Made by a program: the position numbers and the translations under genes | Assembly: GCA_016187335.1 (NCBI GenBank) | Contig: JACPJW010000001.1 | Span: 96,001-160,000, forward strand | From: Candidatus Aenigmatarchaeota archaeon | GTDB lineage: Archaea > Aenigmatarchaeota > Aenigmatarchaeia > GW2011-AR5 | Direction of reading: 5' to 3' | DNA: 64,000 nt | Part shown: positions 1 through 64,000 of the stretch, one piece after another | Numbering within the stretch: the first letter of the stretch is position 1 | Layout of the letters: the number at the start of each line of letters is the position of its first letter | Notes under the pieces: model-generated | The model's input: the letters and a program-made list of their open reading frames with translations, nothing else | What the model was told of the DNA's origin: nothing | Database searches by the model: none

Positions 1-220
1 AGCCGAAGTTTCTTGCAATAATCCGCAGCTGCTCTATTTCTTGCTCAAAGCTGACAAAAATGCCCGGCTCGCTTTCTGCGGCGCTGAGCAGGAACTGCAG
101 GCCGAAAACAGTTTTCCCCGCGCCCGAAACGCCGCTGAGCAGGACAAGGTCTTTTTCAGGGACGCCTCCGCCGATAAGCTCGTCAAGCCCTTTCACGCCG
201 GTGGAAATTCTTTTTACCAT
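1..220 (-). CDS. KaiC/RAD55-family RecA-superfamily ATPase, N-terminal part (runs off window edge; not in ORF track)
   Basis: Manual translation from ATG at 220: MVKRISTGVKGLDELIGGGVPEKDLVLLSGVSGAGKTVFGLQFL...GIFVSFEQ. It has the STG..GLD.L.GGG start, Walker A GxxGxGKT and the vSfE motif typical of KaiC-like proteins. Confidence 0.8.
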   Translation of the reverse strand, partial: MVKRISTGVKGLDELIGGGVPEKDLVLLSGVSGAGKTVFGLQFLLSAAESEPGIFVSFEQEIEQLRIIARNFG

Positions 221-325
221 ATCATCACAGAAAATTTTCCCCTCAACACGGATCATTTGGCTTCGTTCTGGGCATTTGCAACGCGAATCTTTTGAAATTT
301 GGCGGGAATTTACTGGACAGCTTTT

Positions 326-372
326 ATAGTTCTCCAAGGAAACATTCAGGTATTAGTTTCCTTGGGAACTAT
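326..372. repeat. Imperfect palindrome overlapping the ATPase stop codon
   Basis: ATAGTTCTCCAAGGAAAC (326-343) pairs with GTTTCCTTGGGAACTAT (356-372), with one bulge and a 12-nt loop. Confidence 0.8.
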
Positions 373-3300
373 ACATGGTGAAGCTTCGCTTCACCTGTAC
401 AGGAGAACCTTCGGTTCTCCATGTATGTGAAACCAGAAATCATGTCCAGATTCTTTTCTGGTTTCCTGTCAGCCGCTTCGGGGTCGCGCGCGTACATCCT
501 CAGGTATTTGATGACGTCCTCCAGTTTCGTTATGTTGTTGTCAAGCATCCAGTTGAGCAGCTTTTTCCTTCTTGAGATGTCCTTGAGTATCGTGTTCATA
601 GGTATCCCTTTCTCCGTGGACAGCCTGCTTAGGACCCATGAACTGCCGTGGTATTCAAAGCTGTCCTCGGCGGGCAGCCATATGAAAACCTTCGCGGCGC
701 GCGCCCTTCCAGTTTCAGGTTCGATGCTCTCTATTTCGGCAATTTCTTTTATGCGCCTCGCTGACTTGCCTTTTTCGCGCGCGTGGACCATGACCAGCAC
801 GACATCCAGCGCGTCAAGAAGCCCCGGCGAAAGGCTTATAGGCTTTGTCTGCAGCCGCTTGATGACATCGTCAACGCTGCCGGCGTGCATCGTTGCCATG
901 GAAGGGTGGCCGGAATTGTGCAATAAAACGCCGCCAAATCCTCCGACAAAATTTTGCTTGCCTGTAACAACCAGATCGTACACGTCAACAGGATTTTCAA
1001 AAGATAGTTTTTCTATATTCCGTACCCTGTCAAAGTATATGTCACCTATTATTTTGCCCCCGCCTTTAGACTTCGTATCCTTAAAGCTGTTTTTTTTCAG
1101 AGGTCTGATATATTTCAAAAATTCTCTTTTGTCATTTACTTTTCCAAATAGCACTTCATAATCCTTTGTGCCTCTTCCTTTTCTTTCCCTTTCAATAATG
1201 GTCGCTACAATTCCATAAACAAGAAGCAACTGCGTCAAGTCGCTGGCAAGCTCTTTGGAAATTGTATAGTATCCGAATCTTTTCCCGAAGGTGCCATCGC
1301 CGTTATACAATCCAGAAAGGAATTTACCTATTTTTTCCTTGCTCAATCCAAATATGAAATCAGGTATTTTCTTTTCCTTTCCATGACCTGCATGCTGTTT
1401 CAGTAGCTCAAAAAGCACCTTGTGGTTGAATGACAGTTCAGTTGAAACACCCCATCCGTGGGTTTCTCTTTCTTTCGGCTCCTTGCCTGTAACTGCCTTT
1501 ATGCATTTCTTCATGTCTTCGATTATTTCAGGTTGTTTTGCATAAAGGCTGATGCGGTTTGATTTCCTGCCCATGTCCAAGCTTCCTTCAGAAATGTAAT
1601 ACCCTACTAATCGCAGCAGCTCAGGTGTAATAGGCAGATGCGCCGGAAATGACTCGCTTTTTCTGTCGTATCTCACTTGTATTTCTTCAGCAGTATACTT
1701 GATACCAGCCGCTTCCATAAGAGCCTGGAATATTTTTAATTTCATGGCTGAAGGCTTTCTTCCAGAAAAATCAGCATAGTAGCTCGAAACGCTCGGGCAT
1801 ATTCTGCACGCTGCTTCGTATCCGAGTTTCCTGACAGCCTCCCTAACAAGCTTAGGTGCGTAAACCCTGCAGTCTATAAGCAATTTCGTAATATCAAGGT
1901 GCTCCAAGTCATTAAGTCCTGCCGGAAGTCTTGCAGGAATTAGGACAACGCTCCCTTCCTTTAGTTCCTCGGTTCTAGAAACAGTTATTTTCCCATTCTC
2001 AAAGGAAAACAAAGAATGGTCTGGTGTAGTTATTACACTTCTTCCTGTCCGAGTTGTTATTTTATAAAGCTCCCTTCTTGGGGCGTGTTTTCGCTTCTGG
2101 AAAGGCATTAATTCTATTTTGAACTTGTTCGTGTCAAGGGCAGGTACTCTGAAACTTGTCCGGGGCTCGAGCTTTCCGATAGGTATCCGCTTAAGCTGGT
2201 TGTCGTTCAAGATCAATACTTTCTCTTCTGCCGGAATAGAAGCCATTGCCTGGAACATGACGTAAGCTTCCTTTCCCCTTATCTCGCCTACGATGAGGTA
2301 GTCGGGGTTCTGCCTGAACGATTCCTTTAGCAGTTCGAACATTGAAACCTCGCCGACGCCGCTGCTGCCGAAGGATGTTCTCGCAACGCCGGGTATCCAG
2401 TTCTCGTGCGGCAAAGAAAGTTCTCGCGTGTCCTCTATGCTAACGATTTTCGCTTCTTCCTTTATGAACAGCGAGAGCGTGTTGAGTATTGATGTCTTGC
2501 CCGTAGCGACCCCGCCTGTTATCAGCACGTTCGCGCCGTTCTCGACAACAAACCACAGGTAGGCGAGCATTTCCTCAGAAGCTGTCCCGAGCTTTATCAT
2601 GTCAACAGGGTTGAACGGCGTTTCCCTGAACTTCCTGATGGAGAACGTGGGCCCTCTTGTCGTCACGTCGCTGGCTATTGACGCCTGCACTCGAGTGCCG
2701 TCAGGCAACGAGCCGTCCAGCAGGGGCTCAGCGTAGCTTATGTACCTGTCGCACCTCTCCGCAAGCTTCGTGACAAAATTTCTCAGCTTGTCAACGTCGC
2801 TGTAGACGATGCTTGTTTTTATTGAGCCGTATTTCTGGTGGACGATGTAAACGTTGACGGAAACCCCGTCGCAGCCTATGTCCTCTATGTAGGGGTCGTG
2901 CAGGAAAGGCTCTATCTCGTTGAGCCCGATGAAGTCGCGGTAGATGTAGTACATTATTTTTATCAGCTCGATGTCGCTCAGCTTGAAGTCGTACTGCTTC
3001 ACCAGCATGTCTATGTTTTCCTCAAGGAATTCCAGGAGTTTCTGCTCGTTCTTCACGTCGCCGAGGCTCACTTTTATCACCTGGACAAGCCCCTCCTTCA
3101 GCTTCTCAAGTATGTTTTTCTCTTTGCTGGTCAGCCTGGGCTCTGTGATCTTGTAAACAAGGGAGTGCTCCAGGGGGTCCCATTTTATGTTCGCGTAGGA
3201 ATAAGGCGGTATAAGAGGGTATATGACTCCCGTGCGCTTCACCTCTTCCGGCGACGGCAGCGTTTTCAAGGTTTTCACAGGAATGATGCCGAACTTCAGG

Positions 3301-3428
3301 CCTTCCTTGTTCCGCGCCTTTATGGCGTAAATCATCTCGGCCGCCCTTGAGTTAAATACAGGAGGTTTTTCACTTTTTGATATCTTCCTGTAAAGGGCTC
3401 CTCTCAGGCTTTTTATTTTGTCGAGCAT
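369..3428 (-). CDS. Type II/IV secretion (archaeal pilus/FlaI-TadA-like) ATPase containing an intein
   Basis: Walker A GGVATGKT, Asp box IEDTREL, Walker B LIVGEIRG, His box SGHPSMATMHA after intein removal; GGTGG Shine-Dalgarno upstream of the ATG. Confidence 0.93.
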   Translation of the reverse strand: MLDKIKSLRGALYRKISKSEKPPVFNSRAAEMIYAIKARNKEGLKFGIIPVKTLKTLPSPEEVKRTGVIYPLIPPYSYANIKWDPLEHSLVYKITEPRLTSKEKNILEKLKEGLVQVIKVSLGDVKNEQKLLEFLEENIDMLVKQYDFKLSDIELIKIMYYIYRDFIGLNEIEPFLHDPYIEDIGCDGVSVNVYIVHQKYGSIKTSIVYSDVDKLRNFVTKLAERCDRYISYAEPLLDGSLPDGTRVQASIASDVTTRGPTFSIRKFRETPFNPVDMIKLGTASEEMLAYLWFVVENGANVLITGGVATGKTSILNTLSLFIKEEAKIVSIEDTRELSLPHENWIPGVARTSFGSSGVGEVSMFELLKESFRQNPDYLIVGEIRGKEAYVMFQAMASIPAEEKVLILNDNQLKRIPIGKLEPRTSFRVPALDTNKFKIELMPFQKRKHAPRRELYKITTRTGRSVITTPDHSLFSFENGKITVSRTEELKEGSVVLIPARLPAGLNDLEHLDITKLLIDCRVYAPKLVREAVRKLGYEAACRICPSVSSYYADFSGRKPSAMKLKIFQALMEAAGIKYTAEEIQVRYDRKSESFPAHLPITPELLRLVGYYISEGSLDMGRKSNRISLYAKQPEIIEDMKKCIKAVTGKEPKERETHGWGVSTELSFNHKVLFELLKQHAGHGKEKKIPDFIFGLSKEKIGKFLSGLYNGDGTFGKRFGYYTISKELASDLTQLLLVYGIVATIIERERKGRGTKDYEVLFGKVNDKREFLKYIRPLKKNSFKDTKSKGGGKIIGDIYFDRVRNIEKLSFENPVDVYDLVVTGKQNFVGGFGGVLLHNSGHPSMATMHAGSVDDVIKRLQTKPISLSPGLLDALDVVLVMVHAREKGKSARRIKEIAEIESIEPETGRARAAKVFIWLPAEDSFEYHGSSWVLSRLSTEKGIPMNTILKDISRRKKLLNWMLDNNITKLEDVIKYLRMYARDPEAADRKPEKNLDMISGFTYMENRRFSCTGEAKLHHV
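371..426. repeat. Branched palindromic element translated as the C-terminus of the ATPase
   Basis: Outer stem ATACATGG/CCATGTAT encloses GGTGAAGC-TTC-GCTTCACC and GGAGAACC-TTC-GGTTCTCC. Confidence 0.8.
915..2240 (-). mobile_element. Intein (442 aa) with LAGLIDADG homing endonuclease
   Basis: Starts SIPAEEKVL (Ser1). Block B TPDH, endonuclease blocks LVGYYISEG and FLSGLYNGDG, block F VYDLVV, ends VLLHN followed by extein Ser. Removal gives FQAMA-SGHP. Confidence 0.95.
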
Positions 3429-3436
3429 CAGTCCAC

Positions 3437-3497
3437 CTTTGACCAGACTTTTTGGTCAGATTTTTTTTTGATCAAACTTTTTTTCCAAAAAAGTTTG
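3437..3497. repeat. Family-1 palindromic repeat (CAAACTTTT..AAAAGTTTGATCAAAA on the minus strand) plus a variant CTTTGACC..GGTCAGA
   Basis: Same module as at 8177, 8264, 8325, 8355, 17654 and 59824-59976. Confidence 0.85.
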
Positions 3498-3788
3498 CTA
3501 TTGGTTGCTTTCTTCGTCTCTTCCGAAGCGCGAGCCCCTTGAGCGGCCGATTTTCACAATGCCGCGGAAGCGCGCGCACGAAGGGCATACGTACATCTTC
3601 CTGCCGAACGTTGAAACAAATCTGCGGTCTATCTGTTTCCTCAGGACAGGGTCGGTAATCCTGAAGCTCTTGATAACGCTTATCGTTTTCCATCTCGGGA
3701 CGCTTTTGCTGCAGTAACCGCACGAGACGGTGGATTCGTGTCCCTTTGACTTTGTGTGATGATATCCTCTTTTGTAAGGTGCCGGCAT
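3498..3788 (-). CDS. rps26e: Ribosomal protein S26e
   Basis: KGH...V.CGYC...VPRWK...CPSCARFRGIVK zinc-finger pattern of S26e; ATG at 3788 preferred. Confidence 0.85.
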   Translation of the reverse strand: MPAPYKRGYHHTKSKGHESTVSCGYCSKSVPRWKTISVIKSFRITDPVLRKQIDRRFVSTFGRKMYVCPSCARFRGIVKIGRSRGSRFGRDEESNQ

Positions 3789-3865
3789 TTCTATCAACTC
3801 CGTTTTTATATATTCTATTGCCTGCCCTTATATAATAATTTAAGGTTAATTAAGAAATTGGGTTC

Positions 3866-4948
3866 ATGGGAGCAGCGACATCAGGAAATATTGAAAAAAT
3901 CCTCGGGGAGAAGGCGCCTCTTATTGACAGAACAATAGAAAAATACCTGCCGAAGAAATACAATGAAAAATCGATGGAGTTTACGTTTGGAAAGGCAAGA
4001 TACCGCTTCAGCGCTGAAGCCGCGGACAAGGCACTGGCCGTTCCCGTATGGGACCTGCTTGGCAGGGGCGGCAAGAGGTGGCGCCCTTTTCTTTTTCTCA
4101 CAACCTGCGAAGCGCTTGGCGGGAATCCTAAAAAATTTCTTGATTTCGTCGCGCTGATTGAACTCATACATAATGGGAGCCTTATCATTGACGACATCGA
4201 AGATAGCAGCGAATTGAGAAGGGGAAAGCCCTGCACGTACAAAATTTTCGGCACGGACACTGCCGTAAACGCCGGCAACTTCATGTATTTCGCACCACTT
4301 CTTGTCTTGCTAAAAAGTAAAATGCCTGAACAAAAGAAGCTCCGCGCCTACGAAATTTATGCGCAGGAACTCATCAATATCCATCTCGGCCAGGCCATGG
4401 ACATTTTGTGGCACCGCGGGATTGCCGAGCCTGCTGGAGAGCAGGAATATTTGCAGATGTGCGCGTTCAAGACCGGCACATTAGCAAGGCTAGCCGCGAA
4501 GCTCGGCGCGCTGTGCGCCGGCGCCGATGAAAAAACAATGGAAACAATGGGCGCGCTTGCCGAATCCTTGGGCGTCGCTTTCCAGATACAGGACGATGTC
4601 CTCAACCTCACCGCCGCAAGCAACAAGGGCCAGTTCGTCAAGCATTATTTGGGCGAGGACATCCATGAGGGAAAAAGAACTTTGATGGTAATCCGCACGC
4701 TTGAAAAAGCTTCCGCAACCGACAGGAAACGCTTGGTAAAAATTTTAAGCATGCACACGTCTGACAAAAAACTTATTAATGAAGCCATAGCAATATTGAA
4801 TAGATACGGCGCGATAGATTATGCAAAAGAACGCGCGAAAAGCATTGTGAAAAAGTCATGGGGCGAAGCTGACAAAATCCTCAGGTCTTCGCAGTCAAAG
4901 GATAACCTGAAAGCCCTGGTCAGCTTTGCAATAGAAAGGGAATTTTAA
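3866..4948 (+). CDS. idsA: Polyprenyl (geranylgeranyl) diphosphate synthase
   Basis: GGKRWRP, first Asp-rich motif IIDDIED..ELRRG, GQAMD, FKTG, FQIQDD. Confidence 0.92.
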   Translation: MGAATSGNIEKILGEKAPLIDRTIEKYLPKKYNEKSMEFTFGKARYRFSAEAADKALAVPVWDLLGRGGKRWRPFLFLTTCEALGGNPKKFLDFVALIELIHNGSLIIDDIEDSSELRRGKPCTYKIFGTDTAVNAGNFMYFAPLLVLLKSKMPEQKKLRAYEIYAQELINIHLGQAMDILWHRGIAEPAGEQEYLQMCAFKTGTLARLAAKLGALCAGADEKTMETMGALAESLGVAFQIQDDVLNLTAASNKGQFVKHYLGEDIHEGKRTLMVIRTLEKASATDRKRLVKILSMHTSDKKLINEAIAILNRYGAIDYAKERAKSIVKKSWGEADKILRSSQSKDNLKALVSFAIEREF

Positions 4949-4971
4949 TTCTTTCTCATCAATTATGGACT

Positions 4972-7134
4972 ATGCGCATAGAGGAAACAAATTTCCCGCC
5001 GCCAGTCCTTGACATCCTGAAAAAAGAGCTGAGCATTCTGAATCCGCCGCAGGCTGCAGCGCTGAACGCCGGCCTGCTGGAAAGGAAGAACATTGTCGTC
5101 GCTTCGCCAACGGCGTCAGGAAAGACGATGATAGCTGAGCTGGCAATATTGAAAAACTTTCTCGCAAGCCGCGGAAAAGCGGTGTATATCGTGCCGCTGA
5201 AAGCACTGGCTTCGGAGAAGTACAGGGAGTTTGTCGGGAAATACAAGAAAATCGGCATGAAGATAGCGATATCCATAGGCGACCTGGACGGCAACGACAC
5301 GTGGCTTGAAAATTATGACCTGATTATTGCAAGCAACGAGAAGATGGACTCGCTGCTCAGGCACGAGGCGAAGTGGGTTAGCAACGTCAGCCTAGTTGTA
5401 TGCGACGAAGTCCACATGCTCAACGACGTATCGCGCGGCCCGACGCTAGAAATTGTCCTGACGCGGATGCGCGACATGTGCGACGCGCAATTCCTTGCCT
5501 TGTCCGCGACGATAAAGAACGCCGAGGAAATCGCCGAATGGATGAAAGCCAATCTCGTGAAAAGCGATTACCGCCCGGTGAAGCTTTACTACGGCGTCGC
5601 TTATCCTGATAAGGAAAAAATGGTTCTGGAATACGAAGGCAAGGGCGATTTCGTGCTCAGCGAAAGCGAGCCAGAAACGGCGCTGAGCAGGGACGTTGTT
5701 GCGCGCGGCAAGCAGGCGCTGTTCTTTGTTTCAACGCGCAGGAGCGCCGAGGCGGCGGCAGAAAGAATCGCAGAAGCCATTCACAAACATCTGGGCGATG
5801 AGGAAAAAGCGCAGCTGAAAAAAATATCCGACGAAGCCCTGCACGCCCTTCCCGGGCCGACAAAGCAGTGCAGGCGCCTGTCGGCATGCTTAGCAAAAGG
5901 CGCGGCGTTCCATCACGCCGGCCTTGTCGCAGCGCAGCGCACGATAATAGAGGACAATTTCCGCAGCGGCATTATAAAAATCCTGGCTGCAACGCCCACG
6001 CTTGCGTTCGGCATAAACCTGCCCGCGTGGCGCGTATACATACGTGATGTTAAGCGCTTCAGCGGTTATGGCTCTGATTACCTGCCGGTCCTTGAGGTGC
6101 AGCAGATGTGCGGAAGAGCCGGACGCCCTAAGTATGATACAGAAGGAGAAGCCATACTTGTCGCAAAGAACAGCTACGAGAAAAATGAACTGAAAGAGCG
6201 CTATGTTTACGGCGAGCCTGAGCCTATTTATTCAAAGCTTTCCGTGGAGCCCGTCCTGCGCATGCATGTTCTGGCTCTTGTCGCAAGCAAGGCGACGAAA
6301 AGCAAGTATGAACTCAGCGAATTCTTTGAAAAGACATTCTTTTCTCACCAGTACAAGGACGTAGACGAGGTGATGAAAAGGGTTGAGAAAGTCATCGCCG
6401 AGCTTGCCAGCTACGGCTTCGTGGAAACAGAAAAAGAGCCTTTCATGCTGCCGGATTTTGTCCCGGCTTTCGCGCTTGATAAAGATTATAAAGTTCAGGC
6501 AACCCGCACTGGCAGGCGTGTCAGCGAACTGTACGTAGACCCCGCATCGGCTTTCCACATTATAAGCAATTTAAAGCCAAGAACGGATTTTGAATTTCTT
6601 TCTGTTATCAACAAGTGCATGGAAATGCGGCCGATGCTGCGCGTGAAGAAAAATGAATACGAAGATCTGGAAAAAGAAATAGAGCGCTTCGGCATAACCA
6701 CGCCGGACGTATGGGACGTCGATTACGAGGAATTCGCTGCCTTGTTCAAGACTTCATTGATGTTCAACGAATGGATGAACGAGGCGTCGGAAGAGCAGAT
6801 GATGGAAAAATTCGGCATAGCGCCCGGCGAGCTCCATGTAAAGATAAACAACGCCGAATGGCTTCTCTACGCAGGGCGCGAGCTTGCTCTTGTCCTGGGC
6901 AGAAGAAGCATCGCCAACAGGATGAACCGGCTCCGCTTAAGGATAAAGCATGGCGTGAAGGAAGAGCTGCTCCGGCTGGTAAAGCTGCGCGGGGTCGGCC
7001 GCGTGAGGGCTCGCATGCTTTTCAGGAACGGCATAAAGAGCGCAGCTGACATCAAGAACAACTTTGAAAAGGCTGAGAATCTGCTGGGCAAAGGGGTTGC
7101 AAGGCAGATAATGGAAGAGGTAAAATCGCAATAA
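4972..7134 (+). CDS. hel308: Ski2-like DEVH helicase Hel308/Hjm
   Basis: PTASGKT, DEVH, SAT, QMCGRAGRP and C-terminal HhH GVGRVRAR. Confidence 0.95.
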   Translation: MRIEETNFPPPVLDILKKELSILNPPQAAALNAGLLERKNIVVASPTASGKTMIAELAILKNFLASRGKAVYIVPLKALASEKYREFVGKYKKIGMKIAISIGDLDGNDTWLENYDLIIASNEKMDSLLRHEAKWVSNVSLVVCDEVHMLNDVSRGPTLEIVLTRMRDMCDAQFLALSATIKNAEEIAEWMKANLVKSDYRPVKLYYGVAYPDKEKMVLEYEGKGDFVLSESEPETALSRDVVARGKQALFFVSTRRSAEAAAERIAEAIHKHLGDEEKAQLKKISDEALHALPGPTKQCRRLSACLAKGAAFHHAGLVAAQRTIIEDNFRSGIIKILAATPTLAFGINLPAWRVYIRDVKRFSGYGSDYLPVLEVQQMCGRAGRPKYDTEGEAILVAKNSYEKNELKERYVYGEPEPIYSKLSVEPVLRMHVLALVASKATKSKYELSEFFEKTFFSHQYKDVDEVMKRVEKVIAELASYGFVETEKEPFMLPDFVPAFALDKDYKVQATRTGRRVSELYVDPASAFHIISNLKPRTDFEFLSVINKCMEMRPMLRVKKNEYEDLEKEIERFGITTPDVWDVDYEEFAALFKTSLMFNEWMNEASEEQMMEKFGIAPGELHVKINNAEWLLYAGRELALVLGRRSIANRMNRLRLRIKHGVKEELLRLVKLRGVGRVRARMLFRNGIKSAADIKNNFEKAENLLGKGVARQIMEEVKSQ

Positions 7135-7232
7135 AAATTATGATAAAATATTTTATTAACTGACATCAATTCAGACCCGCTTTATTTTAGCATTCAGAAA
7201 CCCGGGAAACATCGTTCTGAATATGACAAATT

Positions 7233-8084
7233 TTACAAGAAAACCTTCGCCAGCGTCAGCAGGACGCCAGCTCCGAAAAGCATTGCGGAACCTAAAATTA
7301 CCTTCATCCTGATTTTCTTGTCCTTGATTTCCTTGAAGTAGAAAAGCCCCCAAAGAACGCCGACGAGCAGGGCAAGCTGCGTGAGCGGCGCGCCGATTGC
7401 AAGCCCCAGATAAGTTATTGCGTAGAGCGAGCTTAGCATAGCAACAGACCACATAAATCCGGAAATCATGCCCGGCTTCACCTGGTTTTTGACAACTTTT
7501 CTTACCTTCACCAGAAACAGGATTGACGATGCTGCAATTATGCCGGCGGCCATCGGAAACAGGAATTCGTTTATGCCTAAGTTGCTCAGCTTGAAAAGAA
7601 AGGCCGGTGCGCCGAAAAACAGTCCTGCAAAGAAGGCTGCGGCAAGCCCTTTATTGTCCGCATTTATTTTCTCTTTGCCCTGCGACACAAGCACAAGGCC
7701 GGCCAGAAATACAAGCACGCCAAAAGCGCCGAGCGCAATATTAAGCGGCTCCACGAAGAAAAATGTCCCTGAAAGGAACGTGATAATCAGCGGCATTCCT
7801 AACGGAATAGCCGTGCCCTTTGCGATGCCTATTCTTTCTATCGACACGATATGAAGCACGTTCCCGATATTCCACAAGATTCCTGCAAGAATGCCGAAAT
7901 AATTCAAGGCAAAAGGAAACCCCAGCATGAATGTCAGCGCGACGCTTGTTCCTAAAATTCCCAGCGCCATGAACATGTTGTAGTGCAGCATGTTCGGATT
8001 TTTCATCCGCTTTAAGGGCACGAACTGCGAGCCCCAGAATAAAGCAGAAACAGAAGCCGCCGCCACGCCAAGAAGCAGGGACAT
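7233..8084 (-). CDS. DMT-superfamily (GRP/GlcU-like) membrane transporter
   Basis: About 10 hydrophobic segments in two repeats; WGSQFVP and LVGVLWGLFYFKE motifs. Confidence 0.75.
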   Translation of the reverse strand: MSLLLGVAAASVSALFWGSQFVPLKRMKNPNMLHYNMFMALGILGTSVALTFMLGFPFALNYFGILAGILWNIGNVLHIVSIERIGIAKGTAIPLGMPLIITFLSGTFFFVEPLNIALGAFGVLVFLAGLVLVSQGKEKINADNKGLAAAFFAGLFFGAPAFLFKLSNLGINEFLFPMAAGIIAASSILFLVKVRKVVKNQVKPGMISGFMWSVAMLSSLYAITYLGLAIGAPLTQLALLVGVLWGLFYFKEIKDKKIRMKVILGSAMLFGAGVLLTLAKVFL

Positions 8085-8176
8085 AAGATTACATGCGCCG
8101 TCAGATTAAAAAGCTTGCCCACTATGTTCATTTGATTCGGGCCTGTAGTCTAGCTTGGTAGGATTCGGGCTTCGGG

Positions 8177-8241
8177 CAAACTTTTCCAAAAGTTTGATCA
8201 AAAGGATGAGCTTCTAAGAGCTCAAGGAAAAGTTTAGAACC
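8177..8241 (+). other. tRNA intron 1 (65 nt, canonical 37/38, relaxed BHB)
   Basis: AAACTTTTCC/GGAAAAGTTT 10-bp helix, 3-nt bulges, central helix TTCG/AGAA with one G-A mismatch. Confidence 0.9.
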
Positions 8242-8262
8242 AGTCCGTGGCGGGAGTTCAAA

Positions 8263-8308
8263 TTGAACTTTTCCGAAAAGTTCAATCAAAAGGGAAAGTT
8301 CATGAAAA
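8263..8308 (+). other. tRNA intron 2 (46 nt, T-loop 59/60, strict BHB)
   Basis: Central helix TTCA/TGAA, bulges AAT and AAT, inner helix TGAACTTTTCC/GGGAAAGTTCA. Confidence 0.92.
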
Positions 8309-8324
8309 TCTCCCCGGGCCCATT

Positions 8325-8445
8325 CAAACTTTGCTGCTCCAAAGTTTGATCAAACAAACTTCTTTGGAAAAGAAGTTTGATCAAGAAAATAATATGGTCT
8401 GGACAGAATCGCAAAGCGATTCTGGGCAGTGTGGTCAAAAGACAC
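8325..8445. repeat. Cluster of palindromic repeats between tRNA-Pro and trmI (two family-1 copies, a 39-nt family-2 hairpin, a family-1 variant)
   Basis: CAAACTTTG..CAAAGTTTGATCAAA (8325-8354), CAAACTTCTTT..AAAGAAGTTTGATCAAG (8355-8385), AATATGGTCTGGACAGAATCGCAAAGCGATTCTGGGCAG (8391-8429). Confidence 0.85.
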
Positions 8446-9191
8446 TACAAAACCTTCCTCCCGAAAGTGATGAATCCGGTGTGCACAATCTGGGAGGGAC
8501 GGGGATGCGTGTAGTCGCTGACCTGCCAGTCGACCTGCTGCGTTGATATCGTTTTTATCTGCGCGAACTTGTTCTTTTCCAGCTCCTTCACAGCCCTTTT
8601 CTGCTGCTCGATGTGCGGTGAGTAGATGCAAAGCCATCCGCCGCTTTTCAGCGCTGTTTTGCATTTTTTCACCATCTTGTCCGCGTCAATCATGTCCAGC
8701 GTTATCATGTCCAGGTTTTTTTCCGTAAAGCGCTCCGCCGGCTTGTTTTTTATATTCACTGTGCCAGCAAGACCACAGAACTCTATGTTCCTTTTTGCGT
8801 TCTCGTAGAATTTCTTGTTCTTCTCGTAAGTTGTTACGGAGCCGCTGGGCTTTACGATATTGCCGAGGAATATTGACAGGAAAGCAGAGCCCGTGCCTGC
8901 ATCAAGGCAGTGCCAGCCGCTGCTTACGCCTGTGTGCGCAGCTATCTGGCCGGCGTCCTTGGGCATGATTATCTGCGGCATCCTCTTTGCCTTGCGAAGC
9001 AAATCCAGTATGGTGGGTTTTAGCACGACAAATTCGTGGCCGGTGTTGCTTTTCAGAACCTGGCCGTATTTCTTTATTTTCGTAAGGTCAAGAAGACCGT
9101 AATTCGTTGAAAACTTCTTCTGCGCAATGTCGGCGATGAAAGAACGCTCGCCCAAAAGAAGAATCTTGCCCGACGGTTTTTCTTTTTTCAT
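8445..9191 (-). CDS. trmI: tRNA (adenine-N1, A57/A58) methyltransferase TrmI/GCD14
   Basis: PQIIMPKD, DAGTGSAFL SAM-binding motif, LDM, YSP.IEQ. Confidence 0.9.
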   Translation of the reverse strand: MKKEKPSGKILLLGERSFIADIAQKKFSTNYGLLDLTKIKKYGQVLKSNTGHEFVVLKPTILDLLRKAKRMPQIIMPKDAGQIAAHTGVSSGWHCLDAGTGSAFLSIFLGNIVKPSGSVTTYEKNKKFYENAKRNIEFCGLAGTVNIKNKPAERFTEKNLDMITLDMIDADKMVKKCKTALKSGGWLCIYSPHIEQQKRAVKELEKNKFAQIKTISTQQVDWQVSDYTHPRPSQIVHTGFITFGRKVL

Positions 9192-9421
9192 AAAAATCCC
9201 CTTAGCGCCATTACGATAAAAAGTATCGCGAGAACAGCGGAAATGACTATGGCAATTTTCACCAGCTGCGGGTCGTTGCCGAAGCCGAACGGGATGAAAC
9301 CAATCACCCCGCCCACGGCGACCTTTCCGTCGCTTTTTCCTGTTAACGTGCCTACGAAAACAAGAAGGAATCCTAAAAGGATCATTGCGATGCCGATGGA
9401 AACTATATTTATCTCTGCCAT
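9188..9421 (-). CDS. Small membrane protein, DUF131/TIGR00304-like
   Basis: Hydrophobic, with GGVIGFIPFGFG motif; ATG at 9421 preferred. Confidence 0.7.
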   Translation of the reverse strand: MAEINIVSIGIAMILLGFLLVFVGTLTGKSDGKVAVGGVIGFIPFGFGNDPQLVKIAIVISAVLAILFIVMALRGFL

Positions 9422-9453
9422 GATTCTTCTATTTGCTGATAAGATTTTAAACC

Positions 9454-9915
9454 ATGCAGGCAATTTTTATCATGCCTTTAAGGAAAAACGGCTGCATTGA
9501 AGGCGTCACCTTTGCTTTTGTAAGGAAAGGGAAAATACTGGCTGAAATAAGAAACAGGAGAAACCGTTCAGAAATCATGATACCTTCAGGAATAATAGAA
9601 AAATCTGATGCAAAGAATGGCGACTACAGGATAGCTGCGCTGAAAAGGGAAATCAGGGAAGAAATGAATGTTGATGCAGAGGAATTCGTTTATCTTGGAA
9701 AATGCAGGCTGAGGACACGCCCTCTGGTCATGCATGTCTTTCTTATTAAAAAATGGAAGGGAGAAATACCAAGCCATACAGTGGAAAACGGAAAAAAAGA
9801 TTCAAGGCTGGTTTGGTTCCCGCTTGACGAGAGGTATTTCGTAAGGTACGGCTCGAATTTCACCTGCAGGAAAGTCCTTGAATACCTGAAAGCTGGATCG
9901 TCATCAAAGAAATAA
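9454..9915 (+). CDS. NUDIX hydrolase
   Basis: Nudix box G..E......ALKREIREE. Confidence 0.8.
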   Translation: MQAIFIMPLRKNGCIEGVTFAFVRKGKILAEIRNRRNRSEIMIPSGIIEKSDAKNGDYRIAALKREIREEMNVDAEEFVYLGKCRLRTRPLVMHVFLIKKWKGEIPSHTVENGKKDSRLVWFPLDERYFVRYGSNFTCRKVLEYLKAGSSSKK

Positions 9916-9936
9916 TTTCGCCTGATTTCTTTGCTT

Positions 9937-10647
9937 TTATTTCCCGAACCTTCGTTTTCGCTGGGCGTATTCTTCCAGGCTTGCTGTAAAATCTTCTTTC
10001 GTTATTTCAGGCCATTTCTTGTCCAGGAAAATTAATTCCGAGTAAGCTGACTGGAAAGGAAGGAAGTTGCTTAACCGCTTCTCTCCGCCTGTGCGGATGA
10101 TCAAGTCGGGAAAAGGGTGGCCGTTGGTGTATAAATGCTGCTTTATTATTTCTTCGCTCAGTTCCGCCGGCTTTATTATTCCTTTCATGCCTTTCTTCAG
10201 TATTTCCCGCAGGGCGTCCACAAGCTCCTGCTGGCCGCCGTAGGCAACGGCTATGTTCAGGCAGTGCTTCTTGTATTTCTTCGTTTTCTTTTCCACTTCC
10301 TTTATCTTGTGCTGCAGCCATAGCGGAAGCAGCTGCGTCCGTCCGATGAAGCGCACGTTTATTTTTCTTCTGTTCACGACGTGATCCCTGTTTTTCATGA
10401 TGTTGTCAGCCTCGCTGCCTATGTAATGGAGAATCAGTTGCAATTCCCTTTTCGGCCTTTTCTTTAGATTTTCCAGGGAAAGCGTGTAAGCCGTCAGGTA
10501 TTTTATTTTTGAATCGCATGCCCATTCCAGAACCTCCCTGGATTTCTCAAGGCCGTATTTATGGCCTTCCCACGGCGTTTTCATCAGCTGCTTGGCAAAG
10601 CGCCTGTTGCCGTCAAGGATTATTCCGACATGGAGGGGTGCTTTCAT
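9937..10647 (-). CDS. uppS: cis-prenyltransferase (undecaprenyl/tritrans-polycis diphosphate synthase)
   Basis: HVGIILDGNRR, PDLIIRTGGEKRLSNFL. Confidence 0.95.
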   Translation of the reverse strand: MKAPLHVGIILDGNRRFAKQLMKTPWEGHKYGLEKSREVLEWACDSKIKYLTAYTLSLENLKKRPKRELQLILHYIGSEADNIMKNRDHVVNRRKINVRFIGRTQLLPLWLQHKIKEVEKKTKKYKKHCLNIAVAYGGQQELVDALREILKKGMKGIIKPAELSEEIIKQHLYTNGHPFPDLIIRTGGEKRLSNFLPFQSAYSELIFLDKKWPEITKEDFTASLEEYAQRKRRFGK

Positions 10648-10756
10648 GAGAAATCACACTGTTTTGGACATCTTATATTTGTTTTGGGCGGTTCCTGCAA
10701 ATAATTTTAGTTACGATACATTTTAAAAGCAAGGTTTTTAAGTGTTAAGCGATTGC

Positions 10757-11545
10757 ATGCCTGAAATCATCGTCTTTCTCGCTGTTCTCGGCTCAGCTGC
10801 AGCAGGATTGTGGGACCTGAAAACCACGGAAGTGCCTGATGAGATACCGGCGCTGATGATCGTCGCGGGAATTTTATATTGGTTCGTGAGCGGCGTGAGC
10901 ACAGGCGATGCGCAGCCTTTTCTTGTTTCTGTTGTTTCATCCGCTTTTATAGGGGCGGCGGGTTATGCCCTGTACAAGGCGGGAAAATGGGGGGGTGCCG
11001 ACGCCTTCATTTTTTCAGCCATAGCAGCAATGGTGCCTGTCTACAACGGCCGCTTGTTCATCTTAGACTACGCGATGAATTTCATAATCGTGAGCGGCGC
11101 ATACCTTCTTCTTTACACGGCGGCGATCGGCGTGATGAACCCTTCTGTCTTTTCTTATTTCAGGAAAGACCTGAAGAAAACGTGGCTTTACGTTCTGGCT
11201 GTTCCCGCCGTATATTTCCCGGCAATATACCTCGCAGGCGCCGTGAATTCCTTGACAATATTCTACGGCGCATTGCTGGCGTTCCTCGTGTTCTTCTGGC
11301 GCTACGCTTTCGTCATTGAGGAGAAAATATTCAAGAAAAAGATTGCTGTCTCAAGGCTGAAGCCGGGCGATGTCCTGGAAAAAATGGTATGGCGCGGCCT
11401 GACAGCCGAGGAAATAAAGGAGATAAAGAGGAAGGAGAAGTACGTCACCGTCAAAGAAGGCGTGCGTTTTGTTCCAGCCTTTGCGATAAACCTGGTAATC
11501 ACCCTTCTGTACGGAAATATCCTGCTCATGGTTTTCGGGCTTTAG
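10757..11545 (+). CDS. Prepilin/preflagellin peptidase (A24 aspartic peptidase)
   Basis: WDLKTTEVPD and WGGADA catalytic Asp motifs; C-terminal VRFVPAF; multi-pass membrane protein. Confidence 0.85.
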   Translation: MPEIIVFLAVLGSAAAGLWDLKTTEVPDEIPALMIVAGILYWFVSGVSTGDAQPFLVSVVSSAFIGAAGYALYKAGKWGGADAFIFSAIAAMVPVYNGRLFILDYAMNFIIVSGAYLLLYTAAIGVMNPSVFSYFRKDLKKTWLYVLAVPAVYFPAIYLAGAVNSLTIFYGALLAFLVFFWRYAFVIEEKIFKKKIAVSRLKPGDVLEKMVWRGLTAEEIKEIKRKEKYVTVKEGVRFVPAFAINLVITLLYGNILLMVFGL

Positions 11546-11599
11546 GAACGCGCGGTAACAGAAACGCTTTCATACTTGACAGGACATAAGTGATTTGAG

Positions 11600-12625
11600 A
11601 TGATAATCAGTTTCCCGAAGAATGTCATGGTTGAAAAATCCGTGAAAGGGAAGGCAGCCGGGATGCTTTCACAGATGCGTCTGGGCGACAGCTGCGCTAT
11701 TTTATGCGATCCCGACGTGCAGAAGATTATAGGCAATGACGTAAGAAAAGATCTCTCTTCTTCTTTCACCGCGGACATCATCAGCCCGGAATCGCTGGAA
11801 AAAAAACATCTGGAGAAGCTGGCGAAGCAACTGGGAGACTACGATTTCCTGATAGGCATGGGCGGCGGGCGCGCCATGGACATAACAAAATATTCTGCGC
11901 ATCTCGCCGATACCGAGTGGGTCGCTTTCCCGACGATACTGAGCCAGGATGGCATCGTTTCATCCAACGCTGTGATCAGCGATGGCGGCCGCAAAACCTC
12001 GGTATGGTGCAAAGAACCCGCGGCGATCATTGCCGACATAAATACAATAAAGCGCGCGCCTTACAGGTTCATAGCGGCGGGCGCGGGGGACCTTCTTTCC
12101 AATATTTCTGCCGTCGAGGATTGGCGCATTGCCGGCGAAGCGGGCAAGGAAAATTACAATCCGGTTACAGCCAGGCTGTCGCTTCTTGCTGCTGAAGCGG
12201 TGATGGAAAACCCTGAAAAAATCAGAAATAAGGACGCCGGGGGGCTGGAAATTCTGTTCTGGTCGCTGATGCTGTCGGGCTTCTCCAAGAACATGCACGG
12301 TTCGTCGCGGCCGACATCAGGCAGCGAGCATTATTTTGCGCATGCATTGGAGCAGCTAGGCAGCAGGGCGCTGCACGGCGAGCAGGCTGCTTTGGGCGCA
12401 TTAGTATCCGTATTCCTGCAGAAAGGCGACTGGCTGAAAATCAAGGCAGTGATGGAAAAACTGGGCCTGCCGGCAACGGCGAAGGATGCAGGCATGGAAA
12501 GAGACATGGTCATAGAAGCGCTGATGCTCGCGCCGAAAATCCGCGACCGCTACACGGTTCTGGACAAGTATGATATCACGAGGAAGCAGGCTGAGAATAT
12601 TTTGCAGAAGGTCGGGATAATCTGA
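11600..12625 (+). CDS. egsA: sn-glycerol-1-phosphate dehydrogenase
   Basis: GGGRAMDITK, PTILSQDG, GAGDLLS, GSEH, LHGEQ. Confidence 0.9.
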   Translation: MIISFPKNVMVEKSVKGKAAGMLSQMRLGDSCAILCDPDVQKIIGNDVRKDLSSSFTADIISPESLEKKHLEKLAKQLGDYDFLIGMGGGRAMDITKYSAHLADTEWVAFPTILSQDGIVSSNAVISDGGRKTSVWCKEPAAIIADINTIKRAPYRFIAAGAGDLLSNISAVEDWRIAGEAGKENYNPVTARLSLLAAEAVMENPEKIRNKDAGGLEILFWSLMLSGFSKNMHGSSRPTSGSEHYFAHALEQLGSRALHGEQAALGALVSVFLQKGDWLKIKAVMEKLGLPATAKDAGMERDMVIEALMLAPKIRDRYTVLDKYDITRKQAENILQKVGII

Positions 12626-13191
12626 TGGAAGAAAAACATCTTATTTTTATTTCCGCATTGCTTGCCGAGGTTTCTATGGCTTTCTATGTGATTCTCATAT
12701 TCTCGTTTTTTGGCAACCTCGGCGGGATGGGCTTGCTTGAAAGCCTGCTGACAGGGTCTGTCCTTATGTTCATAATTCCCAACATTGCTGTTTACTATTT
12801 TTATAGGAGCATCGAACTGAGCAAAGTGAAAACCGAAGAAAGGTACAAGTTTTATCTGACTGTAATTGCCTGTTATCTAGCTGCTTTTCTTGTATTCAAT
12901 TATTTCAGCAACACTTTGCTGGCAAAGGTGGTGCTGTCGTATTTTCTGATATTCCTCATTTTATTTGTCATAAATTTCAGGTGGAGAATAAGCCTGCACG
13001 CCGCAGGTATAGGCGCAGCCTCGATGATTCTGTTTCTGAATAATTTCGTCATTCCTGCACTGATTTTCTTCGCACTAACGCCCTTTGTTTACTGGCTGAA
13101 AATGAGTCTTAGATCCCATGGAATTTACCAGATGCTTACAGGAAGCATCGTTTCGTTTATCGTCAGCTATGCTGTTTTCGTGCTTCTTTAA
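12625..13191 (+). CDS. Integral membrane protein, PAP2-like
   Basis: About 6 TM segments, WRISLHAAG motif, translationally coupled to egsA. Confidence 0.55.
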   Translation: MEEKHLIFISALLAEVSMAFYVILIFSFFGNLGGMGLLESLLTGSVLMFIIPNIAVYYFYRSIELSKVKTEERYKFYLTVIACYLAAFLVFNYFSNTLLAKVVLSYFLIFLILFVINFRWRISLHAAGIGAASMILFLNNFVIPALIFFALTPFVYWLKMSLRSHGIYQMLTGSIVSFIVSYAVFVLL

Positions 13192-13224
13192 AATAAATTT
13201 AGAATAAAGACAATTTTAATTCTC

Positions 13225-14007
13225 TTATTTCCCCAGCTTTCTTCTTCCTTCCTTTTTCACCGCCTGCACGAATTCTTCAAGAAGCTGGAGGGGGTTCTTT
13301 GTTCTTTCTGCAGCTGTTCCGATCTGGACCCAGTCAGCGCCTGCTTTGACAATCTCAGCAGCCTGCCTTGGCGTTCTTATGCCCCCTGCGACCAGGTAAG
13401 GAATATCTATTGCTCTTTTCACTGCTGAAACCATTTCCGTTGGCACAGGTTCGTAAGCGGCGGAGCCGGCATCGGTGAATATTATCCTGTGCCCGCTGAA
13501 CTGCGCTGCCAGCGCAAGCGCCGCAGCAATGTTCGGCTTGCTGCGCGGAACGAGGTTCGCGTCTCCGACCCATCCTACCGTGCCTCCGGGCTCGACAACT
13601 ATGTAACCGATTGGCAGCGGCTCTATCTGCAGCTGTTTTATCAGGGGCGCTGCCAGCGTTTGCGCATGCGAAATCCAGTAGGGGTTCCTTGAGTTGAGCA
13701 GTGACATGAAATAAATGGCGTCCGCGAACGGCGTTATGGTGCCGATATTTCCGGGAAAAAGGACAACTGGCACGCTTACCTTTTCCTTTATCGACTTCGT
13801 CACGGTGTCAAGCAGTTTTCCCTGCGCGCCTATGCTCCCGCCCACGGCGATTATGTCAACGCCAGCCTCGTGCGCAGCCATTGCTGTATCTACAGCCCTC
13901 GAGGGATTGGGATAATCCACCGGGTCGATGATTATGGATATTATCCCCCCGTCCTTTTCTATCTTCTCAAGAATGTATTTCTCAACTTTTCCCGCCAAAA
14001 TCGTCAC
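13225..14007 (-). CDS. Geranylgeranylglyceryl phosphate synthase (group II-like)
   Basis: IIDP, GGS, LFPG, LLNSRNPYWI, GYIVVEPG, AGGIRT. Confidence 0.9.
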   Translation of the reverse strand: MTILAGKVEKYILEKIEKDGGIISIIIDPVDYPNPSRAVDTAMAAHEAGVDIIAVGGSIGAQGKLLDTVTKSIKEKVSVPVVLFPGNIGTITPFADAIYFMSLLNSRNPYWISHAQTLAAPLIKQLQIEPLPIGYIVVEPGGTVGWVGDANLVPRSKPNIAAALALAAQFSGHRIIFTDAGSAAYEPVPTEMVSAVKRAIDIPYLVAGGIRTPRQAAEIVKAGADWVQIGTAAERTKNPLQLLEEFVQAVKKEGRRKLGK

Positions 14008-14983
14008 CGTCCATCAGTCCTTTCTCTGCTATCTCAAAATCCGAATAACCTTGTTTAGCCATTTGAAGGTATTTAATCGTTTCTTTCAAAGCCGTCCTTG
14101 TGTCGTATTTCGGTTCAAATCCGATAAGCTTTGCGTTGTTCATTGAAATCCTTCTGTTTCTCGTCAGGCGCTCAATGCTCGACCTCATCATCGTCAAGCT
14201 CGGCCTTTTGCCCCTGACCCTGCACCAGCCTTCGTAAACAGAAGCAGCAAATTTCATCGCAATAACCGGCACGTGCTTTCCCGTCATTTTTGTTTTCATT
14301 TCCTCGCACATCATTGTGTAGACCTCCTTGTACGCAGGAACGTCCTTTGTTGCAACGTGAAATATCCTGCCCGCCGCCCTGCTGTTTCCTTTCACGGAAT
14401 TAAGCATGTCGGCGGCGTCCTTGATGTACGCGAGGTGAAATTTGTTCTCACCCGAGCCTATTATAGGGTATCTGTTTTTTGCCGCCTGGAATATCTTGTA
14501 CCATATGTAATTTGGCCCTATTATCACAGGCGCCCTGACAATTGTGCAAGGGACGCCGGAACCTGTTACAAGTTTTTCCGCTTCTGCCTTGGATTTTTCG
14601 TATAGCGTTTTCGGATTGTACCCGCCGTCTTCTTCAGCAATTACGGCGTCGCCGAGGGCGCCGCACGATCCCATGAATACCAGATGCTTCGTCCTGTGCT
14701 TTATGCAAAGATCAACGACATTGCGCGTGCCCTCAACGTTTATTTCGTACATCTCCGGGTTTGACTCGTCCAGCTCGGCGGCAAGGTGGTATACGACATC
14801 GCAGGGGAACGCCTTTTCCAGGGCTTTTTTGTCGCGCACGTCGCCCGTGACAAAAAGCACCTTGTCTATGAGCTCGTCTTCCATCTTGCGCGAGAAAACA
14901 GTTATTTCATGCCTTTCTCTGAGCAGCCTTACAAGCAGGTGCTTTCCTAGAAACCCTGTTCCGCCCACTACCAGAATGCGCAT
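13982..14983 (-). CDS. NAD-dependent epimerase/dehydratase (extended SDR)
   Basis: MRILVVGGTGFLG Rossmann motif, YEKSK catalytic YxxxK; ATG at 14983 preferred. Confidence 0.88.
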   Translation of the reverse strand: MRILVVGGTGFLGKHLLVRLLRERHEITVFSRKMEDELIDKVLFVTGDVRDKKALEKAFPCDVVYHLAAELDESNPEMYEINVEGTRNVVDLCIKHRTKHLVFMGSCGALGDAVIAEEDGGYNPKTLYEKSKAEAEKLVTGSGVPCTIVRAPVIIGPNYIWYKIFQAAKNRYPIIGSGENKFHLAYIKDAADMLNSVKGNSRAAGRIFHVATKDVPAYKEVYTMMCEEMKTKMTGKHVPVIAMKFAASVYEGWCRVRGKRPSLTMMRSSIERLTRNRRISMNNAKLIGFEPKYDTRTALKETIKYLQMAKQGYSDFEIAEKGLMDGDDFGGKS

Positions 14984-15079
14984 ACCAAGAATAAAAACGC
15001 AATCAATAAAAAGAGAATCCGGTTTAAAAAGACTGTTTGTTGCCAAGACGGAGGCAGCGCCTGCGGAAGAACATATTAT

Positions 15080-16153
15080 TTATTCAACAACCACAGGCAT
15101 CCTGTCCAGCATTTCCTTCAGCACGCTTGTCAGCTGGTCCAGCTTCCGCTCAACAGAATCCATCCTTCTTTCTATGGGCGTTGTATCAGGGACCTGTATG
15201 TAGCGAATCTTGTTGCTGATGTTCGCGGAGAACTGCTCGAATTCATCTTTTGTGACAAGCTCCGGGACCTTCCTGTCGAGCGCCCTGGCGAATTCTTCCA
15301 GCCGCCGCGCAATTATCGGGGTTATTTCTGATTCAATCACCGCCGGCCTTTCCTTGTACAGGCCGCTCATTTTCATTTCAGCATCCTTCACTTTCTTCTC
15401 AAGCGAAGACCTGTAGGCGCTCTCGTCCTCCAGGAGCTTTCTGATTTCTTCCAGCTTCTTTGTCTCGTCTTCCAGGGTTTCCATCCTTCTTTCAATATCA
15501 ATAAGGTTTCTGCCGCTGATTTCTTCTTCTATCTTGTCCAGCCTCTTGTGCACCGCCGCGACATCCGTGGCTTCCACCTTCCTCAGGCGCTCCTCAAGGT
15601 CCTTGTCAAACTGGTGCATCCTTTCTGTTGCCTTGTTGTCAAAATCCGTGAGCTTCTCGGTCCTGTTTTTGTCAAATTCGCCGGTTTTGCTGGAAATCTC
15701 CAGCTCTACGCGGTCCAGTTTCTTCCTCAGCTCGTCGGCCGTCTGCTGTATCCTGGAAAAGTCCTGGCTTGCCGCGGCCTGCAGCCTTTCCTCGAATTTT
15801 CCCAGCTCCTCCTTCACGTGCCTTTCAAGCTTGCCGAGCCTTTCCGGGCTTGAAGAAGCCTTCATGTATTCCACGTGCTTCTTCAGTTCGCTGACGTCTC
15901 CGGCAATTTTGGCCTTGTGCTCTTTCAGCTCGCTTATATGCGGCGAGTAGTCCGGAACTGATTCGACATGCGATTTGATTTCACGCAGCTCGTCCTTCAT
16001 CTCCTCGACATCAGTTGCGATTTCATTCATCCTTTCCTTGACGTGCTCGGGCATCTCCGACGATTTTACCTCGCTTTCAAGCCTGTTCATCTCGCTCTTG
16101 ACGTGCAGGGCTATCGCCTTTATTGCCTGCTCGATTTCCCGCTGGTTTGACAT
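15080..16153 (-). CDS. Long coiled-coil hypothetical protein
   Basis: E/K/L-rich heptads throughout; ends PVVVE. Confidence 0.75.
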   Translation of the reverse strand: MSNQREIEQAIKAIALHVKSEMNRLESEVKSSEMPEHVKERMNEIATDVEEMKDELREIKSHVESVPDYSPHISELKEHKAKIAGDVSELKKHVEYMKASSSPERLGKLERHVKEELGKFEERLQAAASQDFSRIQQTADELRKKLDRVELEISSKTGEFDKNRTEKLTDFDNKATERMHQFDKDLEERLRKVEATDVAAVHKRLDKIEEEISGRNLIDIERRMETLEDETKKLEEIRKLLEDESAYRSSLEKKVKDAEMKMSGLYKERPAVIESEITPIIARRLEEFARALDRKVPELVTKDEFEQFSANISNKIRYIQVPDTTPIERRMDSVERKLDQLTSVLKEMLDRMPVVVE

Positions 16154-16284
16154 GTTTTTTCTCCTTTATCAAAGTTGAAACGATAGTTCGGTTTCTTTAT
16201 CAGGATGGAATGCTTGGCTTGATTTTTTTCTTTTCTAAGTCGGGAGTTTATGTACCATTTTGCTTAAATTCCCTTCGTTCTTGG

Positions 16285-16974
16285 TTACTTATTTTTCAAT
16301 ATCATCTGGACTTCTTCCAGGATGCTTTTTTCTTCGTCGCGCGGCTTTGTTCTTTCAACCCGCGTCAGTACTTTCGGCGCTTTCTCAAGCCTTTCAATCC
16401 TTTCGTGCAGCTTGGATATTTCCTTTTCGTAGTGCTCTTTCAGCTCGCTTATTTTTTCTTCCCTGCCGTCGGCTGTTTCAGGGGCTTCTGTTTTTTCTTC
16501 GACGCCATGAGATTCCGTTTTTGCTTCCAGGATGCGCACCCTCTCTTCAATCCTGCTTGTTTCCGTATCCTGCGACAGCGAAAGCTGTTCCTCTATGCGG
16601 CTGAGGCGCTCGTTGATGTCGGGAGAAACAACAGCATGTATTGCCGCTTCCTCTGTTCCTGATATTCCTTCCCTCATCTTTGTGTTTTCCAGTTCTATCA
16701 GCAGCAGCAGGTCCTCAAGCTCCTGTATGCGCTCCTTCATGTCCCCGAGAGTTTCCATGCGGTCTTTTCCTTCAATAATAACCGGCTCTTCATCGCCTTT
16801 CTGCTCTGTTTGTTTTGCCCCGGAATGTTTCTGCTGCGGCTGTGCCGGTTTGGGCGGCTGGGCCTGCAGTTTTGTTTCTATAGAAGTAAGGCGTTTTTCC
16901 GTGGCGGAGTAAATGTTCCTGAGCGCGTCCTCAAGCCTTCTGATGCGCTTTTCCATTTCGTTGAGGTCGGGCAT
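16285..16974 (-). CDS. Coiled-coil hypothetical protein
   Basis: Heptad-rich segments with P/Q linkers; co-oriented with neighbours. Confidence 0.7.
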   Translation of the reverse strand: MPDLNEMEKRIRRLEDALRNIYSATEKRLTSIETKLQAQPPKPAQPQQKHSGAKQTEQKGDEEPVIIEGKDRMETLGDMKERIQELEDLLLLIELENTKMREGISGTEEAAIHAVVSPDINERLSRIEEQLSLSQDTETSRIEERVRILEAKTESHGVEEKTEAPETADGREEKISELKEHYEKEISKLHERIERLEKAPKVLTRVERTKPRDEEKSILEEVQMILKNK

Positions 16975-16986
16975 ACTATTTATTTA

Positions 16987-17691
16987 TCAAAGGGGGTATT
17001 TTAAGTTTGGGAGATTGCTTCGCTTCATGCTTATCCTGAGCCACGCCAGCCAGAAAATAATAACAGCGGTTATCAGCCCCCAGCTCCACACCACGGCGTG
17101 AACCAGAGCAAAATTAGCGATATCAAAAGTGACGACGTACCAGAAAATGAACCATATGCGGCCGATATTTACAAGATAAATAACCGGCGCAAGCAGCAAA
17201 AAGCCCTTTATTTTCGTGCGCAGCGGCAGCTCCGTGGCAAAAATGAGCGCGAACAAAGCAAGAACAGATTTCCATCCGACGCAGTCCCAGTTTATCAGCG
17301 CGCCCCAGCTGCCGTTCTTGACGGCAACGGAAATCACGTTCCCGTAGGCAGCGGGACTGAAGCCTGTTGCCGCAAGCAGTGAAAAGACAATATTGTACGT
17401 TGTATCTATGAGCAATCCTGATTGCCACCCTGTCAGAAGCAGAAAGTAAAGCGGTATAGCAAAAATATTGAACTTGGCAATAAAGCGGAATAGCGGGTAG
17501 TATTTATTCTTCCGGAATTCGTTAAAGACGGAACGGAAAGTTCTGCCCTTAATTCGAGATGCAATACTGACTTTACTTTTCTTGTTTCCAAAGAAGCCGC
17601 CTTTTCCTTCCGCCTTATTTCGCCTAAATCGGCGGCTTCGATTTTCATTAACGATCCTTTTGATCAAACTTTTTGGAAAAGTTTGTTTCAT
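16987..17691 (-). CDS. Exosortase/archaeosortase-family membrane protein (5' end perturbed by palindromes)
   Basis: NWDCVGW (catalytic Cys), VNIGRI (catalytic Arg) and His in LVHAVVW; multi-TM. Confidence 0.75.
   Translation of the reverse strand: MKQTFPKSLIKRIVNENRSRRFRRNKAEGKGGFFGNKKSKVSIASRIKGRTFRSVFNEFRKNKYYPLFRFIAKFNIFAIPLYFLLLTGWQSGLLIDTTYNIVFSLLAATGFSPAAYGNVISVAVKNGSWGALINWDCVGWKSVLALFALIFATELPLRTKIKGFLLLAPVIYLVNIGRIWFIFWYVVTFDIANFALVHAVVWSWGLITAVIIFWLAWLRISMKRSNLPNLKYPL
17593..17639. repeat. 47-bp palindromic element in the exosortase 5' region
   Basis: GAAGCCGCC...GGCGGCTTC terminal stem. Confidence 0.7.
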
Positions 17692-18700
17692 ATCTTTGCT
17701 TATAATCGCCCAGCCACGAGATAAAGTTTTTCTTTATCGCGCCGTCCACTGCGGCTTTTTCCGCGACCAGGAAGTCACCAACCTTTTTTACCGCAACAGA
17801 ATCTTTTTCCAGGACAGGAACGTCAGCATCTTCCGTTTTTTCGGCAATGATTGCTTTCGGCATTTTTTTTGCAACAGCAGCAACATCAGCCCTTTTATCA
17901 ACGATTACAATCTTATCCCTCACGTCCGCGCCGGGCTCGTATTCAACGAGGATGTAATAATCCTTTTCCAATCCGGCGGGCAGAGTTTCCTTCTTCATGA
18001 CAGGCCTGCTTTTTGCTATAATGCCGGATATTTTCTTTCTCAGTTCCTCTTCGCGCTTCAGTTCGTAGCCGAGCTGCTTCATTTTCTGCTCCAGTTCTGC
18101 TATTTTCTTCCTAAGCTGGGCATTCTCCTTTTCATAGCGTTCTACCTGTTTTCTCAGCTCTAGAATTGACTTGGAATCAACAAGCCTTGAGACAATCCTT
18201 GTATCTTTCCTCTCTTCCGGCGCCAGCATTTTCAGCGCCTGCTCTATGTTGCTTGCCTCGCCCTTTAACAGCAATTCTTTGACGTCGCCTTTCAGTTCCG
18301 CGAAGCCTTTCCTTTCAAGGATAGTGTCTATTTTTTCCAGAAATGAAGAGAAATGTTTTTTCGCTTCCAGAGCCGCAGCCAGAGCGTCCTGCTCGTGGTC
18401 GTTTGCAAAGGAAAATTTTCTGGTCAGCGTTTCTTTTTGTTCAACAGCCATGTTTTCTTTCGGCACATGAATTCTTGCGCCAAATGTCGCGGCTATTTTC
18501 TTCACGAAGTCCGGCGCGCTTTTCTTGTCCGTGGCGATGATGAGCGGGTCGCCTTTGCTCACAATATAGTCGCAGACCGCAGAGAACGAAAAGTCCTTTC
18601 TGCTGGCAACATCAGCAAGCGATGAATCTATGTCAAGCAGCGCGACAGCCGTGGTCGTGCCGGGGTCTATGCCGACGATGAGCTTCCGGATGGGGATCAC
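17648..18700 (-). CDS. DUF460-family protein (RNase H-fold N-terminus plus coiled coil)
   Basis: LIVGIDPGTTTAVA, IIATDK, NDHEQDALAAA. Confidence 0.85.
   Translation of the reverse strand: MIPIRKLIVGIDPGTTTAVALLDIDSSLADVASRKDFSFSAVCDYIVSKGDPLIIATDKKSAPDFVKKIAATFGARIHVPKENMAVEQKETLTRKFSFANDHEQDALAAALEAKKHFSSFLEKIDTILERKGFAELKGDVKELLLKGEASNIEQALKMLAPEERKDTRIVSRLVDSKSILELRKQVERYEKENAQLRKKIAELEQKMKQLGYELKREEELRKKISGIIAKSRPVMKKETLPAGLEKDYYILVEYEPGADVRDKIVIVDKRADVAAVAKKMPKAIIAEKTEDADVPVLEKDSVAVKKVGDFLVAEKAAVDGAIKKNFISWLGDYKQRYETNFSKKFDQKDR
17654..17685 (-). repeat. Family-1 palindromic repeat, near-identical to the start of tRNA intron 1
   Basis: Minus strand CAAACTTTTCCAAAAAGTTTGATCAAAAGGAT versus intron CAAACTTTTCCAAAAGTTTGATCAAAAGGAT (one extra A). 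Confidence 0.9.
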
Positions 18701-18759
18701 TGAATTAAATTGTCCTGAATGGCTTTAAAAAATTAAGCTGTTTAGTACTGCTGATCAGT

Positions 18760-19140
18760 ATGGGAAGCCTTCAGAAGCTGGAAATGCGCCAAATAGCGCG
18801 GGGTTATACTAGAGATCCTGCAGGATTTATTAAGAGGATGCTCGAGAGCGGAAGGGCAACAACTGAGGATTCAGGCACTGTTATTGCAGGTCGGTTGGGT
18901 CTCTATATGCTGCCAGCGGGAACCGACCCCAATGAGATAATCTCATGGCTTGGGCGCTACAAATCGTTATTCCAAGGAATAAATGCAAGGGGAAATATAA
19001 AGGGCCCTGTCATCTCTGGAGATTCTGGAGTGAAAGTTCAGATAGTCAGACCCGCTCGCGTCGAGAGAACACGATATACGTTCGATGTCGCAAGTGATGG
19101 TGACGGTTTGTATCACATTTCGAATCCTGCATCCGCTTGA
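18760..19140 (+). CDS. Hypothetical protein (ORFan)
   Basis: 126-aa ORF filling an intergenic gap; no motif recognised. Confidence 0.55.
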   Translation: MGSLQKLEMRQIARGYTRDPAGFIKRMLESGRATTEDSGTVIAGRLGLYMLPAGTDPNEIISWLGRYKSLFQGINARGNIKGPVISGDSGVKVQIVRPARVERTRYTFDVASDGDGLYHISNPASA

Positions 19141-19168
19141 AAACCTTCTCCTTATCTTTCTTCTTCGG

Positions 19169-19558
19169 TCACTTCGCCCCCTTAATCAGCACGTTCGCCC
19201 CGAACTTCCACACCAGAATCTCTCCGCCCTCAATGAGCTTGCCTTTTAATTCGTCGGGTATGGGCACCTCGCTCATATCGTAGGTTTCCAGATCCATCAG
19301 CTGAACGTTGTTCCCGGTTATGGCCACGACCTGCATGGACTTCTTCTCGACGATGGGAACGTCGACCTTCGCGCTGCCAGGCTTGACAATGATGCGCTTG
19401 ATGCCGTCGAATATGCCTACCGCCGTCAATCTTGCTTTCGCCGAGCCGTGCTTGCCTGCCTTGCTTATCTGCACGTCCTCGACCCTGCACGGCGCTTCGT
19501 CGATGAGGATGAATCCGCCTTCCTTCAGGTCCTTTATCTCTGTAGAGCGCTTTTCCAT
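19169..19558 (-). CDS. eif5a: Translation factor aIF5A
   Basis: SKAGKHGSAK hypusination loop. Confidence 0.95.
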   Translation of the reverse strand: MEKRSTEIKDLKEGGFILIDEAPCRVEDVQISKAGKHGSAKARLTAVGIFDGIKRIIVKPGSAKVDVPIVEKKSMQVVAITGNNVQLMDLETYDMSEVPIPDELKGKLIEGGEILVWKFGANVLIKGAK

Positions 19559-19632
19559 ATCAATCACATATTAAGGAGAAAAAGTCATCTTCAGTTTTAT
19601 TCCAGAATTAAGGATTATATACGGCATTTCAA

Positions 19633-19839
19633 TTACTCCAGCTTCCTGACAACAAACAGCACGTCGTTTTTCATCACAGTGCGGCGATTGGCGTGCTTTG
19701 AGATTTTGACGGCTTTCTCCGCTATTTCCAGGCCGAATTCTTCCACGGCATCCCTCAATTCCTCAACGGCTTCCTTGGAAATGCGCCGCGCGCCCGCTTT
19801 TTTGGCGATGCGCTCAAAGGGATAAAGAGGAAGTGTCAT
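19633..19839 (-). CDS. Archaeal histone (HMf-like)
   Basis: LP..PFERIAKKAGARRIS..A...HANRRTV..ND histone fold. Confidence 0.92.
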   Translation of the reverse strand: MTLPLYPFERIAKKAGARRISKEAVEELRDAVEEFGLEIAEKAVKISKHANRRTVMKNDVLFVVRKLE

Positions 19840-19888
19840 GACAACACTCTAAATTAATGGCAACGCAGGTATAAATTCGTGATCGGCA

Positions 19889-20149
19889 TCAGTCATCAAG
19901 CCAAGCAGTCGCGTTTATCATTAATCCGATTGCAGAAAAAACTGCTGCGTATGCCAAATCAGAAGGCACTGTGTCGGCGTTTCCTGACAGGTATCTGAAG
20001 ACAGCTTTCCCTGCTAATACGGTAGCAGTCGAGTAGAAAGCAAAAGAGCCTGCATAAATAAATGGTTTTCTTTTTACATCTTTCCAACGCGAGGACGATA
20101 TTTCCTTTAGGTGTTCTAATCTTCCCCTGAACTCTGCCATAATCCTCAT
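19889..20149 (-). CDS. Hypothetical membrane protein (ORFan)
   Basis: Two hydrophobic segments; no family recognised. Confidence 0.5.
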   Translation of the reverse strand: MRIMAEFRGRLEHLKEISSSRWKDVKRKPFIYAGSFAFYSTATVLAGKAVFRYLSGNADTVPSDLAYAAVFSAIGLMINATAWLDD

Positions 20150-20164
20150 GACGCAGCAAAGTTT

Positions 20165-21136
20165 TTATTTCAGCCTGCGGAGGAAACGGTACGTTATCTT
20201 CGGGTTGAACCAGACCGCGGCGAAACCTGCGACCACAACGAGCCAGTAGGAGATGAAGCGGTCAAGGATTATGGCGGAACCGGCTATGTGCTGCGTCAGC
20301 CCCAGCTGTATCAGGGCCAGGATCATGCCGCCCTCCACCAGGCCCAGGCCCCCGGGCAGCCACGGCACAGCGGACAGGACAAGAAATACTACCCAGATGA
20401 GCACGACGACCTTGAATGAGACCACCTGCCCCAGCGCAAGCAGGACAAGCCACATCCGCGCAAACTCCAGGAACTTCATGGATATGGAAATACCAAGCAC
20501 TGAAAACATGGTCTTCTTGTCGCTGCTCAGCTCATGGAACGAGCCGTAGAAGCGGGCGGCATAATCCCTCTCTTTCAGCACGCCGAACTTCGGTATCTTT
20601 GAGACCGCCCCGACAACGCTGTCAAGCCACTCCCTGTTCGTGCACACCTTGATGAAGACCAGGGTAAGGAATGCGGAGACTGCCAGAAAGACAAGCACTG
20701 CCGGTGACAGCTCGCCAGGTATGTCCTTGTAAAGGAAGAACACAGAAGCTATCACCACTATATATAGGGAGATGACTTCGGCAAGCACGTCCACAGCAAT
20801 CACGGCAGAGCCCTTTTCAGGGGTGATTTTATCCTTCATCATGTAGATTTTGACAGGCTCGCCGCCAAGGCGGGCTAAGGGCGACAAAAAGCCCACGAAC
20901 ATGCCGACCAGCGAGGTGTTGAATGCCTCCAAAAACCCCAGGCGGGCGTATTTCCTGGATATTACCATGAGCCGCAGGGCCGTGAACGCAAGAAGCAGCG
21001 CCTGGATGGACACTGCTATGGCAACAATCCCGAAATTTGCACCCGCCAGGGCCGCCAGAATCTGCTGCAATCCAAAGAATTCAGCTATGAAAATAATCAT
21101 GGCTATGCCAAGAACGAGCAGGGCAGCTTCGAGCAT
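20165..21136 (-). CDS. Lysylphosphatidylglycerol synthase TM / UPF0104 flippase-like protein
   Basis: LARLGGEPVK, PWLPGGLGLVEG, ILDRFISYW. Confidence 0.85.
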   Translation of the reverse strand: MLEAALLVLGIAMIIFIAEFFGLQQILAALAGANFGIVAIAVSIQALLLAFTALRLMVISRKYARLGFLEAFNTSLVGMFVGFLSPLARLGGEPVKIYMMKDKITPEKGSAVIAVDVLAEVISLYIVVIASVFFLYKDIPGELSPAVLVFLAVSAFLTLVFIKVCTNREWLDSVVGAVSKIPKFGVLKERDYAARFYGSFHELSSDKKTMFSVLGISISMKFLEFARMWLVLLALGQVVSFKVVVLIWVVFLVLSAVPWLPGGLGLVEGGMILALIQLGLTQHIAGSAIILDRFISYWLVVVAGFAAVWFNPKITYRFLRRLK

Positions 21137-21246
21137 GCTTGGATAATTGAAAGCAGCGTTTTAAACGATATTGTAGGTTAACAAACCATAATAGCGATAG
21201 TGTTGCAGGAAGCGTGCTGTAATGTGCCTGTTGCGTAATTGTTGTT

Positions 21247-21681
21247 TTATTCATTGCTATCTAAATAACTTTCTATTTCAAGAATTGTCTTTACAAGAAT
21301 CTTCGGATAAGCATCTGGTTGGAATAGTGTCGTTATCATTTCTTTTTGTTCATCGTTTAGCACAACAAGATAAACATATTGTGCATCTCTTAATTTCAAT
21401 GCGTGGAAGACCATTGAGTTCATTTCATCTCTTTCTGAATCATCTTCCATGCGGTCAATATAAGCATCTAACCTGAGAAAAAATTCTTTGGCTTTTTCTG
21501 GACTATTAAATTTTTCTTTGAAAGCCTTTTCTGTTTGTGTCGTAACTCGGGCTTTCATTCCGTTATTACTCAAATGATCTAAGAACTTGAGTAGGATTAG
21601 TCTTTCACGACAACTAATTTCTCGTCTTTTGAGTTGTGCAAGTACAGAAGAATGGGGGAAAAATTCTCTCACCGTTGCCAT
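21247..21681 (-). CDS. Passenger protein, possible degenerate PIN-like domain
   Basis: FFPHSSVL resembles PIN (F/L)DSSV; RDAQYVYL resembles DA.h.a; coupled by TAATG to the upstream ORF. Confidence 0.5.
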   Translation of the reverse strand: MATVREFFPHSSVLAQLKRREISCRERLILLKFLDHLSNNGMKARVTTQTEKAFKEKFNSPEKAKEFFLRLDAYIDRMEDDSERDEMNSMVFHALKLRDAQYVYLVVLNDEQKEMITTLFQPDAYPKILVKTILEIESYLDSNE

Positions 21682-21884
21682 TACTCATCACGTTCATCCT
21701 CAGGCAACGCTTTCATGAGCCACTCAGACGGCATGCCCTCTAATTCTTCCCATTCCACGCGGAATACGGGATTGAAAATTTTTTTTACGGCAAAGCCTTT
21801 GTGGTTTTTAAACTGAGCCCTAATCTCGTCTGGTAATTCTTGAATCTTATATACTTCATAGCCAACTAATCCCATATCACTCAC
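21681..21884 (-). CDS. Small passenger protein, possible antitoxin
   Basis: 67 aa, GAGGTGA SD, acidic C-terminus, overlaps the downstream start. Confidence 0.55.
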   Translation of the reverse strand: MSDMGLVGYEVYKIQELPDEIRAQFKNHKGFAVKKIFNPVFRVEWEELEGMPSEWLMKALPEDERDE

Positions 21885-22131
21885 CTCACTTTAATTATAT
21901 ATAAATGCTTGTCGCCAAGGGTAATAAAGATTTGTGTCCCAGTGTAATTGCCGTGTAATTCTGACCACAAAGTAAGAAAAGATTGAATACTTGCTGTTAA
22001 TTAGCACCTAAAATTATTTAATATCAAGCTGATAGGGTCAAGTGTCCGAATCGTCATCGTGCATATTTGTAGGTGCTACTGGTAGTGGTGGTAGGGCTGG
22101 TATAGCGCTAGTAGCGCAGGTCAGGAACTAA

Positions 22132-22335
22132 ATGTCAGACAAGACCGCTCAGGCATGGTCTAACGGCTTTCGGGTTTATTACAACTACATCCGTCCGCAC
22201 ACGGGCTTAGACGGGCTGACACCAGCACAGGCAAGCGGTCTTAACCTACCGCTTGAACAGAACAAGTGGCTGAGCCTCATAAAAATGTCAAACCAGCCAC
22301 AAATTGAGGCATCAACAAACGTGCAACAGGGGTGA
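22132..22335 (+). pseudogene. C-terminal fragment of a DDE (IS6-like/integrase core) transposase
   Basis: YYNYIRPHTGLDGLTPAQA motif; lies just inside the right IR; catalytic N-terminal part absent. Confidence 0.8.
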
Positions 22336-22550
22336 AAAACAGCAAAAAATCAACACTTCCTGCAACAAAGCCATAATAGCATGGTTTTTTATATTTAAAC
22401 CCTAAAAATACCGAAACCTTTAAATACTTTACGCCATAATGTTACCTTTTGTAATATTCCCGTAAATTTTCACTTTTTAGGAGTGAATGGGAATAAAGTG
22501 GGTTGTGGCTTGCAGTTACTAACCTACTTATTGAAGCAAAGGTGTGAAAA

Positions 22551-22790
22551 ATGGGATTAGAAAGCGGAGATTTGTCAGGAGTGCCGGTAATACGAAGCCT
22601 GGAAGAAATGAAGAGATATCTGGCGGAGGGTTCACATCGCGAACCTAGCGATGCTATTGCCGGTGCTTTATTAGAGTTTGTTCTAAACCAAGGTGCAGAC
22701 CCTGCGCATTTGAGGATTGCTTATGCGGGTGGCGCTACAGACGCAATAGGTTCATTATTGGAAGCTCGAGATCAATATAATAAAAGGTGA
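22551..22790 (+). CDS. Hypothetical protein (ORFan)
   Basis: 79 aa with AGGTG SD, directly upstream of tfb. Confidence 0.45.
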   Translation: MGLESGDLSGVPVIRSLEEMKRYLAEGSHREPSDAIAGALLEFVLNQGADPAHLRIAYAGGATDAIGSLLEARDQYNKR

Positions 22791-22796
22791 TAATCA

Positions 22797-23726
22797 ATGG
22801 CAGCAAAATGTCCTGAATGCGGTTCAAAATACTTTTACGAAGATCCTGAAAAAGCGGAGAAGGTCTGCGCGAAGTGCGGTCTTGTTATTGAGCACAGCAT
22901 GGTCGACACGGGCCAGGACTGGCGCGCCTTCGACCACGACCAGAAAGTCAAGCGCGCAAGAACAGGCGCTCCGCTTACGCACAAGCGTCATGACAAGGGT
23001 TTGACTACAGAGATAGGCAAGGGAGCAACCGAGCTTTTCAAGGTCCCGGCTAAAAAGCGCTCCCAGTTCTTCAGAATAAGAAAATGGCAGAAGCGTTTGC
23101 TTACAAGCAAGGACAGGAACATGTCCTTTGCCCTGTCGGAGCTCCAGAGGCTTGTTTCCTTCCTGGGCCTGCCGAAGACGCTTCACGAGGAAGTCGCGAA
23201 CCTCTACGAGAAAGCCCTGCAGAAGGGCCTTGTTCGCGGAAGAAGCATTGAAAGCATTATTGCCGCTTTAGTTTATGCGCTCGCGCGCGAATACGAGACG
23301 CCAAGGACGCTGACCGAGATTTCACAGGCATCAGGTATAGGCAAGCGCGAGCTTGGCAGGACTTATCGTTACATCTCGCGCAAATTGAGCATCAGAATTC
23401 TCCCGGCGAGAGCGGAAACATACATACCGCGCTTTTCCTCGATGCTGAAGCTTTCCGACCGCGTCCAGATGCGCGCAATAAAGATACTGAAAATCGCCAA
23501 GGAAAAGGACGTGATAAGCGGCAAGGGCCCTACGGGTTGCGCTGCCGCTGCTATTTACATAGCCAGCGTGCTTGAAGGTGAGCGCAAGACCCAGCGCGAC
23601 GTCGCTGACGTAGTCGGTGTGACAGAGGTCACCATACGCAACCGCTACAAGGAGATGGCCGAGGCGCTGGACATTGAGGAAGAGGTAGAGCGCAAAGCCA
23701 AGGAAGAGGAGAAGGCCGAGGTTTGA
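22797..23726 (+). CDS. tfb: Transcription initiation factor IIB
   Basis: CPECG..VCAKCG zinc ribbon, DWRAF B-reader, two cyclin repeats, VTEVTIRNRYKE. Confidence 0.97.
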   Translation: MAAKCPECGSKYFYEDPEKAEKVCAKCGLVIEHSMVDTGQDWRAFDHDQKVKRARTGAPLTHKRHDKGLTTEIGKGATELFKVPAKKRSQFFRIRKWQKRLLTSKDRNMSFALSELQRLVSFLGLPKTLHEEVANLYEKALQKGLVRGRSIESIIAALVYALAREYETPRTLTEISQASGIGKRELGRTYRYISRKLSIRILPARAETYIPRFSSMLKLSDRVQMRAIKILKIAKEKDVISGKGPTGCAAAAIYIASVLEGERKTQRDVADVVGVTEVTIRNRYKEMAEALDIEEEVERKAKEEEKAEV

Positions 23727-23753
23727 AGCCCTTTTCTTATAAGATGGAAATTT

Positions 23754-24347
23754 ATGAAACTAAGATTGCTAGCCGAAGAAATAACAAAAGCAGAGACTAT
23801 TGAATACTTAGCTGAAGGTGTAAGAAGAGTCGTTCCTGTTCATTTAGATTTTTCGGTAATCGGTGAAAGATATTCTAAAGGTAATGTATGGATGTGCAAT
23901 TTACATCATATAGGTATTAAATTCGTGCCTCCAAATTTAGACGAATACCTGTTAATTCTAACGCATTCACCATTTTCTTACAGGAGGAAAGATATCTCCG
24001 ATCGATTTGAATGGATTGGGAACGCCCACGAAATTAGCTATGCTGGATTATGTGATAATGAAAGTAGAATTCTCATCGTTGGCGGAGACAATTCTCCGAG
24101 TAATGGTAATGTTAAGGTTGCTAGCCATGAAATAGCTCATGCAGTTTTAGGTTATCCCGTAACTTGGGATTTTGAATCTATTCATTGTAAAAATTTTATT
24201 GGTAGCAAAAGATGTGTAATGAATACCGTACAGGAAGTAGGTCAGGGAGTAGGTAGAGACCTCGAAGAATTGTACTTAGGGTTTTGTCAGCCATGCACCG
24301 ATGCAATGAAAGAAGTTGAAAAAAATAAATTCACTCCAAAATCCTGA
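23754..24347 (+). CDS. Archaemetzincin-like Zn metalloprotease
   Basis: HEIAHAVLG...HC....CVM...FCQPC. Confidence 0.65.
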   Translation: MKLRLLAEEITKAETIEYLAEGVRRVVPVHLDFSVIGERYSKGNVWMCNLHHIGIKFVPPNLDEYLLILTHSPFSYRRKDISDRFEWIGNAHEISYAGLCDNESRILIVGGDNSPSNGNVKVASHEIAHAVLGYPVTWDFESIHCKNFIGSKRCVMNTVQEVGQGVGRDLEELYLGFCQPCTDAMKEVEKNKFTPKS

Positions 24348-24365
24348 CGTCATCCACGACGCCGT
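24331..24365 (-). repeat. Orphan copy of the 3' end of the 26317-27237 gene
   Basis: 31 bp (24335-24365) identical to 26321-26351; continues GAG TGA versus GAA TAG, so both copies encode ...GVVDDVRILE*. Confidence 0.92.
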
Positions 24366-24370
24366 GATTT

Positions 24371-25045
24371 TTACATCTGCAATTTCTCTATTCTCAAAAT
24401 CAGATTCGGGTCAGGGCACAATTTCAGGTATTTTTCTCTTTGCTCTATGCTGGCAACGCCGGGGAAATCTCCCTTCATTCCATGCATGTCCGCGATTACC
24501 TGGAAATGAAGGTGCTCGAACCACTGGCCGTTAACACTAAAATTGCCTATCTCCCCGATAGCTTCGCCCATTTGGATTTCCTGCCCTTCTTTTCTGCCTT
24601 CCAGAGACTCCTCGCTTAGATGTCCGTAAAGCGTGTAAAATACCGTGCCGCCAAGCTCATGCTGCAGGATTATTGTAGGACCGTAATCGCCGTGTCCTCT
24701 GTTATTGTGGAAGCTGTGAACAGCAGCGTCAAGCGGCGAGAATATTTTTGTTCCGGCAGGCAGGATCACGTCGATTCCAAGATGAATTGTCCTTTCGGCA
24801 AAAAGGCTGCTGTGCCTGTAAATTGTCCTGTCCTCGTTGTATCTGCCAATGCCAACTGCCGCATTGTTTAGCCGCAAGGTTTCTTTCACGCATCTGTCAA
24901 ATTCTTCGGCAGATCTTATGTCTATTTTCCGCAGCTCCTCATTGTCTTCAGTGAAATCGAAAACAAATATTTTCTCTTTGTTTAGGTCAAAAGAAATTAC
25001 TCTGCCTATTCTGTCTTTATTTCTTCTCAGAATTTCTTCCAGCAT
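24371..25045 (-). CDS. M23 family metallopeptidase
   Basis: HLGID (HxxxD), YGH and EHLHFQ (HxH) motifs. Confidence 0.85.
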   Translation of the reverse strand: MLEEILRRNKDRIGRVISFDLNKEKIFVFDFTEDNEELRKIDIRSAEEFDRCVKETLRLNNAAVGIGRYNEDRTIYRHSSLFAERTIHLGIDVILPAGTKIFSPLDAAVHSFHNNRGHGDYGPTIILQHELGGTVFYTLYGHLSEESLEGRKEGQEIQMGEAIGEIGNFSVNGQWFEHLHFQVIADMHGMKGDFPGVASIEQREKYLKLCPDPNLILRIEKLQM

Positions 25046-25049
25046 TTTC

Positions 25050-26045
25050 TCACCTCGGTAGAAACCAGACGTTAAGGTCTTCGTAAGGCCCTTCCACTTC
25101 TACGTCCCTGTCAGCGTCTATCCTGCAGTGCCTGTTCAGCCTTCCTGCGTATCGAAAGCCAAGGTTCGCTGACTGCTGGTTGACGCCGCGCGAACAAGCC
25201 CTGTCCTCTTCGAAAATAAGGTGAATGTCATTGCCGTATCTTCCAAGAAGCTCGTTTACAAGCGTGGCAACGCATGCCTGGTTCAGTCCGTTGCTCCTGT
25301 GACTAGGATCCGTAGCCTCGTCGCTGAGCTCGCTTATTCTCAGCAACCCTCTGCTTGTTTCGATCTCTGCTATTTCTGCTATTGCAACGGAAACAATGCT
25401 CCCGGAACCATGTCTTGCTAAAGCTACTATAGAAGTGGGTGTTTCGACCAATTCTGCTACATTTTCTTCAGTGAGAGGAAAAACGTAGTCTCTGTAAACT
25501 GCCTGGTAAAGCCTGAAAAGTTGCCTTATGTCCCCGTCACTTCTTATTCCAAGCTCTGTTACGTAGCCTCTTTCGGAAGCCTTTGAAAACGGGTCTCTTG
25601 AAGTAGCTGTTCTTAGCGATTCAAAAACTATTTCATCCTCTTTCAATACCGCATTTCCCTGTTCGATTCTTCGGGCGGAGTTTTCTCCGAAATATTGAAC
25701 CCCGTATCCTTGCCATTCTCCGCTTAAAGGAATGTATTCCGTCTCAAATCCCCGGCTGTAAAAATTTCCCAGCGGAGAAAAGCAATTTGGTTTTCTTATT
25801 CCAGACGATGCCAAGCATGTTCGTTCTGCTAATGGATATCTTGTTACGAATCTGAGCGTTATTCTGGATGCATATCTCCAATCTCTTACGATTCTTGCTT
25901 GTTCTATGAACGGCATAGCTCCATCAGAATGTTCAAGAACAGTTGTGCAGAATCCTTTCACCCTGTCGTTATGCCTGTCAAAAACAGGCTCTCCTATTCT
26001 ACCTATTGAACTGGCGCTTTGATATTCACCCTGCATTGTTATCAA
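25050..26045 (-). CDS. GNAT acetyltransferase resembling beta-lysine N-acetyltransferase (AblB-like)
   Basis: ELSDEATDPSHRSNGL (acetyl-CoA motif), RA.S.GVN..S.NLGFRYAGRL..HC.I, EDLNVW. Confidence 0.7.
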   Translation of the reverse strand: MITMQGEYQSASSIGRIGEPVFDRHNDRVKGFCTTVLEHSDGAMPFIEQARIVRDWRYASRITLRFVTRYPLAERTCLASSGIRKPNCFSPLGNFYSRGFETEYIPLSGEWQGYGVQYFGENSARRIEQGNAVLKEDEIVFESLRTATSRDPFSKASERGYVTELGIRSDGDIRQLFRLYQAVYRDYVFPLTEENVAELVETPTSIVALARHGSGSIVSVAIAEIAEIETSRGLLRISELSDEATDPSHRSNGLNQACVATLVNELLGRYGNDIHLIFEEDRACSRGVNQQSANLGFRYAGRLNRHCRIDADRDVEVEGPYEDLNVWFLPR

Positions 26046-26256
26046 CTCGGCTATTAACTACAGCGTAAAGCAGTTTTCTTCTTCTGTCAGAAAACGAGAA
26101 TGATTCCGCAATTGCTTTCCGCCTTCTGAGCACGGAAATATTGTACCTTAGAGTTCTCTCTGGAACTCTGATTGATTCGCGCAACTGGCGGATATTCATA
26201 GGTCTAGAAGAAAGAGCTTGTAGAATTCTTCTCTGCAGGACGCTTTTCACGTTCAC
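26026..26256 (-). CDS. Winged HTH DNA-binding protein
   Basis: RILQAL...MNIRQL...IRVPERTLRYNISVL. Confidence 0.7.
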   Translation of the reverse strand: MNVKSVLQRRILQALSSRPMNIRQLRESIRVPERTLRYNISVLRRRKAIAESFSFSDRRRKLLYAVVNSRVDNNAG

Positions 26257-26316
26257 CCATCGGAATCACTTGCACTTCATGTACGTGCACACTTTTATTC
26301 CTTTTCATAGCGGCAA

Positions 26317-27237
26317 CTATTCCAAAATCCTGACGTCATCCACGACGCCGTCGTAATCGCTGTCCAAGCCAAGGACAACGTGCGCGTTCTTTTTCTGTAT
26401 TTCATCGAAGCGCTTGAGAAGAGCAAGCACGGCCGCGCGCGTTCCTGAAAACCTTTTCCCGGCTATGAGCAGCAGCTTGCTTTTCCGGTTGAAAGGGTTG
26501 TCCGCCTTGACGATGATGCCGCACTCGTCGCTCCTATAAGTTTTTTTCGTGAGCGATGAGTAGATGTTCTTTTTTGCGTCGAACCGGACGGGCAGCTTGT
26601 CATTGACCGCCCTGGTTATCCTGTTTATGACGGGCCCGCCGATTATTATCAGGTTTTCTTTTACCTCATGCAATTCCGTGTCAAGAACAACAGAAGGCTC
26701 GCTTTTGTTAAGGAACGTTCCCAGAAACAGCGCAAGGTCTATGGCATAGGAAGCATCGCGTGAGCGGGCGCGCTCAGGGCCGTGAGGGTCAGGCGAGCCC
26801 ACGACGATCTTCGCATTGAAAACGCCTTCAGCAATGAAGGGTTCAAGGAATTTGTTGGCTGTTTTAGGAATTTTCTCCGTCTTCTCAAAGTCGCGGAATT
26901 TCAGGAAGAAAGAAGGCTTTGTCAAAACATAAATTTTTGCCAATGTTCCTCCTCTTTCCTCTTTCCTCAGGACCCTTATGATTCCTTGCTTCTCTAGGTT
27001 ATGTACATGGTAGTAAACCTTCTGCTCGTGCATGCGCAGTTGCGCAGCCATTTCCTTGGGGTACGAAGGTTTTTTCGCGAGGGAATGCAGGATCTTCATC
27101 GCCGTCTCAGAAAAATCGGCCTTGCCAAGCTCCGCCGAGGGCAGCGCCAGCACCCTGCCGTCTTTTTCTTCAACTACAAATGCCATTATAACCACAAGTC
27201 TCTTTTGATTGAACTTTGGAGCAGCAAAGTTCATCAC
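26317..27237 (-). CDS. ArsR-type HTH protein with a C-terminal S-layer-like domain (start may be ATG 27186)
   Basis: YPKEMA..L.MHEQKVYYH HTH; IVVGSPDPHG, NLIIIGGPVINRIT, AGKRFSGTRAA. Confidence 0.7.
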   Translation of the reverse strand: MMNFAAPKFNQKRLVVIMAFVVEEKDGRVLALPSAELGKADFSETAMKILHSLAKKPSYPKEMAAQLRMHEQKVYYHVHNLEKQGIIRVLRKEERGGTLAKIYVLTKPSFFLKFRDFEKTEKIPKTANKFLEPFIAEGVFNAKIVVGSPDPHGPERARSRDASYAIDLALFLGTFLNKSEPSVVLDTELHEVKENLIIIGGPVINRITRAVNDKLPVRFDAKKNIYSSLTKKTYRSDECGIIVKADNPFNRKSKLLLIAGKRFSGTRAAVLALLKRFDEIQKKNAHVVLGLDSDYDGVVDDVRILE

Positions 27238-27330
27238 ACTTCGTAATACTTTACATTATAAATTTTCTTATAATACATTTATAAATTTTTTAGCAAATCT
27301 ATTTAAAACATTCGTGCCCGTAGTCTTAGG

Positions 27331-28491
27331 ATGAAAGCCGTTATTCTTGCCGCAGGCAGAGGCACACGCTTCGAGCCTCTGACGCTCACGACGCCCAAGC
27401 CGCTTCTGGAAGTCGCCAACAAGCCTGTCCTTGAATGGAATCTGCAGCAGCTGAAAGGCGTTGCAAATGAAGTAGTCATAGTTGTCGGATACTTGGGAGA
27501 AAAAATAAAGGAAAGAATAGGCGATGAATATAACGGAATAAGAATCGAATACGCTGAGCAGAAAGAGCCTTTAGGGACGGGCCATGCCCTGGAAAGCGCC
27601 AAGCAGTTTCTGGACGGCCGCTTTATTGTCCTGAACGGCGACGACCTTTACCACAAGGATGACATAGAGGCGTGCGCGAAGCGCAAGTTTGCTGTTTTGG
27701 GAAAGGAAGTCAATAACGCCCGCGCCTTTGGTGTGATAAACGAAGAAGGCGGCAAATTGCTGTCGATAAAAGAAAAGCCCGACCAGGACGCCGGGCTTGC
27801 GAACACGGGTTTGTACGTTCTTGATGATTCTGTGTTTGATTTCCAGTTAAAAAAATCTTCCCGCGGCGAATACGAGATTATAGATTATGTCACGCATCTT
27901 GCTGATAATGGCGAAGTGCGTGCTGAAATTGTTAAAAAATTCTGGCAGCCGCTTACATATTCGTGGCATCTGCTGGACGCCAACGCCTTGTTGCTCAAAG
28001 AGCATGGAACGCAGATTGCCGATAATGCAGAAATCCGCTCCGGAGCGTACATAGAAGAGCCCGTGGCTATTGGTGCCGGCTCAATTGTCGGTCCCAACTG
28101 CGTTATCAGGAAGCACGTGTCAATAGGCAGCAACTGCTGGGTTGGCAGCACTGAAGTGAAAAACAGCATAATTATGAGCGGGACAAAGTCAAAGCATTTC
28201 GGCTACATCGGGGAATCTGTGGTAGGGCGCGGCTGCAACTTCGGCGGCGGCGTTGTTGTCGCTGACCTGCGCCTGGACGAGAAAAACGTTTTGGTCAGGA
28301 TCAAGGGCGAAAAAATCGATAGCGGTCGCCGGAAGCTTGGAGCCATCATAGGTGACAGCGTGAAGATAGGGGCAAACGTGACCATAATGCCCGGCAAGAA
28401 GATATGGCCCGGTATCATCGTGCCTCCTCTGATGGCCGTGAAAGAGGATATTGAAAAGCAGCCGGAACTGAAAATCAATCAAGAGGAATGA
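27331..28491 (+). CDS. glmU: Bifunctional sugar-1-phosphate nucleotidylyltransferase/acetyltransferase
   Basis: ILAAGRGTR...PKPLL, EQKEPLGTG, hexapeptide repeats; adjacent to glmS. Confidence 0.88.
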   Translation: MKAVILAAGRGTRFEPLTLTTPKPLLEVANKPVLEWNLQQLKGVANEVVIVVGYLGEKIKERIGDEYNGIRIEYAEQKEPLGTGHALESAKQFLDGRFIVLNGDDLYHKDDIEACAKRKFAVLGKEVNNARAFGVINEEGGKLLSIKEKPDQDAGLANTGLYVLDDSVFDFQLKKSSRGEYEIIDYVTHLADNGEVRAEIVKKFWQPLTYSWHLLDANALLLKEHGTQIADNAEIRSGAYIEEPVAIGAGSIVGPNCVIRKHVSIGSNCWVGSTEVKNSIIMSGTKSKHFGYIGESVVGRGCNFGGGVVVADLRLDEKNVLVRIKGEKIDSGRRKLGAIIGDSVKIGANVTIMPGKKIWPGIIVPPLMAVKEDIEKQPELKINQEE

Positions 28492-28499
28492 AAGTATGT

Positions 28500-28546
28500 G
28501 TGAAAAACGGAGTTTTTCAACATCCAAAATCAACGGAGTTGATTTT
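28500..28546. repeat. Two small GGA-triloop hairpins between glmU and glmS
   Basis: TGAAAAAC-GGA-GTTTTTCA and AAAATCAAC-GGA-GTTGATTTT. Confidence 0.65.
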
Positions 28547-28549
28547 TAG

Positions 28550-30268
28550 ATGTGCGGGATAATAGGAATTGTTTCAAAGAATCTATTTTCATCAGAAGAT
28601 TTATTGCGCGCCTTGAAGCGATTGGAGTACCGCGGTTATGATTCTTTCGGCTATGCGACAAATTCCGGAATACTTGAGAAAGACATCGGTGAAATTCGGC
28701 TCCTTTCTTCCAATGAATGCACGACAGCAATTGGGCATACGCGCTGGGCCACCCATGGAGGCGTTACAAAATTAAATGCCCACCCGCATGCTGACTGCAA
28801 AAATGAAATATTCATAGTCCACAACGGCATAATCGAGAATTACCTCGAATTGAAGGAAAAGCTTCGCGGCCACGTTTTCAGGAGCGAAACTGATTCAGAA
28901 GTCATAGCACATTATCTGGAAGAGAAATTGAAAACAAAGCCGATGCGTGAAGCGATTATTGACTTCATTAATGAAGCTGAAGGCACCTTCGCAGTTGTTG
29001 TTTTGCAAAAAAGTGGGCAGCAATTATACGCCTTCAAGCGCGATTCGCCGCTTGTCCTTGGATTGGCGGGGGATGCCAATATTTTTGCCAGCGACATTTA
29101 TGCATTCAGCGACAAAACAAACAAGGCCGTGTTTTTCGAAGACGACGAGTTTGCAGAAGTAAGCGACAGCAGCTATGCGTTTTACAACAAATCCGGGAAC
29201 ATGCTTGACAAAAAAATTTATGAATTCGAGTGGAAAGAAGAAGAATCTGAAATGAAATTTGACCACTACATGCTCAAGGAAATTTATGAGCAGCCTGCTG
29301 TCGCTGAAAGGCTCATAAATTCGCTGCGGACGGTTCAGGCAGACAAACTGGAAAATCTTGTCTCTCTGATAAAAAATTCGAGGCGCATTATTTTCATTGC
29401 TGTAGGAACATCTTACCACGCTTCGCTTCTCGGCGTTTACTTCCTGCACAAAGCGGGCGTTGAGGCGCAGACAATCATTGCTTCTGAATTCAAGGATTAC
29501 GCCAACGTTGATGAAAACACTCTTGTAATAGCAATAACCCAGAGCGGCGAGACCATGGATCTCATAGATGCGGTAAAGCACGCGAAGCGGAAAGGCGCAA
29601 AGATAGCTTCTTTGGTCAATGTTCCCTACTCCACGGTGCAGCGTCTTAGCGATTTGTCCCTGCAGATAGAAGCCGGCCAGGAGATATGCGTCGCGGCCAC
29701 GAAATCATTCATGAATCAGGTAATTCTTCTCTTATCTCTTGCTAGGGAGTTCGGCTACGATGTCAATCCTGAAAAAATATCTGAAGTCATGCGTTCAGTC
29801 TTTGGCAAAGAGGAAAAAATAAAATCTATAGCAAGATCGCTTTCAGCCAGCAAGGATCTCTATATCATCGGCCGGGGACTGTCCTATCCTGTATCAAGGG
29901 AGATTGCATTAAAGCTCAAGGAAATCTCCTACGTACACGCCGAGGGCATGATGGGCGGCGAGCTGAAGCACGGCACGCTGGCATTGATTGAGGAAGGAAC
30001 GCCTGTTATTGCTCTGATTAATGGTAATCCGCATATAATTTCTAACGCAATGGAAGTTAAGGCGCGCGGCGGAAGGATTATTGCAGTAACAAACCAAAAA
30101 AACCTTTCCGTAGCCAAGGATCTGATAGAAATTGATGCGGACAATGACGCGGCCTTTGCAATAGCAGCGATAATTGCAGGGCAACTACTGACTTATTATA
30201 TTGCCAAAGAAAAGGACCTGCCGATTGACAAGCCACGAAACCTAGCGAAGTCGGTCACAGTCAAGTAA
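28550..30268 (+). CDS. glmS: Glutamine-fructose-6-phosphate aminotransferase
   Basis: N-terminal MCGI, GHTRWATHG, TQSGET, PRNLAKSVTV. Confidence 0.97.
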   Translation: MCGIIGIVSKNLFSSEDLLRALKRLEYRGYDSFGYATNSGILEKDIGEIRLLSSNECTTAIGHTRWATHGGVTKLNAHPHADCKNEIFIVHNGIIENYLELKEKLRGHVFRSETDSEVIAHYLEEKLKTKPMREAIIDFINEAEGTFAVVVLQKSGQQLYAFKRDSPLVLGLAGDANIFASDIYAFSDKTNKAVFFEDDEFAEVSDSSYAFYNKSGNMLDKKIYEFEWKEEESEMKFDHYMLKEIYEQPAVAERLINSLRTVQADKLENLVSLIKNSRRIIFIAVGTSYHASLLGVYFLHKAGVEAQTIIASEFKDYANVDENTLVIAITQSGETMDLIDAVKHAKRKGAKIASLVNVPYSTVQRLSDLSLQIEAGQEICVAATKSFMNQVILLLSLAREFGYDVNPEKISEVMRSVFGKEEKIKSIARSLSASKDLYIIGRGLSYPVSREIALKLKEISYVHAEGMMGGELKHGTLALIEEGTPVIALINGNPHIISNAMEVKARGGRIIAVTNQKNLSVAKDLIEIDADNDAAFAIAAIIAGQLLTYYIAKEKDLPIDKPRNLAKSVTVK

Positions 30269-31921
30269 TTATTTCTTCCGTCCCTGCATCCTGAAAAATT
30301 TCTCTATGTCCGCGACTGTATTGGCATCCTTCGGTCCCTTGTCTTCCTTTTCCCTTATCCTCAGAAGCCTCGGAAACCGCAGCGCATATCCTGACGGATA
30401 TTTCGGCGAGCGCTGGATTTCCTCATAGCCGACCTCGACCACAATTTCCGGTTTCACTTTTACTATCTTTCCGTGCTCTTCCGTGATGAGCGGCTTCAGT
30501 TTCTTGGTCAGGTCTTCCATCTGCTGTTCCGTCAGGCCCGAAGCCATCCTGCCCGTTTCAACAAATTCATTGCCGTGCCGCGCTGCCAGAATCAGCGAGC
30601 CGATCCACCTTGCCCTCTTGCCCTCGCCCCACTCGCCCCCGACAACAACCAGATCCAGAGGCTCCAGGATTTCTTTGACCTTTAGCCAGAACCCGACCCG
30701 CTTGCCCGGCTGGTAGTGCGCGTCAAGGTTCTTCACGATAACGCCTTCCTGTTGCATCGCCAGCGAGCGTTTGTAGAATTTCTCCGCTTCCTCGTAGCTT
30801 TTCGGCTCGATGTGGTCGGCAAGGCGGAAATGGTCCGTTTCTTTTATTATTTTCTTCAGCGCGTTCCATCTATCGCTCAGCGGCTTGTTCATGTAAGAAA
30901 CGCCGTTAAGGTATAGGAGTTCAAAAAGATTTATCTGGACAGGTATTTCCTTGACCGTTTTTTCTATGTCGTACTTTCTTTGTATTCTCCTGGACAAAAC
31001 CTGGAACGGCAGCGGCTTCAGGTTTTTGTCAACAGCCAAAGCTTCTCCTTCAATGATGCATTCCTTTGCTTTGATATTTTCCCTTGCCCACTTAGCAATG
31101 TCCGGGAACTGGTTCGTAACATCTTCCATGCGGCGCGAGAATATTTTTATTTTATTTCCTGATTTATGCCCCTGAATCCGGAAGCCGTCGTATTTCCATT
31201 CGGCTGCGGCTTTCTCAAACTCGTCTAAAGCTTCTTTTAATCCCGGCGACCTGTCAGCAAGCATCACGCGGACAGGCATTCCTACGGTTATTTCGGCGTG
31301 CAGCTTGCCCTCGGCAGCGAGCTGCGCGACACGCCCGTAGTCGCCGATGACGTCAAAGCATTTTTCTATGTCCTCTGAATTTTGCTCAAATGCCTTTGCT
31401 AATGCGTCCCTCACCAAACCTGCGGCAACGCCCACGCGCATCTCGCCCAGAACCGTCCTCATTATATAGCGCGCTTCTTTCGGGCTGGCTGATGAGAGCA
31501 GCTCGGCAATCAGCAATATTTTTTTATCCTGCGAACCCGTTCCGGATATTTCAGGCAATTTGCGCAGGTTCTCGAAAACCTTCTCCACGGTCAGGTCTTT
31601 TCTGCCGAGCGTTTCCTGCTTTTTGTTTTTCAGCAGCTGTTCAGCAGCAAGACCCAGGTCGCCGGTTTCCTTGAATTTTTTCGTGACATCGGCTTCGCCC
31701 GCGCCGGTTACCTTTGCAATAACGCGCTTTATCGTCTCCTCGGCAATGCCTAGTTCAAGTCCCCCTGCGGAAAACACAGCGCCCATTGAAAGCAGCGTTA
31801 CCCTGTAAAGGTCATCCTCTTCGCAGTCCCTGTAAAGCCCGGCAAGAATATCCCTTTTCTCCAGCTTCTTTGTAGTTTTTTCCAGCTTTTCATAGCATTC
31901 CACAAGCTTCGCGTAGCGCAT
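30269..31921 (-). CDS. lig: ATP-dependent DNA ligase
   Basis: EWKYDGFR motif I, EGVIVK, WLKVK, ALRFPR. Confidence 0.97.
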   Translation of the reverse strand: MRYAKLVECYEKLEKTTKKLEKRDILAGLYRDCEEDDLYRVTLLSMGAVFSAGGLELGIAEETIKRVIAKVTGAGEADVTKKFKETGDLGLAAEQLLKNKKQETLGRKDLTVEKVFENLRKLPEISGTGSQDKKILLIAELLSSASPKEARYIMRTVLGEMRVGVAAGLVRDALAKAFEQNSEDIEKCFDVIGDYGRVAQLAAEGKLHAEITVGMPVRVMLADRSPGLKEALDEFEKAAAEWKYDGFRIQGHKSGNKIKIFSRRMEDVTNQFPDIAKWARENIKAKECIIEGEALAVDKNLKPLPFQVLSRRIQRKYDIEKTVKEIPVQINLFELLYLNGVSYMNKPLSDRWNALKKIIKETDHFRLADHIEPKSYEEAEKFYKRSLAMQQEGVIVKNLDAHYQPGKRVGFWLKVKEILEPLDLVVVGGEWGEGKRARWIGSLILAARHGNEFVETGRMASGLTEQQMEDLTKKLKPLITEEHGKIVKVKPEIVVEVGYEEIQRSPKYPSGYALRFPRLLRIREKEDKGPKDANTVADIEKFFRMQGRKK

Positions 31922-31965
31922 GAATTAAATTGCAGGGGAAGGTTAAAATTGTTATAACATGCTCT

Positions 31966-32251
31966 AATATGAACCCACGACTTTAGTCGTGGGTTTTATG
32001 TGCATCTTCAAAGAGCAAAGCTCTTTGAGATCTCAAAAACCTCTGGTTTTTGAAGATGTTATCCAGAATACGTTGTGTTTCATCTGCTGTCTGAAGACAG
32101 CAGTTTTCAACGTATTCTCGGATAAACATAATCCACCGACTAAAGTCGGTGGTATTTCGGAGAAATACCACATATCTTATTAGTGGATTATGTTATACAG
32201 AACATACCACTTTAATACCACCATCTAAAGATAGGTGGTATGTTCTTGTAT
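31966..32251. repeat. Chain of five simple or branched palindromes (REP/MITE-like)
   Basis: AACCCACGAC-TTTA-GTCGTGGGTT; CATCTTCAAA..TTTGAAGATG; TTATCC..GGATAA; ACATAATCCAC..GTGGATTATGT; TACAGAACATACC..GGTATGTTCTTGTA. Confidence 0.85.
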
Positions 32252-32353
32252 CAAAATGAAGGGGGTGTCAGATTTTCTTAATGAAACCGGAAAGCATTTT
32301 CCGTCTTAATTAAAGCCTTTTAAAAGTTCTTCTCAATTATTGATGCTGATATT

Positions 32354-32899
32354 ATGGCCTTGAAAAAGCAGTGGTACGAAATAACCGCCCCGAAGATGTT
32401 CGGCGAGCGGGTTGTCGGGGAAACTTTAGCCGTTGACCCCAAGCAGCTTGTGGGCAGGAAAGTACAGGTAAGCATAGTGGAAGTGAGCAAGGATTTTTCC
32501 CGCTTTTTTGTAAAACTGAACTTTAAAATCACGGACGTCAGCGGCACGAGAGCCGCCACAAAGCTTGTGGGCCACGACGTGATGAGCGAGCGCATCTACA
32601 GGATGGTCCAGCGCTACGTGCGCAGGGTTGACGTTATACAGGATGTTGTCACAAAGGACGGCGTGAAAGTCCGCGTCAAGACGGTGTTCACGCTTGCAAG
32701 GCGCGTCAACAGCGCCCTGAAAACAGCCGCAAGAAAGGTTGCTTTTGACTTTATTGAAAAAACCGCCACGGCAATGAATTTCGACGACCTGATGCAGTCG
32801 GTGATCAAGGGCGACATCCAGCACAGGCTCCGCAGGGAATGCTCAAAGGTTTATCCCGTAGCCAATGTGGAAATCCGCAAAACGGAAGTTATGGGGTAA
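32354..32899 (+). CDS. rps3ae: Ribosomal protein S3Ae (eS1)
   Basis: KKQWYEITAPKMFG...GR...KIYP-like VYPVANVEIRK. Confidence 0.95.
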   Translation: MALKKQWYEITAPKMFGERVVGETLAVDPKQLVGRKVQVSIVEVSKDFSRFFVKLNFKITDVSGTRAATKLVGHDVMSERIYRMVQRYVRRVDVIQDVVTKDGVKVRVKTVFTLARRVNSALKTAARKVAFDFIEKTATAMNFDDLMQSVIKGDIQHRLRRECSKVYPVANVEIRKTEVMG

Positions 32900-32900
32900 A

Positions 32901-33575
32901 CTAAACAAAATTGCAGAGAAAAGAAATAACTGAAGGATCGAAATGTTCCCGATCGATGTGACCGTAATAACCCACTAGCTTCTTTGCTGTTTTCAGATTT
33001 CTGAATTTTTCAAGCGCCTTTTCGCGTTCTTGGCGGACATATTGCGGCGATACCCCCAGTAATTTTCCTACTTGGCTGAGACTCCTTGGTGTATCCCCGC
33101 CGAACCCGTAAATTAATTTAATAATCTGTCTCTGCTTGGGTGTAACGATAGAAAGAGCTTCGTGCATAACAGTGACAAGATCTTCCCTTGCAACGTGATC
33201 CACAAGTTCCTCTTCATACCATACAAATTCTGAATGTGTTCCCATAACATCGCGGAAAGGCACTTCTTGGACTGTTTTGTCAGGCCGGGAAACAAATTCC
33301 TTTAGATATAGAGGAAAAGTATTTTCCGGTTCAAGTGGTACGCCCCTTCCTGAGTAGAATTTGCATATGTTCTCCTGAATGTGACGGGGAGGATATGTTC
33401 TTATGGTTTCAATCTGACTGAAATAACATACACTGATGCCTGCTCCTCGTGCGACATCTTTTTGGAGCAGCCCCAAGTCCTTTCTTGCTCTTACCAGAAC
33501 ATCGTTTCTTAACGTCGTATTTCCGCGTTGCCTGTGAAGACCATTAGAAACGGGATAAACCATCATGCCAATCAA
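32901..33575 (-). CDS. Xre-type HTH fused to a sigma-70 region 4-like domain
   Basis: N-terminal RARKDLGLLQKDVARGAGISVCYFSQIE; C-terminal TPKQRQIIKLIYGF...PRSLSQVGKLLGVS.QYVRQ..EKALEKFR. Confidence 0.75.
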   Translation of the reverse strand: MIGMMVYPVSNGLHRQRGNTTLRNDVLVRARKDLGLLQKDVARGAGISVCYFSQIETIRTYPPRHIQENICKFYSGRGVPLEPENTFPLYLKEFVSRPDKTVQEVPFRDVMGTHSEFVWYEEELVDHVAREDLVTVMHEALSIVTPKQRQIIKLIYGFGGDTPRSLSQVGKLLGVSPQYVRQEREKALEKFRNLKTAKKLVGYYGHIDREHFDPSVISFLCNFV

Positions 33576-33635
33576 ATTCTGTATAGAAAATCTTTAATTA
33601 TCTTAAGCTTTCTTTCGGCTTCTTGTGAAAATTTC

Positions 33636-33893
33636 TTACTGCCTTATCATCTCGTATATTTCTCCCGGTCTCGCCAGGACAAGATTTCCGGCTGGAATTG
33701 CCCTGCCAGAAATTTCATAATCTTCTTGCAGTCTTACAACAACCCATGTTTCTGTGGGCCCCCATTCAACGCTTACCATTGCATGAGCCTTTCTTTCATC
33801 CTCCATCCCCCTGTAAAATAATCGGGCTCCCCGCTTTAGGTTTGGAAAACCTTCATACCCGACGGGAACGAAAATGCTTCCAAGTTCTTGCAT
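33636..33893 (-). CDS. Hypothetical protein (ORFan)
   Basis: 85 aa with AGGTGA SD. Confidence 0.5.
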   Translation of the reverse strand: MQELGSIFVPVGYEGFPNLKRGARLFYRGMEDERKAHAMVSVEWGPTETWVVVRLQEDYEISGRAIPAGNLVLARPGEIYEMIRQ

Positions 33894-33897
33894 TTAT

Positions 33898-34299
33898 TCA
33901 CCTTTCCTCTTCCTTCATGACTTCCTTTATTTCTTCTATATCCTTCTCTATTTTCTTTATCAGCCTTTTTTCGCCGTTTTCCTTGGGGGGCGTTGCTGCT
34001 TCTTCCTCTTTCATGGCATCCTTGATTTCCTTGACTTCCTCCTTTATTTCCTTGACGTCTTCCTCCCCGTGGCTTCCCCACGGCTCTTCCGTCCTGTCAA
34101 TGGCAGCGTTCGTGCCCGCGGAAATCCACATCAGGCCGGCTATGGCAAAAAGCGAGAAGGAAAGCAGTATTGCCAGCGTGAACGACGCCTCCGTGGTGCC
34201 CTCTACCCATCGCAGGTTCCCGGCTATGATAGCGCCTATGAAAAAGAACACTGCCCCCAGAATCCACAGGCCGTGAACGTAAAAATCAAAGCGGGGCAT
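33898..34299 (-). CDS. Small two-TM membrane protein with a charged tail
   Basis: Two hydrophobic helices followed by an E/K-rich coil; host-like codon usage. Confidence 0.7.
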   Translation of the reverse strand: MPRFDFYVHGLWILGAVFFFIGAIIAGNLRWVEGTTEASFTLAILLSFSLFAIAGLMWISAGTNAAIDRTEEPWGSHGEEDVKEIKEEVKEIKDAMKEEEAATPPKENGEKRLIKKIEKDIEEIKEVMKEEER

Positions 34300-34317
34300 G
34301 ATTATCTACCATTCATT

Positions 34318-34662
34318 TTAAGGCATCTTTAGAAGTTCTTGATCAATGTCATCAATGCGTCCTAATGTACCACGAGTCAGCACGAAGCCCAGCGCCGCGC
34401 CCGCGGCTGTACCTGTTGCGAGAGAGCGCCGGCGCTCGCCCGTCGAATCATGATGCAGATAGTCTTTCGCTTTGTCTACGAGTTCCCTAGCCACGCGGTA
34501 CAATAAGGTAGCCGCTGCCGCGCAAACAATCCCGTCTGCCGTGTAATGTCCCGCTCCTGTTCTCGGTTTTCCTCTCGGTTGCGTGCCATCAGGCAGAGGC
34601 CTGACGAGCCTCAGGTGTGGATGAGATCCTCTCGCGGATACCGGATTTCTTTGATAATGCAT
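34318..34662 (-). CDS. Hypothetical protein (ORFan)
   Basis: 114 aa with two moderately hydrophobic segments. Confidence 0.45.
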   Translation of the reverse strand: MHYQRNPVSARGSHPHLRLVRPLPDGTQPRGKPRTGAGHYTADGIVCAAAATLLYRVARELVDKAKDYLHHDSTGERRRSLATGTAAGAALGFVLTRGTLGRIDDIDQELLKMP

Positions 34663-34666
34663 TGTT

Positions 34667-34897
34667 TCACCTTTGATACATTGCTGGCGTGATTCCGAGA
34701 GCCCTGTACATTTCTGCTGTCCTTTGGCGCTCCTCTATTTCTAGTCTCATTTCGCTGACTGCTCCCTCAATGTCGAAATCAGCACGTGAGAGATAATCTC
34801 CCATCCGGACTGCAGCCGTGGCTCCTATAGCGGTGATTGCGACTAACGCAGCAGCCTTTTGCAGTAAACGCATTAAACCACTTGTAATTACTAACAA
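34667..34897 (-). CDS. Hypothetical protein with N-terminal signal/TM segment (ORFan)
   Basis: Basic N-terminus followed by an Ala-rich hydrophobic stretch. Confidence 0.45.
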   Translation of the reverse strand: MLVITSGLMRLLQKAAALVAITAIGATAAVRMGDYLSRADFDIEGAVSEMRLEIEERQRTAEMYRALGITPAMYQR

Positions 34898-34935
34898 GTG
34901 AAAGGTTTAAAAGGTTATTTTTTTACATAGCTGTT

Positions 34936-35319
34936 ATGACGGAATTCGTTCTCGTTCATGACGGAATAGAACTAGAAAGCCGGGAACGCCTGAACAGACG
35001 CGGCATCAAGACTTATTGGAGGCAACACCCTCTCTTTGGATCCTCCATATTCAGCCTCTTCCCGTGGCGCGACAGCGTGTACAAGCGCGCGATTATCGTT
35101 GATGGGTCTAATCCAGAAAGCTACTTGAGGGAATTGATCGTAATAAGGTTTGTTCTCGAGCAAGGCGGCTGCGACGTATTAAACTTCCGCGAGCCTGCAC
35201 GAGCTCTTGCTGCATATGGTCCTGATACTGACCTGGTCGTAGCCTATTACCACATTAACAAGAATTCGACTGGTATCGGTACGATAGAAGAAATGATGGA
35301 AAAGGCGAAGCGGTCTTGA
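34936..35319 (+). CDS. Hypothetical protein (ORFan)
   Basis: 127-aa ORF; no motif recognised. Confidence 0.5.
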   Translation: MTEFVLVHDGIELESRERLNRRGIKTYWRQHPLFGSSIFSLFPWRDSVYKRAIIVDGSNPESYLRELIVIRFVLEQGGCDVLNFREPARALAAYGPDTDLVVAYYHINKNSTGIGTIEEMMEKAKRS

Positions 35320-36582
35320 TTACTTCTTCTTGCCCTTGCTTATCTTCAGCCTTCCTTCCAGAATCGGCTCTAAATCGCGCACAAACCTGCGGACGTATTC
35401 TCTTGTCAGCTCAATGTCGCGCTGGGGGATTTCTCCGACCTTGTCCTCGTCCAGCAGCTTCCGCATCGTGACGACCTGCCGGAAAACCTCGGAGAAGTAC
35501 GGGTCAACATGCCCCTGGTCTATCAGATAGTTTTTTACAGCGTGCGGCAGGTCCTTGGGATCCTCCGGAAGGTGCTCCATCTTCTTCAAAGCAGCAACAG
35601 CCGCCTTGATCATCACTTCATAGTTTTTCTCGACAATGTTTTCCTTCTTCTTTTTCTGCAATTGCATCAGCAGCTGCTCCATCCTTGAAACGAACTGCTT
35701 TGACTTTGTTATGAACTCGTCCACTTCGGCTCCTGATATGTCCTTTACTTCCTTGTGCTCTATGCGCTTCCTGAAGTCAATGATTTTCTCAAGGTCCTGC
35801 AAATAATTTTCCTCCAGCAGCTTCTGGTCAACAAGGTGCTCCTTGACGGCAACGGGCGTGTGCTTCGGCGACGGCGGGTTCTGCCCTAAATACATTAAAA
35901 CTGCCTGCGCGCTGTTGAGCATGGCGTAGTAGAGGTCTTCAGCGACCATGTACAATTTTGCTGTTTCCACGCGGTTTATTTTCTGCGGCGCGGCTTCCAT
36001 GAACTTTTCCACTGCCTCAAGCGTTGTGGGTATCTTTCCCAGCTCAAGCAGCTTTCTCACGGGGATGAAAAATCCCGTGTCGTAGAGAGCCCACCCGTCC
36101 CTGACTATGGTGAACAGCAAAGGATGCCCTATGCGGGCCATGTCCCAGAATTCGGTGAGCGACCACGCGGGCTGCACTGTGATGTATTCTGAAATCTTTT
36201 TGGACAAATCATACAATTCGTCGTCAAACCTGTCCTTCATCTCCGGCGTAAAGCGGGCGAACGTATCATCGTAAACAACAAGTATGTCTATGTCGCTTTT
36301 TTCATGGAAGTCGCCGCGCACCAGCGAGCCGAACAGGACAACGCTCTTGATTATGTTCTTGTAGCGCTTCAGAACCTCGTCCTTGTATTTGTTCGCGAGC
36401 GCCATCTGCTTCTTGCGCAGCTTTTCCCGCGCTTCGTCAACCTTTTTGTGGGGCTGCTGCGGAATAACCTGCTGGGGCATGAATGCTTCCGTCATGCTTT
36501 CTTGATGCTTCATCTTGTAGGCTTTTTTCGCTTCCTTTGCCGGCTTGCGCTGCTTCTTCTTTGCTTTTCTGGCCATCTTCAT
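35320..36582 (-). CDS. Minimal nucleotidyltransferase (MNT) fused to HEPN-like domains
   Basis: FGSLVRGDFHEKSDID (GSx10DxD); YYAMLNSAQAVL..G..P HEPN helix with RKRIEH (Rx4H). Confidence 0.8.
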   Translation of the reverse strand: MKMARKAKKKQRKPAKEAKKAYKMKHQESMTEAFMPQQVIPQQPHKKVDEAREKLRKKQMALANKYKDEVLKRYKNIIKSVVLFGSLVRGDFHEKSDIDILVVYDDTFARFTPEMKDRFDDELYDLSKKISEYITVQPAWSLTEFWDMARIGHPLLFTIVRDGWALYDTGFFIPVRKLLELGKIPTTLEAVEKFMEAAPQKINRVETAKLYMVAEDLYYAMLNSAQAVLMYLGQNPPSPKHTPVAVKEHLVDQKLLEENYLQDLEKIIDFRKRIEHKEVKDISGAEVDEFITKSKQFVSRMEQLLMQLQKKKKENIVEKNYEVMIKAAVAALKKMEHLPEDPKDLPHAVKNYLIDQGHVDPYFSEVFRQVVTMRKLLDEDKVGEIPQRDIELTREYVRRFVRDLEPILEGRLKISKGKKK

Positions 36583-36782
36583 CGCCTTTATAGTTCTACA
36601 AGGAAAGATTCTGGATATTATTTCCTTGTGAACTATATGTGAACCCAGTATAACATATCCTGATTATTTACTGGGTTCACTATAACAGAAATTGTTAATG
36701 TATGGATTTAAATAGAAATAGGAAGTACTTTCATTCAAAAAGTTTGCGTTGGCTTAATTTCCGTTAACGCTTTTTAAAATAC

Positions 36783-36869
36783 AAATAATATGTTTCTTTG
36801 CTCAGAAAGCGAAAGCTTTCTGGCAACTCAAGAAGCTTACGCTTCTTCGAGTTTTCCCGAGGGTTTTTC
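36783..36869. repeat. 87-bp structured direct repeat, copy 1
   Basis: Identical to 40797-40883; hairpins CAGAAAGC-GAAA-GCTTTCTG and AAGAAGC-TTAC-GCTTCTT. Confidence 0.95.
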
Positions 36870-36913
36870 GAAACAGCTTGACGCACTTTGTGCGTCGTTC
36901 GGCTCGAAAAGGC

Positions 36914-38641
36914 TCACCGGAACTTCCTCTTTTCCCATTCCTGCGCCTTGCCTTTCCTCACGGCTTCGCCGCCAAGGAAGGTGTGCTTCTCCTCCGGGAT
37001 TGCCAGAACGTCGTGGAGCGGGTCCCACGCGTGCTCCCTGATTGTAACCAGCTGCCTTGCCCATATGTCCTTGTTGTCAAAAGACATGCCGAAGAATTCC
37101 GGCGGCAACTGGTCAGGTTCGGTGTCGTTGTCAAGGAATTTGGATATCTGCCGGAGGACCCATATGCTGTGCTCAAAGACGTTGAACGCGCTCTGGTCTC
37201 CCGGGCGGCGGCCGGCGCCCCTTTCAAAAATAAGGTAGCCGTCGCTGAATCCTTTCTTGCGGAAGGCAAAAATCCACTTGTACAGAACCTCCTGCGCCTG
37301 CGAGCCTAAGGGTATTGGTATATGCGCAGGGTGGTAAGGCTTCGGCTCTCCCAGATGTAACATCTTTATCTGCTTCCCGAAATCCTCGGGCGCGTCCTTG
37401 ACGAGCTTGTCCGGGTCAATCCTCTGCGTAAGCATGTGCTCAAAGTCAATAGTCATTTTAAAGTATGGCGAGCTTATTTTTTTTATCAGGTGGTAGAACT
37501 CCAGGGGATTGAAGAACCTGTAAAGCCCTTCCTGCCCCGCGCCCGCCTCGGGATTTTCAAAAAGTATGTACAATTCCTTATCGCCGACGAAATCCTTGAC
37601 CGTCTTGCCGTCCAGGTCCTTGTTCTTCACGGCGGCAAAATGCCCCTCTATGTACTTCGCAGCGACGGCGGCATTGAACTGCAAAGGCTTGTCGTTGTAG
37701 GCTTCTTCCGGCGTTAGGTTGCCGACAATGCTTGTCCACAAAGGGTCGCCCGCCTCTTTCATTGAATGCGCCACAACCATGTAAGCGTCTATCTCGCCGC
37801 CTTCCAGGACGTACCGGGTATAAGGGGACTTTTTCCACGCTTCGTAAAAGAAATCGCGGCTCCCCCGGGTTTCCCTTTCTTGTTCGTTCTGGGCTGCGGC
37901 GCTGAATTCCTGGTTGATTTTTTCCTCTTGCTGTCTCTGGAGTTCAGGGTGCAGCCGCTGGTACTCAGGATTTCGCCTTAGCGCTTCAATCGCCTTTTTG
38001 ATCCTTTCCGCGTATTTCCGCCTTATTTCTTCCCATTTTTTCTCGGCCAGTTCCTGATACGGCTTCTCGCTCATTATGTGGCGCCCGAGGGCGTTTATTT
38101 CCATCATCCTCATAACGTATTCCTTCGCTGCTTTTGATTTATCGCAAAGCACCGGGAACGGTTCGCCCGTGGGCGTGACAACGTGGTAGGAAAACCCGAA
38201 AGGCCTTATCCTCGCTTCCTCCTGCTGCAGGATGATGGAAGCAGAATAATGGTAATTGATGTACTTGAAACCCAGCTCCGCGGAGCGCTTCACGGTCTCG
38301 ACCATCCTGCTGTGGACCTGCTCCCATGTTTTCCGCTCCGCGCTCTCGAACGCGCCCATCTGGCTTATCTCGCCGTGCAGGCCGATTTCCAGGCCCAGGT
38401 CCTTCTGCATGCGCTTCATGTTTTCCTTGAGCCGCGGCTCTAAGAATTCAGAAATTGTTTCCAGGTCAAGCTGCGTGAACCTTATGCCGCCCGTCGCGCC
38501 CAGGCCGCCGGCTTTCTGCGCAAGCCCCAGCAGCGAAGGGTCTTTTCCTATGTTCCAGAAGCCCGTTGAAATCCCGACTTTGTATGCCATTGTTTTATCT
38601 CCTTCACTCATCAATGCGGAAGTGATTTCCTTCTGTTGCAA
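36914..38641 (-). CDS. Endonuclease IV/xylose isomerase-like TIM barrel protein with a large helical insertion (start may be ATG 38590)
   Basis: GLHG, INYH, LFEN, TIDFEH, MLHL, HPAHIP, IFERG occur in the order of the AP-endonuclease-2 metal ligands. Confidence 0.7.
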   Translation of the reverse strand: MQQKEITSALMSEGDKTMAYKVGISTGFWNIGKDPSLLGLAQKAGGLGATGGIRFTQLDLETISEFLEPRLKENMKRMQKDLGLEIGLHGEISQMGAFESAERKTWEQVHSRMVETVKRSAELGFKYINYHYSASIILQQEEARIRPFGFSYHVVTPTGEPFPVLCDKSKAAKEYVMRMMEINALGRHIMSEKPYQELAEKKWEEIRRKYAERIKKAIEALRRNPEYQRLHPELQRQQEEKINQEFSAAAQNEQERETRGSRDFFYEAWKKSPYTRYVLEGGEIDAYMVVAHSMKEAGDPLWTSIVGNLTPEEAYNDKPLQFNAAVAAKYIEGHFAAVKNKDLDGKTVKDFVGDKELYILFENPEAGAGQEGLYRFFNPLEFYHLIKKISSPYFKMTIDFEHMLTQRIDPDKLVKDAPEDFGKQIKMLHLGEPKPYHPAHIPIPLGSQAQEVLYKWIFAFRKKGFSDGYLIFERGAGRRPGDQSAFNVFEHSIWVLRQISKFLDNDTEPDQLPPEFFGMSFDNKDIWARQLVTIREHAWDPLHDVLAIPEEKHTFLGGEAVRKGKAQEWEKRKFR

Positions 38642-38675
38642 AGTTCAGGAACCCTCCGGTTCCTTCCGTCTTGCT

Positions 38676-40349
38676 TTACTGCCCGTAGCCGCTCTTCTGC
38701 TTGATGAAGTTGGTGATCGTGGCGTAACGCGCGTACGCCGCGGAGCGCACATGGCCCTTTGATATCCTTTCAAAAAAGTCATGCTCGTACGGGCCTTTCT
38801 TGGCGAACATGAACTCAAAGCCGAAGTAGTCAAAGAATTTCTTCGCCGGCTGCAGCCAGTCCCTTTCATCCTTGGGTTTTTGCCCTTTCGGCGTGCATAT
38901 GGGGCATCCGGGGTCCCTCACGCCGATCAGGTTGTCAATATAGTGGTTCATCTCCACCTGCTTCGCCTTCATCTCGAGGAGCTTTGCAAAGAGCGCGTTC
39001 TCGCTCATGTAGATGTAGTTGACATCAAAAGTGCCGTCCTCCATCTCCGAGCCCGTCGGCATCCTGATGTTCAGCTTTTCCAGGGTTATTATAAAGAAGC
39101 TGTAATACATCTTGACAGGGTCTATCCACGGCCTTATGCCGGCTCCCTGGCTCTCGCGGGTCGTCATGAATTTTTCCTGTTCCTTCACCCATTCGTCGGT
39201 TATCCACGGGAAGTCAGCCACGAGGCCGTGATCTTTGTGAAATATGAGGTTTTTCTTGGTCCAGCTGTCATAAGGCCTGACAGCACCTTCAGCCCTTTCC
39301 TGCCCGAGAAGCTCTGTCCCGCCCTTGTAAAGCTCCGGAGGGGTTGCGCCGAACTCCCTCCATGTCCACAGCTCTATCTGGTTGAAAGAAGTGGCATGCC
39401 CTGCCGGCATCGCAAAGAGCGAGCTTAGCGTGCTCCTTGCTCCGGGCCCAATACCCAGCCCTTCCTGAAGTATCTGGTGCCTTGCAACGTAAGGCTTCAG
39501 CCACTCCCTGTACTGGTCAACGGACGATTCCCTGCTCCGCACGAGCTCCCTTATTCTCCTGAACCTGTCCTGGATTTCTCCTCCGAAAAGCTTTTTCCAT
39601 TCCATGTAGAGCTTGTTCTTTGTCACTAAGACAACGGCTTCAGCCTTTGACACGTCCATCTTTTCTTTTACCTTGTCCGGGTCCGTGTCGCTGTCGTTCA
39701 GCTTCATGAAGTCAACAATCAGCGTCGGCCACCTGCTCACTATGGTCCTTATCGCTATGCCCTCGCCCGTGTGCACGTCCACCTGGTCTATGAAAACGCT
39801 CCTGAGCGCATGCTCGTCCTTTTCCTTCTTTTCCTTGAAGCCGTTTGCTGATTCGTCGTATTCATAGCCGAAGTAGTCCAGGAATTCCCTGTACTTGCGC
39901 TCGTCGTGCTTCAGCAGCTCCAGATCCGCTACGGACTGCGCGGCCGAGGCAAGTCCTGCCTTTATCTGCTGCTCCACCTCCTGCTTCTGCTTTACCGTGA
40001 GCTGGTAGTATTGCTGGTGGACCGGCGAGACTTCTATCCATTCGTCTGCCTTCTGCACGAAGAACTCCCATTTTCTCAGCTGGAAAACCAGCGAGAAATA
40101 AATGCCTGATATGAACCCGGGAGGCCCCGTAGGATTGATTCTCGTGTGCCCTTCATAAGGCAGAGCAAAGACCAGGTTGCCTATGTTTTTGTGTGCCCAG
40201 TCGTCAAGGGGCATCCCCTCGACAACCGCCGGTACCTGGTTCGTGTAAGTCCTCGCGAGATTTGATAAAGCGAATCTTCCCATATTCCACATTATAGCTT
40301 TGTTCAATATAATAAGTTTTTCGCTGGCGGCGAAGATAATTATCAGCAT
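38676..40349 (-). CDS. Hypothetical protein, partly coiled-coil (start likely ATG 40283 or 40292)
   Basis: Long ORF with host-like codon usage; no family recognised. Confidence 0.8.
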   Translation of the reverse strand: MLIIIFAASEKLIILNKAIMWNMGRFALSNLARTYTNQVPAVVEGMPLDDWAHKNIGNLVFALPYEGHTRINPTGPPGFISGIYFSLVFQLRKWEFFVQKADEWIEVSPVHQQYYQLTVKQKQEVEQQIKAGLASAAQSVADLELLKHDERKYREFLDYFGYEYDESANGFKEKKEKDEHALRSVFIDQVDVHTGEGIAIRTIVSRWPTLIVDFMKLNDSDTDPDKVKEKMDVSKAEAVVLVTKNKLYMEWKKLFGGEIQDRFRRIRELVRSRESSVDQYREWLKPYVARHQILQEGLGIGPGARSTLSSLFAMPAGHATSFNQIELWTWREFGATPPELYKGGTELLGQERAEGAVRPYDSWTKKNLIFHKDHGLVADFPWITDEWVKEQEKFMTTRESQGAGIRPWIDPVKMYYSFFIITLEKLNIRMPTGSEMEDGTFDVNYIYMSENALFAKLLEMKAKQVEMNHYIDNLIGVRDPGCPICTPKGQKPKDERDWLQPAKKFFDYFGFEFMFAKKGPYEHDFFERISKGHVRSAAYARYATITNFIKQKSGYGQ

Positions 40350-40405
40350 AAACGGGCATCCGAATGATTTTGTTTATGCGAGAAACAAGAATATTCTTTC
40401 CGTTT

Positions 40406-40744
40406 TCAAAAAAGCAGCAGATATATTCCTATTATCAGGAAAATCAGGCCGAAAAATACGCCGGTCTTGGACATCGCAGCCCGCTGGTAATCCGGCGCGA
40501 CGTCCGGGAACCCTACCACGAGGAAAATTCCCAGCGCCCCCAGAAGCAGCCCGGCTATTTTCCGGATGATGAATTCCCATGTTATCTTTGAGATGATAAT
40601 CCATCCGCCCGCAAAAATAAACACGGCGCCTATGAAAAGTATGAACAGCAGCTTCGGGTCGTCGGCGCCGCTGTCAACGGAAAATATTATCGCAAACACG
40701 CCGAAGGATATGAGAACGGCTGCGGCTATGATGTCAAGGACCAT
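40406..40744 (-). CDS. Small four-TM membrane protein
   Basis: Four hydrophobic segments; co-oriented with the 557-aa gene. Confidence 0.7.
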   Translation of the reverse strand: MVLDIIAAAVLISFGVFAIIFSVDSGADDPKLLFILFIGAVFIFAGGWIIISKITWEFIIRKIAGLLLGALGIFLVVGFPDVAPDYQRAAMSKTGVFFGLIFLIIGIYLLLF

Positions 40745-40796
40745 CTGCTATCACTCTTCTTTATTTGTCGTCCCGTTCTATAAAGGTTTCTGGAAT

Positions 40797-40883
40797 AAAT
40801 AATATGTTTCTTTGCTCAGAAAGCGAAAGCTTTCTGGCAACTCAAGAAGCTTACGCTTCTTCGAGTTTTCCCGAGGGTTTTTC
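40797..40883. repeat. 87-bp structured direct repeat, copy 2
   Basis: Identical to 36783-36869. Confidence 0.95.
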
Positions 40884-40940
40884 TTTGCAAAAGAAAAAGG
40901 CTCTTTTATAAACCCTGAACAATAATAATTAGGTTTTGCT

Positions 40941-41480
40941 ATGGTATGGGCGCGGACAAAGCTGATGATATGGGACTACATATTCGAGCCCGTTGTGGAC
41001 GTGAGAATAAGCTACACCGGGAAAACGCCCGAGAAGTTCTACAAGAAAATCAACGAGTACATACGCACGATTTTCAACATCCCCGACGCCTACGTGCAGG
41101 AAAAGAACTACCTGTGGGAAAAGAACAAGGACGGCGAGAAATTCGAGGTCGCGTGGGAAATCACGAAAATCCTTGACGTCTTCAGCTACATCGTCGTTGA
41201 AATAGATTTAAGGGGGTTCTCAGCCGCCGGCGAGGGCAAGGCCACGGTAAGGCTGAAGCCGAGGCTGATAACGGAATATCCGCAGGACACGATATTCCAG
41301 CAGAACCTTCTTTACGAAATACTGAGAAGGACGTGGCACAGGCTTTTTTACCACAGGAAAAGGATGGAGTACCTGAATTTAGGGAAGGAGCTCGTGACGA
41401 CGTTTGAGAGCAGCGTAAAGCGCTTCGGCGAAACCATGAACGGCGAGCCGGAAAGCAGGGAAGAGGCAAGCCAGGGATAA
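40941..41480 (+). CDS. Hypothetical protein, paralog A
   Basis: Shares E..Y/I.W, G.G.A.V, I.T.YP...F.Q and aromatic ..FY...R..YL pattern with 41533-42033. Confidence 0.8.
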   Translation: MVWARTKLMIWDYIFEPVVDVRISYTGKTPEKFYKKINEYIRTIFNIPDAYVQEKNYLWEKNKDGEKFEVAWEITKILDVFSYIVVEIDLRGFSAAGEGKATVRLKPRLITEYPQDTIFQQNLLYEILRRTWHRLFYHRKRMEYLNLGKELVTTFESSVKRFGETMNGEPESREEASQG

Positions 41481-41532
41481 AATTTTCTTTCCGCCCTGAT
41501 TTGCCGGAAAGGATTGAAGATTTTGTTGAGCG

Positions 41533-42033
41533 ATGGTTATGGCAGAAGTTGTATGGCTTGACGATGTTCACGCCCCCGCTGAATGGGTCATAAGGCTAAG
41601 GGGCAAGAGGCCGTACCAGCTCGCGGAGATGGCACCGGACATCCTCAGAAGGGTAATGAAGGTCCAGACAAAGAACATTTTTGAGCTGGACATAAGATGG
41701 GACCTCACAGGGGACCCGAGGACGTTCTACGGCTACTGGGAAGGCCACAGGACCGAGGACCAGTGGACGAGAACGACGCTGAAAATAACAATACAGGGCG
41801 AGCAGTCAGCCGCCGACGGGACGGGAACGGCGCACGTGAGGGTCAGGGGCGTCATTGCAACAAGATATCCCTACCACAATTTCATACAGCGCACTTTCTG
41901 GTGGTTCTACAACCGCTTCTTTTACTATCAGCAGAGAAGAAATTACCTTTTCAAGACAAAGGACGAGATTTTACAGATGAGGGAAATAATGCTCCGCACC
42001 TTCGGCGTCAACGAGGAGGAAGTTTCACGTTAA
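41533..42033 (+). CDS. Hypothetical protein, paralog B
   Basis: Same motif pattern as paralog A. Confidence 0.8.
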   Translation: MVMAEVVWLDDVHAPAEWVIRLRGKRPYQLAEMAPDILRRVMKVQTKNIFELDIRWDLTGDPRTFYGYWEGHRTEDQWTRTTLKITIQGEQSAADGTGTAHVRVRGVIATRYPYHNFIQRTFWWFYNRFFYYQQRRNYLFKTKDEILQMREIMLRTFGVNEEEVSR

Positions 42034-42227
42034 ACTTTGCCAAAGCGGAAGCATAAGGCAAGTATAGCAAAAGCAAAATCGGAAAGGAATGTCAGAGTTA
42101 ACAAAAACCCTGGCGATTCTTTCCATCTGCGGAAGTTCTAAAACTTTTATTAATAGTGGAAATGAAATAATTACCATGCTGGAAGGGAAATGTTAAGATA
42201 TAGTTTTCTAAAAACCTGCTGAGAATC

Positions 42228-42632
42228 TTGACTTTCTTTTCCACCTTGATAAAAGGGGCAGATTATATGGGCATATTTTCGGCAATAAAGAAAAGGCTTG
42301 GGCGCGGCAGCGACGATTACGGGGACATAAAGAGCCACGTCCTTGACGAGCCGTTCCCTCCTCCGCCGGCGCCTGCGCAGCAATACGACGAAAGGTTCGG
42401 CCCGCCGCTCCAGCAGGAAGAATTCCCCCGCGAGACTGGTTTTCCCGAGATGGAAAAACCGCTGACGCTGGAACGTGAACTGGAACCGCCTTCGCGAGAT
42501 TTCGGCAAAGAATACGACATTGCTGACAAATTAAACCTGATAGAGGCGCAGCTTTCGGCAATCCGCTCGCAGACGGAAACGATAAACGAGCGGCTGAAGA
42601 ACATGGAAGCGCGGTTGGCGAGGAGATATTAA
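42228..42632 (+). CDS. Hypothetical protein: amphipathic N-terminus, Pro/Glu-rich linker, C-terminal coiled coil
   Basis: MGIFSAIKKRLG...PPPPAP...LNLIEAQLSAIRSQTETINERLKNME. Confidence 0.75.
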   Translation: MTFFSTLIKGADYMGIFSAIKKRLGRGSDDYGDIKSHVLDEPFPPPPAPAQQYDERFGPPLQQEEFPRETGFPEMEKPLTLERELEPPSRDFGKEYDIADKLNLIEAQLSAIRSQTETINERLKNMEARLARRY

Positions 42633-42990
42633 TCAAACGGCTTCTTGATAAGTTCTTCAAAGCCCAGTTGCTCTTCCGGAATTCCTTGAGATATGCCGTA
42701 TTTTCTTGCTTGTTCCAGATTTTCATCGCCTTTCGAAAACTGGAATGACTTGTTCCGGAATATGACAACGATTTCCTTGTTCCTGCATATGTGAATATAC
42801 CATCTTTTCTTCAGGGAATTCTTTGCTTTTCTTACGAACTCATTTTTTCTGCTGACATCGACCACGATGTTGTGGAATGGCATTTTAGCTTTTCTCCTTC
42901 CAGTGTTTTCTTTTTTGTCCCCATGATTTTTACAATACCCAGCAAATCTTTATTTCTCAGGCTTTCCTCGATCATCACTCCTTTCCACAT
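42629..42990 (-). pseudogene. Frameshifted small hypothetical gene
   Basis: ATG at 42990 gives MWKGVMIEESLRNKDLLGIVKIMGTKKKTLEGEK, which continues in another frame as ...FHNIVVDV...WYIHI...GIPEEQLGF; 107-nt offset between the two starts. Confidence 0.55.
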
Positions 42991-42994
42991 TTTC

Positions 42995-43450
42995 TCACTC
43001 CATCACAACCTCGTACCGCCTGTTAAAAATCTTCTCCAGCAGCCGCGATGCTTCTTCAGCATTGATACGCTTTTTGTGTATCCGGATTTTTCTTATTTCG
43101 CCGGGATAAGCAACATTGACGCCGATGACATGCACGCCCAGGATTTTCTCAATCATTGTGCGCTCTTCTGATTTTTCAACGACGCGCACGTTCTTGCCCA
43201 GGGCGGATGACAGTTTTTTCACGTTCTTTCCGGAAGTCCCTATGAATTTCGGGACGTCGGCAGCCGAGGCGATGACAAAGATGTCTTTCTCCGTATCAAT
43301 GACGTGGCTGAACTTCGCTCCTATTCCGAGCTTGTGGACGGCGCGCGCTGCGCTGATTTCTGTTCCAGTTATTTCCCTAGCCTTCAGCCTGTTGCCGCAT
43401 CCTTTGCAAAGAATGTCGCTCTGCAGGCATACATTGCATATGACTTGCAT
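42995..43450 (-). CDS. Archaeal NusA-like KH-domain protein with a Cys-rich N-terminus
   Basis: ICNVCLQSDILCKGC and KH loop FIGTSGKNVKKL..LGKNVRVVE. Confidence 0.8.
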   Translation of the reverse strand: MQVICNVCLQSDILCKGCGNRLKAREITGTEISAARAVHKLGIGAKFSHVIDTEKDIFVIASAADVPKFIGTSGKNVKKLSSALGKNVRVVEKSEERTMIEKILGVHVIGVNVAYPGEIRKIRIHKKRINAEEASRLLEKIFNRRYEVVME

Positions 43451-43503
43451 AACGATTATTGAAGCATGTTATCATTTAAAAATTCTCCTGTGCCCATAAT
43501 CCT

Positions 43504-44394
43504 ATGGTTGACCTGGTAGTTTTAGGCTCCGTCGGATACGACAGCATAAAGACGCCTTTTGGCTCAGCGGATAACGTTTTAGGCGGCGCTGCAACTTACG
43601 CATCAATTGCTGCTTCCTTTTTTGCTAAGCCGGGCGTGGTCGCCGTTGTCGGCGAGGATTTCAGCGGCATGGATAAGTTCCTTTCAAGGAATATCTCAAC
43701 AGACGGAATAAAAATCGTGAAAGGCATGACATTCCGCTGGTCGGGATATTACGAATACGACATGAACGAGGCCCGCACCGTTGAGACGCAGATGAATGTT
43801 TTTGAAGGATTCAGCCCTGCTCTTCCGGAAAGTTATAAAAAAGCGAAAAGCGTCTTTCTCGGCAACATAGACCCTGGGCTGCAGCTTTCCGTGCTTAAGC
43901 AGATGAGGCCGGAGCTTGTCGTTGCTGACACGATGAACTACTGGATAGAAAACAGGCGTGATGCGCTTTTTGACGTCATTAAAAAAAGCACTATATTCCT
44001 TCTCAACGACGGCGAGGCGAGGCAGCTTTTCAGCACGACCAGCCTTGCAGCAGCAGGGAAAAAAATCCTCTCTCTAGGTGCAAAAGCGGCTGTAATAAAG
44101 AAAGGCGAGCACGGCGTCCTTTTGTTCACGGACAGCAGCGTATTCATGCTTCCGGGTTATCCTTTGGAAAACGTTGTTGACCCGACTGGAGCCGGCGACA
44201 GCTTCGGCGGCGCGCTTTCCGGCTGCCTGTTAAAGAACGGATTGAGTGAGCAGTCCCTTAGAAAAGCAGTTGTTTACGGCTCGGCTGTAGCATCGTTCAG
44301 CGTGGAAGATTTCGGCACGAGCAATCTGGAAAGAATAACGATGAGCGACATAGAAAGGCGCTACAGGGAATTTGAAGCCATGATAAGGTTTTAG
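43504..44394 (+). CDS. PfkB-family carbohydrate/nucleoside kinase
   Basis: GGAATY, LNDGEA, DPTGAGDSFGG. Confidence 0.92.
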   Translation: MVDLVVLGSVGYDSIKTPFGSADNVLGGAATYASIAASFFAKPGVVAVVGEDFSGMDKFLSRNISTDGIKIVKGMTFRWSGYYEYDMNEARTVETQMNVFEGFSPALPESYKKAKSVFLGNIDPGLQLSVLKQMRPELVVADTMNYWIENRRDALFDVIKKSTIFLLNDGEARQLFSTTSLAAAGKKILSLGAKAAVIKKGEHGVLLFTDSSVFMLPGYPLENVVDPTGAGDSFGGALSGCLLKNGLSEQSLRKAVVYGSAVASFSVEDFGTSNLERITMSDIERRYREFEAMIRF

Positions 44395-44478
44395 CAACAA
44401 AATAATTTCCATAATTTCCCGCTTTTCTGAATCCCTTTAAGTTTGTTTTGTTTATAGTTACCCTAACAGGTTTTGGAT

Positions 44479-45726
44479 ATGCCGTACGATGTCAAGGATA
44501 TTTCTTTGGCGGAGCAGGGAAAAAAGCAGATAGAGCTGGCGGAAGCCCGGATGAAAGGGCTGCTGAAAATAAGGCGGCGCTTTGCCGAGGAAAAGCCCCT
44601 TTCAGGCCTGCGCATAGGCATGGCCCTGCACATCACGAAGGAAACCGCTGTGCTCGTTAGGACGCTGCACGCAGGCGGCGCTTCTGTGGCAATAACAGGC
44701 TGCAACCCGCTCAGCACGCAGGACGACGTTGCCGCGGCCCTGGCAGAAGAGGGTTTCGCTGTTTTCGGATGGAAGGGCGAAACGAACAGGGAATATTACG
44801 ACAACCTCAACAGGGTCCTTGAAACAAAGCCGAACATCACCATAGACGACGGCTGCGACCTTGTGACCGAGGTCCATACAAAAAGAAAAGAGCTTCTCAA
44901 AAACATCATCGGAGGCGCCGAGGAAACGACGACAGGCGTCATCAGGCTCAGGGCAATGGAAAAAGACGGCGCGCTGAAATACCCTATCATAGCTGTGAAT
45001 GACTCGAAGACAAAGCACCTGATGGACAATTATATCGGCACCGGGCAGAGCACGATTGACGGCATTCTTCGCGCGACAAACATTCTTCTGGCCGGAAAAA
45101 ATTTTGTCGTCTGCGGCTACGGGAGCTGCGGCAAGGGCGTTGCAATGCGCGCGAAGGGCATGGGCGCGAACGTTATTGTAACAGAGGTGGACCCCTTCAG
45201 GGCTGTACAGGCATTGATGGACGGTTATCGCGTCATGCCGATGGGCAAGGCAGCGGAAACCGGCGACATATTTGTAACGGTGACCGGCTCAAAGCACGTC
45301 ATATCCCTTGATGATGCAAAGAAGATGAAGGACGGCGCTGTCCTCGCTAACGCCGGCCATTTCAACATAGAGATAGACCTGGATTCTCTGGAAAAAACAG
45401 CGAAGAAAAGAAACATAAGGCCTTTCATGGATGAGTACACCCTCAATGGAAAAAGGCTTTACGTTTTGGGCGAAGGCCGCCTGGTCAACCTTGCGGCTGC
45501 AGAAGGGCACCCTTCGGAAATAATGAGCATGTCTTTCATGAACCAGGCCCTTGCTGCTGAATACATTGCAAAGAATCACCGGAACCTTGAGCCGAAAATC
45601 TACAGGCTGCCGGACGACATAGACAGCATGGTCGCCAAAATCCAGCTGGAAGCTTTGGGCGTCGAAATTGATTCGTTAACTCCAGCGCAGAAAAAATATC
45701 TGGAATCGTGGAGTGAAGGGACATAA
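44479..45726 (+). CDS. ahcY: S-adenosylhomocysteine hydrolase
   Basis: [43 protein letters not shown]. Confidence 0.97.
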
Positions 45727-45743
45727 TTCTGAAGGCTGTTGTT

Positions 45744-46310
45744 ATGGACTACGTCCACAGAAGAGTTGCTTCCGCAATAATAACCCTGGCAGACATAATG
45801 GAACCGGGTCAGTATGTTATGCCTGTTGCTCTGGACGGGGCAGTTGCTTATCATTTATCACGTTTTCGCTGGATGAGAAAAGGATTAAATCCGGAAGACC
45901 AGCTGGGCAATACAATCCAGGCAACGTCAAGGCTTGGTGAAATGGACGAGGCTAAATTCAGAAGAATATTGCAGGACGCTTACTCTGCCGATAAATCTGT
46001 ATACGCATTGGATATCAGGACAAAAACAGGCAGGCTTGGCTCAATGCTGAGAGGCATAGCGGGCAGCACAAGCACCAGGTTTCTTTATGCTGTCCTTTTT
46101 GACCCCAATCACGTGGCTGACATAATGGCTTCTGATGAAGATCTGACAGATGAGGAAAGGTCTCATATTTACTGGACACCGACCCGCGAAGCTCAGCAAG
46201 AATTTATCAGAAAAGAAGGCAATTTGTGGGTTTATAACTTAAGCCATGATGCCCTCAGCAGGCTTGACCACGTTCAGCCGATAAAAGACCTGCTGATGCA
46301 GCTAGGCTGA
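45744..46310 (+). CDS. Hypothetical protein (ORFan)
   Basis: 188-aa ORF; no motif recognised. Confidence 0.55.
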   Translation: MDYVHRRVASAIITLADIMEPGQYVMPVALDGAVAYHLSRFRWMRKGLNPEDQLGNTIQATSRLGEMDEAKFRRILQDAYSADKSVYALDIRTKTGRLGSMLRGIAGSTSTRFLYAVLFDPNHVADIMASDEDLTDEERSHIYWTPTREAQQEFIRKEGNLWVYNLSHDALSRLDHVQPIKDLLMQLG

Positions 46311-46356
46311 TTCTTTTTCGGCTTGATTATTAAAATATTCTTCTCCTACTTTTATC

Positions 46357-47514
46357 ATGCTTGAGTTAGCTTTGGTAGGCGCGCCGAACAGCGGGAAATC
46401 CACGTTCTTCAAGGCAGCAACATTGAAAGACGTGAAGATTGCTCCTTATCCTTTCACAACGCTGGAGCCCAACGAGGGCTTGGCCTATGTCACGGCAAAA
46501 TGCGTCTGTGCGGAACTAGGCACGAAATGCATTCATTGCATCGACAATGTGCGCTTCGTTCCAGTGAAATTATGGGACGTCGCAGGTCTTGTCCCTGAGG
46601 CGCACCTTGGAAAAGGAAGGGGAAACGAGTTTCTCACGGACGTGATGAAGGCTTCGGGGTTTATCCAGATCGTGGACGCTTCCGGCAGAACGGACAGTGA
46701 GGGAAACCCATCGCAGGAATTTGACCCTTCAAAAACCGTTGGTATGCTGGAAAAGGAACTGGACTACTGGCTGTTATCGCTCATCAAAAAAGACTGGCGC
46801 GCCATCCAGCAGGACGCTGATTTTTCCAAAACCATAGCGGCGCGCCTCTCGGGCCTCGGCTTCAGCGAAGGAGTTGTGAAAAGAACTGCGGAAAAACTGG
46901 GCGCCGGCAAGGGCAGCGAAGACCTGCTGCTCCTTGATTTCCTGAGCGCGCTGCGCAAGCAGGCAAAGCCTGCGGTGATCGCTGCGAACAAGTGCGACGT
47001 GCGCGGCGCACGGAGTAACTTAGAAAAAATGCGCTCGGAATTCTCTGAATATCCGGCAATACCGACGTCAGCGGAAATTGAGCTGGCGCTGAAAGAGGCG
47101 TCAAAAGAAGAAATGATAGAATACACGCCAGGCAACAGCAGCATAAAAATAATCAGCGAAGATAAAATGAACCAGAAGCAGAAATTCGCCGTCAGCTTTA
47201 TGTCCGAATTTCTGAAAGAGCATGGCAGCACGGGCGTTCAGCAGTGCCTGAACACTTTGGTCTTTGAACTGCTCGACATGATAGTTGTTTATCCCGTAGC
47301 GGATGTGCACAAATTCACTGACAAGCACGGCAACGTACTGCCTGATGCCTATCTGATGAAGAAAGGTTCCACAGCGCTTGACCTCGCCTTCGCCATACAC
47401 CAGGACTTCGGCCACAAGTTCATTGCCGCAGTGGACGCAAGGACAGGCAGGAACGTATCAGCGAATTATGTTTTGCAGAACAACGACGTGCTTTCAATAA
47501 AGAGCGGGAAATGA
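46357..47514 (+). CDS. ychF: YchF/OLA1-family translation-associated GTPase/ATPase with TGS domain
   Basis: GAPNSGKST, YPFTT, DVAGLV, NKCD, IHQD TGS domain. Confidence 0.92.
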   Translation: MLELALVGAPNSGKSTFFKAATLKDVKIAPYPFTTLEPNEGLAYVTAKCVCAELGTKCIHCIDNVRFVPVKLWDVAGLVPEAHLGKGRGNEFLTDVMKASGFIQIVDASGRTDSEGNPSQEFDPSKTVGMLEKELDYWLLSLIKKDWRAIQQDADFSKTIAARLSGLGFSEGVVKRTAEKLGAGKGSEDLLLLDFLSALRKQAKPAVIAANKCDVRGARSNLEKMRSEFSEYPAIPTSAEIELALKEASKEEMIEYTPGNSSIKIISEDKMNQKQKFAVSFMSEFLKEHGSTGVQQCLNTLVFELLDMIVVYPVADVHKFTDKHGNVLPDAYLMKKGSTALDLAFAIHQDFGHKFIAAVDARTGRNVSANYVLQNNDVLSIKSGK

Positions 47515-47591
47515 TTGTCAAAGCGGAAGGAAAAGTTCACGTCAGATGCTTATCAGAATAATTTTCAATTCGTACTTTCCTTTTGTCTTGA

Positions 47592-48575
47592 TTATTTCTT
47601 CCCGAAAGCGCCGGCTACAATCAGCGGGAAAATTATCGTCGCATCGCCCTCGACATTGACGGAGGAAGCGGCGAAAGCCTGCTTGCCCCATGACACGGCT
47701 TCTTCCGTTCGCGCACCGGAAACAGAACCGTCGCCTTCCGTTCCTGTGGTTATGTAAACGGTGTAATCGGTCCCGCCCCTTGCAAGATTGGCGTTCATTA
47801 TGTGGTGCTTCGGCAGGGAGCCGCCTAAAATTATGGCTCCGGTTTTCTTCGAGTCCATTGCGATGTCCGTGAGAAGTTTCAGGTCAGCAGCAATATCCAC
47901 TTTGAAGTCCGGGTGCTCGTGCATGAAGAAATACATCATGTCGCCTATGCTGCCGTCTGTGAGCGCAGGGCAGAAGACCGGTATGCTGTTGCGCGCCGCC
48001 CAATACAAAACCGAGTTTTCATCCTTGGCGAGCATTCCCAACCTTCTGGAAAATTCGCTGGCACTGATGATTTTTCCCGTCTTCTTCTGCTCTTTGTGCA
48101 ATTCCGAAAAGAACGGCATCATCAGTTTCTCAAACTCAATGTAGCATTCCGTCGGCACCAGTATGTTTCCTATCCTGTTTATGCCCGCTTCGCGCAGCTT
48201 CCTGTCGTCCATCCTGAAAGAGCCTAGAACAAAAGGACGCAGCGTTTTTATCACGTCCTCCTCAACGCCGCCGGCTGTTGTGACAAGGACGTCAACGTAC
48301 CTGTTCTTAACAAGATAAGCAATAACTTCGCGCAGGCCCGAGGAAACCATGTTGGAAGTGTATCCGAGGAATATCGTCGCCTTCTCCTGCCTCATCTGCT
48401 TTATGATGTCCACGGCTGTTTTCAGGTTCGTTGCCTGGAATCCTGTGGTGCCGTATTTTTCCAGAAATTCTTCAATGCTGAACGTTTTTGAGAAATCATA
48501 TCCTCTGACGGCTGTCCCTTTCGCCGGCTTGCTTTTCTTCAGAATATTCTTTCTCGCCTTTTCCAGATTGTCCAT
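47592..48575 (-). CDS. dys: Deoxyhypusine synthase
   Basis: GFQAT, YTSNMVSSG, TTAGGVEED, GGSLPKHH, EAVSWGK. Confidence 0.95.
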   Translation of the reverse strand: MDNLEKARKNILKKSKPAKGTAVRGYDFSKTFSIEEFLEKYGTTGFQATNLKTAVDIIKQMRQEKATIFLGYTSNMVSSGLREVIAYLVKNRYVDVLVTTAGGVEEDVIKTLRPFVLGSFRMDDRKLREAGINRIGNILVPTECYIEFEKLMMPFFSELHKEQKKTGKIISASEFSRRLGMLAKDENSVLYWAARNSIPVFCPALTDGSIGDMMYFFMHEHPDFKVDIAADLKLLTDIAMDSKKTGAIILGGSLPKHHIMNANLARGGTDYTVYITTGTEGDGSVSGARTEEAVSWGKQAFAASSVNVEGDATIIFPLIVAGAFGKK

Positions 48576-48625
48576 TCAAAGACTCTTTGTAAAAAACATT
48601 TAAAGAGCTGAAAGAAAGCTTGTCT

Positions 48626-50269
48626 ATGCATCCGTTTGCGCAGTTCCGCAAGGAATGCGAAGAGTTGTGCGGCGAAAACGCGCGGTTTCTGGAAGAGCCC
48701 AAGGAGCACGCAGACCTCGCCCTGCCTTGCTTCCGCCTGGGCAGGAACCCTGTTGAGATAGCGAAGCAACTGGAAAAAGACCTGCAAAGCAGGATAAAGA
48801 AGGACTCGCTTGTAAAGGATGTGGAAGCGTCAGGTCCATATATTAATTTTTTCATCGACAACAAGAAATTTTCTCATATTGTTATTCAGCAGGTTTTAAA
48901 TGAAAAAGAAAAATACGGCTCGCAGCCGCGCATGAAAGAAAAGATAATGATTGAGTACGCCCATCCAAACACGCACAAGGCCTTCCACGTCGGCCACGTG
49001 CGGAACATCTGCATCGGCGAGGCCCTGTGCAGGCTGCTCGAAAAAAGCGGTTATAAAGTGATCCGCGCAAATTACCAAGGAGATATCGGGCCTCACGTCG
49101 CGAAATGCTTATGGGGCCTGCAGAACCTGGGCATGTCGCAGGAAAAGAACAAGGGCCTTTTTCTCGGTGACGTTTACGCCGCGGCAAACGCGAGGATGGA
49201 GGGGAACCCCCAGCTGGAATCGGAGATCCAGAAGATTAGTAGCGCCCTTTACAGGAGGAGCGACAAAAAACTGCTCCAGTTATGGAAAAAGACAAGGAAG
49301 TGGTCGCTTGACTACTTCGGCTCGATATACAAGGATTTTGGCGCGAAGTTTGACCACCTTTATTTCGAGAGCGAGGTCTTCGAGGAAGGAATAAGGATGG
49401 CTCGCGAGCTGCTCGAGAAGGGTGTCGCGGAGATGAGCGAAGGCGCCATAATTGCCGATTTGAAAAAGCAGGGGCTCGGGGTGTGTGTGATATTGAAAAG
49501 CGATGATGATCCGCTTTACTCGACGAAGGATCTTGGCCTGGTGAAAAAGCAGTTCAGTGAGTACAAGCCCGATAAAATAATCCATGTCGTGGGCTCGGAG
49601 CAGCGGCTGTACTTCCAGCAGATGTTCAAGATATTCGGCTTCATCAACCCTGACTGGGAAAGTAAGAACTACCATCTTTCCTATGAGCTTGTCATGCTGC
49701 AGACGGGCAAGATATCTTCAAGGGCGGGCAGCGTCGTGACTTACGAGCACCTGATCGAGGAAGGGACTGAAAAAGCGGTGGAAGAAATAAAGGAACGAGG
49801 CATCTCGGAAGAAAAAGCCGCGAAGGACATTGCCCTCGCAGCGGTAAAGTATGCCATGCTGAAAAGGGACACTGATAGGACCATAACTTTTGACTGGTCC
49901 GAAGTGCTTAATTTCGAGGGCGACACCGGGCCTTATTTGCAGTACACTTACGCCCGCGCCTTATCCATTTTACGCAAGAGCAAAAGGAAGCCCAAAGCCG
50001 CTCCGCTTTTTACTGAACTAGAGTTCGACCTTGCAAAGAAGCTTGCCATGTTTCCTGAAATCATTGAAAAGTCAGCAAGGGATTTGAAGCCGAACTATGT
50101 TGCAAATTATCTTTATGACCTGGCGACGCTGTTCAACAAATTCTATCATGAAACCCGTGTTGTCGGCACTAAGGAAGAAGAGACTCGCCTAGCGCTGGTT
50201 GCCGCAACGGCGCATGTTCTTAAAAACGGCATGGAAATACTAGGGATAAAAGCATTAGAGAAAATGTAA
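48626..50269 (+). CDS. argS: Arginine-tRNA ligase
   Basis: HVGH (HIGH), KISSR (KMSKS), FEGDTGPYLQYTYAR. Confidence 0.96.
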   Translation: MHPFAQFRKECEELCGENARFLEEPKEHADLALPCFRLGRNPVEIAKQLEKDLQSRIKKDSLVKDVEASGPYINFFIDNKKFSHIVIQQVLNEKEKYGSQPRMKEKIMIEYAHPNTHKAFHVGHVRNICIGEALCRLLEKSGYKVIRANYQGDIGPHVAKCLWGLQNLGMSQEKNKGLFLGDVYAAANARMEGNPQLESEIQKISSALYRRSDKKLLQLWKKTRKWSLDYFGSIYKDFGAKFDHLYFESEVFEEGIRMARELLEKGVAEMSEGAIIADLKKQGLGVCVILKSDDDPLYSTKDLGLVKKQFSEYKPDKIIHVVGSEQRLYFQQMFKIFGFINPDWESKNYHLSYELVMLQTGKISSRAGSVVTYEHLIEEGTEKAVEEIKERGISEEKAAKDIALAAVKYAMLKRDTDRTITFDWSEVLNFEGDTGPYLQYTYARALSILRKSKRKPKAAPLFTELEFDLAKKLAMFPEIIEKSARDLKPNYVANYLYDLATLFNKFYHETRVVGTKEEETRLALVAATAHVLKNGMEILGIKALEKM

Positions 50270-50306
50270 TATGGTCTAGAAAGAATTTCAAAGAAATTCT
50301 TGGTAG
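50268..50306. repeat. 39-nt family-2 hairpin, covarying partner of 8391-8429
   Basis: AATATGGTCTAGAAAGAATTTCAAAGAAATTCTTGGTAG. Confidence 0.85.
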
Positions 50307-50332
50307 GCATCAAGGCATTGGAGAAGATGTAG
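50306..50332 (+). repeat. Synonymously recoded orphan copy of the argS 3' end
   Basis: GGC ATC AAG GCA TTG GAG AAG ATG TAG versus GGG ATA AAA GCA TTA GAG AAA ATG TAA (50243-50269); both read GIKALEKM*. Confidence 0.88.
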
Positions 50333-50402
50333 GCAAAAACTATCATTGCGTAGTGAAGCGGAAAATAAAGTTTTTTAATCCTTTTCCCTGCTATTTTTCA
50401 TT

Positions 50403-50906
50403 ATGTTCTTCTCAGAAATCTACGGTTCGTGGAGGAAAATACAGGAAGAGAAATACGAGGGCTTGTGGAGCATCCTCGGGAGGGATTTCTTCGCGGCGTT
50501 TGAAAAAAGGCGCGTTCTTGACCTGGGGTGCGGCTCCGGGTATTTTGAGTCGTTCCTGCGCAGCAGGGGCGTGAACGCCGGGATAATCAGCGTTGACGTT
50601 GAATTTACAAAAAAGGTTTCCCCGTTTGTCATTGCGGACGGCGATTCGCTGCCTTTCAGGGACGGTTCTTTTGATATTGTAGTCTGCGTGGACACTGCCC
50701 ACCTCTTAGGCGGCAGCGATTTCCGCCGCGTTCTGCGCAAAAACGGTATTCTGCTGATGAGCGTTTTCTTCAACGGCACAAATTACGGGGAGCGCGCTGA
50801 AATGCTGAAGGAAAAGCTTGGCGGCTTTGAAATTCTGCTGGAATTTGAAACCGGTAAGAGGGAAAGGGACTGCGTAATTGTTGCAAAAAACTCAATGACC
50901 AGTTAA
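50403..50906 (+). CDS. Class I SAM-dependent methyltransferase
   Basis: VLDLGCGSG, DGDSLPFRDGSFD. Confidence 0.85.
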   Translation: MFFSEIYGSWRKIQEEKYEGLWSILGRDFFAAFEKRRVLDLGCGSGYFESFLRSRGVNAGIISVDVEFTKKVSPFVIADGDSLPFRDGSFDIVVCVDTAHLLGGSDFRRVLRKNGILLMSVFFNGTNYGERAEMLKEKLGGFEILLEFETGKRERDCVIVAKNSMTS

Positions 50907-50933
50907 AATAGAAATAAAAAATATAAGAAGAAA

Positions 50934-51161
50934 TCAGACCTTCTTTATTGCGTCGGAAAGAAAATCGATGATTTCTTTTTCCACGGGCACTGCGATGCTT
51001 TTCTTGTAGCGCCTTTCGCCCGTCCTTGTCATGAAGCCGCGGGAAATTGAAATGAATTCGTTTTCCCCTTCTTCCGTGACCGCTTTCTTTCTGGCTATTT
51101 CCAGGAAATTGGAAGAGCCGAACTTTATCTCCTCGCTTTTGATTGTTTCAAATGTTACCAT
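50934..51161 (-). CDS. Small nucleic-acid-binding protein, possibly PC4-like fold
   Basis: Beta-rich; FLEIARK, FISISRGF, KSIAVP; GAGGTG SD. Confidence 0.5.
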   Translation of the reverse strand: MVTFETIKSEEIKFGSSNFLEIARKKAVTEEGENEFISISRGFMTRTGERRYKKSIAVPVEKEIIDFLSDAIKKV

Positions 51162-51351
51162 GTTGCCACCTCGTTGTCGCTTGACGCAAAATCGCGTGAA
51201 TCATGAATTGCTTCGGGTTGTCTTGCGTCTGTTTTTGTTTTCAAACTTTGTTTTCGTTTAGGTTTCTTCCGTTTTGGTTCCTTTCGGTTATGACCGGACT
51301 TTCTGGTTTTTGGTTAAACTTTTTTATAAAAAGGTTGCTTGAAAGAAAAAA

Positions 51352-51597
51352 TCACTTCTTCTTCTCGGCGCGTTCGCGCGCTTCCCATTTCATGTCTTCG
51401 TACTCAATCCAGGCGATGAGAAAGCCCAGGAACGCAAGGAACGCCCCGAAAGTCCCGAAGAACACCGTCTTCAGTGCGCTCCATGTATTAACGCCGAACA
51501 CGCTCCCGTTCCCGAACCAGGGGGTTGAAACGGCGTACCAATAAATGCCTGCGAATAAAATTAGCAGCCCTATGATCATTTTAACTGCTGAATTCAT
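51352..51597 (-). CDS. Small two-TM membrane protein
   Basis: Two hydrophobic helices and a charged tail WIEYEDMK. Confidence 0.7.
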   Translation of the reverse strand: MNSAVKMIIGLLILFAGIYWYAVSTPWFGNGSVFGVNTWSALKTVFFGTFGAFLAFLGFLIAWIEYEDMKWEARERAEKKK

Positions 51598-51658
51598 TTT
51601 TTATCCACCTCTGGTTTACGTGATTATGTTTGTCGCAAAGCTTTTTAAACGCTATTGC

Positions 51659-51724
51659 TACAAGAACATACCGCTAGATATTTTATTAGTGGTATGTTCT
51701 GTACAATGAGAACGTACGTTCTCA
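51659..51724. repeat. Palindrome sharing both arms with 32196-32250, plus a second palindrome TGAGAACG-TA-CGTTCTCA
   Basis: Reverse complement has TACAGAACATACCACT (16 nt) and GGTATGTTCTTGTA (14 nt), identical to the 32196-32250 arms. Confidence 0.85.
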
Positions 51725-51767
51725 TTATAAAAGCAATTGTCGGATTTTTTTTTTGAAGGTGCCAAAA

Positions 51768-52325
51768 ATGGTTCATCAATATTTGCGGGAAGCGTGGAAA
51801 AAGCCCAGACAGACCGGCGAACAAAAACAGACCGACGAACGAAATTCGTCAAGCAACTTTGCGTCTATCGGTTCTCTTGTAAAGGATAAAGTGACAAAGT
51901 GGAGAAAGCAGGGAGTTGTTGTTCGTATTGACAAACCGACCAGGATTGACCGCGCCCGCTCTCTGGGTTACAAGGCGAAGCAGGGCTTTGTAATTGCAAG
52001 GGTGCGGATCAAGAAAGGCGGCAGAAGGCGCCACACAATAAGAAAAGGCAGAAAGCCGACGAAGGTCGGGCTTCGCCACTACACGCCTGAGAGAAGCAAG
52101 CAGTCAATAGCGGAAACCCGCGTTGCCGGAAGGTTTCCCAACATGGAGGTTCTGAATTCATACTACATCGGCGAGGACGGGAAATACAATTATTACGAGG
52201 TCATCCTTGTCGACTCCAATCATCCGGCAATAAGAAACGACAAAAGGATTTCGTGGATTGCCCGCCAGCGGCGGCGCGCATACAGGGGCCTGACATCAGC
52301 GGCAAAGAAATCAAGGGCGCTCTGA
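51768..52325 (+). CDS. rpl15e: Ribosomal protein L15e with an apparent N-terminal insertion
   Basis: YLREAWKKP, PTRIDRARSLGYKAKQG, EVLNSY..GEDG.Y..YEVILVD; GAAGGTG SD before ATG 51768. Confidence 0.95.
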   Translation: MVHQYLREAWKKPRQTGEQKQTDERNSSSNFASIGSLVKDKVTKWRKQGVVVRIDKPTRIDRARSLGYKAKQGFVIARVRIKKGGRRRHTIRKGRKPTKVGLRHYTPERSKQSIAETRVAGRFPNMEVLNSYYIGEDGKYNYYEVILVDSNHPAIRNDKRISWIARQRRRAYRGLTSAAKKSRAL

Positions 52326-52446
52326 TTCTTCCGTTTTAAAAGATTCCCGTCCTAAATTATTGCAAGGGCAGAACGCAGGATGGCATGAAGAAAGCAGCGG
52401 CGAACTTCGGCGCTTGCGATGTTGATGAAGCTCTTTGGTGGTAGTT

Positions 52447-53157
52447 ATGCCCTTCTACGACATGCATGTTCACACTACTCTTTCTATAGGCGAAAATACG
52501 CTGGGTGACATAGCGGATTTCGCGAAAAAGCTCGGCCTGAACGGCCTTGGCATTGTCAGGTATTACAGCGGCGGGAAAATCGAGCAACTGGCAAAAAGAA
52601 GCGACATTGATATCGTTGATGCGGTTATGCTCAAGCCTGCCAGCCCTGAAGAGCTGAACAGGCTGGCTGAGAAAGTTAGAGCAAGATCAGAAATCCTGAT
52701 GGTCCACGGCGGCAACTACGACGTGAACCGCGCCGCGTGCGAGAACCCGCTCATTGATGTTTTATGCCACCCGGAGCTTGGCAGGAACGACAGCGGCATT
52801 GACCATATTGTAGCAAAGGCGGCTGCTGAAAATGACGTTGCTGTTGAAATTAATTTCCGCGAGGTTCTGGAATCCTACAAGAGGCAGCGGGTGCATATTT
52901 TGTCAAGCATGAGGAAAAACGTGAAGCTGTGCGAGAAATACGAGGCGAAGATAATCACGGCTTCCGGCGCTATCTCAAAATGGAACATGCGCCCCGGCCG
53001 CGACCTGGCCGCACTGAGCCATTTGTTGGGCCTTGAGCTGGGAAAAGCGATAGACACTGTCACAACAATACCCGAAGAAATGGTAAGAGCGAACAGGGAG
53101 AAATTGGAAGGCAAAAGGTGGGAAGGAGTCAGCATTGTAGAGGAAGGTGGGGAATAG
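52447..53157 (+). CDS. rnp3: RNase P protein component 3 (Rpp30)
   Basis: PHP-like barrel, NRAACE, AVEINF; in the rpl15e-rnp3-rnp2 context. Confidence 0.88.
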   Translation: MPFYDMHVHTTLSIGENTLGDIADFAKKLGLNGLGIVRYYSGGKIEQLAKRSDIDIVDAVMLKPASPEELNRLAEKVRARSEILMVHGGNYDVNRAACENPLIDVLCHPELGRNDSGIDHIVAKAAAENDVAVEINFREVLESYKRQRVHILSSMRKNVKLCEKYEAKIITASGAISKWNMRPGRDLAALSHLLGLELGKAIDTVTTIPEEMVRANREKLEGKRWEGVSIVEEGGE

Positions 53158-53477
53158 TGAAAATAAGCAAAGCACAGAAAATCGTGAAGGAATTTGCAAA
53201 GCGCAACAAATGGAAAGATGACCCGAACATAGACAAGTTCGACCATGTTCACGAGGAGCTAATAGAAATGTCAAGGCATTTGCGTTACAAGGAACTGGAA
53301 GAGCGCAAAAAAATCATCAAGGAAAGAAAAGAAGTTTTTGAGGACGGCATAGGTGATTTGCTTTTTGTTGTCATGCGCCTTTCAAACCAGCTTGGAATTG
53401 ATGCCGAGAAAGCTTTCGAAAAAGTAAAGAGAAGAATAACGAAAAGGTACGATAGGAAAAGCGAAGGAAAGAAGTGA
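53157..53477 (+). CDS. MazG-like nucleotide pyrophosphohydrolase
   Basis: HEELIE..., EDGIGDLLF motif; GTG start overlapping the rnp3 stop. Confidence 0.75.
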   Translation: MKISKAQKIVKEFAKRNKWKDDPNIDKFDHVHEELIEMSRHLRYKELEERKKIIKERKEVFEDGIGDLLFVVMRLSNQLGIDAEKAFEKVKRRITKRYDRKSEGKK

Positions 53478-53518
53478 AGATGAAAATGCGAAATTCGAAT
53501 TGACCGTGGTGAATAGTC

Positions 53519-53884
53519 ATGTCAGAACCCAAGATGCTGCCGCCGAGCATGCGCTCGCAGAAGCGCTATGTTGTATTTGAAATCATCAGCGAGCACAAAG
53601 TCGCTTATCCTGACATCGTCACGGCTGTATGGGCGAACATGTTGGGATTCCTGGGTGAAGCCGCGGCGAGCGAAGCAAAGATATGGAACATAAAAAACCT
53701 GTACGACGAGTCCCAGCAGAAGGGCGTCATAAGGTGTGCGCACGACCGCGTGGAGCATATAAGGACTGTCCTGTCCCTGATGCAGATAATCGGCGAATCC
53801 CGGTGCGTTGTACGGGTCGTCGGAGTGACAGGCACGATAAAGGCTGCCAGAAACAAGTATCTTTCTAAAGAAGCGGAGAAGTAG
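53519..53884 (+). CDS. rnp2: RNase P protein component 2 (Pop5/Rpp14)
   Basis: LPPSMRSQKRYVVF, GVTGTIKAA. Confidence 0.9.
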   Translation: MSEPKMLPPSMRSQKRYVVFEIISEHKVAYPDIVTAVWANMLGFLGEAAASEAKIWNIKNLYDESQQKGVIRCAHDRVEHIRTVLSLMQIIGESRCVVRVVGVTGTIKAARNKYLSKEAEK

Positions 53885-54018
53885 GAGAAAAATTTCAGCT
53901 TCCGGGGGAACTTAGGTTCTTCTGTATAAAAGGTTTTCTTTATTGGAAAATAGAAGGTAGCTTTATTGGTTTTTGGAAACAAGGAATGTTTGGAGTGAAT
54001 CATAGGGTGATTTTGGAT

Positions 54019-54420
54019 ATGGACTACAAAGAACTTCTGAAAAAAGCCCGCGCGAACCTGCCCGTGAAAAAGGGCGACGCCAGGTTTGAGATGCCGCGCG
54101 CCAGCGTGCTTATAACGGGCCGCCTGACTACCGTGAAGAATTTTTCGGACTTGGCCAAGATTTTGAGGCGTGATGCGAAGCATGTATCAAAATATTTATT
54201 CAAGGAGCTGGCAGTTCCGGGGGACATCAAGGGCGGCGAGCTCGTGCTGCAGGGAAAGTTTTCCTCGTCCGTGATCAACGGCAAGATAGAGAACTACGCT
54301 GAGGAGTTCGTCTACTGCCACGAGTGCGGCAAGCCCGACACGGTGGTTGTGAAAACAGACAGGATTGAGCAGATAAAATGCGAGGCGTGCGGCGCTCGCA
54401 GGCCTGCGCGCCATATCTGA
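54019..54420 (+). CDS. eif2b: Translation initiation factor 2 beta subunit
   Basis: RFEMP, ELAVPG, VYCHECGKPDT, CEACGA. Confidence 0.93.
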   Translation: MDYKELLKKARANLPVKKGDARFEMPRASVLITGRLTTVKNFSDLAKILRRDAKHVSKYLFKELAVPGDIKGGELVLQGKFSSSVINGKIENYAEEFVYCHECGKPDTVVVKTDRIEQIKCEACGARRPARHI

Positions 54421-54442
54421 AGAACATGAATTTTGGCGGAAG

Positions 54443-54748
54443 ATGGTTCCGATGTTTGACTATAAGGTATTCAGGGCCGGCAGCGATGTCCTGGTTGCAA
54501 TAGCCGATTCTTCTATAGTAGGGAAAAAATTTTCCGAGGGCGGCCTGGAACTGGAAGTGAAAAGGGATTTTTACGGCGGCATGAAATGCGATGAAAGGAA
54601 AGCTGTGAAAATCGTGAATTCAGCCACTATCGTCAATGCAGTCGGCAAGGATATCGTATCGCTGCTGCTGAAGAAAGGCTTTGTGGACGGCGACAAGGTC
54701 ATCAAGGTGCAGAAAATACCGCATGCCCAGATAGTTGTGGTGAAGTGA
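54443..54748 (+). CDS. DUF424-family protein
   Basis: VAIAD..IVGK, FYGG, ATIVNAVG, IPHAQ. Confidence 0.85.
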   Translation: MVPMFDYKVFRAGSDVLVAIADSSIVGKKFSEGGLELEVKRDFYGGMKCDERKAVKIVNSATIVNAVGKDIVSLLLKKGFVDGDKVIKVQKIPHAQIVVVK

Positions 54749-54753
54749 GTAAA

Positions 54754-55674
54754 TTATTCAACTTGAATTTCCGGAGCCTTGGATTCTTCATATAATTCAT
54801 TCAGATACATATTCGGGCCGCCCAGTATTCCCGCAACACGACTAAAGGCGGTTACAGGATCTTTAGGATCTACTTCGCCTTTGTACCATTTCATGTGGTG
54901 AGTTTTTTCCCAGTTGTATCTATGTTCGGATATTCCTGATTTTAGCAAGATTCTTCTTGCAAGCTCGGGATTTTCACCCTCCGATAGAAAAATCAAAGTC
55001 GTTACTGCGCTTTCATAATGCAACCCAGCTGTCCCAATAGGCTCTATCTGAGCTGCTACTTGCCTTAGTCCGTCTTTACTGCGCTCGGGATTAACAACGG
55101 GCTTTCCGACATCTTTCAACTGCGGCGTAAACCTTTCAGCCAGTTCAATTATTCTTCCTGCAGGGGTCTGTGGATGACCATCAGCGATTTCTTGCAGAAG
55201 CCTTCTATACATAGTTGCGGCTCTGAAACATCTTGCATTGTCCCTGACGTGATGATTAAGGCAAGGTTCAAGATTGTAATCAATTCGCAAACATGAATCT
55301 TCTCTTGCTAATTGATAAAATTCATTTCCTTTAGGTTCAAGGACATGGGACTCGTGCGGCAATAAAACAATATGAGAAAGCATCATAATACTCATTTTGT
55401 CCGAAGCATCTTCGTCAAAAAATACTACGCCTCGATATTCTCCGGTCTTGCATCCAAGACACAAGTCACTTACATGAATCCCTCCATACGATTCGAGTTG
55501 TTCTGCTGGAATGACACCAGGAAAAGTATAACGTCTTCCAAAAGGTTCAACCGTGCTTTTTGTTTGGAATCGCCCAAACCCCGCAGGACCCCAAGAAGTT
55601 TGCGTGGTTCCATCTTTTCCGCAATGAAGGCATGCAAGATTCTTTATAAGATGAACGTAGTCTATGGCGCTCAT
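54754..55674 (-). CDS. Hypothetical protein with two CxxC pairs (ORFan)
   Basis: CLHC...CLGC; 306 aa. Confidence 0.6.
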   Translation of the reverse strand: MSAIDYVHLIKNLACLHCGKDGTTQTSWGPAGFGRFQTKSTVEPFGRRYTFPGVIPAEQLESYGGIHVSDLCLGCKTGEYRGVVFFDEDASDKMSIMMLSHIVLLPHESHVLEPKGNEFYQLAREDSCLRIDYNLEPCLNHHVRDNARCFRAATMYRRLLQEIADGHPQTPAGRIIELAERFTPQLKDVGKPVVNPERSKDGLRQVAAQIEPIGTAGLHYESAVTTLIFLSEGENPELARRILLKSGISEHRYNWEKTHHMKWYKGEVDPKDPVTAFSRVAGILGGPNMYLNELYEESKAPEIQVE

Positions 55675-55756
55675 AAAACTTCCTTAATACTAATACCTCT
55701 TAGCTTAAATTCGTGAAATAATAGATGGAATCAATTACAAAGATATCACAAATAAA

Positions 55757-56119
55757 TCACGTCGTGAACGTCTCGGTCTTCTTCGCCCTGTTCGAGGAAA
55801 TGCCCAGCGTTATGGTGTATTTTTTCTGGGCGCAGTCCGCGGCAGAAAAGGAAACGTCTTCTATGTATCCCAAGGACGCCATCTTCCTTTTTGTGTAATA
55901 AATGGCTTCACTGAGGTTTTTTTCGATGCCCGCGCAGTCCGGCGGCGAGCTGCTCACAGAGTTTTCCAGCACCGTCTTCACGTTCTCGAAATAGAATGCC
56001 TCCGAAGACGTTCCTGTCGGCAGAAAATCTATTGCAGAATAGTCCCTGAGCAGGCCGGAAAGAACGACAAAAAACGACGTTATGACGACGGCGGAAATTA
56101 TGAACCACTGGCCTTTCAT
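55757..56119 (-). CDS. Type IV pilin-like protein (class III signal peptide)
   Basis: MKG/QWFIISAVVITSFFVVL: basic-Gly cleavage site, Gln +1 and a hydrophobic helix. Confidence 0.6.
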   Translation of the reverse strand: MKGQWFIISAVVITSFFVVLSGLLRDYSAIDFLPTGTSSEAFYFENVKTVLENSVSSSPPDCAGIEKNLSEAIYYTKRKMASLGYIEDVSFSAADCAQKKYTITLGISSNRAKKTETFTT

Positions 56120-56143
56120 GGAAAACTAATTGGCTGCGCGGCT

Positions 56144-57247
56144 TTAATGCTTTTTGCTGAAACTGATTATTTCTTCCGCCTCGCCTTCTTCCAGAGAAAA
56201 CTTCTCCGCCAGGGCGGCATTCTTGCGGAGCAGCGCGGAAACAAGCGGAATATAGCTCCTTGCCTTTTTTCTTGATGTGCCGAGCGCCGAGGCGATTTTT
56301 TCCAGTGCATCATTGCCTTTGCCCGCATAGAACCTCCGCGGCGGCTGGTATCTGGTAAAGCCGGCGTAAGCTTTTTTCTTGCTCAATGAAACGCCAAAAG
56401 CCGCGAGGTCGTATGCAAACTTCTGCAGGCTCCACGACTGCCTTTTTATTATCCTTGCTGAGAACAAATCCGACTTTGAAAGGTAGTCATAAGCAGCGGC
56501 GATTTCATCTTCGCTCCTGTATTCGTTAGCTATGTTCTCCTGCAGCCACGGTATCACGCTCTCTCCCGCGCTGCGCATTGCTTCGGAAACCGCGGAAATG
56601 CTCTTTGTCTTGAAAATTGTTCTCATAACAGCAAAAATATTTTCCTCGAAATCGCGCCGGCTTTCGCCTGAAAACAAATCAATAATGGCCGCGCGCAGGT
56701 CGCCGTTGCAGTTAACCGCTATCCTCCTTATCGCCTTCATCTCCATATCCATTTTTTCCAAAACAGCTACCTTCCTCAGGAAGTATTCAACGTCGTCAGC
56801 GGCGATCCTCTCGTATTTGACAAGAACGCAGCATTCGCGCAGCGCCCTCAATTTTTGCTCGTAAGCGTCGGTGGCGATGACAATCACAGGGAATTCGCTT
56901 TCCTGTACGAGGCCCTTTATGGCGGCGGCGGAATCCAGCGCTTCCGCGTCGTCTATGACAAACAGCTTTTTCTTGTAAAAAATGCTCCTCTGCTTCGCCG
57001 CCTTGAGCAGGGTTTCCTTTATGGCAGAAGCGCTCCTGATGTCGGAAGCGTAGCTCTCCACGAGCTCGCAGCCAAGCTCCTTTGCTATGAGCTTTACGGA
57101 CAAGGATTTGCCGACGCCCGGCGGACCGTAAAGAAGAAGCCCCTTTCCTTTCTTCCAGTTTTTCACCCATCGCAATATTCCGGCGGCCTGCTGCCTGTTG
57201 CCAGCAAAATCCTTGAGCGACATGGGCTCGTATTTCCGGAGGAGCAT
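56144..57247 (-). CDS. rfcL: Replication factor C large subunit
   Basis: KYEP, GPPGVGKS, E..ASD.RS, GDLRAAI. Confidence 0.88.
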   Translation of the reverse strand: MLLRKYEPMSLKDFAGNRQQAAGILRWVKNWKKGKGLLLYGPPGVGKSLSVKLIAKELGCELVESYASDIRSASAIKETLLKAAKQRSIFYKKKLFVIDDAEALDSAAAIKGLVQESEFPVIVIATDAYEQKLRALRECCVLVKYERIAADDVEYFLRKVAVLEKMDMEMKAIRRIAVNCNGDLRAAIIDLFSGESRRDFEENIFAVMRTIFKTKSISAVSEAMRSAGESVIPWLQENIANEYRSEDEIAAAYDYLSKSDLFSARIIKRQSWSLQKFAYDLAAFGVSLSKKKAYAGFTRYQPPRRFYAGKGNDALEKIASALGTSRKKARSYIPLVSALLRKNAALAEKFSLEEGEAEEIISFSKKH

Positions 57248-57297
57248 GCTTTTCCTTTGGGAAGAATTTATAAAAAGAAGGTACACTGCAACTGCAT

Positions 57298-57999
57298 CTA
57301 CGCTGTTTTCTCGATTGCATCTGCCAGTTCATCACGAAGGGGGAAAATTCCATGTGAAAGATTTTCTGTCATTTCATCGATGAAGGGTGTTCGTCTTTCC
57401 TCTTGGCGTGCAATGATTTCATCTAGATGCCTTGTCGCCTCCTTGTCGCCAGCCATCTCCCTTCTTATTAAATCTTCTGCAAAATCACCTGTATATTCAG
57501 CGCCACAAATGTAAACGTCATATGCTTCGAGACTTTCTTCGATTTCGCCGAGCCTTAGCCTGACGTGAACAAGCCCGGCTCTGTCAGTTAAAATCGTCTC
57601 GGGCAATCTTCTGTTTTCAAGCCAATGGCGGGGGAAGCGTCTCCATGCTGGATTTCCAAGTCTTCTTATTGAATAAGAGGAGCAAGCCATTCCAGCCAGT
57701 TCATATCTCTGGTAAAGATGCCAGCTGGAATAAAAAACTTCGGTTGCTCTCCCCCATATCGCCGCTATATCCAGCGGACCCAAGCTGAAATCTCCTATGT
57801 CCTCAATCGCATCAGCAAGGAACCCGTAACTTCTTCTGACAAAAGAATATAATTCGTTGTTATGCTTAATTTTCAAAGACTTATCATTGAGCTGCTGGAT
57901 TATCGGCAGATGAGCGTCAATAACAGAAATCACCGGGTGCTGTCCGTACGCCCCCTCCCTTCGCGCTGCCTGCTCTATAAGCTCTCTCGTAAGTTCCAT
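57298..57999 (-). CDS. Hypothetical protein (ORFan)
   Basis: 233-aa ORF; no motif recognised. Confidence 0.6.
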   Translation of the reverse strand: MELTRELIEQAARREGAYGQHPVISVIDAHLPIIQQLNDKSLKIKHNNELYSFVRRSYGFLADAIEDIGDFSLGPLDIAAIWGRATEVFYSSWHLYQRYELAGMACSSYSIRRLGNPAWRRFPRHWLENRRLPETILTDRAGLVHVRLRLGEIEESLEAYDVYICGAEYTGDFAEDLIRREMAGDKEATRHLDEIIARQEERRTPFIDEMTENLSHGIFPLRDELADAIEKTA

Positions 58000-58029
58000 A
58001 GCAATCTGAAATCTCTGAAGGATTTAAAT

Positions 58030-58521
58030 TCAGAACCTGTATTCCTCCAACTTGTATATCTTTGATACGATGACTTCCTTCCAGTCGCCTATCAGGCCGC
58101 CGAATTTCTCGCGGAACTCCAGCTTCATGGTTTCGAACTCGCGCGCATCTTTGGCAAGAAAAACTATGTACAAATCATAATCGCCGAGCATGGCCATGAG
58201 GTCGATGACCCTCGGATTCTTTTTCATCGCGTCGATCAGCGCCTCGTACTTCTCCTTGTCTATGTCCTTCAGCTTGATGTAGACATGCACGGCGAAGCCG
58301 ATGCCTATTTTGCCCGGATCCGGCTCTATCGTATATCGCCTTATCACCCCGATGCGCTCAAGCTTTGCTATGCGCTTCTTCGTGGAATCAACGGAAAGAC
58401 CTATGTCACCGGCGATTTTTGTCAGTTTTGAGCGTGCATTTTCGCCTAAAATGTTCAGGATGCGCCTGTCTTTCTCGTCCAGGTGCCTTATTTTCTCCGA
58501 TTCCTCTTCATTTTTGACCAT
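58030..58521 (-). CDS. Lrp/AsnC transcriptional regulator
   Basis: LDEKDRRIL..L.ENAR...IA..IGLS..ST..RI.KLE..GVI; C-terminal RAM domain LGDYDL. Confidence 0.92.
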   Translation of the reverse strand: MVKNEEESEKIRHLDEKDRRILNILGENARSKLTKIAGDIGLSVDSTKKRIAKLERIGVIRRYTIEPDPGKIGIGFAVHVYIKLKDIDKEKYEALIDAMKKNPRVIDLMAMLGDYDLYIVFLAKDAREFETMKLEFREKFGGLIGDWKEVIVSKIYKLEEYRF

Positions 58522-58548
58522 ATTTATCTTATAAATTAAGATAAATAT
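58520..58548. promoter_or_regulatory. Perfect 12-bp inverted repeat at the Lrp start, candidate operator
   Basis: ATATTTATCTTA-TAAAT-TAAGATAAATAT in a divergent promoter region. Confidence 0.5.
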
Positions 58549-58617
58549 TTAAAGAAATTCCTATTTTTTAAGACATTTTTCGTTAAAAGGCTTAATACTT
58601 TCACATACTACTATATA

Positions 58618-58821
58618 GTGGTGATAATAATGATATTTGGTTTCATGGAAAGCGCTCCCCTGAAAGAGGTCAGGCAGAGCAGGCTTAATCCTCCTGCTGT
58701 TTTCAGGAAAAAGAATGAGGATTGTTCGGGCTGCGTTGACGTTTTTGATTTCAGCCTGAACGGAAGCGGGGCTGTCTTCAGGACAGTAACCTGCGGGTAC
58801 CACGGTGAGGGATTAAAGTGA
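58618..58821 (+). CDS. Small hypothetical protein with CxxC and CxxH (ORFan)
   Basis: CSGC...CGYH; overlaps the next ORF. Confidence 0.4.
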   Translation: MVIIMIFGFMESAPLKEVRQSRLNPPAVFRKKNEDCSGCVDVFDFSLNGSGAVFRTVTCGYHGEGLK

Positions 58822-59087
58822 TGTTCTTCCTTGGTTATGCAGTTGGAATTAACGGGCAACCGCAAGAACCATTATTCAAAGGCCGATTAGCAGAGTCGTT
58901 GGTCAGAGGGGCATTGATTGGGCTCAGGCGGGGTCTGGAACAGGGTCATGAACCATCGGAAATTGAAAGTTATCTTGTCTTCGAAAAAGAAAACGGAGAA
59001 AGATTTTACAAGGTATTGTTCCAATCAGAAGTCCAACCAAAGAATCCCGGGTACAAAAGTAGAGACCATTGCGGGTACGGGTTATAG
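58818..59087 (+). CDS. Hypothetical protein (ORFan)
   Basis: 89 aa, overlapping both neighbours. Confidence 0.4.
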   Translation: MMFFLGYAVGINGQPQEPLFKGRLAESLVRGALIGLRRGLEQGHEPSEIESYLVFEKENGERFYKVLFQSEVQPKNPGYKSRDHCGYGL

Positions 59088-59488
59088 TCATGACAGAATA
59101 TTTCTCACAGTCCAAAAGCGTCAGGGAAACAGCTGGCAGGTTAGGTATCTCGTCGTACGAAGAAGCGGCAGCTGGATTAAACGGGGCACAAAGGCGTCTG
59201 CGCGAAATAGATAGTGAAATCAACAGGCTTCAGCGTCTCAAATCCGCAGCGATAGGCCAAGTTCGGGATTACCATTTCTGCTCGCGCCTGCGTGATTACA
59301 GGGAAGCTGTAATAAGAGAGCTTGATGGAAAGGACCCGAGGCAAATGGACGAGCAGGAACGTGCTGCGTTGCAAAACTCTGTGAAGATTCGCGCTTACGA
59401 ACATGGCTTCGACGTCTTCGGCATGGAACAGCGAAGAATGCGGGAAAAGCTCGCGAGCAGGTTGAGCGTGACGGACAAGAGGAAATAA
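59069..59488 (+). CDS. Hypothetical coiled-coil protein (ORFan)
   Basis: HTH-like start (VRETAGRLGIS) followed by a coiled coil. Confidence 0.5.
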   Translation: MRVRVIVMTEYFSQSKSVRETAGRLGISSYEEAAAGLNGAQRRLREIDSEINRLQRLKSAAIGQVRDYHFCSRLRDYREAVIRELDGKDPRQMDEQERAALQNSVKIRAYEHGFDVFGMEQRRMREKLASRLSVTDKRK

Positions 59489-59608
59489 AACAGTAAAGAG
59501 AATGTGAAACGGCAAGGCAATTGCAGAAACGATAGGAATATTTTACCGGTTTTTTCTTTCCGTTTATTCCGCAATCATTATTTAAGATTTCATCGCGATT
59601 TATTCAAC

Positions 59609-59821
59609 ATGCGCAGGCAGGCAAAGAAAATAGAAATAAAAAACGCCATGAAATGCGGGCGCTGCGAGCTTTCATTCAAGAGCATGCTCGCGCTGAAGAG
59701 GCACAGCCACGTGCATCTGGACGACATGCAGGAACTGAGGCTGCTGCAGGAAGGCCACAAGCCCGTGGAAACGAAGTTCGGCGGGATTTTCAAGGGGAAA
59801 AATAAGGTTATAATAAGTTAA
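59609..59821 (+). CDS. C2H2 zinc-finger protein
   Basis: KCGRCELSFKSMLALKRHSHVH. Confidence 0.75.
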   Translation: MRRQAKKIEIKNAMKCGRCELSFKSMLALKRHSHVHLDDMQELRLLQEGHKPVETKFGGIFKGKNKVIIS

Positions 59822-59976
59822 TTCTTTGATTAAACTTTCTTTCTAAGAAAGTTTACAAGAACAGGGTTATTATAAGCTAATTCTTTTGGTGCAACTTTTC
59901 CTAAAAGTTGCTTTGATTAAACTTTGGATTTACTGGCCACAAGTCTCTTTTGGTGCAACTTTGGAGAAGCAAATTG
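59822..59976. repeat. Family-1 palindrome cluster containing a recoded orphan copy of the C2H2 gene 3' end (59857-59880)
   Basis: Modules at 59824-59856, 59883-59910, 59911-59927 and 59947-59976. AAG AAC AGG GTT ATT ATA AGC TAA versus AAA AAT AAG GTT ATA ATA AGT TAA. Confidence 0.85.
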
Positions 59977-59977
59977 C

Positions 59978-60730
59978 TTAGTGACCGCCGTATTTGAATA
60001 ATGCAGTCATGTATATTTTTTCTAATTTAGGTATCTCTTCTCTGGGAAGACGTAACTCCAATGCTTCAAGCGTTCTGCTCATTGACCTGTATCTTACTGT
60101 ATCCCTTATGAAAGGCTTGAATCCTTCTTTGCCGTCATGAGGGCTGACATAATATCTGTTTACAAGATCGCCGAATGCAAGCGCCTCCCGATAAGGCGTT
60201 GTCGTCTCTATTTCTCTTCTTCCATTACCATCTTCATTAAGCCAGCCGCCGTATTCTGCGTATGTCTCCATGAAAAGCGTTGCTAGTGGTTGCGGAACAT
60301 CAGCGCTTTTCAAAAGTCTTCTGGACCTGACATGCCTAGTTTCGTGGTCCGTGACTCTTTGAGGGCGTAAGTGAGAAGGTAAACGTCTATTGAAACCCAT
60401 CACAGGAACTTTCACAGCATCTCTAATTGGGTCGTACTGGAAGCCTGTGACGCCTGGCGGACCGTTTTCATATACTACAACGGGTACTCTACTGTTTTCA
60501 GGTTTATCACCCACGCCAAGGTCATCTTCTTGGTTTATCTTCCTGAAAGACCTTTCTACGCTTGATCTAACATCATAAGGCAAACCGCTTGTATCCAGAG
60601 AAGGCATAAGGAGTCCGCGCAGCATTCCTCTTAATCTGAATCCGGGCATCATGAGCGTAAGTTCGTCCACTAATTCCTGCACGCTTGTCCCGCCCCTGTA
60701 GTCCGAAATGCTTCCTCTCATCCAAATCAC
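59978..60730 (-). CDS. Hypothetical protein with an HExxH zincin motif (ORFan)
   Basis: DHETRH with a downstream ETYAE. Confidence 0.55.
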   Translation of the reverse strand: MIWMRGSISDYRGGTSVQELVDELTLMMPGFRLRGMLRGLLMPSLDTSGLPYDVRSSVERSFRKINQEDDLGVGDKPENSRVPVVVYENGPPGVTGFQYDPIRDAVKVPVMGFNRRLPSHLRPQRVTDHETRHVRSRRLLKSADVPQPLATLFMETYAEYGGWLNEDGNGRREIETTTPYREALAFGDLVNRYYVSPHDGKEGFKPFIRDTVRYRSMSRTLEALELRLPREEIPKLEKIYMTALFKYGGH

Positions 60731-60798
60731 ATCTATTCCTTGCCGCCCAGCGATTTAAGCTTTTCCCTTTTTAAAGCTATTCCCGGCTCTTTTTTATT

Positions 60799-61446
60799 AT
60801 GGCAAAGCGAAGGCTCCCCTCAGCAGCTAGGCAAAGAGCAGCCGTGCAAAGGCAGCGCCTTGCCCTGGAAAGGCAGAAGCGCCGCCTGGCATTGGCAAGG
60901 CAAAGGCAGCGGCTGTCATCGCAGTACGAAACGGAAGAAAAGCGGGCAAGCAGTGGAAGGCGCGTTTTCATAGCAGGGCTTGCTTTGATACTGGTCATAA
61001 TTTTCCTTTATTTCTTTGTTATGTATCCTGCATTTGTCGCGAAGCCATCTGTGGACAGGTTCCCCCTGGCCGCCGCTTCTGACATTGACAGCGAGCACAT
61101 TAACTGGCTGATAAACGAGGCGGGCGGCTACAAGCTGCACCCCGACTGGTATTTTTTCGGCGAAAGGCCTGAAATAGAAACAGTGATTACGGACCAGGGC
61201 AGGCGCTTCACCACGACGATAATAAACGGCTATCCCGTGACCGTGGAAGCGCCGGCAAAGAATCCGGACATACGCTTCCGCATAAGCAGCGGCGACTTTC
61301 TGCTTCTTTACGCGTCGCCGGACATACTGAAAACAGCGCAGGCCATGAGGAACGAAGGCACCCTGCGCGTTGACTTGCTGAAGAGCGAGTTCGCCCTGAC
61401 CGTGAAGGGCTACCGTGTCATCTATGACAAGCTGCCGTCTCCATGA
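60799..61446 (+). CDS. Membrane-anchored protein with a C-terminal SCP2-like domain
   Basis: R/Q-rich N-terminus, one TM helix, NPDIRFRI...G.LRVDLLK.E..L.VKGY. Confidence 0.55.
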   Translation: MAKRRLPSAARQRAAVQRQRLALERQKRRLALARQRQRLSSQYETEEKRASSGRRVFIAGLALILVIIFLYFFVMYPAFVAKPSVDRFPLAAASDIDSEHINWLINEAGGYKLHPDWYFFGERPEIETVITDQGRRFTTTIINGYPVTVEAPAKNPDIRFRISSGDFLLLYASPDILKTAQAMRNEGTLRVDLLKSEFALTVKGYRVIYDKLPSP

Positions 61447-61468
61447 TTCCTGCGCACAGTGATAAGTT

Positions 61469-61726
61469 ATGGATTTCACTTACAGAATACGCAAGATAAA
61501 CCCGCGGTGGGGATACTCGCAGGCTGATCAGGTCAGAAATTATCTGGAATCCCTTGAGCAGCGCAGGATAGTCGGCGGGATTGTTTTCCTGTCCCCGCAG
61601 CCCGATGGCGATTTCTTTGACGTGACTTTCAGGCTCGGCGACACTTCCAAAGAACCCGAAATAACCCGGAAACTTTTGGAAGTCTACAGCGCGCAAATAA
61701 AGGATGACCCGGACACCAGTGCATAG
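61469..61726 (+). CDS. Hypothetical protein (ORFan)
   Basis: 85-aa ORF. Confidence 0.45.
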   Translation: MDFTYRIRKINPRWGYSQADQVRNYLESLEQRRIVGGIVFLSPQPDGDFFDVTFRLGDTSKEPEITRKLLEVYSAQIKDDPDTSA

Positions 61727-61728
61727 GA

Positions 61729-62454
61729 CTACTTTTTCATTTTCCACAATTCCTTCAGCTCGGACAGGCTCAGCTGGTGCACCTTCTTCTTCGCCATCTC
61801 TGCACGCGCGTCCCTGAACACCTTGCCTGCGTCTCTGTTGCGCTTCGCGTAGGTTATTTTAAGGAATGACCAGAAATCAGTGTTGAGCAATGATTTCTGC
61901 CGTAGTATAATTATAGCGGAATCAACGGCAGGCGGGTAGAAAGCCGTAGCAGGCACAATCCTGACAATATCCGAATCGCAGCAGTCAGCTACAGCAGCAG
62001 CAACCGCCTCCTTCTTCCACAGCTTCTCGGCAAACTCCTTCTGCACGCACAAAACCGCAATGCTCCACTCATGCTGCAGAAGCTCTATCAGCAGCTTCTG
62101 CGACAGCGAGTAGGGTATGTTGGAGATGATTTTGTTGAATGTAAAATACTGCTTGCCGCTCCGCTTTTCTTCCAGCGCCTGCAAGGCGTCGCCGATGATT
62201 ACTTCTGTATTTTCCACCTTTCTCAGCAATGGAAGGAACCGCTTGTCTTCTTCTATCGCAACAACCCCGCATTTCCCCGCTATCTTCCGCGTCAGGTTCC
62301 CGGGCCCCGCGCCGATTTCCAGAACAGCATCAGAAGGCGACAGTCCGGCCAGTTCCACCTCAAAATCAAGAGTGCTGTTATCAGCCAGAAAAAACTGGTC
62401 CTTGCTGCGAAGAGGTTCTATTTTGTGTTCTTTCAGGACGCGTGCGATATCCAT
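61729..62454 (-). CDS. ksgA: 16S rRNA dimethyladenosine transferase KsgA/Dim1
   Basis: DQFFL, VLEIGAGPGNLT, ISNIPYS, FYPP.VDS. Confidence 0.92.
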   Translation of the reverse strand: MDIARVLKEHKIEPLRSKDQFFLADNSTLDFEVELAGLSPSDAVLEIGAGPGNLTRKIAGKCGVVAIEEDKRFLPLLRKVENTEVIIGDALQALEEKRSGKQYFTFNKIISNIPYSLSQKLLIELLQHEWSIAVLCVQKEFAEKLWKKEAVAAAVADCCDSDIVRIVPATAFYPPAVDSAIIILRQKSLLNTDFWSFLKITYAKRNRDAGKVFRDARAEMAKKKVHQLSLSELKELWKMKK

Positions 62455-62496
62455 GGGAGTAGTATTGTTATAAAGTTTTTAACTTGAAACAAAGAT

Positions 62497-62889
62497 TTGG
62501 CGGTTCAGATGGTTTGGTACGTAGGACCGGCTGCAAACGGTACGTTGGTGGAGCTTATTGCCCGGTGGGAACCGAAAGCAAGTGAAATCAGGCTTGTGAG
62601 ACATAGGAGTGTTTATTACATTAGTGTCTTGTACCCGACAGACCTTTCAACATCTTACCTTGAAGTGGGTCCGATATTGTCTTATGTCTGCGTAGGAAGA
62701 CGGGAAGTCGATAATTTGAGCAGAGAAGTAAATGAACTTACTGATCCAAAAGGCGGAATAATACCGGTAGTCAGGCTCTTAAGAGATAAAGATGATAGAA
62801 CAACTAAAATACCAACTTACAAATTTTATGTACCAAGAAAAAGTAAAAGGCTCAAAAAGGTGAGAACTAGGCTTGCTGTACGAAGCTAG
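62497..62889 (+). CDS. Hypothetical protein (ORFan)
   Basis: 130 aa with TTG start. Confidence 0.4.
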   Translation: MAVQMVWYVGPAANGTLVELIARWEPKASEIRLVRHRSVYYISVLYPTDLSTSYLEVGPILSYVCVGRREVDNLSREVNELTDPKGGIIPVVRLLRDKDDRTTKIPTYKFYVPRKSKRLKKVRTRLAVRS

Positions 62890-62910
62890 TTTTCTTTACG
62901 ATCTGCGTCT

Positions 62911-63114
62911 CTAAATCCTGAACTTCGCTATCTTTTCCAGGGTATCTATGTGCGTCATGAAGAGCGCCCTGCAGCAGTAGCTTTTCATCCCTAAATCGTC
63001 CAGGACTTTCCCCGCAGGCTCGCCGCTGGCAACCCTTTGCCTGAACTTCTCGAACATCCCGCCTACAGGGCGGCCGCAACTCATACACCTGACTGGTATT
63101 AAGGTAATTATCAC
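62911..63114 (-). CDS. rpoN: RNA polymerase subunit N (Rpo10)
   Basis: IPVRCMSCG...YCCR. Confidence 0.95.
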   Translation of the reverse strand: MIITLIPVRCMSCGRPVGGMFEKFRQRVASGEPAGKVLDDLGMKSYCCRALFMTHIDTLEKIAKFRI

Positions 63115-63147
63115 CTTGTTTTTTTTCTTCTATGATGTCCTCTTCGT

Positions 63148-63642
63148 TTAACGCTTGCTCTGCTGCTTTGTAGCCCTCGGCCCGTCCTTGCTGCGCGAAG
63201 GCTTGTGCGGCTCCGTCCTGCGGGGATCCGACACGAGCAGCGACCTGTCATAATCAACGTACATGCGCTTCAGCTTCTCGTCCTTGCTCCACGCCACCAG
63301 GCCGTTGGCTATTGCTGTTCTCGCGGCGTCCGCCTGGCCCCACATCCCGCCGCCCTTCACGCTGACGGAAATGTCCAGGCTGCGCCACGAATCCTTTGCA
63401 ATTATCAGCGGCTCCTTTATCCTCATCTGCCTGTATCTGGGCTGTACCAGATCCAGGGGCACGCCGTTTATCCTGATAACGCCCCTGCCCTCCCTGACAA
63501 CAGCTCTTGCAATCGCTTTCTTTCTCTTGCCCACGGTTATGATTATCTTCGCCTTTTTCTTGCGCGCAGGCGCTGCGGCTTCAGCTGCCTCTTTCTTTTC
63601 CTGTGCTGCCAGCGGCTTAGGTTCTAGTTGAAGTTCTTGCAT
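63148..63642 (-). CDS. rps9: Ribosomal protein S9 (uS9)
   Basis: GKRKKAIARA, V.GGG..GQA.A.R.AIA, DPRRTEPHK..R..Q.SKR. Confidence 0.96.
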   Translation of the reverse strand: MQELQLEPKPLAAQEKKEAAEAAAPARKKKAKIIITVGKRKKAIARAVVREGRGVIRINGVPLDLVQPRYRQMRIKEPLIIAKDSWRSLDISVSVKGGGMWGQADAARTAIANGLVAWSKDEKLKRMYVDYDRSLLVSDPRRTEPHKPSRSKDGPRATKQQSKR

Positions 63643-63647
63643 GATTA

Positions 63648-63962
63648 TCACGAATGAGTCTGACGACTTCTGGAGCTTATTTCAAGATTAAGGTCTCTTA
63701 TCGCCCGCGGATCCGGAGTTGTAACATCCACTATTCCTAAAAATTCATAGCCCATTATACCCATTCTTCTTGTCACTTCTCTTGCTAAATAAGGACCTCT
63801 TAAATCTACAATTCCATCCGGATTTTCTCTTCCATAAGAGAAAGTCATCATTTCGTGGTAATCAGGAGGGGATTTGCCTTCAACGATAAATATGCCGTTT
63901 GCATCTACAGCGATATTTGCTTCCGGTGGCTTTCTGAATCGCATTGTTAATTGAAAGAACAT
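63648..63962 (-). CDS. Hypothetical protein (ORFan) directly upstream of rps9
   Basis: 104 aa with AGGTGA SD. Confidence 0.5.
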   Translation of the reverse strand: MFFQLTMRFRKPPEANIAVDANGIFIVEGKSPPDYHEMMTFSYGRENPDGIVDLRGPYLAREVTRRMGIMGYEFLGIVDVTTPDPRAIRDLNLEISSRSRQTHS

Positions 63963-64000
63963 TTTGTCACCTTTTAGGTTTTAGATCTTCTCGTGCCATC

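Follow-up and report, generated by a model that had tools for sequence, protein, structure and literature searches.

Transposed families of BHB introns have been described in the tRNA genes of Thermoproteales (Fujishima et al. 2010, summarised in PMC4090602) and were recently re-measured (bioRxiv 10.64898/2026.10.13.758758). According to the summary in PMC4090602, these introns vary in presence among related species, and the mechanism that moves them is thought to act on DNA. Population heterogeneity was reported for the tRNA-Thr introns of Caldiarchaeum subterraneum (Sugahara et al. 2012, PMC3293823), where alleles with and without the intron coexist in nature, pointing to intron gain within a short time, and where a 1.8-kb recombinase-bearing element is implicated. 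Among ultrasmall archaea, heavy tRNA disruption is on record for ARMAN-2, in a paper that does not use the word 'repeat' (PMC3239211). In a 2026 survey of Asgard archaea (bioRxiv 10.64898/2026.10.13.758758), neither tRNA-to-tRNA copying nor mobile elements nor reverse transcription emerged as a general route when each was tested. The acquisition of archaeal tRNA introns is an open question, for which the tRNA-Pro(CGG) locus described here offers a concrete and testable system.

Two kinds of dispersed repeats are also close to what we describe. The bacterial intrastrand triplex repeats PIT, BoxC and TMECO (Holder et al. 2015, PMC4666352) occur as dispersed, conserved and mostly intergenic copies associated with genome rearrangement. 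In these class II repeats a pyrimidine arm is followed by a purine arm and then by a reverse-Hoogsteen arm in mirror image of the latter, and this purine-motif triplex was reported not to form in RNA (PMC4666352). The REP/REPIN elements, which go with RAYT transposases, and the palindromic mini-elements derived from IS200/IS605 are short hairpins with a conserved single-stranded flank. They number from tens to hundreds, are located at gene ends, occur in tandem at times and leave no target duplication.

The window (the whole stretch of 64,000 nt that was analysed) carries a tRNA-Pro(CGG) gene with two introns which share features with all of these systems. Like the introns of Thermoproteales, they vary in presence among related genomes; unlike them, the shared unit is a structured module of 28-35 nt that is conserved class-wide and turns up beyond tRNA genes as well (next to stop codons, in rRNA and in trailers), and the host is a DPANN archaeon with a single one-unit EndA. 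As in Caldiarchaeum, intron-plus and intron-minus alleles coexist in nature, whereas here the insert is only 46 nt long and no protein-coding element adjoins the gene. The module has the three arms of PIT and TMECO but, unlike those repeats, is archaeal, lies inside introns and adds a fixed hairpin foot with covarying outer pairs; judged from sequence alone, it is A/T-rich with 4-7 triplets, in contrast to the G/C-rich TMECO with 9. It shares the hairpin, the flank, the copy number, the gene-end position, the occasional tandem arrangement and the lack of target duplication with REP and the IS200/IS605 mini-elements, whereas no Y1 or TnpB was found here and its copies also occur within tRNA and rRNA genes, where REP elements do not usually sit. 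In the literature searched, we found no report in which a dispersed, triplex-type repeat of class-wide occurrence makes up BHB introns. We give about even chances to the reading that the two introns are BHB introns whose bodies copy a class-wide, non-coding hairpin/triplex repeat that propagates itself at the DNA level.

The tRNA-Pro(CGG) gene and its two BHB introns

The gene occupies window positions 8139-8322 on the plus strand and measures 184 nt with its introns and 73 nt when spliced. After intron removal it gives a cloverleaf with the anticodon CGG and 0 mismatches in its stems. It was missed by default ARAGORN, which called zero tRNAs in the window, and the Rfam 15 covariance models gave nothing at gathering score in the window and nothing at E<=1 in 8050-8480. 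Exons and introns were delimited by hand reading together with a BHB scanner. All exons lie on the plus strand, namely exon 1 (tRNA positions 1-37) at 8139-8176, with 87-100% identity to relatives, exon 2 (positions 38-59) at 8242-8262 and exon 3 (positions 60-73) at 8309-8322. The span 8177-8308, in which an initial annotation had seen two tRNA introns built from one mobile-looking palindrome, coincides exactly with the interval between the 5' end of intron 1 and the 3' end of intron 2.

Intron 1 (8177-8241, plus strand, 65 nt) is at the canonical 37/38 position and shows a strict hBHBh' motif. Its central helix TTCG/AGAA forms 3 of 4 pairs (the other being G.A) between the bulges GG|C and CC|A, the intron helix (h') has 10 bp, and the exon helix of 5 bp is the anticodon stem. 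The intron opens with the module (8177-8203), composed of the hairpin CAAACTTT/AAAGTTTG (8177-8196) and the tail ATCAAAA (8197-8203), which is followed by a second small hairpin (8208-8223, stem GAGCT/AGCTC, loop TCTAAG), by a third arm GGAAAAGTTT (8226-8235), by the exon-matching AGAA (8236-8239) and by the bulge CC (8240-8241).

Intron 2 (8263-8308, plus strand, 46 nt) is inserted in the T loop at position 59/60 and has a perfect hBHBh' motif, with all 4 pairs of the central helix TTCA/TGAA, two bulges AA|T and AA|T, an intron helix (h') of 11 bp and an exon helix of 5 bp which is the T stem. As a T is found on either side of the junction, its true position could differ by 1 nt. Its module (8264-8291) consists of the hairpin TGAACTTTT/AAAAGTTCA (8264-8284) and again the tail ATCAAAA (8285-8291), and its 3' part of the third arm GGGAAAGTTCA (8292-8302), the exon-matching TGAA (8303-8306) and the bulge AA (8307-8308).

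In the MFE fold of the 184-nt precursor (-66.6 kcal/mol, z = -4.5), the acceptor and T stems are formed together with the two intron helices, and the third arms pair with the first arms and complete the BHB, as the initial annotation had proposed. Both introns have the bulges and helices of the archaeal hBHBh' motif, their removal leaves a canonical cloverleaf with a sensible anticodon, and the orthologue in G037, a genome of another family, has no intron. By their sequence and predicted fold, 8177-8241 and 8263-8308 are genuine archaeal BHB introns that would be spliced out of the precursor.

Starting 2 nt past the 3' end of the tRNA, two more variants of the module were detected (8325-8353 and 8355-8384, plus strand), with the tails AAAC and AAGAAA that mirror their purine arms. 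At 8366, one assembly contig of the likely source sample is 2 nt shorter in the loop of the second trailer module, which points to hairpin length variation within the population. Past the trailer modules, window 8385-8440 holds a second repeat (AATAATATGGTCTGGACAGAAT, a hairpin, then ATTCTGGGCAG), also present at window 50266-50306 and at C2:75116-75170. The final nine codons of argS are present in two versions that differ mostly at third positions (window 50243-50332), with a related hairpin between them.

The genome (referred to here as G000) has 1.01 Mb, 47% G+C and 91% completeness. Only two intron-less tRNAs could be detected in it by ARAGORN, and the 27 tRNA matches obtained with Infernal were mostly partial, so tRNA disruption is heavy genome-wide. 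As the standard finders miss nearly all tRNAs here, the annotation of such DPANN genomes is badly incomplete. EndA is encoded by one gene (G000:C2:410.5-411.1 kb; L016 1474-2082, minus strand) of 202 aa, with one N-terminal and one catalytic domain, whose nearest relatives are in groundwater Candidatus Aenigmatarchaeota MAGs; a second copy was not found in G000. Introns at non-canonical positions have been tied to EndA enzymes of the (alpha-beta)2 or epsilon2 type. G000 has the single one-unit EndA, yet carries many introns at such positions, and those examined have strict BHBs.

Two introns with different histories

We examined the tRNA-Pro(CGG) gene in seven relatives, and orthologues without one or both introns were present. 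Apart from the intron-less gene of G037, G015 has a 37/38 intron with an unrelated body and no T-loop intron, while G012, G017 and G024 carry a module intron (TGAAC variant) at 37/38 and an empty T loop. In G002, another hairpin family fills 37/38 and the T loop holds a module intron 90% identical to that of G000. The gene of G001, which belongs to the same genus as G000, has a large D-loop intron, an intact T loop and a 37/38 intron that differs in its body but ends in AGAACC like that of G000. At 37/38, an intron is present in 7/8 orthologues (G000 and six of the seven relatives), and the T-loop intron is absent from the same-genus G001 and from five other relatives (G012, G015, G017, G024 and G037).

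A still closer allele was found in an environmental contig from an unrelated groundwater study, which matches window 8157-8263, including intron 1, with 1 difference and then continues straight into exon 3 (CTCCCCGGGCCCA). This intron-2-less allele is 99% identical across intron 1. Within G000, two paralogues of intron 2 (C1:25956-26010, 96%; C2:821262-821309, 92%) are located at 59/60 of two tRNAs with different acceptor stems, and the exon-matching four bases vary with the T-loop sequence (TTCA/TGAA, TTCG/CGAA). Intron 2 thus belongs with the transposed intron families, in which introns identical by at least 80-90% lie in different tRNAs of one genome, and it shows the presence and absence at orthologous sites that goes with them.

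The route of intron birth proposed in the initial annotation, a dispersed repeat invading tRNA loops, is compatible with intron 2, which looks like a recent gain, or else a very recent precise loss elsewhere. Intron 1 is not the birth of an intron, because 37/38 is filled in 7/8 orthologues with only the body differing. That site is old and its body has been swapped, with AGAACC kept in G001; therefore the repeat colonised or overwrote an existing intron. From the distribution of these alleles, the T-loop intron is evidently young or volatile.

Two processes that are usually lumped can be told apart at this locus, with intron 2 standing for the gain of a new intron and intron 1 for an old one that received a new interior, and the near-identical relatives lacking intron 2 give a rare view of the turnover of archaeal tRNA introns. 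As a system for study it offers a 46-nt intron which is almost entirely recognisable repeat, filled and empty natural alleles, sister copies in other T loops, and hundreds of related copies in spacers and in the introns of relatives.

A dispersed hairpin module with a mirrored tail

Each intron body is a hairpin with ATCAAAA followed by a third arm, and both introns proved to be copies of a genome-wide repeat. Perfect hairpins of at least 7 bp directly before ATCAA occur 93 times in the genome, vs 1-28 times for eleven control 5-mers, and 90/93 of them form one family. A 26-nt pattern gave 62 hits in G000 vs 0 for the reversed pattern, so the module is shared genome-wide beyond chance, and a relaxed census gave 115 copies. 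The hairpin of 9-12 bp is built from two outer pairs that vary freely, the invariant foot AACTT/AAGTT, a T/A tract and a loop of 3-6 nt. It is followed by ATC and an A-rich run, and the whole structured unit measures 28-35 nt.

The first 31 nt of intron 1 were confirmed to be one A apart (97% identity) from a copy on the minus strand at window 17654-17685. This copy supplies the final ~12 codons of a DUF460 ORF (350 aa, 17648-18700, minus strand), the stop TAA of which overlaps the ATG of the next gene. When the DNA of relatives was searched for an empty site corresponding to the DUF460 tail, only the module matched because the flanks are too diverged. The composite of module and second hairpin type seen in intron 1 is met again behind six or more stop codons in other parts of the genome (C2:176409, 260746, 350728, 661091, 815410 and 81056), and BLAST gave 87% identity over 44 nt between the composite of intron 1 and C2:176388-176433. 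In many solo copies, GG or CGGA behind the tail persists as a remnant of the third arm.

The two outer base pairs take ten different values and are complementary in all 90 perfect copies. In 31/44 informative copies, the tail that follows ATC mirrors the purine arm and neither repeats nor complements it; in a permutation test the mean was 9.8 and the maximum 19 in 5000, so that 0/5000 reached the observed value. All G-interrupted tracts (9/9) are mirrored and 0 are direct repeats. Examples are an A5 arm with an A5 tail, AAGAAAG with AAAGAA, and AAAGAAG with AAGAAA. The pyrimidine arm, purine arm and mirrored 3' arm (31/44) are those of the class II intrastrand triplex of PIT and TMECO. We read the hairpin and tail as DNA-level features because this purine mirror symmetry is the class II signature reported not to form in RNA. 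Pairs of G.U are also nearly lacking between arm 1 and arm 2 (1/261), vs 35/282 between arm 1 and arm 3 in the BHB helix (about 11% with duplicates removed), and since this latter helix tolerates G.U, the third arm appears to be selected as RNA. Taken as sequence patterns, these covariations suggest a DNA-level hairpin/triplex element with an RNA-level third arm, although the putative triplex tract measures just 4-7 nt and an RNA pseudoknot may account for part of this covariation.

One could ask whether the resemblance is due to chance or to a low-complexity A/T-rich hairpin, with the tRNA mis-called. The motif is A/T-rich, and exact matches also exist in 68 very AT-rich virus-labelled contigs. 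The controls with the reversed pattern and with other 5-mers refute this explanation, and the covariation, the perfect cloverleaf with its BHBs and the orthologous genes in relatives all count against it, so that we consider it practically out of the question. The virus-labelled contigs just mentioned come from IMG/VR (L143-L210), have 18-40% G+C and include several giant-virus bins; their matches to the exact 26-nt pattern are intergenic, often in tandem arrays with a period of 29 or 38 nt, and none is in a tRNA. We considered a viral origin of the module on account of these 68 exact matches and set it aside, given that the contigs are very AT-rich and the matches intergenic and outside tRNAs.

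Locations of the module in this genome and in relatives

A copy was assigned to a tRNA gene if it lay inside a span of <=330 nt that was delimited by an acceptor stem with all its pairs formed and included an intact T arm as a boundary. By this rule, 22/115 copies in G000 are in tRNA genes, and 4/115 are within 12 nt of a tRNA 3' end (6 and 0, respectively, in the antisense control). Other tRNA introns carry the module too, as had been predicted. In a set chosen blind to the module, 4/8 introns have it, this set being limited to well-resolved tRNAs (BHB enumeration, ARAGORN and a cloverleaf score resolved about 8-10 cleanly); overall, at least 15 tRNA-gene copies were counted. Compact module introns with strong BHBs were also identified in 16S rRNA (C2:242104 and C2:242575) and in 23S rRNA (C2:209927, with an LSU match; C2:209907-209952). 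The 16S intron site after CTTTGCAA (C2:242100-242600) is also filled in the relative G005. We considered whether arms with T5+ are terminators kept out of introns (0/11 compact introns vs 20/104 other copies) and rejected the idea, the difference pointing in the expected direction but being not significant.

The remaining copies are mostly at the borders of protein genes. Twenty start -4 to +8 nt from the stop codon of a co-oriented ORF, vs 7 in the opposite arrangement, and those adjoining a stop codon often provide the TAA or TGA themselves; other copies are 10-40 nt upstream of a start codon. The hexamers before spacer copies were tried as anticodon loops and rejected, since they are mostly stop codons. 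Whether extragenic copies form BHBs in mRNA had been raised as a check in the initial annotation; they almost never do, and therefore the spacer copies are not hidden mRNA introns. No clear switch of replication-strand bias was found; the strand of the module roughly tracks gene orientation per bin.

Two further copies stand out by their setting. One is in frame and without a stop between the two cupredoxin domains of a multicopper oxidase (C2:888710-888742; L142 nt 629-661), where it makes an 11-residue insert that is probably translated, because it has no BHB. At window 59798-59910, the last eight codons of a gene are present twice (KNKVIIS*, KNRVIIS*), each followed by a reverse-oriented module variant, which looks like a duplicated unit of gene tail plus module.

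The exact pattern was found in 17/41 genomes of the order and in 14/121 genomes sampled across the class, with a control of 0 in both. The usual number is 1-6 copies per genome, and the same-genus G001 has 14 in half a genome. We fetched 38 sites from 14 relatives, 35 of which were re-found for the rule-based test; 20/35 were in tRNA genes and 4/35 directly 3' of a tRNA (antisense control 1 and 1). Two further tRNA introns and one 16S intron, at the same site as in G000, were recognised by eye. In relatives, module introns are inserted in the D, anticodon and T loops of many different tRNAs. About 60% of the copies in relatives are in tRNA or rRNA introns, vs about 20% in G000, so the repeat is not simply 'extragenic', as it had first been called. 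Since the copies of relatives are mostly intronic, introns would be the main home of the repeat in low-copy genomes and the spacer copies an expansion in the genus of G000; on this distribution, introns may be the home from which the spacer copies expanded. Over 33 nt, the module shows 100% identity between genera in which BLASTN no longer aligns the genes on either side of it.

Such class-wide conservation at 1-6 copies per genome suits a host function as well as a selfish element. The module could be a host-functional RNA hairpin or pseudoknot, serving in 3'-end formation, protection or as a processing handle, in which case the cell would position it behind tRNAs, rRNAs and coding regions and within introns, and the shared sequence would reflect shared function and not mobility. 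It is conserved exactly across the class at low copy number, more strongly than the neighbouring genes, and it has a fixed place 1-2 nt past tRNA 3' ends, and past the 16S 3' end, here and in relatives. The sense orientation beside stop codons (20 vs 7) hints at a role at the RNA level, and the loops CC and CTC are complementary to the GG and GAG after the tail, as in an H-type pseudoknot. Against this explanation stand presence and absence at orthologous sites and between 99%-identical alleles, intron bodies that are interchangeable at one site, a ten-fold burst of copies in one genus, and the tandem arrays and the in-frame copy in the multicopper-oxidase gene. The Watson-Crick arms, moreover, are nearly without G.U, unlike the RNA-selected third arm, and RNA reportedly does not adopt the purine-motif structure with its mirror symmetry (PMC4666352). 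On balance we regard a host-functional RNA as rather unlikely.

Possible routes of spread

We searched for a mobilising mechanism in the 91% complete genome. In the search for a Y1 (HUH) transposase and TnpB, the best hits reached 16.7 and 16 bits, which is under the cut-offs, and an internal stop interrupts one of them, so the cognate Y1 or TnpB of REP/RAYT or IS200/IS605 mini-elements was not found; no reverse transcriptase domain in G000 was above the cut-off. A general target-site duplication was not found around the 115 copies, with controls similar below 10 nt. The target-site duplications of MITE-type elements are not a feature of the module, as, tandem arrays aside, just two copies have direct repeats on their flanks, each of 16 nt. 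The one clear duplication-like case is at C2:738991-739041 (minus strand), where the first 16 nt of a tRNA-Met gene are exactly repeated across a module copy; the 16-nt repeat beside the copy at C2:79107 belongs to another module.

Spread at the RNA level would make excised, possibly circular introns re-enter RNAs by a reversed EndA/RtcB reaction wherever their four terminal bases pair, with a DNA copy made afterwards and the spacer copies being decayed retro-insertions. Several observations agree with such a route. The four bases before the 3' splice site track the local exon (TTCA/TGAA and TTCG/CGAA in T loops), the third arm allows G.U and hence is RNA-selected, copies in relatives are mostly intronic, and a third-arm stump is kept in many solo copies. 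It would call for a reverse transcriptase, the domain of which was not found in the genome, and it does not account for spacer copies without BHBs or for the mirror-repeat tail and perfect palindrome, which are DNA-type features. To our knowledge, reverse splicing by EndA has never been shown, which also weighs against it. We consider this route improbable.

Under the reading that we prefer, a repeat propagating at the DNA level, the hairpin and tail would form a perfect Watson-Crick palindrome with a mirror-repeat third strand that presumably multiplies as DNA. It would persist only where it is harmless, i.e. in short spacers at stop codons, in tRNA and rRNA trailers and in RNA that is cut out. 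Copies in tRNAs would gain additions at the RNA level, namely a third arm that pairs with the first arm, with G.U allowed, and four exon-complementary bases, which together give a strict BHB; the precursor would then presumably be cut by the single EndA and joined by RtcB. Copies that acquired the third arm and the four exon-matching bases, or arrived with them, could become introns or replace the interior of old ones. Intron 1 would accordingly be an old 37/38 intron whose interior was replaced in the lineage of G000 by the abundant composite of module and second hairpin, and intron 2 a recent acquisition of a T-loop-specific version that is also present in at least two other tRNAs of G000.

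More tentatively, and with less than even probability, the module may be an archaeal mobile element of a new kind, a protein-less 'introner', moving as folded single-stranded DNA or via the splicing enzymes, and making ready-made BHB introns at four matching bases in structured RNA genes. If true, such an introner would be a long-sought route of intron gain for archaeal tRNA and rRNA genes.

Other hairpin families are common to tRNA introns and spacers. They include AAAGCGnnnnCGGAAA, often after CCCTTT, a 5-bp stem with the loop TCTCAG, and GGAAATGAGGGTAGAGGGAG, which is found in the intron of tRNA-Ala(GGC) at C1:28573-28645. Since several hairpin families occur in both introns and spacers, more than one repeat family appears to colonise introns.

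Follow-up and report, generated by a model that had tools for sequence, protein, structure and literature searches.

The window, a stretch of 64,000 nucleotides from the genome of Candidatus Aenigmatarchaeota archaeon (GCA_016187335.1, here G000), contains a regulator gene and a TFB gene arranged tail to tail, with a 197-aa ORF and a three-gene operon (the cargo) between them (Table 1). The host is a tiny archaeon from groundwater. The regulator as called is a protein of 289 aa starting at 27186; it is conserved across the phylum, with orthologues of at most 65% identity in 32 of 41 relatives, and alignment of the tails gave a conserved ending, DxDxDGxxDxx..LE-stop. In the relatives, TFB is 83-93% identical and is likewise convergent with the regulator. 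The gap between the two genes is variable in every genome and contains unrelated ORFs and hairpin repeats; among relatives having both flanking genes on one contig, it measures 75-1957 bp, or 2572 bp in genome G004, and the cargo genes are absent from the site in all of them.

Table 1. Features between and including the TFB and regulator genes (positions within the window).
Feature	Position	Strand	Remarks
TFB/TFIIB gene	22797..23726	+	PF00382 (E 2e-43), PF08271; bounds the variable gap
197-aa ORFan	23754..24347	+	metzincin-like HExxHxxG motif; outside the repeat bracket, its end inside the distal tail copy
Distal orphan tail copy	24331..24365	-	GVVDDVRILE, GAG TGA; exact repeat part 24335-24365
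Spacer, M23 stop (24371-24373) to distal tail copy	24366..24370	-	5 nt
Cargo gene 3, 224-aa M23-type metallopeptidase-like protein	24371..25045	-	PF01551 (E 2e-15); NF004799 (E 6e-48, residues 4-221)
Cargo gene 2, 328/331-aa protein with C-terminal GNAT domain, AblB-like	25050..26045	-	TIGR03827 (E 9e-16, under cut-off)
Cargo gene 1, 76-aa winged-helix (wHTH) regulator	26026..26256	-	GTG start; HTH_20 (E 1e-5, under Pfam cut-off)
Cargo operon leader	26257..26316	-	60 nt; similarity to the L163 module begins at TTGCCGCTAT, right after the regulator stop
Proximal tail copy (present regulator end)	26317..26351	-	...GVVDDVRILE, GAA TAG; exact repeat part 26321-26351
Target regulator gene	26317..27237	-	306 aa by ORF; HTH (ArsR/HTH_20) and PF05124 (Pfam)

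The 197-aa ORF has no match in Pfam or NCBIfam, is present in none of 69 other genomes of the order, and has a GC3 of 0.27, which is the 2nd percentile of the genome. It was considered as a member of the bracketed element and rejected, lying beyond the repeats and having no relatives.

The duplicated end of the regulator gene

The initial annotation of the window had reported that the last 35 nt of the 306-aa gene recur 5 nt after the M23 stop, that 31 bp are identical, and that the remaining changes (GAA to GAG, TAG to TGA) preserve a glutamate codon and a stop. All of this is borne out: 32 of 35 bases are alike, 31 of them contiguous and exact, the exact repeats are spaced 1986 bp apart, and both copies read RILE-stop, so recombination between the copies would, as that annotation also proposed, leave an intact gene. 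Two matches of 31 nt were obtained in none of 100 dinucleotide shuffles, and with up to three mismatches allowed the repeat has only these two copies across the 1,014,551-bp genome (1.01 Mb, contig C2 included). All three differences between the 35-nt copies sit within the 4 nt immediately past the 31 identical bases, and at the opposite end of the repeat the similarity breaks off abruptly; together these give the pattern of a crossover inside a core site. The dyad symmetry of the repeat is weak.

The regulator gene has been rebuilt at the proximal junction, where insert-side bases finish its last codon and provide its stop; judging by the bases of the two copies, the last 4 nt of the proximal copy probably come from the insert. 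The distal copy has no gene body upstream, belongs to an open frame of 18 codons and overlaps the last four codons and the stop of the plus-strand 197-aa ORF. It is probably the original host gene end, the repeats forming an attL/attR-like pair of junctions.

A genome-wide check of G000 found no orphan downstream copy of any other gene's end; the idea that this genome duplicates gene tails habitually was therefore rejected, the remaining matches being tandem paralogues. Exact searches for the 31-mer in metagenome, genome and viral collections gave zero matches, the degenerate tail pattern had no match in viral contigs, and neither a tRNA nor a known RNA was detected in the region.

The bracketed operon

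The assignment of the three cargo genes to the wHTH, GNAT and M23 types holds up by the matches given in Table 1 and, for the second, by its fold. The GNAT protein has no Pfam match, but an AlphaFold2 model (pLDDT 90), whose top Foldseek matches are GNATs (E 1e-7), confirms a GNAT fold at the level of predicted structure. About 20 homologues of this protein occur in DPANN archaea and metagenomes, and none in the 69 other genomes of the order. Homologues of the wHTH protein, 54-58% identical, are encoded upstream of a GNAT gene in metagenome contigs L163 and L178, and homologues of the M23-type protein, 63-69% identical, adjoin GNAT homologues in L163, L165/L176, L170 and L178. The M23 domain is of the cytoplasmic type found in the middle of PRK06148; a role as a viral cell-wall lysin was rejected on account of this type and of the pairing with GNAT in several DPANN contigs.

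The entire three-gene operon is also present in L163, at a different locus, with amino-acid identities of 54, 61 and 69%, and is flanked there by homologues of G000 genes at C2:536-538 kb; the leader region aligns with the L163 module at 77% over 79 nt (blastn). Elsewhere, the operon is an ordinary chromosomal one without flanking repeats. Cargo GC3 is 0.40-0.51, versus a genome median of 0.58. The insert is foreign and lineage-specific, and the cargo is a captured operon of chromosomal type rather than a self-contained mobile element. It lies flush with the repeats, 0 nt from the proximal and 5 nt from the distal copy, which makes random decay of a larger element a poor explanation.

Recurrence in other genera and the assembly record

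When 371 genomes of the phylum were searched with a degenerate pattern, close pairs of regulator tails came up only in G000, G004 and G018. In G004, which belongs to another genus, the regulator end is followed by a UPF0175/RHH and DUF3368-PIN toxin-antitoxin pair (0.87 kb) and then by a second end, which is identical to the first at 27 of 36 positions and still reads NGIVDTVRILE-stop; the first bases of this second copy, ACGGC, are those of the orphan copy in G000, and they lie 1 nt past the cargo stop. In G018, of a third genus, two regulator ends are 141 nt apart with no gene between, and nine of the 12 sites at which they differ are third codon positions (P 0.004). The duplication of the regulator end around a toxin-antitoxin pair and around no gene at all is newly described here, and the independent use of this end in two further genera makes it a recurrent landing site. 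A possible fourth case, G123, was rejected as two redundant contigs that are 95% identical. Distant regulator orthologues at 75 loci from JGI metagenomes have no second tail, and contigs of G019, G008 and G028 that end near the tail have neither an extra tail copy nor a link to integrase contigs. In G019, a VapBC-like pair stands immediately after the regulator tail.

Other assemblies were used to weigh the possibility that the arrangement in G000 was created by the assembler, which would have threaded a free circle of 1,986 bp, with the 31-mer in common with the chromosome, into the contig although the chromosomal site is empty. Short-read contigs built with k=31 have the same outcome for an integrated element as for a circle plus an empty site: in such assemblies of at least four runs the cargo stands alone as a contig of 2,015 bp, both of whose ends consist of 30 nt from the repeat, and four of five contigs with the 197-aa ORF stop inside the repeat, so that the assembly graph alone is ambiguous. 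The fifth of these contigs, however, from an independent k=31 assembly (L019/L023, SRR12113430), spans TFB, the 197-aa ORF, the repeat, M23 and GNAT; it runs through the left junction, and the integrated form therefore exists. The insert contains no replication gene, and G004 has the same architecture with end copies too unlike each other to confuse an assembler. Neither an empty site nor a circle nor a free element bearing attP came to light in the contig and collection searches, and an exact protein look-up, in which contigs with an empty site or the right junction were sought, found the full-length regulator of 289 aa on no contig but the genome's own; there is thus no recorded contig with a complete regulator at an empty junction. 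An artefact is accordingly extremely improbable.

Insertion at the gene end

Pfam and genome-wide recombinase searches found no recombinase in or adjoining the insert, as the initial annotation had stated for integrases, and none stands beside any of the three tail duplications. The sole tyrosine recombinase of G000, a zinc-ribbon protein of 457 aa encoded at C2:737506-738876, is 615 kb away. Of 44 genomes of the family, 24 encode tyrosine recombinases of mobile-element type, which have a zinc ribbon and a patchy distribution and are frequently present in several copies at 25-37% identity; G000 and G004 have one each, and G018, a genome that is 88% complete, has none detectable. No integrase-bearing element was found at the regulator gene end among 20 loci of relatives, a thin sample, with gaps of up to 2.6 kb. 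Att-like repeats were also sought around the G000 integrase, and only palindromic repeat families of the genome surfaced.

The description of the locus as att-like agrees with the bracketing of the foreign cargo by a duplicated gene end, the cargo-free sites of relatives and the presence of other cargo at the same end in G004. The explanation that fits best, with a probability only a little better than even (about 0.55), is that a non-autonomous, CIME-like cassette, equipped with its own gene end and stop, was inserted site-specifically at an att-type site by a recombinase acting in trans. The 1,986-bp segment would be a horizontally acquired operon (wHTH, AblB-like GNAT and M23-type protein) that entered by att-by-att recombination within the last 11 codons of the regulator gene, the incoming DNA having borne its own copy of that gene's end. 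At the proximal junction, the regulator would have been rebuilt with its last glutamate codon and stop taken from the insert, while at the distal junction the original end would remain as the orphan 35-nt copy overlapping the end of the 197-aa ORF. We infer that a recombinase mediated the event in trans: insertion and any excision of the cassette would rely on an enzyme encoded elsewhere, for which the only candidates seen are the zinc-ribbon tyrosine recombinases of the family, including the one in G000.

Att sites of Crenarchaeota are 29-69 bp long (PMC6563490), and the 31-35 bp of the present repeat fit the archaeal range, which supports the att reading. The initial annotation had set a protein-gene target apart from the tRNA genes expected of such sites; the regulator gene is indeed the target, but among archaea such targets are nothing out of the ordinary: of 68 integrated elements in Thaumarchaeota, 14 lie in the 3' parts of protein genes (PMC6563490; reviewed in PMC8371274). 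These elements resemble the G000 insert in having direct repeats derived from a gene end, the last bases and stop of which are replaceable, and one that supplies its target's stop codon has been described (PMC6563490); their targets include an AsnC-family transcription-regulator gene, comparable to the regulator here. As described, they differ in being tens of kilobases long with an integrase of their own and mostly shorter att sites (median 17 bp), whereas the G000 insert is 2 kb and has none. As in gene-end att integration generally, the repeats are at the 3' end of the target, the target is kept intact and relatives (of other species) have an insert-free site; what the G000 insert lacks is its own integrase.

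A closer likeness is offered by the CIMEs and microCIMEs of streptococci, which are found at the 3' ends of rpmG, rpsI, fda and rplL and have att copies that repeat a protein-gene 3' end but no integrase or transfer genes (PMC7563491). A CIME is recognised by the retention of both att sites and the absence of recombination and transfer genes, and the G000 insert shows both. CIME cargo is 1.2-13 kb and, like the present cargo, of metabolic, stress or toxin type, and microCIMEs are gene-less and 130-220 bp long; the present cases, at 2.0 kb, 0.87 kb and 141 bp, correspond to these two classes. CIMEs are, however, defined as deletion derivatives of ICEs or IMEs, occurred in that study only in tandem with such elements and move by accretion and conjugation (PMC7563491), whereas at the regulator end searches gave neither a parent element nor a cognate integrase, the cargo directly adjoins the repeats and the hosts are DPANN-type archaea. 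Tycheposon-type islets are likewise small, integrase-less sets of foreign genes between copies of gene 3' ends that recur at the same gene in related genomes, but they belong to bacteria and often occupy tRNA genes, whereas the present case is archaeal and at a protein gene.

Insertion with no recombinase is a lesser possibility, though one to be taken seriously. Foreign DNA, circularised or linear, that happened to include a related regulator end could have entered by general homologous recombination, with a single Campbell-type crossover on the 31 bp; alternatively, the joining could have been of the homology-facilitated illegitimate kind or have used microhomology. The duplicate would then be a by-product instead of an att site. 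Such an origin would agree with the absence of a recombinase in or beside all three duplications, with the normal chromosomal setting of the cargo operon elsewhere, and with the variable TFB-regulator gap, whose unrelated ORFs and hairpin repeats suit a permissive spot; the tail copies of G004 and G018 diverge in a coding-like manner, which fits an end taken from another lineage's gene. Against it, the orphan copies of G000 and G004 start at the same bases, with the cargo ending 1-5 nt before, and random fragment ends would not be expected to coincide in two independent events. Identity of 27 of 36 bases in G004 makes homologous recombination unlikely, only the regulator end is affected in G000, and among the 371 genomes only this family shows such pairs. 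The foreign DNA would, moreover, have had to carry just the last 11 codons fused directly to an unrelated operon.

A target-site duplication, in which some transposase- or Cas1-like enzyme would have made staggered cuts about 31 nt apart that were then filled in by repair, is highly improbable. The perfect identity of the G000 copies over 31 nt would suit it, as would the targeting of 3' ends of archaeal protein genes by casposons (PMC6563490), but the cargo ends have no terminal inverted repeats and the insert no transposase or casposase, the marks of transposons and casposons, and neither Cas1 nor a serine recombinase was found in the G000 genome. The insert would also have had to begin with A-TAG by chance (roughly 2%) to complete the codon and stop, and the two copies in G004, at just 75% identity, both retain a readable gene end and stop codon. 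Known target-site duplications are about 14-15 bp or shorter, which counts further against this origin.

Integron cassettes and Xer-dependent (IMEX, pdif) modules are small recombinase-less units, often toxin-antitoxin, for which an enzyme encoded elsewhere performs the insertion at a single docking site. The present cassettes are like them in comprising one to few genes that end in a putative recombination site, but a cursory look revealed no attC-like fold, and there is neither an adjacent IntI (or other recombinase gene) nor any sign of dif-like inverted arms; what is repeated is the end of a coding gene, copied in direct orientation, and there is one cassette per locus. That the regulator end is the docking site of an integron-like system, in which free cassettes (promoter, operon and 31-36-nt end mimic) would be inserted and removed by a tyrosine recombinase in trans and exchanged between genera, is thus a speculative and rather unlikely extension of the att-type reading, although it would explain the differing cargo at the same codon across genomes.

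To our knowledge, few mobile elements have been recognised in ultra-small DPANN-type archaea, and their gain of accessory genes is poorly known. The end of this regulator gene has served on at least three occasions, across three genera, for the uptake or exchange of small gene sets, represented by a metabolic operon, a toxin-antitoxin pair and an empty scar, none of which carries a recombinase; the impression is of a docking site that small recombinase-less cassettes have used repeatedly. Under either reading, the locus provides exact junction sequences that can be checked in existing read sets. If a trans-acting enzyme is responsible, the 31-35 bp would be a compact, portable docking site and the inserts an archaeal counterpart of bacterial CIMEs and cassettes; if no enzyme is involved, the locus would be an example of gene gain driven by very short homology in reduced genomes.

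The duplicated gene end and its insert

The duplicated gene tail reported in the initial annotation is present as described: two copies share an exact direct repeat of 31 nt at a spacing of 1986 bp and are identical at 32 of 35 bases overall. None of 100 dinucleotide-preserving shuffles yielded two matches, and the whole 1.01-Mb, two-contig source genome (G000) contains only these two copies when up to three mismatches are allowed. In minus-strand reading, the right copy forms the 3′ end of the 306-codon ORF of the regulator gene (289 aa in its database form, with a start at 27186) and reads ...DYDGVVDDVRILE followed by GAA TAG; the left copy, not preceded by any gene body, begins 5 nt past the stop of the M23 gene and reads GVVDDVRILE, ending in GAG TGA, so that glutamate and stop are kept. 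All three differences fall within the four bases directly beyond the 31 identical ones, and similarity stops sharply at either side. On every point that could be checked, the earlier description was right.

Coordinates of features in the window and in the loci compared with it
Feature	Location	Strand	Size	Remarks
Low-GC stretch just upstream of TFB	window 21188-22380			GC 0.34-0.43
TFB/TFIIB gene	window 22797-23726	+
197-aa ORF	window 23754-24347	+	197 aa	between TFB and left copy, outside the repeat bracket
Left copy (orphan)	window 24331-24365	-	35 nt	exact repeat 24335-24365
M23-family gene		-	224 aa	PF01551
GNAT gene		-	328/331 aa	C-terminal half, TIGR03827, E 9e-16, below cut-off
Winged-helix gene		-	76 aa	HTH_20, E 1e-5
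Right copy	window 26317-26351	-	35 nt	exact repeat 26321-26351
Conserved regulator C-terminus	window 26317-26360; orthologues in L004-L014, L070-L149	-		D-x-D-x-D-G-x-[IV]-D-x-x-[ERK]..LE-stop
Regulator gene	window 26317-27237	-	306 codons
Duplicated regulator end, G004	L047 (G004:C10) 8698-9600
Tandem regulator end, G018	L063 (G018:C98) 861-1079
Gene pair after regulator, G019	L173 (G019:C3) 3949-4600
Maf-like gene and 126-aa membrane ORF	L169 (G000:C2:534000-540500) 2686-3653
DPANN gene cluster	L178 1764-4303; also L164, L165, L031, L032
Tyrosine recombinase	G000:C2:737506-738876 (L044 1195-2568)	-	457 aa
tRNA-like direct repeat	G000:C2:490886 and 491727 (outside window)		33 nt	exact

In public k=31 assemblies of this organism, at least four runs yield a 2,015-bp contig with 30 nt of the repeat at each end, and most contigs with the 197-aa ORF end inside the repeat, but any 31-bp repeat breaks contigs in this way in a k=31 graph, where an integrated element and a circle plus an empty site are indistinguishable. 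In a single contig (L019/L023, SRR12113430), sequence is continuous from TFB across the 197-aa ORF and the repeat to the M23 and GNAT genes, in favour of an integrated state; no recorded contig shows an empty junction with a complete regulator gene. This contig, which reads through, and a parallel arrangement in another genus (G004) make an assembly artefact highly improbable.

Every relative with both genes on one contig has TFB next to the regulator in convergent orientation, and a nucleotidyltransferase and GlmS lie on the regulator's other side in relatives as in the window. The TFB-regulator gap, taken from stop to stop, ranges from 75 to 1957 bp among relatives and reaches 2572 bp in G004 and 2590 bp in the window, and its content is unrelated between genomes. 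Among 69 other genomes of the order, the GNAT gene was found in none and the M23 gene has weak domain-level matches only; cargo GC3 (0.40-0.51) lies below the genome median of 0.58. By gene content and composition, the insert is foreign to this site. The low GC of the stretch just upstream of TFB (0.34-0.43) points to several foreign pieces in this neighbourhood.

The bracketed genes and their other contexts

The initial calls of the three cargo genes as wHTH, GNAT and M23 are borne out by their domain matches and, for the second, by a predicted structure. The GNAT protein has no Pfam match; TIGR03827 corresponds to AblB, a putative beta-lysine N-acetyltransferase, and the AlphaFold2 model (mean pLDDT 90) retrieved only GNAT acetyltransferases in Foldseek. 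Because it matches over its full length the middle domain of large cytoplasmic PRK06148-type proteins (E 6e-48), the M23 protein is unlikely to act as a secreted wall hydrolase. The 197-aa ORF, whose final four codons and stop fall within the left copy, contains HEIAHAVLG (metzincin-type HExxHxxG) and several cysteine pairs; it matches no family, lacks relatives across the order (69 genomes), and has a GC3 of 0.27, the 2nd percentile of the genome.

The same three-gene operon occurs on a JGI contig (L163) with protein identities of 54, 61 and 69%; there it lies between a 739-aa gene and a secretion-system-F-like gene, both with homologues in G000 at C2:536-538 kb. The space between these two homologues is filled in G000 by a Maf-like gene together with a 126-aa membrane ORF of low GC, which makes the position a second variable slot. 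DNA similarity between L163 and the window starts at TTGCCGCTAT, directly past the regulator's TAG, and therefore the left edge of the insert is known to within a few bases. L178 also carries the complete operon, adjoining a conserved divergent 218-aa gene, and the GNAT-M23 pair is found in at least three further contexts, including Nanoarchaeota and Aenigmatarchaeota MAGs; flanking repeats were found in none of these other contexts of operon or pair. This distribution shows that the cargo is not peculiar to a mobile element. Together with (wHTH-)GNAT(-M23), the divergent 218-aa protein, which has no assigned function, makes up a conserved DPANN cluster, and the G000 cassette is without this partner.

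The regulator end and its duplication in other genera

The regulator consists of an ArsR/HTH_20 winged-helix domain followed by PF05124, and has homologues in 32 of 41 relatives (best orthologues 65% identical). Its last 11 codons form a DxDxDGxxDxx..LE-stop tail that aligned tails show to be kept far outside the family, out to distant archaeal lineages. This C-terminus looks like an EF-hand/DxDxDG calcium-binding loop, suggesting a metal-sensing tail of the regulator, a predicted role that may be the reason for the strong DNA-level conservation of the site.

In G004, of another genus in the same family, a 41-nt leader separates the regulator orthologue from two cargo genes, the first UPF0175/RHH antitoxin-like and the next DUF3368 PIN-like; 1 nt past the cargo stop lies a second gene-end copy that is identical at 27 of 36 bases and still reads NGIVDTVRILE-stop. 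The orphan copies of G004 and the window begin at the same bases, ACGGC, and in both a lineage-specific plus-strand ORF enters the orphan copy from the TFB side. This toxin-antitoxin pair between two regulator ends is a second, independent case. A staggered-cut target duplication would agree with the perfect 31-nt identity in the window, but it is improbable: terminal inverted repeats and a transposase are both lacking, the length would be unusual, and the G004 copies are too divergent while both stay gene-like.

In G018, a gene end of about 80 nt is repeated in tandem with no gene between; the distal copy abuts the TFB stop and is split by a 60-nt double hairpin of a MITE-like repeat family with at least 11 copies in that genome. 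The copies differ at 12 sites, and nine of these changes affect a third codon position (binomial P 0.004). The coding-like differences in G004 and G018 are suggestive, at the sequence level, of ends of different lineage origin; they are not used as main support because later divergence could explain part of them. By a degenerate tail pattern, two nearby same-strand copies occur in only three of 371 genomes of the phylum (G000, G004 and G018), and no second copy was found in 75 more distant orthologue loci from metagenomes. No other gene in G000 has an orphan copy of its own end downstream. A candidate fourth case, G123, was rejected as contig redundancy. In G019, an AbrB/SpoVT-like and PIN (VapBC-like) pair directly follows the regulator stop, on a contig that ends 36 nt further on, before any second copy would be visible; the start of the TFB contig of this genome (L179) is full of hairpin repeats.

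Recombinases and the proposed origin of the insert

As initially noted, an integrase is lacking: the insert encodes no recombinase, and the sole tyrosine recombinase of G000 lies 615 kb away. That protein has its catalytic domain at residues 188-356 and a C-terminal zinc ribbon, and no att-like repeats were found around its gene; neither a serine recombinase nor Cas1 was found in the genome. Related tyrosine recombinases occur in 24 of 44 genomes of the family, patchily and often in multiple copies (six matches in G003), with 25-37% identity, a pattern typical of mobile-element enzymes rather than a housekeeping Xer. One is present in G004 and none was found in G018, whose genome is 88% complete; no relative examined has an integrase-bearing element at the regulator's end. 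Elsewhere in G000, a sequence resembling the T-arm and acceptor part of a tRNA 3′ end occurs twice as a direct repeat with a spacing of 841 bp, which may represent a further att-like duplication or a pair of paralogous tRNAs.

Recombination without a recombinase, by a Campbell-type crossover on short homology or by homology-facilitated illegitimate joining, would account for the absent integrase and for cargo of an ordinary kind. This is nevertheless a rather unlikely explanation, leaving unexplained why the orphan copies of G000 and G004 start at the same bases, why this gene alone is affected, and how 27/36 identity was enough in G004.

Read from sequence, the locus bears the classical hallmarks of integration into the 3′ end of a gene: an identity core with unrelated sequence beyond both sides, and an element-borne last codon and stop. 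These features, the foreign insert and the recurrence in G004 uphold the att-like reading first proposed. In the favoured interpretation, with a probability of roughly 0.55, a non-autonomous, CIME-like cassette would insert site-specifically within the regulator's last 11 codons, at a position used repeatedly, with a recombinase supplied in trans, and the regulator's last codon and stop would be replaced by the element-borne version. Archaeal elements integrate in protein genes, including a regulator gene, bringing a new stop codon (PMC6563490; PMC8371274), and crenarchaeal att sites span 29-69 bp (PMC6563490), a range that takes in the 31-35 bp of the window repeat. The closest described systems are streptococcal CIMEs, which hold 1.2-13 kb of cargo between att copies at the 3′ ends of rpmG, rpsI, fda or rplL and have no integrase, and microCIMEs, with 130-220 bp between att copies and no genes (PMC7563491); they are paralleled by 2.0 kb in the window, 0.87 kb in G004 and 141 bp in G018. 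The fit is imperfect, as CIMEs are deletion derivatives of larger elements, whereas here the cargo is flush with both repeats, at distances of 0 and 5 nt in the window and of 1 nt in G004. Since random deletion would rarely leave such flush edges, the insert resembles a defined-end cassette more than a random deletion product. This would be an archaeal case of an integrase-less gene-tail cassette, with recurrence across genera.

Follow-up and report, generated by a model that had tools for sequence, protein, structure and literature searches.

A doubled and silently recoded argS end around a palindromic element in an Aenigmatarchaeota genome, probably a recombination scar between two diverged alleles

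Genes that carry a replacement 3′ end, with the original end stranded behind it, have been described around integrated elements. In Escherichia coli K-12, the icd gene received a replacement 3′ end at prophage e14 and its original end lies stranded downstream as icdC (PMC13626634). The two copies differ mainly synonymously, because they come from different genomes. A second relevant process is homology-facilitated illegitimate recombination (HFIR), documented in bacterial transformation (Acinetobacter, S. pneumoniae and P. stutzeri): homology provides the anchor at one end of the diverged DNA, and the other end is joined at microhomologies of 3-10 bp, which leads to small insertions or duplications (PMC6382021). 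Lastly, REP/BIME, Correia and PATE/MITE sequences are short, multi-copy and lineage-restricted palindromes, with conserved flanks and compensatory changes in the stem.

Here, we analysed a 64,000-nucleotide stretch of DNA (the window, corresponding to G000:C2:96001-160000) from a metagenome-assembled genome, G000, of 1.01 Mb in two contigs, with a GC content of 47% and a completeness of 91%. The homologues of its arginine--tRNA ligase (ArgRS) and of its deoxyhypusine synthase (DS) carry the name Ca. Aenigmatarchaeota, a DPANN archaeon. DPANN archaea are hard to culture, and their DNA exchange is known almost only by inference. The ArgRS encoded in the window includes the Pfam domains Arg_tRNA_synt_N, tRNA-synt_1d and DALR_1 and the C-terminal ...EKM common to all relatives; the nearest ArgRS proteins are only 84-85% identical to it. 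The last eight codons and the stop codon of the gene are present twice, on the two sides of a short palindrome (Table 1).

The icd/icdC pair is the closest known analogue of this locus: there too, a housekeeping gene has a new end and its old end is stranded as a pseudo-fragment. The scale and the machinery are different. At icd/icdC, which flanks the cryptic prophage e14 (and phage 21), the insert is a 15-kb prophage that an integrase placed at its defined att core, with about 50 codons doubled, whereas the argS locus has a 36-nt palindrome, eight doubled codons, no integrase and a shared core limited to TAGG. The argS end resembles the HFIR products in that segments apparently derived from diverged genomes meet at a TAGG microhomology; HFIR, however, is known from laboratory bacterial transformation, while the argS case is deduced from a scar found in nature, in a DPANN archaeon that is uncultured. 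The palindrome shares with the REP/BIME, Correia and PATE/MITE families all the features listed above, and it differs from the MITE/PATE sequences, which derive from IS200/IS605, in that no cognate Y1 TnpA was found. Furthermore, unlike in a tandem slippage duplication, the unit between the microhomologies is not repeated head to tail. Overall, the locus is most likely a scar of a known kind, produced by microhomology joining rather than by site-specific integration, and on present evidence it involves no new mechanism.

Table 1. Features of the argS end and of the other stranded gene ends, with coordinates in the window unless a contig (C2) is given
Feature	Position	Strand	Basis or remark
argS (arginine--tRNA ligase, 547 aa)	48626..50269	+	complete; stops at first stop TAA
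TAGG, left microhomology copy (Leu-Gly codons CTA GGG)	50241..50244	+	read from sequence
Active tail, copy 1: GIKALEKM + TAA	50243..50269	+	continuous with argS reading frame
Genus-specific palindromic element	50267..50306	+	repeat family and covariation
TAGG, right microhomology copy; element end overlaps first codon of copy 2	50304..50307	+	putative illegitimate junction
Stranded tail, copy 2: GIKALEKM + TAG	50306..50332	+	only a 20-codon open frame behind it
Ancestral post-stop spacer	50333..50370	+	comparison with G001, S3 and S4
Promoter-like TTTTTTAATCC and class I SAM methyltransferase gene (50403-50906)	50371..50906	+	start of S3-like island
C2H2 zinc-finger gene tail KNKVIIS-TAA	59798-59821		second tail KNRVIIS-TAA at 59857-59880
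HTH gene (306 aa)	26317-27237	-	31-nt identical repeat, one copy followed by GAA TAG and the other by GAG TGA
Further stranded-tail candidates	C2:224265, C2:509258, C2:524936		tail scan

The codons of copy 1 are GGG ATA AAA GCA TTA GAG AAA ATG TAA and those of copy 2 are GGC ATC AAG GCA TTG GAG AAG ATG TAG. The second copy follows the first at an offset of 63 nt, in frame, with TAA as the sole intervening stop. The initial annotation had described a doubling of the last nine codons with six synonymous differences in 27 nt, and both observations were confirmed: 6/27 sites differ, all of them third positions (five synonymous changes plus TAA/TAG). The probability that six differing sites of 27 all fall on the nine third positions by chance is 2.8e-4. 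The similarity between the copies starts 2 nt ahead of the Gly codon and ends precisely with the stop codon; beyond it the two flanks show no relation, being the palindromic element after the first copy and a spacer after the second. When the last eight residues of each open frame of this genome (2758 in total) were compared with the next 300 nt, argS was the sole case of an 8/8 tail repeat, chance-level matches reaching up to 6/8. An antisense ORF (50146-50346) also spans this region and covers the insertion missing in the relatives; since argS and this ORF have their wobble positions in common, the pattern of substitutions is not by itself enough to discard it.

The doubled argS end is real, as judged from assembled contigs. 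Indeed, the 221-nt stretch at 50200-50420 is identical, letter for letter, in the per-run contigs of at least six runs (SRR12113422, -424, -430, -431, -383 and -384; Logan contigs of up to 15 kb, retrieved through exact-protein look-ups). The same sequence in separate assemblies indicates that the structure is no assembly artefact. In addition, the longest word common to both tail copies is 5 nt, thus the de Bruijn graph of an assembler has no repeat to mis-thread. A chimera of two co-occurring strains or species could be imagined in a metagenome-assembled genome, also considering that the related species S4 is present in the same samples and that its contigs break near the argS end. Against the identity among independently assembled runs and the lack of longer shared words, and with a 63-nt spacing shorter than a typical short read, so that single reads should cover both copies, we consider the probability of such a chimera close to negligible.

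Then, we compared the argS end with those of three relatives of the same genus: the sister genome G001 (L002), a groundwater MAG from Northern California; S3 (L054), from the Logan contigs of SRR22388212; and S4 (L068), from Logan SRR12113383-385, the same samples as G000. Copy 2 is missing from all three (3/3 other genus members examined), each of which has a single tail, in favour of the reading as two diverged alleles. In G001 (ArgRS 85% identical) the tail is followed by a small hairpin and the spacer. In S3 (84% identical) it is followed only by CA and by the methyltransferase promoter-like TTTTTAATCC, the spacer being deleted. In S4, ATGGTCTGG followed by GCAG is found 11 nt past the tail, and then AAATGTAG and a spacer-like related core. 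The ATGGTCTGG and GCAG segment of S4 corresponds to the palindromic element, from which the interior of the hairpin, between the TCTGG repeats of the element, has been lost. Since argS is linked to the element also in the co-occurring S4, element-linked alleles are on hand in the same samples.

The spacer shared with the relatives locates the ancestral gene end. In G000, it includes a small hairpin (GCAA..TTGC, 50333-50349) and the conserved core TGAAGCGGAAAA (50354-50365). This core lies 21 nt past the stop of copy 2, and the corresponding core of G001, TGAAACGGGAAA, 20 nt past the stop of its single tail. Thus, copy 2 occupies the ancestral stop position, and 63 nt are extra. Excising the 63 nt between the two TAGG copies restores ...MEILGIKALEKM-TAG, a clean single gene end. 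Beyond the coding similarity, the core shared at the two junctions is TAGG (4 nt) alone. A non-homologous junction at the hairpin had been suggested from the sequence, and the TAGG microhomology at the foot of the hairpin, between otherwise unrelated flanks, supports it.

The differences between the copies were informative on their origin. At third positions, the copies have diverged almost to saturation (JC distance about 1.6). With even one quarter of this divergence accumulated neutrally in the stranded copy, about 6/18 of its first and second positions would be expected to have changed, and none did (P = 0.001); for an equal share of the divergence, the probability of no first- or second-position change is 4e-6. 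The copies differ at 5/7 informative codons, and the synonymous identity between species of the genus over the last 60 argS codons ranges from 0.37 to 0.47. The divergence of the copies therefore matches the between-species level, as for species-level alleles. The G001 tail has four differences from copy 1 and seven from copy 2, so copy 2 does not represent the ancestor of copy 1. Together with a repeat that ends at the stop, unrelated flanks and a single palindrome, these differences identify the copies as two diverged orthologous alleles with different 3′ flanks. The proposal that two genomes are represented here, and not a local duplication, is thus supported by the third-position statistics, by the end of the repeat and by the single palindrome.

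If replication had slipped or switched template at the palindrome, the resulting local duplication would have to be followed by divergence in place or by overwriting of the coding copy through homologous recombination. Palindromes stall replication forks, the TAGG microhomology is present, and the recoded tail of a zinc-finger gene at 59.8 kb likewise starts at the foot of a palindrome. On the other hand, a 63-nt tandem copy would double both the palindrome and TAA-T, each of which is present once, while neutral divergence in place is rejected and copy 2 is not ancestral to copy 1, as stated above. We consider this origin very unlikely.

The sequence between the tails belongs to a repeat family. 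The copies are separated by 36 nt, and the element consists of a conserved 5′ flank (TAAT-ATGGTCT), the hairpin CTAGAAAGAATTTC-AAA-GAAATTCTTGGTAG and the end GGTAG, conserved on the 3′ side; the TAA that terminates argS forms part of the conserved TAAT flank. The hairpin (50276-50306) has 9 bp, a 2x2 internal loop and 3 bp, and the consensus of the family is (A)TAAT-ATGGTCTrGAmAGAAT-NNN-loop-NNN-ATTCTkGGyAG, with GGYAG as the conserved end in all members. Among 10 family members, 97.5% of the cells are paired and both-sided changes occur in 6/12 pairs, with 0/500 shuffles as good; the covarying hairpin reported to lie exactly between the copies is therefore there. The element has six copies in G000 and six in the sister G001, present or absent at non-orthologous sites. 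G001 is the sole other carrier of the full pattern, with no more found in 185,579 GTDB species genomes or in JGI metagenome contigs. No Rfam family matched the window or the hairpin, and no tRNAs were found in the window. In most copies, a GGTGA/GTGAT motif, of which GGTGA is Shine-Dalgarno-like, comes after the GGyAG end, and a start codon 8-10 nt later. Placed in this way, the element looks less like a selfish insert than like a portable module with the role of a promoter or leader.

On this basis, we consider it probable that the doubled end is the scar of two diverged argS 3′-end alleles joined by illegitimate recombination. One allele would have consisted of the argS tail with TAA and the palindromic element directly after it, and the other of the tail with TAG, the ancestral spacer and the methyltransferase gene, in this order. 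We infer that they were joined illegitimately at a microhomology of 3-4 nt, TAG(G), which is the 3′ foot of the conserved element and also occurs in the Leu-Gly codons just ahead of the tail, while the opposite end of the exchange was presumably resolved through ordinary homologous recombination. The outcome would be a net insertion of 63 nt, with the upstream tail ending the protein. The palindrome may have acted as a site of fork stalling or of end formation. The pattern most likely corresponds to HFIR or to microhomology-mediated end joining, and the downstream tail would probably be an untranslated relic, too young for decay.

Some observations are not in favour of this reading. No donor was found: searched with a degenerate pattern, neither tail matched any other public contig, either among the JGI metagenome contigs or in 185,579 species genomes. 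The AAATGTAG of S4 and a weak 8/13 match in G001, if they were relics of the same layout, would make the event old; in that case, the intact copy 2 would need another explanation, e.g., selection. Moreover, a target-site duplication would likewise appear as a repeat of 4 nt.

Three further explanations were weighed against the joining of two alleles. The locus could be what is left of an element integrated site-specifically, like e14 or phage 21 at icd, which brought its own argS end, integrated in the tail and later lost its body, leaving the palindrome. In icd/icdC around e14, new tail, insert and old tail follow one another in exactly this way, and most of the differences are synonymous (PMC13626634); an HTH locus in the window has a 1.95-kb cargo between its two tails. 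This origin is nonetheless unlikely, considering that just 36 nt separate the argS copies and belong to a family usually found ahead of gene starts, that the shared core is only 4 nt, that the cargo of the HTH locus is without an integrase, and that the sole tyrosine recombinase of the genome (PF00589) is located at C2:737.8 kb, on the same contig and about 590 kb off. An insertion by a mobile palindrome is, in our judgement, a little less likely still. It would be MITE-/PATE-like or rolling-circle-like and would have carried 23 nt of the argS tail of a former host into TAGG, by 5′ transduction and with a 4-nt target duplication. The family is multi-copy, genus-restricted and variably present at non-orthologous sites, TAGG flanks the 63-nt unit on both sides, and the element follows argS in S4 as well. 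However, no Y1/HUH transposase was found in the 91% complete genome (Y1, PF01797; control matches in 6/14 genomes), and no other copy of the element bears foreign coding sequence. Furthermore, a chance landing at the homologous position of the same gene needs homology, which leads back to recombination.

The second tail could also be functional, either by readthrough of TAA (with the product ...ALEKM-x-YGLERISKKFLVGIKALEKM) or through an RNA structure that pairs the two tails around the hairpin. The insert is in frame and otherwise free of stops, the extension would end in the same C-terminal Met motif, no nonsynonymous change is present, the fold of 50230-50345 has z = -2.9, and S4 and G001 possibly hold old relics of the layout. 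Conversely, 3/4 of the genus members do without a second tail, an in-phase frame open over 12 codons is expected about once in five by chance, the pairing of the tails stems from self-complementarity inside each tail, and TAA is the commonest stop of the genome. A function of the second tail is thus highly improbable, and the joining of two diverged alleles remains the reading that we prefer.

Given such a joining, the direction of the exchange can be read in two ways. The import of the argS end together with the element, which is the direction given in the initial annotation, and the import of copy 2 together with the downstream DNA have roughly equal weight. The initial annotation had taken codon usage as a mark of the foreign copy, the active tail being AT-rich at third positions and the stranded one host-like in GC3; this argument fails, as eight codons cannot decide. 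The genome has a mean GC3 of 0.565 and prefers GGC, as in copy 2, but also ATA and TAA, as in copy 1; AAA and AAG are about equally used, and TTA and TTG are both rare. An upstream crossover within argS had also been expected, and none was found by sliding identity, synonymous identity and four-taxon sites across argS and the 8 kb upstream. Compared with the nearest relative, argS, DS, the GTPase and L15e have all diverged to the same extent, at background level.

The similarity to S3 changes downstream. The synonymous codon identity between G000 and S3 is 0.59 in the GTPase, 0.67 in DS and 0.57 in argS, and reaches 0.83-0.86 in the methyltransferase, ORF75 and ORF81. In argS, the three genomes are equidistant (0.57, 0.59 and 0.58 among G000, S3 and G001). 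The informative four-taxon sites pass from 15:7:5 in the 3′ part of argS to 32:5:3 and 19:0:0 downstream, and past 51.7 kb the nucleotide identity has fallen again, to 83% in L15e (S3-like contig, another study). As identity is high only in this interval, the comparison indicates that the anomaly is a 1.3-kb island (about 50372-51660), recently exchanged between the G000 and S3 lineages, and not a foreign argS. The left edge of the island coincides with the argS end. From the jump in G000-S3 identity and from the four-taxon sites, the 3′ boundary of argS is a recombination boundary in this genus. The island may be an event separate from the joining of the tails.

Other guides to the direction were considered and discarded. 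The step in G000-S3 similarity does not indicate the resident tail: each tail is 4/27 nt from that of S3, i.e., at background, and S3 has its own deletion. No close relative carries the HTH locus, which therefore gives no guide. A single imported block of 9.5 kb between the recoded tails at 50.3 and 59.85 kb is not supported either: the second tail has on its right an ORFan gene without homologue, nine proteins at 54.7-62.4 kb have no cluster mates at 90%, and the S3-like similarity already falls in L15e.

The genome-wide search for recoded tails past stop codons, suggested as a check, gave at least two more cases in the window and further candidates elsewhere (Table 1). The two tails of the C2H2 zinc-finger gene differ by four synonymous changes and one Lys/Arg change, and the second directly follows a palindrome (59832-59854). 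At the HTH locus, the tail copies enclose three genes, encoding a wHTH protein, an unknown 331-aa protein and an M23 peptidase, with no integrase among them.

These cases hint at a recurrent, palindrome-associated process. A broader possibility is that the palindromic elements of the genus are preferred docking or breakage points for regular gene exchange, which we regard as doubtful, and more improbable than not by a wide measure. DNA from a sister species would bring a replacement tail, with or without cargo genes, join at the foot of the palindrome and strand the old tail. If true, genes would be acquired through a hairpin-guided replacement of tails, and this route would explain at least three scars per megabase and the recurrent rearrangements of the argS end in four species.

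As for the argS end itself, a stranded and silently recoded tail is a rare direct footprint of two species-level alleles meeting in one chromosome, with their exact junction visible as a microhomology of 3-4 nt at a palindrome. Scanning for recoded tails after stop codons could thus be a cheap way to map such recombination. Several footprints in a 1-Mb genome, together with the 1.3-kb island, suggest frequent short-tract recombination between species in this groundwater lineage.

Besides the end of argS, a second recoded tail, that is, a second copy of the last codons of a gene beyond its stop, was found at the end of a C2H2 zinc-finger gene (see table). The gene terminates with KNKVIIS-TAA, and the second tail (KNRVIIS-TAA) lies 35 nt past the first TAA stop, in a different reading frame, with four synonymous changes and one Lys/Arg change between the copies. 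A palindrome immediately precedes the second tail. Both tails have TTCTTT behind them, and each also has a hairpin of its own there. The ORFan that converges on this gene had zero homologues in a search of 5.8 billion proteins.

The third tail belongs to an HTH/S-layer-like gene, which ends with GVVDDVRILE and a TAG stop; the same ten codons are repeated 1.95 kb downstream, there with a TGA stop. Three cargo genes, one for a wHTH protein, one for an unknown protein of 331 aa and one for an M23 peptidase, lie between the copies, with no integrase among them. Elsewhere on the contig, GMVGGC is the C-terminus of both a 263-aa protein and its neighbour, a 63-aa membrane peptide; this pair was rejected as a stranded tail, being a C-terminal motif common to two adjacent genes.

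Coordinates of the features described (window positions, or positions on C2, the contig holding the window)
Feature	Position	Strand
HTH/S-layer-like gene, tail copies	24331-24364; 26317-26350	minus
Island (methyltransferase, ORF75, ORF81)	50372-51660	
Strain-variable stretch	53633-53695	
Zinc-finger gene end	59798-59880	
Palindrome before second zinc-finger tail	59832-59854	
250-aa ORFan	59978-60730	minus
Short hairpins, examples	59822-59975; C2:803318-803400; C2:419581-419640	
GMVGGC gene pair	C2:892590-892870	

The short hairpin family TTTTGATnAAACTTTT-loop-AAAAGTTT, common to this genome and its sister genome, is very abundant genome-wide (about 70-100 copies per Mb). Its members, at times in tandem with a period of 27 nt, are located at gene ends and beside tRNA and 16S genes; they may be terminators or another intergenic repeat.

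In the same-genus species S4 (SRR12113383), a copy of the genus-specific palindromic element lies directly 3' of argS, with the hairpin interior missing. The loss was precise, between the copy's own TCTGG direct repeats, and left the remnant ATGGTCTGG|GCAG. The copy illustrates the way in which the palindromes of the element decay.

A contig of SRR12113430 matches the window exactly over 6.2 kb and then presents 12 differences in its final 63 nt, which appears to mark a strain-variable boundary in the population. The 1.3-kb island downstream of argS shares 87-99% identity with species S3 and with contigs of SRR16110258/267; its flanks (argS, deoxyhypusine synthase, GTPase and L15e) reach 80-84%, and the ORF75 protein is 100% identical. 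This indicates a recent exchange of short tracts between species.

Follow-up and report, generated by a model that had tools for sequence, protein, structure and literature searches.

Genes with two ends in a tiny groundwater archaeon: displaced gene tails and a possible insertion route that brings a substitute end

Why should an intact arginyl-tRNA synthetase gene be followed by a hairpin and then by a second copy of its own last codons? The question is raised by the argS locus of the window, the whole 64,000-nucleotide stretch of Candidatus Aenigmatarchaeota archaeon DNA analysed here. The host is a tiny groundwater archaeon in which several genes have two ends, the resident end having been displaced downstream by an insert, and this pattern is real. 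The initial annotation had reported three such scars, at argS, at a C2H2 gene and at a 306-aa HTH gene; all three exist, the last at 26317-27237 (minus strand), beyond the range given in that annotation. The features at argS are as follows (asterisk, stop codon).

48620..50269, plus strand: argS, arginyl-tRNA synthetase, intact, 549 aa (ORF; same-genus orthologue 85% identical, full length)
50246..50269, plus strand: functional argS tail IKALEKM*, with A/T-rich third positions (GC3 2/7 vs 6/7 in the stranded copy)
50267..50308, plus strand: E1 hairpin module, beginning at the TAA stop (copy counts, compensatory stem changes, fold)
50309..50332, plus strand: stranded argS tail IKALEKM*, with host-like codons, in frame with TAA (bridged by two-study contigs)

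The insert amounts to 63 nt in all and contains no gene; the E1 module forms an inner stem (50281-50289/50293-50301) and an outer stem (50274-50278/50304-50308), and the junction shows a 4-nt microhomology, TAGG. The two tail copies differ at 5 of 24 nt, every one of these at a third position. The same-genus orthologue has neither the module nor the second tail, and the proteins retrieved by a search for close relatives of argS in a metagenome contig collection were all at most 40% identical.

A scan for C-termini downstream of their genes, proposed along with the initial annotation, bears out the pattern across the genome. Five tail scars were detected among 1205 ORFs when at least 6 of the 7 residues of a tail had to recur, anchored at a stop codon, downstream on the same strand and no more than 3 kb from the gene, compared to 0 on the opposite strand, 1 upstream, 0 upstream on the opposite strand and 0 with reversed tails; widening the scan to 10 kb yielded no additional scars. 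The five loci are argS, the C2H2 gene, the HTH_20 gene, a Zn-ribbon gene and a PIN locus, with stranded remnants of 7, 7, 10, 21 and 56 codons. A further candidate, at G000:C2:891886, where GMVGGC* is common to a 63-aa ORF that also resembles its N-terminus, was rejected as a small paralogue. The 381 kb of a relative from another genus (G041, 431 ORFs) contained zero scars, which is not informative because only about 1.8 would be expected at the rate of this genome.

The differences between the new and old tails, already described as synonymous in the initial annotation, are indeed nearly all of this kind (simulation P = 6e-5 for argS, 0.0085 for C2H2, 0.039 for the HTH gene and <2e-5 for Zn-ribbon), and hence the two copies are separate, diverged alleles and not products of local duplication. 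Each tail has evolved under coding constraint in its functional as well as its stranded copy, so the functional one derives from another genome. At the differing sites, the functional copies are the A/T-richer ones (6:0, 4:0, 2:1 and 11:5). No contig in the four sequencing runs joins across any insert, that is, the uninserted allele was not seen among contigs, which drop rare variants.

The second short scar, at the C2H2 gene, has a similar layout.

59504..59821, plus strand: small C2H2 zinc-finger gene, a family core gene (weak Pfam zf-C2H2/C2HE matches)
59798..59821, plus strand: functional C2H2 tail KNKVIIS*, its composition foreign to its own gene (GC3 1/7 vs 51/67 in the body, Fisher P = 0.002)
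59822..59856, plus strand: E2 module, foot TTCTTTGATT plus 11-bp hairpin (59831-59855) (identical 34-nt copy elsewhere in the genome)
59857..59880, plus strand: stranded C2H2 tail KNRVIIS* (GC3 4/7, fits the gene body)
59881..59978, plus strand: three more foot-plus-hairpin units of the E2 family, behind the stranded tail (sequence)

Orthologues of this gene are present in 38 of the 44 family genomes and end in FKGKN[KR][IV][IV][IV][ST]*; none of 19 has a second tail. The insert is gene-less and 59 nt in all, and of the 5 differences between the tail copies 4 are synonymous. Foreign composition sets in precisely where the repeat starts, whereas the stranded copy matches the gene. The 34-nt module recurs identically at G000:C2:510395-510428, and the contigs of all four runs break within it, so that this junction is not independently bridged. 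The second junction shows no clear microhomology; the 9-nt TAATTCTTT that follows both C2H2 stop codons is the exception to the 4-6 nt length of the identical runs.

Two trivial origins of the doubled ends deserve consideration. An assembler that chained the alleles of two strains would generate them, and the genome is a metagenome assembly in which the C2H2 contigs break as described. However, 50243-50332 is crossed with zero differences by Logan contigs from two groundwater studies, their lengths being 15 kb, 10 kb, 781 nt and 615 nt, and no alternative joint at the argS scar was found in the Logan contigs of the runs from the two studies. Because these bridging contigs are independent, the argS scar is not an assembly artefact and, given that a chance 6/7 tail match directly behind the C2H2 module is very unlikely, we consider an artefactual origin exceedingly improbable. 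Nearly as improbable, in our estimate, is a local tandem duplication, or a long target-site duplication by a hairpin element, followed by drift. The repeat-insert-repeat topology is that of a target duplication, and four foot-plus-hairpin units do stand in tandem behind C2H2. Nevertheless, a non-coding copy would vary at all codon positions, in contrast to the synonymous differences of argS and C2H2; the differences are directional, toward A/T in the functional copy; and the repeats, at 24-35 nt, far exceed known target duplications.

The remaining scars carry genes. An ORF of 306 aa at 54754-55674 was considered for the HTH scar and rejected, there being no copy of its tail anywhere in the window. 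The actual locus comprises the following.

26317..27186, minus strand: HTH_20 plus S-layer-like-domain gene (the '306-aa HTH gene'), the ORF extending to 27237 (Pfam)
26317..26351, minus strand: repeat copy 1, 31 exact nt, then A TAG, the functional end (sequence)
24366..26316, minus strand: cargo, 1951 nt, three genes (ORFs, Pfam)
26026-26256, minus strand: cargo HTH_20 protein (Pfam)
25050-26045, minus strand: cargo GNAT-like 331-aa protein (domain scan)
24371-25045, minus strand: cargo M23 peptidase (domain scan)
24331..24365, minus strand: repeat copy 2, the same 31 nt, then G TGA, the stranded end, with the native downstream region next (sequence)

The host gene belongs to the core (33 of 44 family genomes), and its tail, xDGxxDxVRILE*, is native. 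The exact 31-nt repeat occupies 26321-26351 and 24335-24365; past it, the copies differ at 3 of 5 nt and end in GAA TAG and GAG TGA, respectively. The GC3 of the cargo is 0.41-0.51 vs 0.61 in the host gene. Among the 19 relatives' loci that were fetched, none has a cargo homologue behind the orthologous gene, and in 13 a TFB gene lies 450-900 nt behind it. The 1.95-kb cargo is a true insertion. Its 331-aa protein was found in none of 69 other genomes of the order that were searched and has no relative in the viral contig collection.

At the Zn-ribbon gene, the scar holds a 2.9 kb A/T-rich gene cassette, and the functional gene itself shares the A/T-richness of the cargo throughout (GC3 0.29), so that this locus looks more like gene replacement than insertion at a gene end. 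The PIN locus (G000:C2:31814-33330) has a stranded fragment of 56 codons, with an exact stretch of 21 nt at the extreme end of otherwise ~65%-identical DNA. The HTH-gene and PIN repeats have in common a core of 16-19 nt, GTCGTKGA(YGA)CGTCAGGA, although the proteins are otherwise unrelated. This motif has four matches in the genome, all at these two scars, and none in 43 related genomes; a core common to two cargo scars looks att-like and not illegitimate. A purine-rich word of 16-17 nt is present in all three cargos, in different reading frames, and was taken as chance.

Are the hairpins the agents of this process? The E1 family, whose stems show compensatory changes, numbers 6 copies here and 4 in the genome of the same genus, with none in 42 other family genomes. 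The E2/E3 family is represented by at least 121 foot motifs, vs about 1 expected, mostly intergenic; its modules also sit within tRNA introns of relatives, where their orientation is antisense to that at C2H2. No Rfam family was found within the window, and the folds do not fit a bulge-helix-bulge mRNA intron, with a 2x2 internal loop at argS and a 4/1-nt asymmetric loop at C2H2 rather than two 3-nt bulges with a 4-bp helix. The proposed coincidence of junction and palindrome end holds for argS and C2H2, where the stranded tail begins 1-2 nt past the last paired base of the hairpin, but the proposed tie between hairpins and gene gain does not. A tail copy lies behind the hairpin in only 2 of 164 genes with a post-stop hairpin, namely these two; the tails of hairpin-followed genes show no A/T shift; and neither junction of the cargo-bearing scars has a hairpin. 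Because the hairpin scars are gene-less and the cargo scars lack hairpins at their junctions, hairpins are not linked to gene acquisition here. Accordingly, of the single scheme suggested for all loci, the common topology stands, whereas junction hairpins are confined to argS and C2H2 and cargo to the other three. Tail replacement would also explain few of the scattered ORFans, with at most 3 of ~178 low-GC3 (AT-rich) gene runs carrying a scar. It is improbable, in our judgement, that the modules, members of a tRNA-intron-body family, are themselves gene-less mobile units that enter the last codons of conserved genes with recoded codons and a stop. If they were, the two most recent insertions would be those at argS and C2H2, and many stop-abutting modules would be older ones whose displaced tails have decayed. 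Degenerate patterns for the argS tail plus E1 and the C2H2 tail plus E2 had no matches in the genome contig collection, and the former had none in the viral contig collection either.

The search for enzymes gave a similarly sparse picture. The HUH or competence genes anticipated in the initial annotation did not turn up: HUH Y1 transposase (PF01797) and TnpB (PF07282) had no match in the genome, which speaks against HUH hairpin-directed transposition (IS200/IS605, REP/RAYT), and ComEC (PF03772) was not found in this 91%-complete genome. A CedB/CedD/VirB4-like ATPase scored far below the cut-off. No reverse transcriptase (RVT_1) was matched and the adenines are in the coding, not the non-coding, copy, which speaks against a diversity-generating retroelement. 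The genome encodes one tyrosine recombinase of the Xer/integron type, below the family cut-off (C2:737502-738876, the single Phage_integrase match), and no recombinase domain was found among the cargo proteins scanned.

The explanation that we favor, with about even confidence, is that each scar is a substitute-end insertion. Under this model, the foreign DNA would start with its own synonymously diverged copy of the last codons and stop of the target gene, and would enter at the start of those codons. Because of this insertion point, the gene would remain intact, with the resident end shifted downstream as an untranslated relic. The remainder of the insert would be a hairpin module devoid of genes at argS and C2H2, and an A/T-rich cassette of genes at the HTH gene, Zn-ribbon and perhaps PIN. 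The joins may have arisen when the incoming tail copy recombined with the resident one, via a short identical core (31 or 21 nt) or microhomology (TAGG at argS), with an enzyme acting in trans, either a recombinase or the host repair machinery; the donor would have been DNA formerly located behind the same gene in another lineage. In its favor are the synonymous divergence of the tails, the C2H2 composition that turns foreign at the repeat, the exact HTH-gene repeat and the core that it shares with PIN, the absence of the cargo from the relatives' loci fetched, and the identity of the argS scar in contigs of two studies. Moreover, wherever the two copies differ at argS and C2H2, copy 1 is donor-type and copy 2 host-type, the outcome of a crossover located at the repeat's left edge. 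Several observations count against substitute-end insertion: there is no recombinase gene in any insert; the identical core at the left edge is only 4-6 nt at argS and C2H2, which suits a site-specific enzyme poorly; each 59-63 nt unit was seen only once, and the other 162 genes with post-stop hairpins lack a tail copy; no 'tail plus module' donor was found in the genome or viral collections; and the Zn-ribbon gene, A/T-rich throughout, resembles a replaced gene.

The main alternative, which we regard as possible but rather unlikely, is homology-facilitated illegitimate recombination, whereby DNA of a relative pairs over a long anchor in the gene body and the far end of that DNA, created by a cut at the 3' boundary of the hairpin, is joined non-homologously a few codons before the resident stop. 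This process, close to the homology-anchored uptake with an illegitimate second junction first proposed for these loci, is documented in bacteria, has been proposed for displaced effector ends (PMC5361080), and would account for the two-allele signature of the tails, TAGG at the argS junction, the start of the stranded tails of the short scars just behind the hairpin, and the donor-like composition of the entire Zn-ribbon gene. Furthermore, argS is a mosaic relative to the same-genus orthologue: the synonymous difference is 0.30 vs 0.57, with a break around codon 390 (Fisher P = 2.4e-7), the 3' third being twice as diverged and A/T3-richer, which would suit a longer homologous tract and weighs against substitute-end insertion. 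However, the background synonymous divergence of neighboring genes is 0.32-0.59, so that the 3' part of argS is ordinary and its center is the odd part. The foreign functional tails survive from the original proposal, but at C2H2 the donor tract stops at the repeat, with none upstream to serve as an anchor, and the exact repeats of 21-31 nt with a shared core at two cargo loci are not illegitimate joints. The absence of the 331-aa cargo protein from the sampled genomes of the order and the lack of a detected ComEC also speak against it, and the short remnants place the junctions much closer to the stop than expected at random. At the PIN locus, and there alone, there is a real possibility, which we nonetheless tend to doubt, that the fragment is not a displaced allele but the leftover of a tandem paralogue partly deleted by the PIN cassette. 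Functional gene (GC3 0.73) and remnant (~0.70, by eye) are both host-like and share only 50% amino-acid identity, and tandem paralogue families exist elsewhere in the genome; against this stand the exact end stretch, confined to 21 nt of far less similar DNA, and the core within it that recurs at the HTH-gene scar.

If substitute-end insertion is correct, the spare end that they carry allows small gene-less hairpin units and integrase-less cassettes to settle at the ends of essential genes without harm. Ultra-small archaea would then gain DNA by a route that escapes standard searches for mobile elements, and this would help explain why hairpin repeats pile up directly 3' of stop codons. In this genome, the route would amount to a handful of events and account for few orphan genes.

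Parts of this picture have counterparts in known systems. The dispersed, mostly intergenic E2/E3 modules are reminiscent of REP-like or MITE-like hairpin repeats but differ in that a tail copy accompanies two of the post-stop hairpins; we know of no such family described as arriving with a copy of the end of a neighboring gene. Compared to homology-facilitated illegitimate recombination, a demonstrable anchor tract is missing at C2H2. In Rhs and T6SS effector loci, a new 3' end arrives together with adjacent DNA and leaves the old one stranded downstream (PMC5361080, citing Jackson 2009, de Vries & Wackernagel 2002 and Prudhomme 2002); there, the new tip is a different toxin with its immunity gene, whereas here the same peptide is restored in housekeeping or core genes. 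The closest analogy appears to be the prophage e14 (and phage 21) in icd of E. coli, where the intact gene continues into the insert, its former C-terminal part is found at the opposite end as a displaced pseudogene, and the two gene ends differ mainly synonymously (PMC13626634). The inserts described here differ from e14 in their size, 59 nt to 2.9 kb, in the lack of integrase and excisionase, in consisting of a hairpin module alone in two cases, and in repeats of 24-35 nt with an identical core evident at two loci only. Nevertheless, the arrangement is that of e14 in miniature, the gene being restored at attL and its displaced end located at attR, and the distribution of donor-type and host-type sites at argS and C2H2 is the one that the crossover in icd leaves behind.

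The window (G000:C2:96001-160000) belongs to a 1.01-Mb archaeal genome in two contigs, recovered from groundwater metagenomes, in which greedy calling by length gave 1205 ORFs. The systematic search for C-terminus copies that the initial annotation had proposed was carried out by comparing the last seven residues of each ORF with the residues preceding every stop codon within 3 kb. It yielded 5 same-strand downstream matches of at least 6/7 residues, compared to 1 upstream and none on the opposite strand downstream, on the opposite strand upstream or with reversed tails. With tandem paralogues taken out, five scars are left, three in the window and two beyond it, and widening the scan of the 1205 ORFs to 10 kb produced no further ones. 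The features are as follows (window positions unless prefixed).

48620-50269: argS, functional tail IKALEKM* at 50246-50269
50274-50308: argS hairpin (E1), between the two tails
50309-50332: stranded argS tail IKALEKM*, in frame, five third-codon-position differences
59504-59821: C2H2 gene, ending KNKVIIS*
59822-59855: 11-bp hairpin module, directly after the C2H2 gene
59857-59880: stranded C2H2 tail KNRVIIS*, after the module
26317-27237, minus strand: HTH_20 gene
26321-26351 and 24335-24365: exact 31-nt repeat of the HTH_20 gene, flanking 1951 nt
G000:C2:31814-32473: PIN-locus scar, 56-codon remnant (50% identity) behind the PIN gene
G000:C2:224265-224495: Zn-ribbon scar, gene beside hsdR, 21-codon remnant 2.9 kb downstream
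50267-50308; G000:C2:75141, 104384, 546408, 863031 and 874101: E1 copies
26321-26351 and 24335-24365; G000:C2:32438-32453 and 33295-33310: shared-core sites of two cargo scars

argS, the C2H2 gene and an HTH gene are scarred, as originally claimed, but the 306-aa ORF at 54754-55674 has no tail copy and was rejected; the true third locus is the HTH_20 gene. The first 17 codons of its "306-aa" ORF (27186-27237) overlap a promoter-like repeat (TTTGATTGAACTTTGGAGCAGCAAA) with copies of 88-94% identity in the same-genus genome, and translation probably starts from the ATG at position 27186. An 87-bp perfect direct repeat (36783-36869 and 40797-40883) was also discarded as a scar, being intergenic and overlapping no gene end.

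When the observed number of substitutions was placed at random, the peptide was kept equally well with probabilities of 6e-5 (argS), 0.0085 (C2H2), 0.039 (HTH gene) and <2e-5 (Zn-ribbon gene). Sites with A/T in the functional and G/C in the stranded copy, compared to the reverse, number 6:0, 4:0, 2:1 and 11:5, respectively, and GC3 in the C2H2 gene is 51/67 in the body, 1/7 in the functional tail (P = 0.002) and 4/7 in the stranded tail. The tail pairs are thus two alleles, not a duplication. The same endings occur in orthologues from 33/44 (HTH gene) and 38/44 (C2H2) family genomes, and both tails are native to their gene families.

Logan contigs from four runs and two studies span the argS scar with zero differences and zero alternative joints, so that an assembly artefact, the refutation initially envisaged, does not account for this locus. 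At the C2H2 scar, every contig from the four runs breaks within the module, of which an identical 34-nt copy exists elsewhere. Compared to its same-genus orthologue, argS is a mosaic, with a synonymous difference of 0.30 in codons 101-390 and 0.57 beyond (P = 2.4e-7), which pinpoints no donor tract because the genes around it span 0.32-0.59. In argS (48620-50269), the central 290 codons show unusual similarity and a high GC3; its final 160 codons are A/T3-richer and diverge at the background level. Within 50267-50332, the stranded argS tail lies 39 nt downstream of the TAA, in frame and with no intervening stop codon; read-through would append 21 residues, with this heptapeptide again at the end.

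The E1 family is genus-specific, with 6 copies in this genome and 4 in that of the same genus; its stems covary through compensatory changes, and the GA/GG internal loop is conserved. A Shine-Dalgarno-like GGTGA ends 4-5 of the 10 copies, 5-8 nt before a start codon, and E1 resembles a 5'-UTR element no less than it does a terminator. The foot motif of the E2/E3 family, the modules behind the C2H2 gene, occurs at least 121 times compared to about 1 in a shuffle, mainly in intergenic regions here and inside tRNA introns in relatives. Three further units of this hairpin family follow the C2H2 stranded tail. Within 59790-59890, the two C2H2 tails are complementary to each other (TTATAATAA and TTATTATAA), and the module hairpin is accordingly prolonged to give a long stem with interruptions (z = -4.3).

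In 8.9% of ORFs, a perfect hairpin of at least 7 bp begins no more than 40 nt from the stop codon, compared to 1.2% inside genes. The proposed coincidence of junctions with hairpins is real at argS and C2H2 but is not general: among the 164 ORFs followed by a post-stop hairpin, these two alone have a tail copy immediately after it (19/24 nt; null 0.05 per replicate), and there the coincidence says no more than that the insert consists of "tail plus module". No A/T shift was found in the tails of hairpin-followed genes. Moreover, the two hairpin-bounded scars carry no gene, and no family hairpin was found at the junctions of the three cargo scars, so that hairpins are not linked to gene acquisition here. 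What survives of the unification is the tail/insert/tail structure itself.

The 1951-nt HTH_20-gene insert encodes a small HTH_20 protein, a GNAT-like protein and an M23 peptidase; the repeat copies continue as A-TAG and G-TGA, respectively. Among 19 loci fetched from relatives, 13 have TFB downstream of the HTH gene at a distance of 450-900 nt, and a cargo homologue is missing from all 19; the 1.95 kb is therefore an insertion. Instead of the illegitimate second junction first supposed, two cargo scars have exact repeats (31 and 21 nt) with GTCGTKGA(YGA)CGTCAGGA in common. The only four hits to this motif in 44 family genomes are the four scar copies, the 43 related genomes being without it, and the two host proteins are unrelated apart from the motif; this pattern indicates that joining was sequence-specific or relied on short homology. 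The tails of the HTH_20/S-layer-like gene and the 219-aa surface-type protein gene are duplicated around A/T-rich cargo, and the shared core may be a common att-like site. Both genes end in YD[GS]VVD(D)VR, encoded by near-identical 25-29 nt.

Because both the remnant at the PIN locus and its gene match the host in composition, the remnant is perhaps a truncated tandem paralogue, a possibility to which we give appreciable but less than even weight. At the Zn-ribbon locus, the entire functional gene is as A/T-rich as its cargo, which suggests that here the gene was replaced instead of receiving an insertion at its end. That cargo lies beside hsdR, which encodes the R subunit of a type I restriction enzyme, and one of its products is a 431-aa ATPase of the FtsK/HerA type (G000:C2:221391-222686). 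The best NCBIfam matches of this protein, all scoring far below the cut-off, are DNA-import ATPases (CedD/CedB) and transfer ATPases (VirB4/TraC). Scars are not the general source of scattered ORFans, given that only 3 of about 178 low-GC3 ORF runs are scarred.

The suggested search for HUH or competence genes detected neither a Y1 HUH transposase nor ComEC in the 91%-complete genome, and TnpB and reverse transcriptase were likewise not found; there is one tyrosine recombinase. In the region G000:C2:737502-739000, the gene of this 457-aa protein, which has a C-terminal zinc ribbon, adjoins a tRNA-Met gene with an E2-like hairpin module after the anticodon loop, probably an intron.

Homology-facilitated illegitimate recombination, which has been put forward to explain displaced ends of Vibrio effectors as well as Rhs loci (PMC5361080), is a live, though less likely, rival, especially at argS and the Zn-ribbon locus. 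We put at about even the chance that the scars are substitute-end insertions, in which foreign DNA brings its own recoded version of the last codons of a gene. Although the inserts here are tiny and without a recombinase gene, unlike prophage e14, they would then resemble the substitute-end insertion of e14 in icd (PMC13626634).
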